A DNA stretch of 58,378 bases, counting the filler, from Bipalium vagum (Eukaryota): assembly GCA_037834085.1 (NCBI GenBank). It is 3 parts of 3 records of this genome, joined end to end, with 100 filler letters (N's around TTAATTAATTAA, not from the genome) between each part and the next. Parts side by side here need not be neighbours in the genome. Positions count along the whole stretch, not along the records: positions 36,561 to 58,378 come from JBBMKC010231621.1; 2 more parts are not named here. One strand, 5' to 3'. The position numbers and the translations under genes were made by a program. Positions 1 through 58,378 of the stretch are shown here, piece by piece. The notes under the pieces are model-generated. The model saw only the letters and a program-made list of their open reading frames with translations. It was not told the origin of the DNA and made no database searches. Each line of letters opens with the position of its first letter. Position 1 is the first letter of the stretch.

Positions 1-1059
1 ATTTATTTCTTTATTTAATGTAGTAACTTTTGTAAATAATCATTTTTGTAAACGAATGAAATTTTTAAAATTGATTAAAATTTATGAAAATTATTTTCTT
101 GACACGAAAGTCTCTATATGGAAAAAAAAGAAAAAACTTATAATTTTAAGAAGACTTTTTTTTATCAACAATCATTAAATATTAATTTAATTTAAAATGC
201 GAGATTATTTATTTCTGCAAAAGGCAAATAAAGGGTAATATTTGTTAAAATCATTTTATTTTATATTAATATTTTGTTTTAATGTTATACTATAATTACA
301 ACTGTTATGGTCGAAGCATTATTTTGTGAAAATAAGTGGAAATTGAATTTCCTAAAGTCTCATTAAAAATTATCAACAAGAGATTCGTACTGAAAGATGA
401 TATAAAATAATAATAATAATAATAATCACCATCATCATCATATTAAATTAACAAAAAATATTAATACTACTAGAAATATTAATAAAAATAAATTAATAAA
501 TAAATATGAACTAAAACATCATAATATTTATTAATTTTCCCAATAATTATTTCTAGATAGTTGAAAGGATTAAATTCAAATTCAGAAGAAAATTTTATAG
601 ATTTTAAAGTAATGAATTAAATATAATCAATTAAATTAAAAGTTAAAAAGATTTTTAATGATTAAAGATGAAAAATAATTTTAAAACGATCTTTAAAATC
701 AATAAATAAATAACCTCATAATTAAAATAAATAAATTGTTTAAATATTAGATAAAGGGAAAGCACTTTTTCAACTACTTCGTTATTTTCATTAATTCTAC
801 ATAACATTTTGCTTTGTGAGTTCAAACAATACCGATACTGTCGCAGTTAAGACCATGGCGACCACACGAGGACCGTAGAATTTTCTGGTAAGATTAAAAA
901 ATATATAAAGAAAATGACAAATATTTTCCTTGAATTTTATTTAATCTCAAGAAAATATTTATGTTTTTTCATGTTATCGTAAAGCCAAATAAGATATAGA
1001 AGGTTAGTAAATACGTTTTTTTGTTGGACATTTATGTTTAATAATTGTTTAAGTGCTTC

Positions 1060-1560
1060 CATTTCAAAAAAAAACTATTGGTACGGTAAGAAAAATTCAG
1101 CAGTTTTAATGAAAAGATTAAATCAAAATATTTTATTGACAAAAACAATATTTATCAATTGTATGTTCATCATTATGATTAATGATCTTTCTCCATTTTT
1201 CCGCCAAATTCATGAATTCCTAGAATTGATTGGCAAAAAATGTCAACGTGCCTTCTGACGACTCATTGAATGGCATTGAATGTTTTCGCGTTCATGAAAT
1301 TCTGCAGACACCGAAACAAGTGATAATCGGTAGGAGTCAGGTCCGTTGTGTATGGATTATGAAGCTAAACATCCCATCTAAGAGCCAATAATTGGTTTCG
1401 GGTTATCAAAGATATATGAGACCTGGCATTGCCCTGTTGGTGGAAATCAAACGAGATGGGCCAAAATACTTTACCTCTTTAACCTTATCAGACAGACAGT
1501 CAAATTACTAAAGTCAGACAGTCTCAACCACTTTCTACTTTAAAATGCTTTAACAACTAA
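1060..1560 (-). mobile_element. mariner transposase relic
   Basis: Minus strand ~1360-1290 reads PYTTDLTPTDYHLFRCLQNFMN (YSPDLAPxDYHLF motif). Confidence 0.65.
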
Positions 1561-1934
1561 GACACTCGTGGAAATATATTAAGCCATAAAATCTATCAGA
1601 ATCGGAATTATAAAAAATTGGTTATGAGCTCGCTACCCAACCTGTTACCCTTGAGGGCAGCATTTCGAGATGTGGAGAACAAATTATGGTTGATGACTTT
1701 TTGACAAGCCCACAAATGCTGAGAGGTTTTCCTTTTAATCTTTAATAAAGTGCAAGGATCATTCTGATCGAAAGATATTTCAGGTCCTACTCTCATTTCT
1801 TCATGGCTTTATCAGATTAGGGATCACTGTGAGAATCAAAGGTGAACCCTGATAATAATGACAAAACATCATATTTCCTTTTATCTTATTTATTTACTTT
1901 TTTATGTTGTATTTTTATTTCTTATTTCTTATTA

Positions 1935-1937
<3 letters not shown>

Positions 1938-1995
<58 letters not shown>
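1938..1995. repeat. (ATT)n microsatellite
   Basis: Perfect trinucleotide run; it produces the spurious poly-Ile ORF 1858-2043. Confidence 0.95.
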
Positions 1996-2699
1996 TTAAT
2001 TTTCATATATGATTTAATAATTTTAATTAAAAAATTTAATTAAGTTTAATTTAAAAATTAAAAGGACATTAAAAATATTTGATCCGTTTTAAAATTAAAA
2101 TTAATTTAAATTAAAGATTTAATTAAAAATTTATTTTAAAATTTGATTTATTTTTTTTTTAAAATTTAATTAATTTTTTATCAATTTAATTATTTTTAAT
2201 TAAAAAATTAATTGAGCATAATTTAAAAATTAAGTTAATTTTAAATTAAAAATATTATTATTTCTATTTTAAAATTATCGTTAATTTTAATTTAAGAATT
2301 TAATTAATTTTAATTTTAATTAAAACATTTAATTAGTTTAATTTTAAGAATTTAATTAATTTAAATTTTAAAAATAAAAGCGATAGTGATAAGAATTTGT
2401 GTCATAGTTTCGGTTATTCTAAATAAAATCAAAAGCGTTTCAAAAATAATAAAATTGTTAATAAAAATTATTTTGTTTTAATATTTATCATTTTTTGCAA
2501 ATATTCGATTACCACAAATTTGTTTTAATAAAAACAAATGTATTTTTCTGTCTTCATTTAATACGTTTTTTTCTCTCTTCACAAATCGACAGAAATGTTT
2601 CAGAAGCATCACAAATACATTTCTAATGATAACTAAGAAATTACTTTTACTTTTTCAATTATTATTATTATTATTATTTATTATTATTACTATTACTGT

Positions 2700-4270
2700 C
2701 CTTAAGCGCTCCATAATAAAAGTCATTTACTTTAATTACCCATTATATTTTTAATCTCAATTTTCAAGGAAGGATTTAGGTGCTTTATCTCAAATGATTG
2801 CAATATTATTCCGATAAAAAATGTTGCAAAGAAAAAATAATTTCTTCTTTAAATGAGCTAAAATAAAACCTTTGAAAAAAAAATTGCTTATTTAATTGAT
2901 TTTTTTTAAAATTTAAAAATGATTTTGATTGGTCTGTTGAATGTAAACATTATTTTCTGTTGTCACGTGGTCGCTTCATATGAGTCATTCTCCGACCAGA
3001 TCATCCATCTTTATTGATTTGCTTTTATTATTGAATGTTAATATTTATTTTAACGACACCCGCTTAGAATTTCACTTGAAGATCTTTTTGTTGTGTTCAT
3101 TAATCACTTAAAAACCGTTTAAAGTCAACAAAACATAAGTCAAAGCCGTTAGGGCAAAATATTATCACAGAATGTCTCAATGAAAACAACAAAACATCAG
3201 GCTCTATCGCAAAATCCCAGTCCTCGAAACTCCAAAAGAAGCAATGACAACAGCAGAGCAGGATAAAATAAGATAATCAATATTTTCTGAGAATAAAACT
3301 TGTTTTTTGAAAATTATAATCGTCTTGACACCGACTTTAGGTTAGACTTCTCAAAAACGACCCTCGACCCCTTGGTCGGTATTAGCTACCTAACTTATTC
3401 GGAGCAATCATCAATATCATAAGTGAATCGTGAATTGCTACTTTTACCAAACTTTAATTCTGTTGCCTTTTACCGATTTTCTGTGGTTGCGTTCCAGGAT
3501 TATTTTGGGACCACTTGAAGTACTTTCGCAAAAGCATACCTCTCGATTAAGAGATGTGTATGAAACTGTGTATTAAAAGTCCTTTACTGCGTATTATTAC
3601 TTTTATTATATTTATATTTATATTATGTTTATATTTAACTTATGTATAAATTCTGTTCGGCTGCATAACAAAGCCAGACAGCCTTTTGCGCAACATAATT
3701 AAAAAATAAAATAAAATATAAAATATTAAAGTGCTAATAATAATAATAATTATAAAAAAAATTATAATTTATTAGTTACTCCCTGTGTTCTTGGAGTTGT
3801 GTGGTCGACGCTGAGATATTTATATGGGAATAAGGAATGCTGGCAAATATACGACGATCCTTATAAAAGAGTGTACTGGCTGGAACTATTGTTTCCTACT
3901 CTTACAACCTTGGTAAAGCTTTGAAGAAATCTCTCAAACTAAGATAACTGTATGTAACTGTTCAGGTAAATCTCGCGCTTTTCATAAACATCATTCGAGT
4001 TTTGTTCGTGAAAGCCACTGACAGAAGCAATGGGCTGGTAAATAACAGATATAGGTGCATTAATTATTATAAATAATACTAATAATTATTATCATTATTA
4101 TGAAATGAAAGGACGTTGTTCAAAGCAACCTCTATTCTCGTTGTGGTTTTCGGCATCTATGATGTGATCTTGATTCCCTTGGTTCTCTTGAGTGAGAAGA
4201 TCAATTCAGAATCGTTTGAGATTGTGCAACTTTATTATGAGCACACAATGACGTCATGCCAGGTATAGGT
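2700..4270. mobile_element. Cluster of probable R4/RLE non-LTR retrotransposon 3' fragments flanked by (TAA)n
   Basis: Faint minus-strand remnants (NIAII...KY at ~2800; QPQKI..NRIKVW at ~3480; RHDVI at ~4255), each abutting TAA repeats. Confidence 0.3.
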
Positions 4271-4401
4271 TTTGTGACAAAATATATTATGTTAATAATA
4301 ATATATAATTTTATATTAGGGATTTTTCGTTGCTCTTCTGTTTTGTTTCATAAATTCCGAAGTAAGTTTTTTAGATTATAATTCATATTATAAATTATAA
4401 A

Positions 4402-4800
4402 TTAGGTATGTGCTTTAAAAGTGTGCATTTTTTTAAATAGCTGTAATAAAGAAAATTAATTCATTTGTTTAAATAAACCATTTGAATATTTATTGTTTAT
4501 GCATTTTCAAAAATAATCCATAAAACCATATTCTGATATCTTTAACTGTATCTTATTTTTATCCTATTATAGATGGTGGTTTATATACCAAATAAGCAAC
4601 ATTTACGCGAATTGATGTTATTTCATTTTTCTATAACAAAATCTGAAGCAGTAACTCTCAGAATTCATGCTGGGACTTACGTGGACAATTCTTGCAAAAG
4701 GTGGTTTGCACGTTTTCGAAAGGGCAAATTTATAGTGGGAGGAAAACGAAAATGTTTGAAGATGAAGACTTAGAAGCCTTAGTGGCTGAAGATCAGTAAA
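4402..4800 (+). mobile_element. mariner 5' end relic (TIR + N-terminal HTH)
   Basis: TTAGGTATG TIR-like start; MVVYIPNKQHLRELMLFHF...CKRWFARFRKGKF is a Mos1-like N-terminus. Confidence 0.75.
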
Positions 4801-5329
4801 AAAAAACTCATACTGGTCTCTTTAACCACTAACTGTTTCTTAACCTTCAATTAACCGATCTATAAAAGCTATGTGAAAGGTATAAATAGTTGAAAAGGAA
4901 AATAGCCTTAATATTACCCAGTAAGATAATATTCAGTGTGGCTCATAATTTATCCAATCAAATTGAACCTTAAAGTGCAGAGATTTTATAAAACTAATTA
5001 TGGAAAACAATCTCTAATTCGAAAGAAAATTCTCATATAACATTGTACGTTTAAAAATGGAACGGGTATTAAAAACAAAATCAATAAAGTCAAAATATAT
5101 GATGGAAAGTAATAGAAACCATTCTTAAAGCATTTTCTCAAAAATTTTTAATGTCTTCCCTATTACTAAGTAAGTAAATACCAATACATTCATTTCAATA
5201 TATGTCAATGGCGGCACCTGGTGGTGTTAAGATGGCGTTTCTGTAATAAATATTAATAAGTAAGACAAAATATTCTTGTACACTATACTTAAATTGATCA
5301 GGATTTATTTATGTCTACATACTCTTATT

Positions 5330-5730
5330 TTTTCGTTGCACTCTATTTTTAGAAAGCCACACATCCAGGGGCTTTTTGTGCTCCGTATTAACACTCCTAT
5401 TCTAATATCCAAAAAACACTAAACACGTTAATAAAATTTGGGTTTGTGCCGCTGGAGTATCTTTCACACAACTCAGATCTTGCACCTTGTGATGACATAT
5501 GTCAGAACATAATATTTCTTCCATGGATTATATGAAGGTTAAATTGACAAAAATCCTCATGGAGATGGATCAAAATTTCTTTGAAATATGCTTCAATGGT
5601 CAACATGTGGCAAAAATGTTGTCTCAGTGTAAACGACGGTTATGTCGAGAAACGAGACACGCAAATGTATACGTATTGTTAATAATAAATAGTTGAGTTG
5701 ACTTCAATATTCCCGGGAGAGCCTAAGTAT
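5330..5730 (+). mobile_element. mariner 3' relic
   Basis: Residual SDLAPCD motif at ~5473 and a degenerate transposase C-terminus. Confidence 0.45.
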
Positions 5731-6299
5731 GTTTTACTCTTACTATTTATGAGACAAAAAGGAAAATATCAATAATGAAAGGAAATTATTGATCTTATTT
5801 GTGATCATAAATAAAAACATAAAAAGGAAAAAATAAAGAAATTTAAGTTTCAGTAATTATTTTAACTTGAGAAGGCAATGTGGGGAGCATTCGCTTTCGG
5901 TAAATATACTTTTCTAATTTTCCTCTTCAGACCTCAATGTCAAACAGAAGCGAAAAGTCAATAAAAAATTAATTATCTTTGACGAATTTCCTTGAACAGC
6001 TCCTACGAATTTTGCCCCTTAAAATAATCGTTTTGGCAAAAACGGAATGAGAAAGATAACGATTTTGACATTATCTTTTCCAAAACGATAAAAGAATATT
6101 TTATTTTATATCAGCATAACTTTCGTAGGTCGTTCATTCTTCTTTATGAAGTGTCCCGAAAAGAAATCAACGCTTTTGCAATTACAATTTCGAAGACGTT
6201 TATTCGATATAAAATTCGTTGTTTATAAATGAAATTAGATTTAATTATCAATTGGATATTTAATCGATTTTTTGTTTAAATGATATCGTTGCTAGATAC

Positions 6300-7286
6300 A
6301 ATTTTAAATAGGAAATTTGAATATAGATAAGGCACAATAGGCATTATATACTGTATGAATGTGACCAGGACTCTAGGGCAACAGTTATTCACCTAAGGAT
6401 AAATGAAAATTTTCAGAATAATGGATTGAGTGAGACACAATGCAGAGTAAGGTTCAGTCGATACAGAAATGGTGATAGAAGTCTAGCAGACGTCTGCAAA
6501 ACTTGTCTATCCTCGATTCTGAATGAAGCTGTCAGACAGATATCTAAATATGATCCGAGGCAAATCGCCTGTGTGGTGAACAGGTTGTTCGCGATCATCT
6601 GCATCCTATTGGTAAGTCATACAGATCTTGGATATGGATTCCACACAATTTATGAAGTGATAAGAAGTGTACGAGAATTATGATTTCAAATGTAAATCTA
6701 ATCAGAAATACCAAAGAACTATTTTTGAACACAACAAATACCAATTCCTACTACAAGACGACCTATACATGGTAAAATTATTTGTTGTTGTGTGTATTTT
6801 GAGACTGAAAGGGAATTGTATATTGGTTGGTGTCTGATTTTGAGCAAACGGCTGACTCAAATTGTACTGTCAACCATCAAACCTACTGGATGATGCTCTT
6901 TTGAAAATTCACTTAATTTTGTTCAATAAAACAGGTATTATCGTCCTACACGGAAACGCTTGGTCTCACACCTCCAAATTTAGTAAAAAAAAGGTCCGTC
7001 GGTGGATCTCAATTTTCTACATCCAGACTATGCACTGACATCTTGCTCTCAGATTATCTATTTTGATCTTCGCACCCCTTCATTAAAGGTCTATAAATAG
7101 TGATGAGGTAAAATCGATCTTCAGGAAAATTCTGCTAAATCTTTTGCAGATAATATCCAGTCCTTGATGGAAAAAAATCAGACCATTGTCGATACTGATG
7201 GCGAATGCATAACTGATTAATATTATTTATGTTACTTTAAACTTTTACTTTTCGATCGTTGGTTTCTTTGCGGGACACCTAAAATA
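6300..7286 (+). mobile_element. mariner relic (near full length, heavily mutated)
   Basis: SETQCRVRFSRYRNGDRSLAD HTH; VLHGNAWSHTS (LHDNARPH) at ~6943; HPDY remnant; TIR-like end CACCTAAAATA. Confidence 0.65.
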
Positions 7287-8602
7287 TTTAATAATAATTC
7301 GATGAAAAAATAATATAAATAAAGAAAATTGTCATTTTCATACTTTTTTGAAAATAGCTTTTTTTGAAGAAAAATCGGTTGTCAAGAAACTATTCCTCCT
7401 TTCATCTAATACCTTCTCCATTCAGGTGATAAAGGAAGTCAAGCGATATTACAGACAGAGGCATGACCGCCGAACGCTGTTGAATGAGCACTCCAATCCG
7501 TTATCCCTCATCTTTCCTGATAAAAAGATCCAGCACTGCCGACCGAAGTCCCGGAATACGAATTATCTCTTGAACAATAGTGGCATCAGCAACTCGGTCA
7601 TATGATCCCGGCGAACTGTTGTGACAAAATTATTTTATTGAAATCGATCTTTAATAAATCAGGTCATGAAAAATTGAACTTAGGTCCTTGCGAATTTGGG
7701 GGTTTGTGTTTACGGCTCTTTTAAAAACTTTCATCTTTATACGGGCTGTCATCATTGGGAAATGTTGGATGGAATTTTACATATAATCGATTATCACAAT
7801 ATAAAGTTTTCTAGAAAACCCCTTTAATATTTGACCATGGGTTTTTTAACTGTTCAATATTTTCTTAAAGATACCCTTCCATGTCTTGCTGAACTAAATA
7901 CGCGAAGGTGAGATTTTCAAAGACGCAAAATATAGCGAATAAATTCAATTATAATCGATCCTCCAACCCCTGAAGGTCATTTCATTATCATCATCATTAT
8001 TATGTTTTCCCTCCTTCTTTGAAAATGTTATCTTCTTTCATTTCTTGTTTCTCCTTTAAATTCTTTGTTAAATAAATCGATGAAACTTTAATAAACATTT
8101 CAATTTCTTTTAACTTTTCATTCTTTAATCTTTTTTCAAAGAAAATTTCTTTTACCAATTTATTTTTTTAATGGACATCTTTATTTTTCCAAGAAGGATT
8201 TTGGGTGCTCCTTCAAAATTATATAGGAAAAGAAAATTTTTAAATCGTAAATCAATATGTTTAAATATAAAACAGTCCCTTTAGCTATAGAATAATCAGA
8301 GAGGTGTTTCACCGATCAGTGGGTCGACAGTTATTATCAGTTCCGAAAACCGTGATCCACCAGCTCTAAATTTATCCATAATAATTCAAGAAATTATTTT
8401 ATTATTAACCAACCCTTTTGTTCCGATGAAGATATCCGAAATTATAAGTAAGAAATTATCATATTGGAAAATTTAAAAGATTTTCTAAATCTTAATATCA
8501 CAAAAAATATCCAATTATTTTTATTTTTAATAATCATTAATCGCATCAATAATTATGAAATAACGATTATTGAAAATCAATTAAATAACAAAATATCAAT
8601 AT

Positions 8603-8826
8603 ATTAGGTGTGTGTAATTTGAAAATGAGCTTTCTAAACAACTTTGAATATTTATTTACACATAAACAGAAAAAGATATACTATTCAAAGTAATGACTAT
8701 CGTTAGCAATGGATTTGGTCAATTTTTCAGGAAGTTGATAAATTCCGCGACGAAAAATACCGTGCCTTTGGTTGATTCCCAATCAATGATCCTAACCCAA
8801 AAGGCTCCTTTTCAACTCACACCTAT
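8603..8826 (-). mobile_element. Internally deleted mariner (MITE-like) with both TIRs
   Basis: TAGGTGTGTG...GAAAATGAGC and the inverted copy GCTCCTTTTCAACTCACACCTA. The internal minus strand reads FRRGIYQLPEKLTKSIANDSHYFE* (mariner C-terminus). Confidence 0.65.
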
Positions 8827-10539
8827 TTTTTTAAATATAGAATTTGTGTATTAGAGAAATTCTTATTTTTTTATAATAGTCATAATAAATATTCATTGAG
8901 CCTGGATAATGGTGGTACAATTCAACAATAAATGTTACCGCCTCATCTTCAGTGCAGAATGAAGAGTTGGTAAAGCAATTACAAAGAAAGTATAAGTACA
9001 CCAATTATTCTTGCTCATAGCAGAATTTAAACTAAAGTAAAGTAACTACTTATCGTGGATAGTGATGAGCGTAGATAAACAAATGTTATTAGAAAAATAA
9101 ATTGTTAAAAATGCAAAAGCAGACAATATTTTCCATATAATTCTGGCAATGACGAAAGAATGTGTTTTTAAGACTGCTAGTTTCATTATTAGTATGATAT
9201 AGGGACTAATTAAGGATGATTAAACTATTTTCTTTCTTTAAATTGATCAACGTTTAATAATTTTAGAAAAGTTAAATACAGACCTGGACTTTCAATTGTC
9301 ATTGAGGTTTAACATTGGAGTTTATAACCTTATAATATTGAATTAATAAAAAACTATATTGATTAAGATGACTGAAGTTCAGAGAAAAAGTTCGACACTG
9401 AACCGGGACCCTCAGTTTCCGCAAATTTATCATAAAAGGCGGCAGCCATTTAATTTTAGAATGGGTGACAAATAATTATTAAAACCTTGAAATTTTGACA
9501 TCTAACATCAGATGAAGTTGACTAGAATTTGAGTTGTCATATTGACCAAAAAAATGATCAAAAACTCTGATGACCAGTTACTGACACGGATTCCATGTGT
9601 ACTCTGACTCTAAGCGGGTGTTTTTCCAATACCAGCTTTTGTTTCAGTATCAAATAACTGTCATTGTTGCGATTCATTAATGTGTCGGTTTAGAATGATT
9701 TCACGTCTCCCGTATTCAATTTTTAAATCTCTTTACTGTAAACCCACCAGGTCCAGTGTTACATGGGAATACCTTTCGTATGTGACACCAAGAATCAATA
9801 AATGAAGTGGTATTGCTTCATTTTGGTACTTTACTAAGTATTGTGTTCATAGTTTTCTTTTTAACATGGCTGCTCCCTTGTATTTTCCTTTGGTGATATT
9901 TTTTCCTTCGGTGACCGGTTAAAATTATATTAAAAATAAAATTTCCAGGAAATTCTCTAGAAAAAACTGGAGACACTTTTTGATGATTTTGTATTGATTA
10001 TTAAGAAAGAGTAGCAAGTTTCTAGGAGACATTTTTTGCTGACGATGGAAAAATATATAATTATTATTTATTTCATATATCTGTACAGATTAGAAATCAG
10101 GATGACATTACATTTTAAACGAACTCTTTGGAAAGAGTATAGTGGAAGAAGCATTCAGTGATGCACAACTCTTTGATCTTTTGCAAAAGGTCAATGGCCT
10201 CGAACGTGGTTGGTCAAAAGGTTGAATTTTAATAACTTCAATTTTTAAACTTTCCTTCAAAAATAATATTTAAACAAATATTTTTCTCATTGATTAAACT
10301 TTTAAATTTACTTTGGTATACAGTTGTTCAGTCTACCGCCCCCCCCCATTGTGGAAAATCCCAAGGGTAAGTCATATTAAAATTCTAATTAGAAAGAAAT
10401 AAGTTTTTGTTTGAAAAAATTGAAAAAGATGTTTTACAAAAATTAACAATAGCTTTCTAATTTTATCTGTACTTAGCCATATTAATTGACTTAATGTTAA
10501 AAAAAGGTATACAATAGAATTATCGTATAAATACATTGT

Positions 10540-11000
10540 TTTAATAAATCAGTTAATCAAAATGGATGTTAGTGCAGTAATACAATGAAAAGTTGTGGCT
10601 TTATTGGAAAATACAGATTGTACACAGAAAAAATGCCGAAATAATTGATGTATTACAGACCAGAGTGAGTCGTGTATCAGAGAAATTGAAAGGTAGAATT
10701 TATTGAAAGAGCTGGAAGATTTAGACGCAAAAAGATAACATCACCAAGAGATGATCAAAAAATAAGGAAGATTATAAATAAAATATAAAGATAAGTTCTG
10801 ATAAAATTATGCGACAATTAAATACAAATGGGATTCATATATATAGTTGAAAGCCAAGATAAAGGTGCTATGTACCAGGTTTTTGTCCATGTTAGAAGGT
10901 TATGCTTATGCAAATGATGATTATGGAACTCTGGTCATGGAATAAACATTATAAAAATATACTTCAGAAGACTTGGTTTTGTGGGATAACTTAACAACTG
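10540..11000 (+). mobile_element. Tc1 transposase N-terminal relic
   Basis: GRFRRKKITSPRDDQKI matches the Tc1 GRPRxTTxRxDRxI motif; multiple stops and frameshifts. Confidence 0.55.
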
Positions 11001-11164
11001 CACCTAATATCTTCCATGGTTTAATAAAAAAAAGCATCAAGGGAGTGGGACCAATTCACGTGGGGCCCGAAGCACTGCACCAGAATCTATAAATTCAAAT
11101 ATAAAACAAACTACCCCAATTTCGAAAATGGTTTCCAAATGGAAATAATTACACACACATATTT

Positions 11165-11615
11165 ATATTAATACATGATAGAACTCAACGTTATATTTTT
11201 GTGAAATGGAACATAGTCCATTACAATAGTTCTCACATTCAAATTTTTAATAAATCCAATGAAATCGGTATTATAATTATAAAAACTTTCAAAATTAATT
11301 GCAGCAGAACGGTTGCGAAAGAAAATGTTCCCATACTTTTTCATGTATAACATATACTAAGTTACGACTTATTATCCATGTTGCTACTTTTATCGGAATT
11401 TCAGCGGAACTGACATATCCATAACGAGATCTCATGTAGATGTTAAATCCGACTTCGTCGATAAAAATATTCTTTTATTGTCTTTCACTGCTAATAAATC
11501 CGATAACATTAGTGAAACAGTTCGACGCGGTTCAATTACATCAGCACTAACACTTCCTTTGGCAACAGCTTTTAATCTCTTAAATGTGTAATGCAGATTT
11601 TTAATGCAGAGTCCA
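11165..11615 (-). mobile_element. IS630/Tc1-like DDE transposase relic
   Basis: Minus strand: LHYTFKRL, FIDEVGFNIYMRSRYG, IVMDYVPFHK. Confidence 0.65.
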
Positions 11616-11619
11616 TAAA

Positions 11620-12135
11620 GCCAAAATTGTAAAGGATTTCATGACAACGAACCATGTGAATGTCTTAGAATGGCCAGAAAAATCTCCAGATTTGAACATT
11701 GTAGAAGACGTTTGGAAATTAATATCGGACATCGTTTTCGACAGACTTTCATTTCACAAAATGACAGATTTAGAGAAGGCCATAGTGGATAGTATTACAT
11801 ACATCCAAACAAAGAAGATGGATTCAATTTTGGAATTATATAAAGGAATCAAGAAGCGTTTATGTACTGTTCTTCATAAACAAGACAATTTGTGTAATAA
11901 ATGATTTAATTGATTTACTTATGTTTACATCGAGAAATATTTTGTCCTTTTCAAAATTAATATTTCTAATAAGTCAATTTATTATCTCTAAAAATAATTC
12001 ATTCTTAGTTATTTTTGTAAATAATGTAAAACATTACTTTTATCTTCAAGTTCATTCAAAAATATCTTTAATTACAATTAAAATTACCGATTAACATTTC
12101 AAAATAAAAATCGAGAATTAATTTGTCCATAGGTA
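11620..12135 (+). mobile_element. Tc1 transposase C-terminal relic with 3' terminus
   Basis: VLEWPEKSPDLNIVEDVWK (WPxxSPDLNxIExxW). Confidence 0.8.
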
Positions 12136-13221
12136 TATTCGGCGAATTTCATTTCAGATGACATTTCTTTGTCTAGGCATTTCTGTAGATATTTCACTAA
12201 GAAATTAGAATAAAATTATTGGTAAGTATAATTATGACATTAAATTTTACAAATCATTACATTTTAAATTACAATACATTTTACATTTCATTGTAAACAT
12301 TAACTACAATACATAAACATTACAATTAACATGGTAATTAGCCTTTATTAATTGAATTTTAAATTTATTAATCTGCGCTTTAAACCCAGGTTCAATAAAA
12401 AACAATATTTAATATCAGGTCAAAGAATAAGTTTTTCCGTTTTTTAATATCATATATATTTTCCAAACCAAATATGAGTAATTTGCAATTATTGATTTTA
12501 TTTATGAATTAATAAAGGCATTGTTTTTGCCGTTTAAAAAGATTGATGATAATCAAAAATCGATCTAAAATTATTATATATATTCAAAATCGTTATCATT
12601 TTTGCAGACCAAATTCGCAAGCTATCTGAAAACGGTTAAAATGCATCGAGAATGATATTGAAATAATATAATTAATATTGCTTTATTTTAATTATAATTG
12701 TTTTTATTTTCATAATAGCGCCTAAATATGAATATTTAAACAACACACACCAACATATTTTTCAATATAAATGTAGAAATTAATAAATACTAAACAAATG
12801 AGAATTGTACATTTACTTTGTCTCCCACCAAATATGATACCATTGTTTAATAATTATAAACCTAATAAAGAATATTAAAGATAATAATTTTAATTGATTT
12901 TTTAAAATATTTTTTTATATTTCTAAAAGTTGACAGAAAACTCTGTCATTTAGTTTATATTGGAAACCTTAAACTTTTTATGATTAGAAAATATATTTTT
13001 ATATGTAAAGGACGACATATCCCATATCATTTTTCGAACGAGGAGCCTCTCTTAAGAAATCATAATGATTGTTTAATTACTATCAAAATTTATAACAGGT
13101 TGCGGAATGTATAGAGAGGAAAAGATAAATAAAACGTCCAATCAATGGTTATATTTTTGTGGGAGAAACGTAATTATATAATTGGACATATTTCTGGCTG
13201 TAAAATCCAATTCTTCTTCTC

Positions 13222-13981
13222 ATGAAGAGATTAAAGGACCTTTTGATTTTATTATTACATTTTTCTTACCAGGTACGATCCTTGTGTCCAAAGTCTTACA
13301 CTCTTCATACTGGAATTTGCTTTTCTGTAAAGGAGCAATCAGTAAACTTTTGTGAAGCATGTGAGATCTGTTTTACTGAACGAAGTCGCCTAATGACGGG
13401 GAGTGAAATAGAGGTTATTTTGCCCAGCCTTAAATGGCAAGAAAGTTATTGGACAGGTATCACTGACCTTCTGAATGAAAGAAAGAATTCTAGAGACCAC
13501 TGGCTTGAGATTGATGGTTCTTATTTCAAACAAAATCATTTATGGATTTATTCCGATCCAAATGATTATGGAAAAGGCGAGGACTGTACATGTTTGGTGC
13601 AAACAAAGTTATTTGACGATTCCTGTACAAAGAAAATGAAATTCACTTGCGTATATGAAGGGCCGAAAAAATTACCCGTGTCAAGAAAATATGTAAAAGC
13701 CGATAAAGTTCTTTTTAATGACGGAGAAGAAAAGGGATGCTATACAGAACTCGTTACTGCCACAAGTTTGGAGTGCGCCATGAAGTTGATGATTGTTTAC
13801 CTCTTATTTATAGTTGATCTTCATTATTTTCAGTTGTTTTCTTTCTTCAGTCTGTAAATCATTCTATTTCTCTGACTACCACGGGACCGGCTTGTGCGTC
13901 CTGTCGAATTACGTTGACAGTTCCCTATCTTTTCAGTTTAAGAACAGAGAAAATTGGTCACGGTTTTCCATCTTTAGTTAA
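13222..13981 (+). CDS. Secreted C-type lectin domain + C-terminal PAN/apple-like domain protein, 2 exons, ~236 aa
   Basis: Exon 13222-13784: signal peptide, CPxxYxxxxxxCF, FCEACEIC, YWTGITD, WIYSDPNDYGKGEDC, LFDDSC...FTC. 49-nt GT-AG intron 13785-13833. Exon 13834-13981 completes LECAMNCFLSSVCKSFYF...LCVLS (PAN/apple Cys pattern). AATAAA at ~14025. Confidence 0.88.
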
Positions 13982-14099
13982 ATGGCAATATTGACTTGTG
14001 ACCCAACTCTCAATGGTGTTAATTAATAAAACGTTTTCAATGGAGATTGGAAGTTTTCAAGTATTATTAAATGGTTATCATAATAAAACTGCCAGGGAC

Positions 14100-26200: not shown

Positions 26201-29200
26201 TTTTTGTTTTATAAAAAATGTTGCAAATAAAAACTATGATAAAAATAATAATTTGATGATTTTTGCAATTTTTAAATTCATTTACATAAAAATTTTGCCT
26301 AATTTTGTAAACGTGCACCATCTTTATTATTATTATAAAGATTATTATTATTATTATTTATTTTACCAAATAAAAGTAATATTAGGAAATAAAGAATTGT
26401 TACTAATATTTAAATACTATTAAAAAGATTTGTTGATTTTAAAGACCATTAAATACTTTAATTACCCGAGCAGTCCTTAACATCCAGAATCATTGTTTCT
26501 ACGGTTTCCAATCGAGTCCTGGGGTTTCTCGCCAATAGACCAAAATGTACAGCCTTGCACTCATATGTTCCAGCATCCATCATTTGTATGGACTGAATAG
26601 AATAATGTATCTTCGACGTTTCGAGATACATAGCATTGCTGAATATTTTACCGTGATCATTTCCTATTTTTACATTACCAACCTCCGAGGTCTTTAAAAA
26701 AAACAACGTTAAATGAGAAAAATTAATATAAATCGATTTTACTAAATGTTAAAAGTTTTTTTAATGGAGTATCAATAATTATAATTTATTTATTTTCATA
26801 AATTTTAATGTTGAGATAAATTGTTAACATTTGAAAAGTAAAAAGAAATTCATTCTGATGGAATGAAACTCATTGTTGAAGTATATCCATATCATTTTCT
26901 CAAAGAACAACAGTCTTGGATATCTGCCGACGAATTTGAGAAGACACTCACCTGTGAAACTGCTCAGCTGAATGAGGAATGATTTTGGTCCTCTCTTTCT
27001 ACACAATTTCTTTTTCGAACAGAAATTTGAGAGATATTTCCAACAAATCTTTCCTTTTCAGCAAATATTTAATTCTGCAGAAAGTGTATGTGAAATATTT
27101 TTATACTTTATTGATTATTAATAATAAAGGAAATATTTTAGTAGCTTAATCAATTTTTAAATCAATGAATGCCGTTCGGAAATAAGTTCATACGTTTTTA
27201 ATTATAAAATTTCTACAATTTCTTTCACAAGATATTCGTTTGTTTCTTAAGAAACATAATTTATGCGGAAATTCAATTAACAACTTTTGTCCTTGAAAAA
27301 GCACATTTTCGTCAACTTTTGTTACATTAGTTAAAAATAGGATAAAGGTAGTGTGCGTTCAGAGTGAAATAAACCTTTTGAACCACTTATTGGTCCCTAG
27401 TTCAAAAATTTTGGCAAGAACGAAATAATCATTAATCATAAATAGAAATTTTTAAAAATGGACTATTGCAAGACCATTGTCATTTCAGATGAACGAGTTC
27501 AACATATTTTAAGAGAAGACTTCCATTTGGAAAAGTATTTTAAGAGCGGTATCACATACTCTAACGATTCAAAGAAAAGGTCTTTAGGAAGTAAATTTGA
27601 GAACACCATTTGGACATTTTTAATAAAAATAAAACAAATTTCATGTGACATTTTGTAACAATGGACGGATTTAGCACCCTGATTGTAAATTGAAGCGAAG
27701 GCATATGAAGTGTATTTAAGCTTTATGTTCATTTCAAAAGTAGTATAAGAAAGAATATATGGTAAAAAGTTTATATCAATTGTTTTTTATCATGCCAAAA
27801 GTATTTTGAAAGATAGATTAACTTTAAAAAGGAAACACTACTAACTCCGAAAAATATTAAAGGCAAGTAGACCAATTGGATGCAGTCCTTGACGAAAAAT
27901 CACCTGATTTGCAGAATTTTTTTTTTAATCAAGATAATGTACATCAACGGCAAAACGAAAAAATTAAATTATTATTTGCCTGAACCTTAGTTGCAAGATT
28001 TGACTCCAATTGACATACGTTTTCAAAAACCTAAAATGTTTTCTCCCAGAGAAGCGTTTTTTATTAAATAAAGAATTTAGGCAGTCACAGACCAGTATTC
28101 TGCAAACCTTCCCAAATCGAACTTCAAACATTGCATAGAAATATTCAATAATAAAAGCCATCAATAACAATTCCACGTTGTTTCGATAAACTCATAAATC
28201 TGTTCTAAAATATCATATTTGGTTAAAAGGTAAAATCAGGTCGTGAAAGAGAATGTACATTATCCTAATAATAATATAAATTATATTATTTTATTATTAT
28301 TTATATTGATTATTGGATATTGTTAATTATTTTTATTATGATTGGAAAGAAATTGTTTTAAATAAATATTAAAAAATCACGGAAAATTATGTTACAAATA
28401 AATATAATTTTTTGATTCTAATCCGAAATTTTTTAAATTAATGCATGTAAATATCTAAAGACAATAATAAAATAAAATAAAATTTTTAATACAATTGTGA
28501 AATGAAAAATACTTAAGCAAATCAAATAAATAAATAAGATGAAAAATAAAATTATTACTAACGGTTAATAGAGAGTCGTTTAAAGACGGATGTGCCGCAA
28601 TTTTTAATAACGTTGTAAAATAATATCCGTCTGGAGAAACTTTACAAGTGAAATTGAAGGAATCAGCTACGCAAACTTTTGCATTGGGGTTAAAGATAAT
28701 CTGAGCAGCTCTGCCAATGTTTTCTCTGAAATGTAAGGATGATGTACTGAAACTTGATTTTTAACATTAAAATGATTAAAAAAATTAATCTATATAATGA
28801 TCTTCTGTAGGTGAAGAAATGATTTATTATTCAATTGGAATCTTGAAACTTATTAATGGGTCTATTTTAGATATCTAGAGGTATTTACAAAATCAGTTTA
28901 AGGCTGAATTGTTTATGCTTCAGAATTTTTTTGAATACAATAATTTTCTCTCAGCAGAACAGTCCGAAATGGCGAGGAAAACGGTTAGAGGTCACTATGC
29001 TGTTGCAATAATTTTTTTGAGGACATTTTAATGAACAACAAATTGAGAACATGTTCTGACAAGTTATAAAGAAAGTTAGAAGTTGGTCGTTAAAAGGACA
29101 TTAGTATTAATATAATTAATAATAGACATTAGTTATTGATATTAGTGTAAAGAAATTTTTCTATGTAAACGATTAAAATAAATATTAAAAAATCACGGAA

Positions 29201-32200
29201 AATTTCAATACGACCAAAGAAAATATGAAATACCAGGTAAAAGTATAAAAATAATACCCTATTACAATATTTTAGTATAATTTTGATGATGGTTTGCTTT
29301 TCTCCATTTTTTAAAATTAATTTTTCTGAAAAAACGAATTTCTAGAAGCAAAATTAATACAAAATAACATAGAAGCTAAAGATACTGGCACTATTTCTCA
29401 AAATAGTACAATAAAAACAAAATAATTAAATTTTGTTATACTGACACCGGTTCAGATATTTATAATCCTATATCCGGTTTCACACTTCAAAAGTTGTGAT
29501 ACATTAACTTATGGGTGCGTTCAGTTTATATAGTATTATTTCTGAAGAACTGATCAATAATATTGGTTCCTTATGGAATAACAAGAAAGGTAATTAAATA
29601 TTACCAAAATATAGCAATATTTTCTTTGTTTGCAACCGCTGCTTCAGACGACTAAAGCGCTCATCAATTAATTTCTTTTTGACGGTTAGCAACAAAAATA
29701 ACAAAGTGAAGAGTCAGGTGAAAAACTGGCTGTGTAAAAGTTTCATATTTTATTTATAACTCATTCAAATATTTGTCTATTTAAAACAAATTTGTTAATT
29801 TAGATTTAATTTAATGTTATGAATTATATTCAATGTCGATTTTTATGATGTGGGTTATAAAACTTGGATATTACTCAAAGCACTGGATTTAATTGACCAT
29901 CCCAGTGCCCAGAATATAAGTTAATATATGATAATACTAGTTTTTAAGTCTAAAATCAAACAGATTTATAAAACATTTCAGAAATGATTAGAATTATGTT
30001 AATATTTTCAATATAATGTTTCTTGACTTATCAGGAGTAACCCTAAATGGGCGTATTGTTTTTCTATTATTTAATAAATTAAAAAAAATCATTTCGTTTT
30101 GAATTGTTGTCTTCAGTTTACTTAGATGCGAATGTTTTAATGCAGAAATAACTTTAAATAATAAAAATATGAATATTTAAATAAAGCTCATGAATTTATG
30201 TTCCAGCTGCTTAATATAATTATTCTACAGATAATATGGTCTTTTTCAATAAAAATGTTCCACTTATTATTTTAATGAATTTCATCGGGATTACTGCAAC
30301 TGTTGTTTAACCAAGTTAATTTAATAAGATATCCACATTTTTTGTAAAGCTCATCATTTAAGTAGTTAAGTAAATCATTTATGAATGATAAGTACCTTTT
30401 TACATTTAGCAGTATGACTTGAGTAAAAATTTAATCGAAATAAAGAAATTTGAAAGATATGGAATAAGTTTCAGAGAAATCACCAGATATTTGAAGAAAT
30501 AATTACTATTTTTCGAGAATGGAATGTGTGGTGTAAGGAAGGGTTGTAGAATCGTTGTAGTGGCAGTGGGTAACACAGAAACATCAATGAGCATGAGGAT
30601 AGACACCATTCTCTACCCGTTAGAGAAAATTTGTGCGGAATACAAAATTGACTTTACATCTTACAGATTAAAAATTTAGCTAATATCAAGAAAGACAACA
30701 TTAGGATGACTATTTAATAGCATTAACTATTAATTTGTCAGTGCTTTCTTTGATTTTGATCAAGTCAAATATTATTGGTCAATTCAAAGGTTCTTTTTTT
30801 TCTATAACTTCTTTAATATAACCTGAAAGATTTTTCTTTTCCTTGCAATGATTTCCCTATTCTTTTTGAAATTTTAAACCTTTCATTTATTTTATATTGT
30901 TCAAATTACTTATGAAAGAATAATTTTAGTGTGTCATGAAGTGCAAAGAAGCTAAATCAAAATTTTCAAAACAGTAGTCAATGTCTCGAACAAATACGTT
31001 TCATAAAGGCAGAATAATAAATATTAAAAATTAAATAACACAAATATTAAAAAAATAACATTANNNNNNNNNNNNNNNNNNNNNNNNNNNNNNNNNNNNN
31101 NNNNNNNNNNNNNNNNNNNNNNNNNNNNNNNNNNNNNNNNNNNNNNNNNNNNNNNNNNNNNNNNNNNNNNNNNNNNNNNNNNNNNNNNNNNNNNNNNNNN
31201 NAAAATATATGAAATTTGGTATTATTTTATTTGTTATTAAAACTATTTACTTATTTAAAAATTCATTGTACCAACATATTTCATTAAAATTGAAACCCTT
31301 TTATCCAAAAATGATTTCCTATAATTTTTCGACATTTTTTGAACATTTTTAATGGAGTAATTTTCTAATTCTGTTCTTAATGTAAATTTCGTTTCTTAAA
31401 TCGTCCGGAATCACTTTTATTAAAAATCCTTACTTTTCAACACCTGTCGTACTTGACAAGACTGTACAACAATGGAGACAATTCAATAGGCTTATTGTAC
31501 GTAGCTTGTCCATAAAAACTGAAAACAATGTACAGAAGTTCTGATATTTGGGTTAAATATGGCATAGCTGCACTGCAAAAATTGAGGTACATTTTCAAAG
31601 TTACTGTAGAAAAAACGTTTCACATTGAATATTCTTCTTCATTTAATTCAGTTGGATCCTGACCATTTAGTAAATATGAAGTCGTTACATAAACAATTTC
31701 TCATTTTTAGGTGAAATTACAAACGATAATATTTTCTGAGTGATTTTCTTTTTTTCGAAGACTTTTACTACATTACGGACGCCTTTTCCAAGATTGAGAC
31801 TAATTATCTCTTTCATTTGAATAACATTCTCCACACATTTACAAGAACTGATTTATCCACAGATGTATTTTTTATTCCATCACAATGCCAATACAAGATA
31901 CCTTTCGAGGGGTATTAAAACCGTCTCTTCTGAATGTTGTACTTAATCGATCTTTCATCGTCATCAATAATTAATATATCCAGAAAAATATTGAATTATT
32001 GTCTTATCAATAAGGAAGAAAAGAAATGTGATATGTTCTTTGGCTATCATCAAGCCGAGAACATTTTTTCATGAAGACTTTCCTTGATGGATCTCATCTC
32101 CTAGACAAAAGACATTCCCCTCATGAAATTTTATAAGCAACCTCTGAGTGGTGCGAATGTCGACATCATTCCAAAAAATTCCACATAATCTGTTTGAATA

Positions 32201-35200
32201 TTGTTTCTCATTGTAAAATTCTGGCAGAACATAATCCCAATGAAAAACAGTTTTATCTATTATATTTAAGAGTGATAAAATTTTTTGTAACGCAGGAAAG
32301 GGTATTGAGATCCCCGAGTTAATTTATACAATATCTTTAATTTCACCGTTCCTCTGAAACAGCTTGAAATACCATCTTTATTTAATCAAAATAGTTTTCA
32401 AAGAAATCTTGATTTGTGTACTGTTTTTTTCTTTCGGAACCCGTTCAGATTATTCATAGTGTTTAACTAAGATACAGAACTTAGAAAACCAAAGAAAACA
32501 AGTTTTTAAACTTTGTTATGGTGACATCCGTTGTTTTTTATGATGATTTATTTCTTTATTCTAATAATAATGAAAAATTTTCAATTTTTAGGAACAAAAT
32601 TTCATAGAACGTCAATCATACCAAGGCTCCTTATAGATTAATTAAGCTTGTGGTGTGTGTTTTACTGTCCTCAAATAGATTCGAGAACAAAACATTTACT
32701 TAATTATCAAATTTTATGGTGCCTTCTTCAAAGTCATCCTATGTCACTGAAGCACATTTTTGTCATCAATTCTACCAATCCTCGAAGCGTCTTCGATATT
32801 CTTTGTCCGGAATTTTCTTGAATTTATTTTGATAACTAAAGACCATGGTCAAAAAGTGTTGACTTCATCCGAAGGTAAAGAAATAAGTCAAACTGACCTA
32901 AATCAGGTGAATATGATTCTTCTACCACAACTTATCTCAAACAACGCATGACTTGCAAATACTATTAATATTAATAAATAATAATTATTATATTAAATAA
33001 TTAAATCTCACACTAAAAATTTCAAAGTATTAGGGAAAAAATTTTAAAATAATTTCTATAATAAATAATAGTTAAAAACAAACTAATCGATCAAAAGGTA
33101 AGATATTTAAAAAGTTATGGCACATAGACAATCCCGTTAACAATTATCTCAAATATATCTTAGTCAGTTCCCGGATGTTTAACAGACTAGTGATTCTAGC
33201 ACTATTTTTTAAGGCAACTGTTTAAGTAAATCAAAATTGACATATCAATCGTTCCTGTATTAATTTTGATTTATCTTATCAACGATCAACAAGGTCATCT
33301 TTTTTTTAGTCTCAAACTGATTTTTATTCAAATAGCCAATTTTCCATTTATTAGTTTTGAAAGAGAATTCCAAATTTCTTGGATAAAGTGTTAAGTTTAA
33401 TTATTTCTGATGACTGAACCAGAAATATTTTTAAAAACACTATGCAAGAAGAACTTGTTGTGGAAAAATTCTCAAAGAAGATTTATCTACTTTAGTAACC
33501 GCTTCATTTCTCATTTTAATCAAAATCTTTATTATTCTTGTTAGCAGTCGTAGTTCGAAAATTATATTCTTGAATGCTTTTTATGACAATGAAACATAGA
33601 CACATTTTCTATTCTTAATAAATTAACATATTGTGCCATTAAAAATTATTTTAAAATAAATATACAAAATTAAATTAAATAAATATTAAAATTAAGTTTA
33701 CAATTAATTAAAAATTTAATTAAGTCACAATATAAAATTAAAAAATTAGAAATCAGTTTAAATACTCACAATCCTTAAAACTAAACATCATTGTTACTTA
33801 CTGCTACATTATCTACACTTTCAGAAATTCATAAAGTGAAGATTGAGTATAATATATATTTGATAAAAATAATTGAATGGTCGAATAAGTGTTTGTTTTA
33901 TTATTTATTTAAACAAAATAATTATCTAAAAATTTTATCAATAATTATTTACTTATTAAAAAAAACTTGAAATTTATTAAAATTTATTTAAAATATTTAT
34001 TTTACATAAGGATTAAATTTTAATAAATTTAATACTTTAAAATTTTATAAAAATATTTATGAATAATTTTTTATTATTTAATATTAATTAAAATTTAATC
34101 ATTAGAATCATCCATATCAATTTTAATGTGAATCTCAAATTTTAAAATGAAAGAGGAAACTTTTCTTCTGTAATCCTTTGTAATTCATATATCAGATAAT
34201 TAGAATTATTCACAACATTTATTAATTTTAATATTTAAAGTATTTTCATTAGTTAGAAAAAAATGCTAGTATAATCTTTTGTAATAAATCAGATAATTCT
34301 AATTTTGCATTGGAATCCATTTGAATTTAAAAGTCCAAGATCAATAATGAATTATTTCAATATTAATCGCTTGTAAAGAGATTAATGTAAAAAAACTTTT
34401 TTTGTCTGTATAAACCAATAAATTTAATATTTCAAAATTGTCTCTATTAATTCCAAAAAACAAACGTATTTCCCAACAATAAAATTCCGTAGTATGAGTG
34501 TTATCGGTTATCATTTTTTATATTGCAATAAATAAATAAAACAAAACCTACTGATCTTTGAGAATGTCAATCATGTTGACATTTATTCTGTAAGTAAAAT
34601 TTAAGGTACGAGAAAGTCCGTTCTTGAGCATTAAATGAGCTTCGCTAATATAAAATCCCTGATTGTTGATATTGATATTCCCCACATAAAGACGACTACT
34701 GTAACAAGACCCGTTCACTACTCTTGGCATAATTTCTAAATCATTACAAGAGGAGTGGAAAGTGAGAATTTTGTGCTAGAAATCGTTTGGGTAAAATACA
34801 ATCAGAAAAATGTCAATTAATCAATAAAATAAAAAATAAATATTCATAGCACTTTTCAATGTGGAAAAAATGGAAAATTAATATTTTTGGCATAGAAAAG
34901 ATTTTGAGAACTATTTGTACTTTAGAAAAGTGATGCTGGAAAATGCAATTTATTACTTTTGGAAAACAGTTTTCAAAAATCGCATTTCCCTAGACGGAGA
35001 ATGCGAACAATTGCAAGTTGTTTTGTCGTTGTCAGTGCAGTCGTGCTTAGGGTGTTCGTTCTGCAATATCCATCGCTGTGTTCTAAGAATGAAGCAGAAT
35101 ACAATGCAAAAGTGTACTATGTCTCATCTGCATTAAGCTCTGCAACACTTTAATTTTTATTTTCAAATTTTCTTTTATTTTTAATTTTTTAATTTTATTT

Positions 35201-35368
35201 TTTATCGACTTGTCTATGTTTCGATGATTTTTAATTTTGTGAGATTTTAGATTTGTTCGCAAAAGTCAGCATTTTCAAAAAATATTAAAAATATTTTATA
35301 AAAATTATACTCTAAAAATGATATTAAATTTTATTTATGTGATAATAAAAATCTATATTTAAAAAATC

Positions 35369-35400
<32 letters not shown>

Positions 35401-36273
35401 TATAATGATAACCAATAATAATTATTATTATATTAATATTCATAATAATAGTTATATTAATAATATAATAATAACATCAATACTTAATAATAATAACATT
35501 AATAATAGTAATAATACTTCAGAAAATATAAGTTATTATTAAAGGATAAAAACGACAAATCATCTATAGATAAATAAAATATGATTTGGGATTTTATTTA
35601 AAAATATCAAAAATTAAATAATATTATTAATACAACATATATGAAGAAGATTGATGCAACCTGTTCAAACAGACAATTCCGTATTTTAATTTAATTTTAT
35701 AATTAAATTTTTCGAAAACAATAACAATTACATTAAGTTCCTTTACATTGGTTTTTACTCGACTTTCCTTAAAGAAAAACCATTGAACATTCATAAAGTG
35801 GATTTCACTCGCGGGTGCAGAGATGTAGAAGGCTGCGTAAAACTCAACATTTTCTCCGGGATTGTGTATTACATTCTGTTGCAGTTTGTTGAGCAACATT
35901 TCAGGGAGCCAATATATATGATCTGAAGTTGATAATTTTCGATATTTAAGATTGTAAAAAATTTATCATTATATATATAAACTCAAAGAATAATTTTTTG
36001 TTCTTTCAAGCACGTGAAATAAATAACTTATAAATTTGGAATTTTACATTTTTTTATAACTTTATATTTAGAAATGGAAGGTCAATTTTAGTATCTGAGA
36101 ATTATTGATCTATTACGTTTAATAATTAATTGAAAAGTGATAAATCAAGATAAAAATTTATCTCTCACTATTATTTGCAATAATTTATAACTATATCTAC
36201 GCCTAAAGTGTAATTATTGATATCATCATCCTTGCTTCTTTAACGTTATCGTACTTATTATTATTATTATTAA

Positions 36274-36306
<33 letters not shown>

Positions 36307-38423
36307 GGTTACCACATGAATCCTTACAGTGTTTATTTAGATATTTTGTAAATGATATAAAAATATAAGGGTAAAATAATTAGATAAGTCTAAAATTGCA
36401 AGCAATAATAGCCAAATTTTGGACATTGATTTCATTGCTTTTTTATATTATTGTATTTTANNNNNNNNNNNNNNNNNNNNNNNNNNNNNNNNNNNNNNNN
36501 NNNNTTAATTAATTAANNNNNNNNNNNNNNNNNNNNNNNNNNNNNNNNNNNNNNNNNNNNTAAAACATGTAGGAATTATTATTAATATTATCTGTGATTA
36601 TATTTATTAAGCAAATTTATAATAAGGTAACATCGAGTTACCATTAATAGAAAACAGATCAGAATTTTTATATTAAAAAATGAAAAAATGGTAAAAATGG
36701 AAAAAAAGAAGGATAACCGAATTATATTAGGGAAGAGAAATTTATTAATTATGAAAGAGAAGAAAAAAAGAAGTGTATAAAAGCAAACAGAAATTATAAG
36801 AAAGGCAGAAACAAAACAAAATAATAACAGTTTGTAAGAATCTAAAGCAGAAGAATTCAAACGAAGTAGAACAGACCAAAAAACTACAGAGTACAACTAT
36901 TCATTCATCTTATCACAAACCCACGGATTGAACTCAATCAGCTGTATAAACCTACAGACCAAACTCCAAGCTACCATTGTTACGAAGGACTTGCAAACGC
37001 CAATTTGCCTACGGATATTGACTATTTAAAGGGTCGACAACAATAAAAAAAAAGAAAAAGAAAAAGAAAGAATAAAAAGAGAGAAAAGAAAACCCCAAAG
37101 ATCTACAATCAAAGCTAAAGGCAGGACGAATACGAAACCCCGACTAAGCTAAAGGCAAGCAGAACATTGAATCACTGAAGAGAAAGGGAACTTATGACAA
37201 TCAAATGGACCAATATATGACCATTTTTTTGTTGATAAAGTAAATTTCATAATTGATAACTTGTTACATTATTGTAACAAAGTTTTAGTATTTCAATAAA
37301 TTTTAACTAATGTTTTATATTATTACTATCTTAATCTTAAATTTTGTCGTCAGTTTTAAGTATTTCAAACATTGATTTGGCTCTTAACGATTAGAAAAGT
37401 TTAAGTGAAAAGAAATTGATTTAGTAATCCATTATTCGATTAAGTAATCCTTTATTGATACTTGTTACATCCTTGTAACAAGTTTTATTATTATTAAATT
37501 TACACCTATATCAATAATATAATATAAAACTAGCTTGGAACCCAATGTTCACAAGACTAGTCTCGATCTTCAATAAATATTTATATTTCACTCCTTTATT
37601 AAGCAAGCGTGTCTTGTTAGACAAGACACAGTTTGTCCTAACTAAGTAAATATATACTCAGGCCAAGACCTGAGGATTATATAACTTTTTAAATTCTCAT
37701 TTCTTATTACTTTTTTCTTTTATTTGTTTTTACTTCACACACTATGTAGGGTGGTGAAGTATATTTTTTCTTCTTATATCGAGGACCTCTGAGCCTAAGA
37801 GCGAGAGAATTTTTCTAAATAATAATTATAATGAATAAAATAATTTTAAACCCTTTTAATCATTCAGAACCGATATCACGCAGTTTTAACTTTATTTTGA
37901 ATAAAATAAAAGTATTTAAAAGTCACAGCGTTTTCTTAGTTATTTCAACCGAACACATAATAAGCAACCTTCACTTGTTAAGGCCTAATTATCACAGTAA
38001 GCTCCACTTTAACATCAAACTAACCCATCTTAGGATCTTAACAATTTATTAAATTCGTTTTGACATTCTTAGGCTTTCCATAACTCTGTCAAAAATATCA
38101 ACAACCCTTAAACCTTATTCTTTTTTCTTCACACGAATACACTCGACGTATTTGGTGCACCATTTAATATATTAAAATATTTTGAATTAAATGAGAAAAA
38201 ATCAAATTTAATAATATAAATAATCAATAAGTCAAATTTGATTTAATGGTAAGTTAAAAAGAAAAGAAAAATAAAATAAAGCACCAAAACTCTCATCCCT
38301 TGTAAGAACTATGGGTCCTTGCGTCAGTGTATGAGTGCGAACCGATACGCTCATAAACACCATAACATTACATGAACTCTCATTGGCTCCAGTCGATAAA
38401 AATAACCATAACAAAAAAATCAT
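20298..38423 (-). CDS. FGFR: Fibroblast growth factor receptor-like receptor tyrosine kinase (signal peptide, 2 Ig-like domains, TM, long juxtamembrane, kinase subdomains I-IV); 3' part not found in window
   Basis: Phase-compatible GT-AG exons: 38423-38372 (MIFLLWLFLSTGANESS, signal peptide); 35922-35747 (YHIYWLPE...VQWFFFKESRVKTN); 34775-34552 (HKILTF...NQGFYISEA...); 28725-28563 (...FNFTCKV...); 26691-26466 (...DAGTYECKA...); 23027-22398 (TM VGTVIVLIVLAIIIY, WIFSRDSLIIGSKIGEGAFGIV, VALKTL); 20408-20298 (DVINLIQELEMMKLIGTHPNIISLYGACVDNG). W-x-F-x-R-x2-L, GEGAFG and EMMKxIGxHxNII are FGFR-family signatures. Exon 1 is the least certain because it lies across an assembly linker. Confidence 0.88.
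20700..21600 (-). mobile_element. Tc1 relic in FGFR intron
   Basis: Minus strand FSDENRFR (~21240), VLGAI (~21130) and SPDLNII (~20900). Confidence 0.6.
23278..23917 (+). mobile_element. Internally deleted DD41D (rosa/VS-type) Tc1/mariner element with both TIRs
   Basis: TIRs CAGGGTGTCCCAAAAGTCATTAG / CTAATGGCTTTTAAGACACCCTG, with TA on the right flank. Internal QQDGAAPH...WIDRGETLSWPARSFD*TTLDFF has exactly 41 residues between the 2nd and 3rd catalytic D. Confidence 0.85.
24127..24800 (+). mobile_element. Tc1 transposase relic
   Basis: VFIEESRFCL, GRDSIMIW, PSQSPDLSIIEHL (SPDLNPIE). Confidence 0.75.
25560..25950 (+). mobile_element. Possible Penelope-like retroelement relic
   Basis: SNKGIIIVLFD resembles the PLE DKG motif; otherwise degraded. 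Confidence 0.3.
27430..28150 (+). mobile_element. mariner relic
   Basis: ISDERVQHILREDFHLEK; FNQDNVHQ (HQDNA) at ~27925; degenerate C-terminus. Confidence 0.6.
31064..31201. other. Assembly gap (N-run)
   Basis: Plain N-run without linker. Confidence 0.95.
31330..32950 (-). mobile_element. Highly degraded LTR retrotransposon pol relic
   Basis: Faint RT-like (NGEI..KLN..YPFP) and integrase-like (SYxLNG, NIRTSVH..YG) remnants on the minus strand; no intact ORF. Confidence 0.3.
36461..36560. other. Assembly gap with artificial six-frame-stop linker
   Basis: N44-TTAATTAATTAA-N44, identical to the 17630 gap. Confidence 0.95.
36561..37830 (+). mobile_element. Second, diverged copy of the same RLE-retrotransposon-like 3' end, in FGFR intron 1
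   Basis: CAAGCTAccatTGTTACgAaGGaCTTgCAA (36967) versus CAAGCTAaacTGTTACaAgGGgCTTaCAA (45969). Both copies share the terminal hairpin TACTTC..AC...TGGT(G)AAGT and a TAA-rich end. Confidence 0.4.
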
Positions 38424-38489
38424 CAGTAATTTTTTTCCAAAAAATAAATAATTTGATTTTCTGCCTACAAACACAAATAATGAACGATC

Positions 38490-38825
38490 TCCTTATAATA
38501 AAAAAATACTTAAATACATTTTTGTGACAATCCATTGAGAACTCCAGTGCTTTTTATACTGATCAGTTGTAGAATAGTATTTTTAATTGCAAATGTCAAT
38601 TCTCTTTTCAGGTACTTAATGTAAAATCGGTCTCTAATTATGGACTCTGATCTTAAGTTAGCAAATCGACATTCAACATTGCCAAGATTAGACCATTATA
38701 GATAAAAAATTATTTTATTATTATTTTGATTAATTTTTATACTTTTAATTATAATTATATAATTATATTTTTGGAATTATTATACTATTTTAGACCCTTT
38801 CAACGATCTTAAAATTCAAGGTTAA
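38490..38825. repeat. Diverged copy of the 44.3-44.7 kb MITE in the FGFR/PIF1 intergenic promoter
   Basis: Shared ordered words TTATACTGATCAG, AATGTCAATT, AAATCGGT, AGACCAT and ATAAAAAAT, plus a terminal GGTTAA. Confidence 0.55.
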
Positions 38826-39368
38826 GATGATGTGCACTTAGCCAACAGTTTTAATTTACAATTAGTGTTAAATTCATTACTCTAAATTTATAAAATTTAT
38901 TTTTTAATATTAATTTAATGCTTTGTATACAATAACAATTACCACAAACAAATTTGTTTTTTATCCATTGATTTTAAATAGAGAACTCTATTAATATTAA
39001 ACATTATTTTTTTCAAATTTAGTCAATGATTAGTGTCAGATTTCAAGCTTAATATTTTAATTTTATGATTTTATAAATTTAAATTAAAAATATAATTAAG
39101 TATTTTGAATAAATATACATTTTTTCATATCACTTAAAAACTTGTTATATAATTATTCATCTAGATTTTATATATTTTTAATTGAAAATTAAAATATTTT
39201 AATAAAAATCTTAATTTTTAATTTAGTTAAAAAAACAAAAAAATTTAAACTAGCAAAATAATATTTATGTTTATCTCTTAATTTACCCTTAAAGAGAGTT
39301 TGTTTAAATAATTCGTTTTATTTTAACTATTTTAAAATTTAATTTCTTTTACATTGAAAATTTATTTT

Positions 39369-42156
39369 ATGAGTCATTCTACTATATATGCTGGTGTAAC
39401 ACTTGAAAATTTATCAAAAGATAGTTTTAGTGTAAGTAACATAAAAGTTATTAAAAATGCTGTCATATCTACTGTCAAAGATGAAAATCTGATGTTTATT
39501 AGAATTTCGAGTACAGATTCTAAGTTGAAAATGGCACCCACTGGCTATCCAGTAATTGATATGATAATATTTGATAAATTTATTCATGAGGGGAAAGCAA
39601 CTATAAAACTGCCCAAAAGCTCAGTTCAGGTGTTGATAAATAATTGCCCACCAGCTGATTTAAAATTGTTTATAACTACCCTGAAGGTTAAATTAAACAG
39701 TAATACTCCATCCGTGCAACAGTTGCGTAAAACAAAATCAATTGGTAAATTATTTCCTAGTACTGTTACTGCAATGGACGTGATCAGTCCAATCTGTAAG
39801 TCTGATGTTCGTAAGTTACAGGAAAAAAAACTAGAAAAAGGCTTTAAAGATAGTATGCCAGTAACACCAGACAAGAAGAGAAAAATTATTTTCAATGATG
39901 AAGACTTTATGACACCTCCTAATCGTAAATTAAAACTGGAACATTCTACCTCCACACCAATATCTAATGTTTTGAAGGAATTAAACATACCTAAAGAAAG
40001 CGTGCAAAAATCTGTTTCAGTATTAGATAAAAGTTTGAATGATTCTTTCGAACTTACCCAGTATTTTCAATTATCAAGTGAACAAATCTCAATTATCGAA
40101 AAAGTAAAGCTTGGTCAAAATGTGTTTTTTACTGGATCAGCGGGGACAGGTAAAACCTTTCTGCTTAAAAAAATTATCGGATCGCTTCCACCACAATCAA
40201 CAATAATAACAGCCAGCACTGGAATTGCTGCCAGTATTATTGACGGGTGCACCTTACACAATTTTGCCGGCATTGGATCAGTGATAAAGTCTCTGTCGAC
40301 CTCCATTAGTCTTGTTATGAAAAAACCACAAATTTTATTACAATGGCGGAAGTGTAAACACTTGATTATTGATGAAATTAGTCTGATAAGCGCTGAATTT
40401 TTCGATCATCTTGATCAGATTGGTAGGGCAGTAAGGAACACTCCAAATGAACCTTTTGGAGGTATTCAGATGATAGTGTCCGGAGACTTCTTCCAATTGC
40501 CACCGGTGATGAGAAGAGATTATGATCCAAAGGTATGAATGATATTCTTCATATACTTGAACCATTGTTGCTATATAGTATGAAAGGAAATGGGATTTTT
40601 TTATATTTATCAATAGTTAAGATAATTCTATTTTTTGTTAATAATTACTTAATTTTGTTCAGTAAAATTTTTGTTTAATAAAATTTATTAATTCGATCTT
40701 CTCAGACCAATTACAAATTCGCTTTTCAATCCAAAGTTTGGAACGAAGCATTTCCAGAAATAATGTTTCTCACCCAAGTCAAGCGTCAGTCCGATAAGGA
40801 GTTCGTAAAATTGCTTTCGAGTATAAGAATTGGTCTTGTTCCAGACTGGGCTGATAAGAGACTGAAAGCTACCTCGAAACAGGTGATCGAGAAAAACGGT
40901 GTCATCCCAACCAAGCTTTGCACCCACAAAATCGACGTGGAAGAGAAAAATAGTGATCACATAGAATCGTTAAAGGGTAAGTTTTTTGAAGGGTATAGAT
41001 AATGTTTCTTACGTTAAGGCAACGTTAACATTTTTAAAACCACTCTTGATATCATTTTATTTTGTTATTAATTTATATTTACTGATTTTTTTTTAATTTG
41101 ACAAATTTTGTTACAAAACCATTTAAAATATGTAATTCTCTCTAAACCAGTTATTAATTAATAATAATAGTAATTACATTATAATTAATAATTAGTTAAT
41201 TATATTAAAAATCGATAAATATTTTTTTTGAAATTCTCAAATCGATTAAGAAAAATAATAAATTTATTATTAAATTTGATTGATAATAAACCATCAATAG
41301 ATATATTTTCTATATTCGTTTTTATATCTTGAAGATTGACAACTGAACTAATTTGTACTTGGTTGCTGTCGGCATACGTAAATTGTTTCTGTTGAAAGTC
41401 TGAGGCTTTTATTTGTTTTCTTTTGGTTTTTAATTTCGTTCAAATGTTTACTTGAATTAGATTAAACAATTATGAGCACAATTGATATTTTGTTTTGATC
41501 CTTGATCTGTAGGCGAGGCCGTTGTCTTCACAGCTGTGGACTCTGTACCTGACAAAGAACATTATATGCGTGATATCTGCCAAGCCGATCAGGAAGTAAC
41601 CTTGAAAATCGGTGCCCAGGTAAGCGTCTTTTTTTGCTATTTAAAATATTTCACTTTCTTCAGGTAATGCTGATAAAAAATATCGACTTGAAAAACGGCC
41701 TGGCAAACGGAGCTCGTGGAGTTGTGGTTGAATTCAAATTTATCTCTCAAAAACGATTCCCTGTTGTCCGATTCGCATCTGGCAAGACATTCTTGATAAC
41801 ACCAGAGCTGTTTACCGTTGCGATCAATGTCGGGGGTAACAAAATCGTTGTCGTCCGAAAGCAGGTGCCATTGAAGTTAGCCTATGCACTTTCCATTCAC
41901 AAAAGTCAGGGAATGACTCTGGATTGTGTCGACTTGTATTTGTCTAAGGTTCGTTAACTTGTACCCATTTTTCTTTTTTATCTTCCTTACTGTTTTATAG
42001 AGCTTTGAGAGTGGTCAAGCATATGTTGCGTTGAGCAGATGCAAATCCATCCATTCGATGCGAGTAATTAATTGGCAAAAACACTGTGTCAAGGTGGACA
42101 GAGATGTGGTTAATTTCTACAAAAAGTACCAACCCATTGAAGAATTTTATGAATGA
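39369..42156 (+). CDS. PIF1: ATP-dependent 5'-3' DNA helicase PIF1 (cellular type with N-terminal PINT/PH-like domain), 5 exons, ~660 aa
   Basis: Exons 39369-40532, 40706-40976, 41513-41619, 41664-41948 and 42001-42156, all GT-AG and in phase. Motifs: FFTGSAGTGKT (Walker A), TASTGIAA, GCTLHNFAGIG, LIIDEISLI, PFGGIQMIVSGDFFQLPPV, LTQVKRQSD, LKIGAQVMLIKN, GLANGARGVV, RKQVPLKLAYALSIHKSQGMTLD, FESGQAYVALSR. N-terminal FIHEGKATIKL...NCPP is typical of metazoan PIF1 rather than a Helitron helicase. Confidence 0.97.
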
Positions 42157-42899
42157 TTTTTTTTAATAATATATGACTTTTACACCTCTTCCTCTCTTAT
42201 GAATTTTAGAAATAATTTTTTAGCTAATTTTAAATATTTGATTTTTTGTCACATTGTAAAGTTTAGTTTTCCTTGAATAAGGAATGAGAAATGGCAAAAG
42301 ATTTTTAAGTCCCCAATTCTTTTATCTATGGCCCTTACTTAATCCAGTTAAACGGTCAATATCATATATCTCTATATTCGATTTGGTGTTGGTTTTTACT
42401 TTCTCGAAAATGTATTGCAAAATACACTTTCTCGATCTATTAAATAATTATTGCAATTGGTTGCGTCATTGTATTTGATAACGTTTATGTAAAGGTTAAA
42501 AGAATTTTATTTAAAAATTGTAATGTTTGTTGTGGATTACCGAGGAATAGGATATATTAAATTTTGCTCGTTTCATTAAGGCGCCAGGTGAGGAAATCAT
42601 GTCATGTATTGGTGGAGTATTGTAGATCGCATCTAAGAACCAATAGGAATTCAACAGTTAGGCGGTATTTAAGTAAGACTTTGGTCATCTCCGAATTGAC
42701 TTAACACATTTGTGACAGTAGGGGCCTTTTAACAAAAATATAAATTAGAAACATTCCAACTGCTCATCCATGATATTAACTGGTGGATGCATAATAGGTT
42801 CTCGATGTAGGTTATCTTAATTTTTCTTTACATTAAAATAATATTGTTAGTAATGTAACAAAATTTCAAATGTATAAATAATAACTTTTTAATTATATG

Positions 42900-44030
42900 T
42901 AATTATTTTTTTTATAGGTTTCTATTTTACTTTAGAATATAATGAGTAAATAGCAAATATGTTTTACAATAAGAGTCAGAAAGGACGAAGGCAACGTAAA
43001 TCAGACAAGAAAAACAACAAACTTATTGTTGATATTCGATCAAGAATAGTGTCCAATTATCAGAATGGAAATACAATTGCAGAATACGTGATGTTACCTG
43101 TTTCAACTATCAGAAATGTCATAAATATTTTAAATGGCTCTGGTCGGACAGAACCATTAAAAAGGGGCTCAATGTGTAAAAAAGTAACACTTGAAGTAGC
43201 AGAACATATTCTGTCTATGATTGATGAAGATGCAACTTTAAACGAATTTCCAAATTAATTTTTGAAATATTCCAAGTTAAGTTATCATAAACAATACTTT
43301 GAATGACTTTCATTATTCATTTAAAAAGTTACAAAATAGTCCAGCTCATAGAAATACTGAAAAAACCATAGCAAGTACTTTTTTTTTACCTATCAATATG
43401 AACATTACATAGTAGATTATTCATTGGTATTACTTCTGTTCTGGCAGTTCCAAATATCAGAAGCAGAAATATATGTATGCTGCGCTATGTCAAAGTATTT
43501 TGTAATACTTTAAAGTATCACTTTTACTATTCAACACAAGTTCTTTCTTGGGTTCTGCGGAAGATTTTTTAAGATTTCTTGATGATCTTAATTACAAGAA
43601 ATTTGTGCTTATTATGGATAATGTATCATTCATAAAAGTCAAACGGCTACTGACTTCATCGAGCGAAATGAAAAAATATTTGCATTCTTACTCCCTTATT
43701 CTCCGTTTTTCAACCTCTCAATTTTCGAAGTGGAAGAATTATGCCCGCATACAAGCTCTGGGCACGGGAGATTTGCTATTAGCTAATATGGAAGAAGGAC
43801 TTAATACAAGTACAGAAGAGGACTGCGATGGATTCTGCAGAAATATGAAAAAACATATTAGTTTATCATTAAATAAAGTTGAAATTACTGTCAAATCAGT
43901 AATTAAATTATTGGATTGTTTTAGTACTTGATTTAAGTATTTTTTGTTAAAAAATTATACTAAATTGAAGTTTAAAAAACTAAATTAATGTTTAAGATAA
44001 CTAAATTGAGATGAAAAACCTTTATGTCAA
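42900..44030 (+). mobile_element. IS630/Tc1-like transposon relic (same group as 11165-11615)
   Basis: HTH LPVSTIRNVINILNGSGRTEPLKRG, DEDATL, FHYSFKKL...RNTEKT, LIMDNVSF, FSKWKNY, DCDGF.RNM. Confidence 0.75.
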
Positions 44031-44342
44031 TAACTTAAATAATTGAATCAAAACAATCACAATAAAACCTTATTTTGCTTACACAGATAAACGAATAAAT
44101 GTCCACACAAATCGATCTCAATTTTCAAAATGCCACCAACAATCAATGAATAAATAAATAAATCAAACTAAATTTTATGAAATCAAATTACATATTAAAT
44201 TGTCAAAGAGATTAAATTGAAATCGATTCAAATTTCAATTATCAAAAAGTTAAAGAAAGGAAATAAAACAATATACCAATTCTCACAGCTTTAGAAGACA
44301 ATTGTTCCTAGGGTAATTTAATGGGCCGTACCGGTACGCTCA

Positions 44343-44696
44343 TTAACGCTATAACAGCACAGGACCAATCATTTGCTCCTGTACTATAATAACGAAATAG
44401 TCACCTTAAATTTTCCTTTTTCTTCTGACACAAAAAAACGCTGTTGTTTCTATTATACTGATCAGAAGATCACTCAGTCGTAGACCAATATTCTTAATTT
44501 GGAATGTCAATTTACTTTTTTTCCCTTAATATTAAATCGGTTTCGAACTGCAGACCATGATCTAATCTTGGGAATTCGAAGTTTGACAGTGTCAAGTTCA
44601 GACCATCATGAATAAAAAATACTATTTAATTATTTTTTTGGATATTATTATTCTTCTTTTTTGACCTGTTAGCGGTTTTATAACTCAAAGGGTTAA
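44343..44696. mobile_element. Old piggyBac-like MITE
   Basis: TTAA-CGCT... and ...AAAGGG-TTAA ends; colinear similarity to 38490-38825. Confidence 0.5.
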
Positions 44697-45539
44697 AGGC
44701 TTGTGCGCTTGACCAGAACCAACAGTAATAACAATCAATGAGATTCAATGTAATAAAAATAATCAAAAATAACAATAATAATAATTACACAATTTCATAA
44801 ATAAAAATAATTTTTCACATAAATATAAATAAAATCAAAAATCTTTTCCTCCTATTTTTCAAAAATTGATCAGAGTTCTGGGTCTTGCACATTTTTCGAC
44901 CAAACCATTCAAATTTAAAATCATCTGTCGCAACAATTTCTGTCATATTACTTTATAAATATTTACACAAATAGATTCTTTTGGCTCTAGTAACAATAAT
45001 TTTTATTAACATTTATAGCTAAACCATTTTAATGAATTCATGAAATTAAATTTAAACTTAAGTTTATATATTATGTAAAATTTAAAATTAAAATATTTAA
45101 CATTAAAAGTACCTATCAAAATTATGTTAAATATTAATAATATTAAACAATTTTTTGGTGTAAGTTTTTAAATAAAGTTTAAATAAGTTTAAGTAAATAA
45201 AAATTTTGAAAAAAGTTATAATTAATAAGACAAATATAAAATAACAATTTTAAAAAATTTTAAAAATTAGAAAAATGAAAAAATTGAAAAATTTCTAAAA
45301 AATTAAATTCTTTATCATTAATATCTTAAATTTTTTATAACGATTCCTAACTATTTTTATGTTTAAGAAGGTAAAAGAAACAAAAAACTAAATGAAAATC
45401 CATACTTTAATTTTTTAAAACCTAGATAAGCAGCCGTAAGGATATTATAACTAGAAAAAAGAGTCAGGTACATGTAAAAATTGTTGTTTTTCATAAATAT
45501 CTACAGGTTTTCTTTATTATGCTAATTTATTAAATGTCA

Positions 45540-46710
45540 ATAAAATTATTGCAGATAAATAATGGAGTAGATGATTCACCTTGTGAAAATTAAATTTCCC
45601 TAGTTCCATTTTCAGAAATAGGTAATGTTAGGTTAAGTGATTTACAAGTTATGTTAGTTCTCCTAAATGTTATCAACTCAAAAACTTCATTAATTAATGT
45701 AGAAGAATGAACAAATATGATTGAGGTTTTTATTAACTTCAATACAACAACTGATTAAAACTTTTATGGAATGATAAAAAAAACTGCTTCAAAAACTGCT
45801 TTATAAACTTTGTTTTATTTAAAGATAAGAGATCTGAACGACTAATAATAGTTTAGTTAAGTCTACAGAAAAATTATGTCTCCGCCTAATAATGTTGAAA
45901 TTCTGAACTTTTTTCAAGGAATAATATTATATAACCCTCAAGCGGACAAAAACAGTACACCTAGGTCGCAAGCTAAACTGTTACAAGGGGCTTACAACTG
46001 GCTTACCAACTCCCTCGAAGGAAGTGTAAATAATAGAAAACTCACGAGTAAACAAAGCGATTAACAAAATAAGGTATATTTATTATCAACAATGCAAGGT
46101 TAGAAATCTATTTAATCAAACAATTTAATTAATAAAATATTTTCTTGACTTTACGATACTCGAAGAATTCATGATAACAAAAATGCATATTCTGTCGCCT
46201 AGAGCGACGCGGAATCGAATTAGTGAGAGAATAATAAAAAAGAATAAAGAAAATATTAACAAGTTAGTGATGAAAAGAATTTCCTTCTATCACTAAATCA
46301 ATGTTAACTATTTAATTGTTTAAGTTTAACTCGATCGGTTAAAATATTTTGAAATTAATACAAATTCCTTACCTATTATTATTACCGGCGTCTTAAAAAT
46401 ATCTTTAATTTGAATAGCAGTATGCGTATTCTCAGATTGATTAAGGATGTTTTGAATGTGAAAACCAGGAGCTTATATACTCCGGTTTTCCACATTCTAT
46501 AACTGCTCATTGGGTCTATTTTAACCTAATAAATATAAATTTATGTGCGGACGGTCTCTATTTTAAGTAAGTTTTTCTTACTAATAATAGAATTTGCGTA
46601 GGTGATTGCTATTTTAAGAGGGTTCTTATGCTATAGATCTTACTATATTTAGTAACCCTACTTCCACAACATTTATTTATGGTAAGTTGTTTAATTTCTA
46701 TAATAATAAT
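45540..46710 (+). mobile_element. 3' end of an RLE-type non-LTR retrotransposon (NeSL/R2-like superclade?) with structured 3' UTR and TAA tail
   Basis: Ordered remnants IHLVKIKFP* (IxLxExxxPY), LIIV*LSL (IIVxSLG) and QAKLLQGAYNW, then many hairpins, then (TAA)3 at 46701. Confidence 0.45.
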
Positions 46711-48430
46711 CCTTAATCAAGTGGGTTAATATTTTAATTAATATCTAACTCTACTTTTAATTAACTTTTATTTTATTTTCAAAATGATTATTTCTAATTT
46801 TATTAATTATTTAAACATTATTTAAACATAATTATCTATTTAAAATAGATAAACAAAAGTGACCCTGGGGGTATTAGAACGGAATTTTAACCATTATTTT
46901 TACAATATAAAATCTCATCCTTTATTCATAGACATAAAAGTAAAATATTAGACCTTACGAAGCCTTTTCATGCATATCAATATAAATTCAAATATAAAAT
47001 TAAATTCAAATCAACTATCAAATGTTTCCAATGTCGATTACAATTTCTGGAGAGCTGTCGTCACTCTCCATCGACTCCTGAGGTTTGTCAGCAATCCCTC
47101 GAATCTGTTTCATTGAATTTTGTGTTTCATCTAATTGTTTTTTACGAGTTTTACTGTGGATCCCGACAGTAAATATTGGAATGTTACTTATTTTTTTAAA
47201 CTCCTCCTAAAATAAAATTTATAGAAATGAAATATATTATCTGATCGAATAATTCATTTTAAAAGATCTAAATGGTAAACGTTCATAAATCTATATAATT
47301 TATTATTTTAAATATTACCTACTAAATTTAAAGAAATTAGGAAAGATTTTAAAAGAAAATGAAATTTAACTTAATTTATAAAAATGAAATTTTTCGCAAT
47401 CTTCAATTTCGATTGTGTTTATATCTGTTGTTCGTAGTTTCAAAATAATAGTCATCGTTGTCTTACTGATATGATTGAATTGTTATGACCAATCTTACAA
47501 ATTATTTCATTAAATATTGTCGTCTAACCGGTTTCGTATAAAATTTCGTCAAGTTGTTTCGTTTGATTTTCAATGTCTGCCTTAATAAATTATTTCTACG
47601 GTTCTTATATTAAAATTATCTGATAAATTAAGTTGGTTACAACTGTTGCTAAATATTTTGTTTGTTTGTTGCCTTTTAGTAATATAAATTTTCGATATTA
47701 ATTATTTCAATTATTATTAAGTTTTTAAGATTATATTTTTAGAGTTTGGGAGCAATATTTAAAAACATAAAACTACAAATATAACATACATATTTAAATC
47801 GATCACTTTGTGATTTGATTATTTTTGTCTTCTCATGTATTTTTGCTGAATTTGATTGTTTGTGTTTATGTACAAGGTTGGGTCGCCCGATTTAGATATA
47901 TCGGCTTGTTCTCATAATTACATTAGTCGAAATCTTTATTTTTGTTGATGAAACGTTATAGTTATTTCGAATTTCCATCAATATATTCATAATTTAATTT
48001 TAACTTGAGAACGAAATAAAATGCAAATTTTAATTAAGATGTTCCTAACTTATTAATAAAACAATTCATCAAAAATAATGAATTGAAATTTGAATTAAGA
48101 ATACTGTATTTCTATTAAAAACAGAAAAAACTATTTATTTATTACCAATAATCTTATCAAACTGTAATGCCGTTCTCCTTCATAAGTCATAATGTTTAAA
48201 AATAGAATCATTTAAGCTTAAATACTTAAATTTAACAACCACTTATGATAAAATATTTTCAAAATGTATAATAATCCTTGATAAAGCAAATAACATGAAA
48301 AAGAAAACATATTGCACTTTACTCTTTTTGATTCTTTTTAAAAACAAACCAGGGTCTCTTCTGATAAATCCAGTTTCTTTCATTACCAATTTGGAAAAAA
48401 TTTTGAACTCATCGGTAGAATTAAGATATG

Positions 48431-51400
48431 TTACGGGACATCAATAAAATCGAAATCATCTTGCTCTGAATCACTGCTTACGAGGTTTAACGAATGATCT
48501 TTAGAATATCATTCAACAAGGTTTAACAGATTAAAAGATATCTCACCATTATTAATTATCCTCAGTTGATCGAACTTCCGAACACATTCCAAAGCTATCC
48601 AACTGAGTCTATACAATGATTCCAATTCCTTTTGACTATTTTCGAATTTTTTCATTTTCTAAATCAAGTTAAAGATGGCTTTAATTAGAACCAATATAAT
48701 CATCAGAAATTAAAGCAAAATAGAGCACAAATATTTTTAAATCTGGAGAAAACCAAAATTAATTTAACCTGAAAATTATTTAAGATACTTGTAAACGTCG
48801 ATTAAGAAATTCTGGGCTATTTGGGCGTGCTGCAGTTAAAATCCAACGGTTAAGAAAAAAAAGAATCTTATCTTATATCAGTATGAGAATACAAAAATTA
48901 ATCATTAAAAAATTGGAAAAATTTTCTATGGTTTAAAAAGACTAAATTTGAAATTTTTAGATCCAAAAGAAAAGCAGAGTTTATGATGGACCAGTGCCAA
49001 CAGTAAAGCATGGAGGTAGATGGGTACTTATATATGGTTGTTTTGGGAACAATAAAGTAGGAAACTTGATCAAAATCAACGGAGTTCTGAAAAGTGAACA
49101 ATACAAAGGTATTTTAGTTCATCATTCTGTTCCGACTGGGCTGAGTTTAATTGATCAAAATCTTATTTTCCAAAAAGATAACTGTGTAAAACCGAGTTGA
49201 ATAAAAAAACGTAAATATTTTTGAAGTCATGAAATACCCAGCTAAAGTAATATTTTTAATGAAAATAATGTATATTTTTAAATAATATTGGAAACTTTAT
49301 TTGTTTTAAGTACACAAGTTTTATTTATTGAATAAAATTGCCTTCAGTGTCAATTACAGTTTCAAAAAGGCTTCTGAAAAGCTTACAAGTCGCGATCAAA
49401 TGATTTTTGTTCATATTTATCATAGTCAAACTTATAGAAGCCCATAATGAATCTTTGGTATTATGAGGATGTTTGTTCGTCTCCTTCTCTACAGCGCCTC
49501 ATACAAAATAGTCCAAAGGATTTAAGTCGGGTGACCTAGGTGGCCATCAGTTTGGAGTGACATGGTCATTAAAATTTAGCGATAGCCGTTTTTGTGTTTT
49601 CATGCTGTATGGCAGGGAGCTGAGTCTTGTTGGAACAAAAAAGGGCAACTTTTTCAACCCATTGCTTCAAATATGCATCCAGACACTCGATATAAAGAGA
49701 TTCATTAATTCTAAGTCCCTGTGCAAAGAAATACGGAGGCATAACATGACCTTCGTTGCTCACAACACCCAATATCATTAAAGATGATGGAAACTTGGTG
49801 TGCATAACATTAGGGACCTCAGAAGCACAGCCATCGATCGTTCCTCCTGTTAACCTTTTGATCTTGAGTAAAAATATTTTCATCAGAAAAGAACCATAGC
49901 ATGTTTGGATGATCAGGATACTTGATTTTGTTTAAAAAACACTTCGAGCGGATTAAAGGATTTTCTTTGCTTTTTGCCGATACAAAATGTCTTCTTCTCA
50001 TGACGTAGGACTTGCATTTTAAATCATTGTGTAACGTTAGTCTTACTATTGACTCAGAAACCGATAGTCGATGAGCAATTTCTCTCATTGATGTTCTGGG
50101 ACTTTCATGAACAACATCCTGGCTTTTTGAACAAAATTAACATTTCTGACAATGCCTGAACGCGAGGAATTTGTTTTTCTTTTAGATATAGGGGAAACAT
50201 TTCGATCAGATGCTAAACATTCCTTTCTAATTTTATTGACAAACGATCTGACCACATTAAAAAATTTCTAGGTCACTGTGTCCGGCGGCTAGTGCAACAA
50301 TAACTGCATGTCATTTCATTTCTTGTGTTATTTCAAAAGTTATCTCTTCCATTTCTAAATTAAAAAATAATTATTTAATGTTGTATCAATAAATATTGCA
50401 AATCAATTTTAACGCCACTAAAAAATATCATGATATATTTTAACAAATTTTGCCATCAAATAGCTGACGCACCATGTATTACAAAAAGCCTGGAGCAAAA
50501 TCGAAACGATTACATTGAATAAACTGCCAAAGAGAAAGTTTCGTGTGTTCAAAGACCAAAAAAAGAGGATATATCGATGAAAAATTTAATTGTTAATGTG
50601 TTTTGTGATCACTATTTTGATTAAATTGTTAAAAAGTTATTAAAAGAAAATTTCTATAAAATGAATGTTTACTAAGTTTTTTTCGATGCTTTGTTAAAGA
50701 AAATTTATTAATTTCTTGATAACATATTAAAATATATTATCTATCTGCTAAATAGATTTTTCTTAATTATTATTATTAATTAATATAAATAATTCTATGG
50801 AATCATCAACTGAGCCAAAAATTTAGATTTAGTCTCCTAGAAAATGAGCTTGAAATTTGGTGGGCATTATAAAAGTAGTGAGTCTTTGTTTTGAAAGGAA
50901 AAAAGAAAGCAAACTTTGATAATATTGTTCAAGAATGGAACAGAGCGTTTTTGAAGCACTGCGATTTCGTCCTTCAATGTTCGTAGTAAATCGGTATTGT
51001 TAGAATTTTCATATATTTCAATAGTCATGTTTTCCAGAGACAAATTGACGGATACTTCGTGTGTCATTTTGCGAGAGACTTTGCTGCTCGGCCCAGAAAA
51101 ATCAAATGGAACGTCTAGTCCATCGTCAATTCCTACAATTAAACAATAATCAAAATTATTTCAGAAAATAAAACCTGGAAACAAAATTTTTTCATTATCC
51201 ACACAATTCTCAGTCGACGAGGATTTTGGTAACCCGGTGTTAATATCATTGACGTCAGGGATCAATATATTGAAGCAGTTTTCAATAGTATTGATAGAAG
51301 AAATGATGAGCAATTTATTATCTTAAAAGATCACGAAAAACAATACTGAACTAATAATAATACAGAATACTCAAAATACCTTTAAAAACATCTACCAGAT

Positions 51401-54400
51401 GTTGGTAATCACGTTTTCTTTCACATTCTATAGCTATTTTCTTCACCCGAGCTTCTTTTTTCTTGTTTTTCAACATTTTTTCCGCATTGTTTACATCTTC
51501 GCGAAATTTAGATCGGAGAAAGTTTAGGCAGAACTCAATAAGAGGCAAATCTTTTCCATAATTCTCATTCCAGTTCACAATGATAGATATTACAACATGC
51601 TTTAATTTCGTCTCATCGGATTCCGATTTTCGACCATTGAATATTGCGATTAATTTGACCATCGATTTCTAGAAGAAAAGTACACCTAAATCAATCAAAA
51701 AACAGTTTATATTGTTATATTTCGATGAAATTTTATATATTAATTTATTTTCTTCCGGATTCGTTCCTATTTTCAAAATCAATTTGAAATTTTTTAAAAA
51801 TTCATTGAGTTTAATGAATATATGGATATGAACAATTTAAAGTACCAATAAGACAATATTCCATCGTTTAAAACGTGGAATATATCTTATCTCTTTCAAA
51901 TATTGTTAGAAAAATTAATATTATGTTAACTAACATAATTAAAAATATAAATACTCTAAAGTCTCAAAGATATTCGTCGTATTGTACTAAATAAATTATT
52001 ATATTTATATCCCACTTTAATGAAAACAAACGGTTTTTCCATATTTTAATAATTAAGTCCCCTTAGCTAAGTTTCAGTCTTTTTTGATTAGTTCCCGGTC
52101 TAATAAATCATAACTTTCTTTAAGTTAAATATCCATCACCTCAAAAGAGAGAGCTTAATCTTTCCTGAACTCGTTTTTTCTATATCCATTTATAAGAAAT
52201 GGTTTATATATTGCACTTTAACAATTTAAACCAGCAAATATCAGCAGATTCAAGAATCCAGTTAAACCACTAGAAATAGTACAATTTAAAATCTTTATTT
52301 TTATAAAGATCCTTACGTTCATACTAATGTGGGACCCAGAACTGTCAAAAAACCAGAAAAATTAAGTTAGCAGAAAATATGGAATTAATCAACTTTATGA
52401 ATTGATCCACGTTTTAAAGGAATTTAGTACCCTCTTTTGAACAAATAGATTCATCTTTTCCTTTGATTATTACTGTTCAATAAAGTCTTTTTTTTCAGAA
52501 TCAGGTGCAGGATAGATTCAAGTTGTTCGAACCTTCAATCAATTAGCGGAAGAAAATGCAATTTTCTTTGTATCATCTTTTTCAGTGGTGGATTTGATGT
52601 GCTCCTCCGTAAAATGAAGATCTCATCAAAATTATATATATTTTCGATTTGAATATCGAATTCAACAATTACAACTTTAATTGATTGATGAAAATATATG
52701 CTCTCTTGATTAATCAATAATTACAAAGTACAGAAATCCTATTACCTTTTGTATTGTAAATAAATTTCTTTCAGAAAACATTAAAGAATCTTTTTTTGAT
52801 GCTTTGAGGTGAAACAACTCTTCAAAGATTTCAAGATGTCAGGTCTCATAACTGTTTAACTTTGAAGACAATAATTTTCTATTCTCAGTTTAACCATTCT
52901 TTGAGGACCTTATGGTCGATCATTCCCAATGCTGTTATTTATTTTACATTCAGCTATAGTCGATTTTTTATATTTCATCTAAAAAGGTAAAATAAGTAAA
53001 AAAAAATACAGTGAAACCTGTTAATTTTGGAACCTGCTACAGTTGATCCTTTTATTTAAAAACAGACAAAATTAAATAATGACTTTTGTTTTCATGAACC
53101 CATTATCATTTTGGCACCTCTATATTTTTGGCAAATTTTTCGGTCCTAATGACATTGGTAATTTTCACTGTATTTAAATTTTTAAAAATTAATAAAATCC
53201 CCACTGTCTGTTTTTAATGCTGGAAAAAATAAATGTTCATATTAATTCAGATTTTAGAGTATATTCAATTATCGTTTATATTTAATTGCATTCATCTTGT
53301 GATGTATCTTGCAACGATATTATTTTAAAAAATAATCCATTACATACTTTTAATAATAATATCTAATTCTATTTATAAGCATCTAATTTAATATCAAATA
53401 AGTACGATTAAAATGGTACTTTTAAAATCATTGGTTTCCTTTCAGGACACCAAATAGAAAAGGTAAATTAGTTACAGAAATTTAGCAACTATAAGACTAG
53501 TTTTAATTTTGCAAAACCTATGGGTTTTAGTTATCAAATCCTTATACATAAGATGGTCCCCATATATAAGGCGACATTAAATATTTTTTCATTTATTATA
53601 AATTTGTTTTAAATGAACACGACAATCATATTCTGCGGAAACAACATTGTAAGTTGTTGAACAAAATAACAATGCTATTGCTATGCGAGAATTTGGAATG
53701 AGTGAAGTTAATGTGCGATGATGGAAAATAGAAAAAGATGTATCTAAATCCAAGAGATAAACACGCTCGAAGAGGACGAGTTGCATTTAGGCCCGACCTG
53801 GAACAAGATTTGAAGCAATGGGTATTAGAAATCCGCTATGTAATCAGAACAGATTTTAATTTTTAAACGATAATTATTAAAAAATGTGTGGTCTTTTATT
53901 TGGAAATTCTGTCTTGCTTATTTATTACTTCATGCAATAATCAATTTAGGGAACTCATAGGCCTATGAGGTCATGTTATCATAGACTCAAATCAAATTTA
54001 ATCCTAGAATTTAAGATATTAATTTCTATTCCTAAAACAGAATATTTACTATAATTTTTAAAATAGTGAGATTGAAATGTTCTGGCAGTTTCTTTTAATA
54101 CTTGATCTTTTATTAAAACCAAATTATAATTATTATTTCTTCTTCACACTGATCAAAAATGTATCAAACTGTTTACAATATCACGATTTTATTTTATTAA
54201 ATAAATAATTGATTTCAACTGAATTTCAATTCAAATCAAAATTCTTGCTTTATGATTTAATTTTTATTTTAATTGACGAATTATGAATAATATCATTAAA
54301 AAACTTCACTAATTTTCACAAATGATCAATTTTTCCTGAGATTGTCATTGTAGATGGCAAATTTTAAGTTCAGCAGAATAAAAAATTCTAAATAAAGAAT

Positions 54401-55173
54401 AATTCCACAAATATTAACGTAAAAATCAATGATTTCGGAATTTTTTCAAATGAGAAAATCATTCCCGTGACAGCCAAAACATTTTAAATCTTAAGAATAT
54501 TTTCGTAGCCTTCAGGAACTGTCTCAGAGAATGTTGAAGCTGTGAATTCACACAATCTTAAAGTGAGACTCAAGTCAAGCAAAAAATTTGAAAGCTCCCT
54601 TGAAATGTATCTTACAGCTTTATCTTCTGTGAATAATTAATTAAGTTGTTTAAAATATAATAAACACTTACTGACGAGCTTAGATCATAAAACTGCTCAA
54701 AACCAGGTCACAAATATATCCAATTATATTTAATTGTTTTTTTAAGAATATTTTTGATATTAATTTGAACATGACAAGAATCATTTTGATTATTTTACGA
54801 TAAATTAAAATGATAAAAAATAACACATGACCTCACCATAATAATAAATTAAAATTTTTTAAGTTAGTTACAAAATATACCTGTAAATTTTTTAAAAACG
54901 GATTTCTGAATTCTGGAATTAAAATGAAGAATCTATCAATTAACTCAAATAATTTCATTTGAAAAAATGTTTTTTGAGACAATAACATGTTATTGACAGA
55001 ATGTAATAAACATTTTAGTGAATCTGGGTTTTTCCTGCATTATATGTAATCATATAATGTTGTTTCATAACTTACAATAGATTATTAATCAAATCATTGT
55101 ATACATCTTCATCTATTTCATATTTATTTTTCTTCTTAATTACTTTATCCAAGCTATTCTGTATTGCATTCAT
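48431..55173 (-). CDS. UVSSA: UV-stimulated scaffold protein A-like (VHS-like N-terminus, helical middle region, acidic TFIIH-binding motif), 7 exons, ~361 aa, apparently C-terminally truncated
   Basis: Phase-compatible exons 55173-55076, 55034-54881, 51668-51380, 51321-51175, 51132-50915, 48658-48547 and 48498-48431. The peptides FELIDRFFILIPEFRNPFLKNLQ, IVNWNENYGKDLPLIEFCLNFLR, IENCFNILIP, IEIYENSNNTDLLRTLKD and DSEQDDFDFIDVP follow the order of recalled UVSSA motifs (FRMLVVSNFQ, WNEKFG...HFLR, ESCFRLLVP, ExEDN, DFVEVP). Confidence 0.8.
48740..50660 (+). mobile_element. Tc1 relic split by a nested element, in UVSSA intron 5
   Basis: Left part: KRRLRNSGLFGRAA, PTVKHGGRWVLIYGCF, FQKDN. Right part after 50478: LQKAWSKI...RGYIDE (Tc1 C-terminus). 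Confidence 0.7.
49240..50476 (-). mobile_element. DD37D (maT)-type Tc1/mariner element nested in the Tc1 relic
   Basis: WFFSDE.IFTQDQKVNRRNDRW, TKFPSSLMILGVVSNEGHVMPPYFF, QQDSAPCH, WPPRSPDLNPLDY; 5' end TA-CATGGTG (degenerate CAGGGTG). Confidence 0.8.
52060..52990 (-). mobile_element. pogo/Tigger relic
   Basis: IENIYNFDE (NxDETG) remnant; otherwise degraded. Confidence 0.45.
53009..53170. mobile_element. pogo/Tigger-type MITE, 162 bp
   Basis: TA-CAGTGAAA ... TTTCACTG-TA: inverted termini with TA target duplication on both sides. Confidence 0.8.
53550..53850 (+). mobile_element. pogo relic (BrkDBD + CENP-B HTH fragments)
   Basis: NAIAMREFGMSEVNVR*W and PDLEQDLKQWVLEIR. Confidence 0.6.
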
Positions 55174-55405
55174 AAATTATAAATACTTCTATTGAGTTTC
55201 TGTAAATAATTTAAATAGAACTTAAAACTAGGTTTGAATAAACAAAACATTAGAAAATAATACGTACAATAATTTTAAATTTTTTTATTTTTCACTTAAA
55301 ATAGTTAATGTTTTTTATTTTAATAATATTTAGTTCTTTCAGATTTAATACAAAGAGAAAAAGGTTCTAGAAATAAAATATAAATATATGGTTCAACTTC
55401 GATAT

Positions 55406-56001
55406 CACTGCAGGTCTTTTGCCAAGATCTATGTAATTTTTAAGAATTCAGTACTTCTTATGTTATACAAATTTTTATAATCCAGACTTAGGGTGAGTTT
55501 TTAATTAGCGGAGTTTTTTATGAGAGCGCAGCGACCTTAATAGCAACCTATTTCGTTAAATATAAAACACTTTTTATCTTAGCAATAGATAACTTAGGAT
55601 ACATTTCTTGTAATATTTGAAATGTTGTGCTGGATCGATCTAACACCTTAATGAAATTTTTGAATAGACCTTAATTTAATGGGCAAAGTAGAAAGGATGA
55701 CATTTTGATGAGAAATTAGAGGCTCAAACTGAACATTGTGATTATTAGGTATACTAATTGAACGTATTGTTCATTCACCTTTATTATAATAATCACGTCT
55801 AGTTCTAATGATCCACAAACACAAAAAGCAATTTTATTTAGTGAAATGTTTATAAATCCCTGTTTGTGCACAATTACTTTTAAATCTTGGCATACTCAAC
55901 ACATAGCGTAATACTTTGGTACCCCCATTTTTTCTTCACTTACTCATATGCATGCCTCCCGACACACATGCTCGTTCTTTCGTCAAAAACGTGTTTACCA
56001 A
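55406..56001 (-). mobile_element. Chapaev3 (CMC) DNA transposon relic, interrupted at 56001
   Basis: Minus-strand fragments CQDLKVI, CFLCLW.IRTRRDYY and NVQFEPLISHQNVILSTLPIKLRSIQKFIKVLD...YPKLSIAKIK match recalled Chapaev3 motifs (CGDLKV, CFLCLWDSR, LPPLHIKLGLMKxFVKA, FPxLSxAKIKEG). CACTG terminus at 55406. Confidence 0.7.
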
Positions 56002-56139
56002 AGTAGTACACTATGTCGTATAAAGATAAAATAACTAAAATATTACTAAAAAATCACTAAAAGAATAACTAAAAAAATCAATAAAAAATAGTAAAATAAA
56101 TCAAAAAATTTAAAACTGAAAAATAAAATTTTTTCTTAA

Positions 56140-56472
56140 AAAATAGAAACCAAAAGAAATGATTTAAATAACCTATCAAATCTAGAATTAAATAAAATTG
56201 AAAATAAATTTCCACAAAATAGATATTATGAAATATTTTTAAGAGCTAAAAATTTTAATTTAGAAGAAAAAGATTTAAAATCTTATTTTAAAGATTTATT
56301 ATGGTTAATAGATAATTGCACATTTGAACCATATAAAAATAAAATAAAAGAACAACAAAAAAATATGAATGATATATTTATTTATAATTACACGAAATTA
56401 GATGAAAATCTAAGGGTGGAAATATTAAAATTTTATCAAAACAAATTAATAAAATTTTTAAATAAAAATTGA
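56140..56472 (+). pseudogene. 110-codon open frame of unknown function, probable Polinton accessory gene with lost start codon
   Basis: Stop-free frame KIETKRNDLNNL...KDLLWLIDNCTFEPY...KLIKFLNKN* in very AT-rich DNA. It begins AAAAA ATA GAA, which could derive from ATG. Confidence 0.4.
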
Positions 56473-56474
56473 CA

Positions 56475-56609
56475 GTGGAAAAATGGTATTGTGAAATTTG
56501 TGACAAAAATATTTCAAAATATAATAAATCAAAAAATTTAAAGACAAACGGACATTTGAAAAATAAAACTAAAGGTACTAATAAAAGTACTAATGATAAT
56601 GATTTCTAA
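56475..56609 (+). pseudogene. Degenerate single C2H2 (matrin/U1-type) zinc finger ORF inside the Polinton-like element
   Basis: VEKWYCEICDKNISKYNKSKNLKTNGHLK: C-x2-C-x11-(H>N)-x5-H. The start codon appears mutated (ACA GTG GAA). Confidence 0.55.
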
Positions 56610-56880
56610 TTTTTTTTACCAAAGTTGGTGGTGACATCCAATCACAAATTACAAATAATAAATTTTTAAATAAATTTACAACTGGAAAATACCCAGGTGA
56701 ATTAAATTTAAAATCTTTAAATCCTTTAAATAAAACAATTTTTTTATATTTATCTTTATTGATTAAAAACATACGATTTCAATAAATTCCTTGGGATAAA
56801 AAGCTTATGTAAACAACTGATTTTTATTGAAAATCGAAATTTTCTGTGTTTATAATTTGAATACATATATAGTAAAGTAA

Positions 56881-56902
56881 ATAGATAGATAGATAGATAG
56901 AT
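56881..56902. repeat. (GATA)n microsatellite
   Basis: atagatagatagatagatagat. Confidence 0.9.
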
Positions 56903-57306
56903 ATATTAAGATAATATGAATATTTATATTAAAGAAATACAAATTGTCTTAAAATTTTAAATTAATAAAAATAATAATAAATAAAGTAAAATAATTATAA
57001 AATTAAAAATATTAAAAATTAAAAAATAAAAAAACTAAAAATAAATTATTAAATGTGATTGATCAACAAGAAGAATGGCGTTCTTGCTTCTTGCAAATTG
57101 AAATCAGTTCTATAAATAAGACATTACAACAACGCCGTACTATTCGAAATATAAAAAGTATTGTTTAAACATTTGATAGTGTAAAATAATAGAAATAAAA
57201 ATGTATAGGAGAGTATAAGAAGGTTAGAGAAATATCCAAACATAGGAAAAATATCCCAAAATTCAAAAATTCATAAATTTTAAAAAATCAATTTTAATTT
57301 AAAAAA

Positions 57307-57762
57307 ATGAATAAGGAAATCACAGAGGAAAAATTAAAAAATATTATCGAAATAGGTAAACCTAAATACATCATTTATAATGGAGAAAAATACTATCTAT
57401 CCAAGAAAATATTTAATCAAGTTAAAGAACAAATAAATGAAAATGAAAAAATTAAACAAGGTAGTGTACTTCCATTGATTCCAATTCTTGGAGCAATATT
57501 TGCAGGATTAGAAGCAGCTGGTGGAGTTGCTGGGAGTATTGCAACAACTGTTCAAAAAGTAAAAGAAACTCGAAAAAATAATACTGAGAAAGAAAAAATA
57601 GAATTGGAAAAAAAGAAATTAGAAATGGAAGTTGAAAAATTGAAACCTAAAAATGAACAAAAATTTGGAGCTGGACTTTACTTCGATCCATATTTTGGAA
57701 AAGGGTTGAGAAAAACAATTTTTAATATTGGGAATACCCCATCTAACAACTCAACAAATTAA
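57307..57762 (+). CDS. Polinton/adintovirus protein resembling the adenovirus core protein X (mu) precursor C-terminal hydrophobic segment
   Basis: QGSVLPLIPILGAIFAGLEAAGGVAGSIA resembles adenoviral pX GGILPLLIPLIAAAIGAVPGIA. It is followed by a charged coiled coil and FGAGLYFDPYFGKGL, with GxG motifs like adenain cleavage sites. Confidence 0.65.
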   Translation: MNKEITEEKLKNIIEIGKPKYIIYNGEKYYLSKKIFNQVKEQINENEKIKQGSVLPLIPILGAIFAGLEAAGGVAGSIATTVQKVKETRKNNTEKEKIELEKKKLEMEVEKLKPKNEQKFGAGLYFDPYFGKGLRKTIFNIGNTPSNNSTN

Positions 57763-58215
57763 AAATATAATTGTTAGTGTATCTATAACAATAAATAATT
57801 TTTTAGATGTGTAAACATAAGAAGTTGGGGGTAAATATCTCGATTTCTATTTATAAATAATAAAAAATGGGGCCATGCTTTATCAATTTAATTGAGAACC
57901 CCAATGACAACTACAATTTTTAAAAAAAATGTTATTGTATTTATACAACAAATATATTTTTTTATTTACAATCATAAAAGGTGGAGTACTGATACAACTT
58001 AACAAATCAAAATAAATAATTGTTATTGTAACTATACAATAAATGTGTTTTTAGTTACAATTATAAAAGATGGATTGCTGAAAACCAACCATCTAATAAC
58101 TTAACAAATGAAAAAAAATTGTGGTATACCTGTAGTGTTCCATATTCTATTTTTCATTACTAAAAATAGGGTTATTACAAATAACCTCATAAAAAATCAA
58201 ATTTTATTTTAAACA

Positions 58216-58378
58216 ATGGCGAATACAAATTTCATTACTGAAAATTGTCAAGCTGTAAATTTTAAAACATGTTTACAATGTTTTCAAATAAAAACTATTT
58301 CTGAATTTTATTCAAAAATGAATAAATGTAAAAATTGTCATAAATTTAATGTAACACAACATAGAAAGATTCCAGAAA
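58216..58378 (+). CDS. Cys4 zinc-binding (KxCxxC..K...F..CxxC) protein, 3'-truncated by the window edge
   Basis: MANTNFITENCQAVNFKTCLQCFQIKTISEFYSKMNKCKNCHK. This treble-clef-like pattern is common in large DNA virus, phage and Polinton ORFs. Confidence 0.55.
   Translation, partial: MANTNFITENCQAVNFKTCLQCFQIKTISEFYSKMNKCKNCHKFNVTQHRKIPE

Follow-up and report, generated by a model that had tools for sequence, protein, structure and literature searches.

Non-autonomous Polintons were reportedly described by Kapitonov and Jurka in 2006. Polintons are known from planarians (PMC8532177; bioRxiv 10.64898/2025.12.11.693146), and the available parts of an account of degraded vertebrate Mavericks (Barreat and Katzourakis 2021, PMC8097293) give (AGT)2, (AG)3 and (AC)3A as end motifs, together with a 6-bp target site duplication (TSD), with AGTAGT the commonest motif; decayed copies are the rule there (96%), as at the locus described here, whereas the AGT motif of this locus lies inside a hairpin common to its copies. 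Among animal Polinton/Mavericks, the adintoviruses (Alpha/Mayetiola class; Starrett et al. 2021, PMC8502044) are similar in having intronless AT-rich ORFs, a pX-like gene and a PLA2-type domain, and in the linkage of relatives of an ORF found here to an A32/FtsK ATPase, an adenain-like protease, a double jelly-roll (DJR) capsid protein and an rve integrase; they differ from the present copy, which retains none of the core genes in the portion covered by the window. Endogenous virophages and PLV subtype 4 in Halocafeteria (bioRxiv 10.64898/2026.07.28.741278, in the part available) likewise carry a palindrome next to the TIR at their very tip, but those palindromes are 52 nt long and belong to complete protist elements with mostly non-pPolB replication genes, whereas the hairpin here spans 116 bp, pairs imperfectly around a 52-nt loop and belongs to a decayed copy in an animal. 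The adjoining transposon resembles the Chapaev3 elements Garfield and Merrow (PMC4079192, in part), its transposase blocks being 34-42% identical by eye, although only the middle ~340 bp remain, without clean termini or TWA duplication.

The stretch analysed (the window; 58,378 nucleotides of Bipalium vagum DNA, filler included) has at its right end a broken, highly repeated Polinton/Maverick remnant adjoining a dead transposon (Table 1). Polinton gene remnants lie there in Polinton order, the core genes are deleted and the body is multi-copy, and the DNA right of ~55900 is very probably a deleted Polinton relic. The Polinton/adintovirus origin proposed in a preliminary description is supported, although what had been taken for an inserted virus genome is rather a decayed repeat copy. 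The locus itself is ordinary, a decayed Polinton-derived repeat within a nest of dead transposons; the less usual part of a mostly ordinary find is a PLA2-integrase fusion.

Table 1. Features at the right end of the window.
Coordinates	Strand	Feature	Basis
55073..55173	-	Predicted first exon of a UVSSA-like host gene; neighbour only	Sequence; exon itself without UVSSA match
55390..55491		Patch of a different multi-copy repeat	Contig edges: 17 ends at 55390, with dissimilar flanks; 27 departures at 55426
55560..55895	-	Middle part of a decayed Chapaev3-type transposase; contains stops and frame shifts	By eye against Garfield_BM (PMC4079192, supplementary Fig S1)
55901..55932	+	Imperfect hairpin, left arm; likely where the repeated unit starts (~55897-55901)	Inverted-repeat search, contig edges
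55985..56016	+	Right arm of hairpin; contains TACCAA (55996-56001) and AGTAGT (56002-56007)	Inverted-repeat search, contig joints
56028..56109	+	A-rich tandem repeats, periods 11/22/35 bp; subterminal-type DNA, length varies among copies	TRF; joints 56016>56085, 56016>56119
56140..56472	+	110-codon open frame, high-copy	No relative found
56478..56591	+	C2H2-type zinc-finger piece, matching N terminus of L002 ZnF-PLA2-rve fusion	Pairwise alignment
56624..56737	+	Next piece of ZnF-PLA2-rve gene, other frame; stretch just before PLA2 domain	Shuffled alignment
56738..57280		AT-rich stretch with (ATAG)n	TRF, six-frame alignments
57281..57309	+	29-bp motif ending in ATG; candidate gene-start signal	Second copy 58190-58218, 86%
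57307..57762	+	pX-like ORF (Polinton core/membrane-active type), 151 aa	128 relatives, alignment
57720..58180		Degenerate direct repeats (four, ~90-100 bp each), apparently non-coding	Pairwise alignments
58216..58378	+	Open-ended ORF with CxxC...CxxC zinc ribbon	Weak likeness to HNH/endonuclease VII N termini

Gene remnants in the element body

The virion-core-like gene noted beforehand 1.3 kb from the end is the pX-like ORF, which has 128 relatives (best E 3.6e-24) and shares 38% identity (E 8e-21) with a gene of the metagenome contig L002, the closest relative; compared with its relatives it is short of ~40 residues at the C terminus, the homology stopping at ~57711-57744. Its Atlas matches are to Preplasmiviricota clusters (0.93) and to an Adeno_PX 19% cluster (0.91). 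Pfam Adeno_PX (PF05829) gives no match to the ORF in the window, hence only 'pX-like', and is weak in seven of 12 relatives (E 0.002-0.07, below cut-off), the relatives scoring 13.5-21.8 bits against the Pfam cut-off of 25. A PDB sequence search with the ORF gave nothing under E 0.05 (9lr9_E, a PX, at E 0.24), its AlphaFold model is weak (pTM 0.37) with no Foldseek match on BFVD at E<=0.001, and word-index protein searches found nothing for either this ORF or the pre-PLA2 frame.

The relatives' loci carry linked Polinton core genes of the kind that the preliminary description proposed to look for. L002, to which contig L001 is near-identical, has rve (E 1.6e-11) and PLA2 (E 2e-9) within one ORF; Pox_A32 scores above cut-off at five of the six relatives' loci scanned, a DJR capsid gene is present in L008 (E 8e-48), and Peptidase_C5 scores below cut-off in L004 and L008. 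No protein-primed PolB was found among the ORFs of nine short relative loci. The gene order in L002 is the zinc finger-PLA2-integrase fusion, an ORF, the pX-like gene and the ATPase, and the window has the same order, zinc finger before pX-like, with the 110-codon frame as an extra in front. That frame had no usable match in profile and protein searches or in the Atlas. The zinc-finger piece matches L002 at 41% identity over 37 aa (pairwise E 8e-6), and the following piece matches residues 1-75 in an alignment missed by BLASTP alone; neither score was reached in any of 2000 shuffles. The remnant of the fusion ends at 56738, where the PLA2 domain would start, and 65 contigs of run X1 and two of X2, among the contigs listed, depart from the window sequence at this point. 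Six-frame alignments with shuffles found no PLA2 core, integrase or next L002 ORF in 56738..57280, and there is no trace of an rve integrase in 56017-58378; two apparent integrase matches in gaps (3/200 shuffles each, among 72 tests) proved on inspection to be low-complexity noise. The A32 ATPase, adenain protease and DJR capsid genes are likewise absent from the 2.4 kb of the element in the window.

Over 4 kb the L002 sequence is undamaged and leads on into the A32 ATPase gene, whereas in the window there are breaks at 56738 and ~57711, and the PLA2 core, the integrase, the in-between ORF and the ATPase are missing; the distance from zinc finger to pX-like gene is ~2.1 kb in L002 and ~0.83 kb here. 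Because only the first ~60 codons of the fusion and a shortened pX-like gene remain, the window copy is internally deleted, and the non-autonomous lineage suggested beforehand is supported, the body being multi-copy; the atypical gene order offered as the alternative is superfluous, for the remnants are arranged as in L002, where the genes absent here are still present. A switch to A-rich DNA with short intronless frames was also correctly recognised, but the frames are not tightly packed, with 570 bp (56738-57306) and 450 bp (57763-58215) lacking a recognisable gene. In the second of these intervals lie the direct repeats, for which five of six pairwise alignments exceed all 500 shuffles. The open-ended ORF beyond has PHROGs matches of E 0.0007 (unknown function), 0.014 (HNH) and 0.061 (endonuclease VII).

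Because no contig among those listed is a zero-difference match right of 56002, assembly may have created the joins at 56738 and ~57711 by combining different copies into a mosaic. That the DNA right of 56002 is partly a mosaic of repeat copies put together at a scaffold end, its deletions being unreal, is highly improbable: the very high copy number, the 314 N in the window and the position of the element at the window edge are consistent with it, but the stops, the frame shift and the letters differing from most copies look like a single aged copy, and the missing zero-difference contig proves nothing.

A ZnF-PLA2-rve integrase fusion, as present in L002, seems to be a trait of the parent lineage. 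In the available parts of the adintovirus account (PMC8502044) PLA2 has a C-terminal pX in one protein (PLA2X, as in Alpha adintovirus), whereas in L002 PLA2 lies between zinc finger and rve, and the pX-like ORF is separate both there and in the window. Such a fusion was not met in the literature examined, and the supplementary maps of PMC8502044 may already show one.

The neighbouring transposase relic and host gene

Comparison by eye with the Garfield_BM transposase substantiates the minus-strand Chapaev3 relic of the preliminary description, with ungapped identities of 20/58 at 55845-55672 and 15/36 at 55667-55560 in colinear blocks that include the C(2)C and LH motifs, the latter decayed. 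The relic does not stop dead at 56001 as had been stated; solid homology ends at ~55895, a weaker match possibly extends to 55948, and no transposase match is recognisable by eye in any frame at 55949-56001. None of the CAC...GTG end candidates at 55406, 55900 and 56009 has a clean TWA duplication. The relic gave nothing in a word-index protein search and no tblastn match in plasmids and phages. Scans of viral contigs returned no locus. Another Chapaev3 relic lies at 14.0-14.5 kb, but its decay is too advanced for it to set the boundary. The UVSSA start is placed correctly at ~830 bp, the ATG of the UVSSA-like gene (55173-55171) being 829 bp from 56002; the later exons have weak colinear matches to Pfam UVSSA_N (E 0.038 and 0.004; profile positions 32-86 and 104-140).

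Contigs and depth of the same organism were compared over 52000-56940 of the window, the copy evidence consisting of summary tables of short contigs, mainly of run X1, in which depth is no copy number and patchy cover can stem from the 80% threshold. The transposase relic is nearly single-copy (depth 43 at 55630-55794 in X1), the repeat patch to its left has a summed depth of ~1,400-3,100, and the element body is repeated hundreds of times or more, with a summed depth of 10,000-21,000 over the 110-codon frame.

The left boundary

AGTAGT and TACCAA are positioned as the preliminary description had them, but its proposal that 56002 is a terminus with TACCAA as TSD is unsupported, because both lie within an inverted repeat and other copies share letters to the left of AGTAGT. 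The arms are 32 bp long with a core in which 19 of 21 positions pair; no shuffle of 500 equals this or even reaches 17, while the fold z-score of the region is only -2.3 (4/200 shuffles). In the one contig for which the in-between letters are listed, the next two letters carry the pairing on to 55899, where the window has ACACATA, which differs by one letter from the Maverick end motif (AC)3A. Some 30 contigs of other copies, among those listed, align from ~55897; among the rows listed 29 differ from the window at 55935 and 34 at 55941 (summed depth 1,100-1,270), the from_end values there (38 and 44) both give 55897, and a bin mean of 387 is roughly consistent with a unit edge at 55900-55910. 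At least three contigs, the only ones among those listed that link hairpin and body, join 56016 to 56085 or 56119; they have in common at least 30 letters left of the joint, of which at least 15 precede AGTAGT, before they enter the element body. No long inverted partner of the element end lies within the window, which holds one element end only. The reading that we prefer, as possible rather than probable, is that the unit is a high-copy, internally deleted Polinton/Maverick derivative whose left end lies at ~55900 and carries the ~116-bp imperfect hairpin, not AGTAGT.

It is unlikely that AGTAGT at 56002 is a true Polinton end, with TACCAA as a 6-bp TSD in the transposase and the contig break there an empty allele. 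The motif is the one most frequent at vertebrate Maverick ends (PMC8097293, in part), it stands ~20 bp ahead of the composition switch, subterminal-type repeats and an integrase-type gene follow, and the window's own contig ends at 56002. AGTAGT alone is weak evidence, however, since it occurs seven times on the plus strand of the window; the best composition change point is 56017-56028, 56002 being worse by 3.8 log-likelihood units; and a contig end at 56002 is expected if other copies share 55973 onward. The presence of TACCAA in other contigs and its mirror image at 55916-55921 speak against a site-specific sequence. A terminus at 56002 would further require that the inverted repeat spanning the junction have arisen by chance or by folding back at a later time, that the contigs sharing letters left of AGTAGT be artefacts and that the multi-copy edge at ~55897 be unrelated, and it leaves the stretch 55949-56001 without transposase homology.

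A repair junction is also rather unlikely. Here the Chapaev3 code would run to ~55950, the right arm would be an inverted copy, templated by transposase code nearby, made in joining the broken end to Polinton-derived DNA, AGTAGT would be a one-letter accident of K-Y codons, and the composite would later have been duplicated a few times. The motifs Y-E-x-V-K (55948) and K-Y (55916) match Garfield by eye with spacing held within 4 nt across the left arm, which suggests that this arm is native transposase code, and a hairpin end at ~55900 must take the match as chance (1-10% by our rough estimate). The left arm, moreover, has AGTATT where the right arm has AGTAGT, and composition shifts directly after the right arm. 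A repair junction does not explain the left edge common to ~30 contigs at the start of the left arm, with nearly single-copy transposase farther left, nor the lack of a transposase match at 55949-55984.

That the hairpin is a MITE of ~116-118 bp in its own right (CAC...GTG, Chapaev/CMC type) is very unlikely, as is the variant in which a non-autonomous element of Chapaev3 type, carrying Polinton scraps, has its 5' end at 56009 with CACTATGT. CAC does occur at 55900, CACTATGT equals the first eight bases of Merrow_LF, and in the mirror arm it is preceded by A-TTA, the Chapaev3 target context (both from PMC4079192, in part); but neither side has a clean TWA duplication in the window, the arms pair for at least nine bases beyond what Chapaev3 ends explain, and hairpin and body occur together in at least three other contigs. 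The arms were also considered as two outward-facing Chapaev3 ends, and this was rejected as the pairing runs nine bases past the ends and target context.

Proposed history and significance

With the preferred boundary at ~55900, the hairpin would likely derive from a single fold-back of an earlier AGTAGT-type end together with its flank, and would then have been spread by a subfamily numbering some tens of copies; one of these may have landed in, or been joined to, the transposase relic near 55900. The copy would be unable to move by itself and would have been copied in trans with integrase and pPolB from an autonomous Polinton in this genome; TACCAA would be part of the unit rather than a target duplication of this site, and the predicted 6-bp TSD would be the hexamer immediately left of 55899-55901. 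The wider scenario, in which an animal Polinton with a ZnF-PLA2-integrase (membrane escape plus integration) spawned a non-autonomous subfamily ending in a fold-back hairpin, not an AGT/AG repeat, and amplified from that hairpin, is doubtful.

The locus is a caution that a 6-bp end motif beside a composition switch can mislead. The ZnF-PLA2-rve fusion would tie an entry enzyme to an integrase and predicts a virion-packaged integrase. If the copies do begin with the hairpin, Polinton-type elements with palindromic ends would have an example in animals, on which the ability of such ends to prime copying could be tested.

Gene content of the element body

The body of the element, to the right of the hairpin, is Polinton-derived. 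Its pX-like ORF, with a conserved hydrophobic G-G-x-L-P block, has 128 relatives (E<=0.001), 7 of 12 scanned ones matching Adeno_PX under the cut-off, and in Atlas it lies near Preplasmiviricota clusters (0.93) and one cluster with 19% Adeno_PX (0.91), both mere leads at the Atlas recognition value. Profile searching across metagenome contigs yielded nine loci with this family, and a domain scan of six of them (25 ORFs) found Pox_A32 above cut-off in five, a DJR capsid in L008, and weak adenain matches in L004 and L008; in locus L002 a single ORF carries PLA2 (E 1.5e-9) and rve (E 1.6e-11), and in the remaining loci a Walker-A ORF adjoins the pX-like gene. These relatives and linked genes support the Polinton/adintovirus origin proposed in the preliminary description. 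We note that P0085, a 434-aa pX-like relative, has an N-terminal part that by eye resembles an adenain protease, giving an apparent protease/pX-like fusion, with no Pfam protease match.

The gene order in L002 is ZnF-PLA2-rve (438 aa), a 242-aa ORF, the pX-like gene and an ATPase. The 438-aa ORF (L002 296-1609) has a zinc finger of the C2H2 type, followed by a PLA2 domain of the parvovirus type and the rve integrase. The window retains the zinc finger and an adjoining piece, the latter missed by plain BLASTP and found by shuffle-tested alignment, and the match ends at the start of the L002 PLA2 domain. At 56738, among the matches listed, 65 contigs of X1 (a sequencing run of the same organism, share 0.63, and perhaps of the source sample itself) and two of X2 (a run of a second organism) depart from the window sequence. 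No PLA2 core, integrase, next L002 ORF or ATPase was found in 72 frame tests of the window gaps, in which two matches at 3/200 shuffles were rejected as noise. The copy is thus internally deleted, as had been suggested together with a non-autonomous lineage, and the final ~40 residues seen in relatives are missing from its pX-like ORF. A 29-bp motif lies upstream of both ATGs, 57307 and 58216, and the window closes with a frame for a zinc ribbon that bears a weak likeness to HNH/endonuclease VII proteins. The body is evidently repeated at high copy number, with a summed X1 contig depth (not a copy number, as the tool itself warns) of 10,000-38,000 over 56125-56784 versus 17-30 for single-copy contigs.

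Window features and their coordinates
Position	Strand	Feature	Basis or remark
11605-11904; 24124-24453; 42950-43931		Tc1/mariner-type transposase relics	By eye
13204-13857; 16217-16546	+	Two related frames, C-type lectin-like	By eye; first frame without Pfam match at E 0.1
14020-14430	-	Second decayed Chapaev3-type transposase relic, resembling the block after the LH motif	tblastn E 0.004 with 55.6-kb relic
22342-23055; 26458-28760	-	Receptor tyrosine kinase exons, Ig-like pieces	FGFR-like by eye; Pfam kinase E 0.0006
39336-41957	+	Host PIF1 helicase gene, N-terminal PH domain	Pfam PIF1 E 3e-39
49569-50136	-	Tc1/mariner-type relic within UVSSA-like gene region	By eye
53026-53235		Further inverted repeat (18/21) in multi-copy patch, probably a MITE	Depth ~2,200
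55173-55171		UVSSA-like ATG	829 bp from 56002
55390-55426		37-bp multi-copy motif, sharp left edge, probably the end of another transposon	17 contigs, unlike flanks; also in X2 (55388-55426, 4 differences)
55845-55672; 55667-55560	-	Chapaev3 relic, ungapped blocks	20/58 and 15/36 residues match Garfield_BM (by eye)
55895-55846	-	Chapaev3 relic, third block	3/16 kept, including D-x-K of G-D-F-K motif (by eye)
55901-55932; 55985-56016		Inverted repeat arms	81%; core 19/21
55996-56001		TACCAA	
56002-56007	+	AGTAGT	7 occurrences on this strand of the window
56140		110-codon frame	No relative found
56478-56591		Zinc finger	41% with L002; beats 2000/2000 shuffles
56624-56710		Next 30 residues of L002 fusion, other frame	Beats 2000/2000 shuffles
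57307-57762		pX-like ORF	Best match L002, tied with near-identical L001 (38%, E 8e-21)

The junction and its inverted repeat

The preliminary description placed the element terminus at AGTAGT, with TACCAA as its predicted target duplication. Both motifs and the UVSSA-like start codon lie where it put them, two later exons of that gene weakly matching Pfam UVSSA_N in order, and the DNA does become A-rich (GC 32% to 16%, + strand A-rich). The maximum-likelihood composition change point is 56020 (56017-56028 within 2 units), 56002 being 3.8 units worse. An inverted repeat straddles 56001/56002, so that TACCAA and AGTAGT are each mirrored 80 bp leftward; none of 500 shuffles reached 17/21 in its core, the other 19/21 inverted repeats among 544 window tiles are all <10% GC, and the fold z-score is modest (-2.3). 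Among the best 15 of 125 joints, at least three contigs, each at about single-copy depth, link 56016 directly to 56085 or 56119, the shorter side measuring 30 letters, and they therefore have in common 15 or more letters to the left of AGTAGT. With both motifs inside the repeat and these letters shared, the true terminus is most likely not at 56002, and we regard the AGTAGT/TACCAA model as rather unlikely. The window's zero-difference contig spans 55397-56002 and then ends, a break that could reflect either an empty allele or copies that have 55973 onward in common; none lies right of 56002 among the matches listed.

The left end

The X1 contig evidence draws on the best 40 of 389 variants, together with the best 15 of the 125 joints and 12 of the 1,093 loose ends. 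Among those variants, 29 contigs have another letter at 55935 and 34 at 55941, with a summed depth of 1,100-1,270 versus 43 in the transposase (55630-55794); the from_end values of both indicate 55897, and the bin mean, 387, is compatible with an edge at about 55900-55910.

The transposase relic was left unnamed by database searches and was identified by eye against the Chapaev3 transposon Garfield_BM (PMC4079192 supplement). Further 5', two short matches, K-Y (55916) and Y-E-x-V-K (55948), lie within 4 nt of their Garfield_BM spacing, one frame shift allowed. The relic is real, but its reported abrupt stop at 56001 is unproven, because 55949-56001 matches the transposase by eye in no frame. 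The K-Y and Y-E-x-V-K matches would suit an inverted copy of transposase code made during repair, an unlikely origin in our judgement, from which all such rankings here come rather than from computation. CACTATGT at 56009 equals the start of Merrow_LF, another Chapaev3 transposon of PMC4079192, and points to a Chapaev-type MITE or end, which we consider improbable. A deleted Polinton relic is the core common to every reading except an assembly mosaic, itself very improbable.

We tentatively favour a unit with a hairpin end whose left end lies at ~55900. A non-autonomous Polinton derivative would have been mobilised in trans by an autonomous Polinton; an older AGTAGT end may have folded back once, the fold-back becoming the end of a subfamily, a copy of which would have inserted near 55900.

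Comparison with known elements

Excerpts of PMC8097293 give intact Mavericks TIRs of 46-1,447 bp, end motifs (AGT)2, (AG)3 and (AC)3A and 6-bp TSDs, and describe 96% of vertebrate copies as degraded. In some virophages and PLVs terminal palindromes flank the TIRs, and may prime replication or arise by accidental annealing (bioRxiv 10.64898/2026.07.28.741278, in excerpt). The PLA2X module of Alpha-adintovirus (PMC8502044, in excerpt) differs from the arrangement here, in which PLA2 accompanies rve in L002 and pX stands alone; a limited search of paper listings and partial texts, including PMC3671162, PMC5803895, PMC11071296 and bioRxiv 10.1101/2023.08.22.554363, found no PLA2-rve fusion. According to excerpts, Schmidtea has Polintons that are silenced by piRNAs (PMC8532177), and in Dugesia Polintons have expanded (bioRxiv 10.64898/2025.12.11.693146). 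The window element is not an autonomous Polinton, its visible part lacking an integrase, and behaves like a non-autonomous Polinton derivative.
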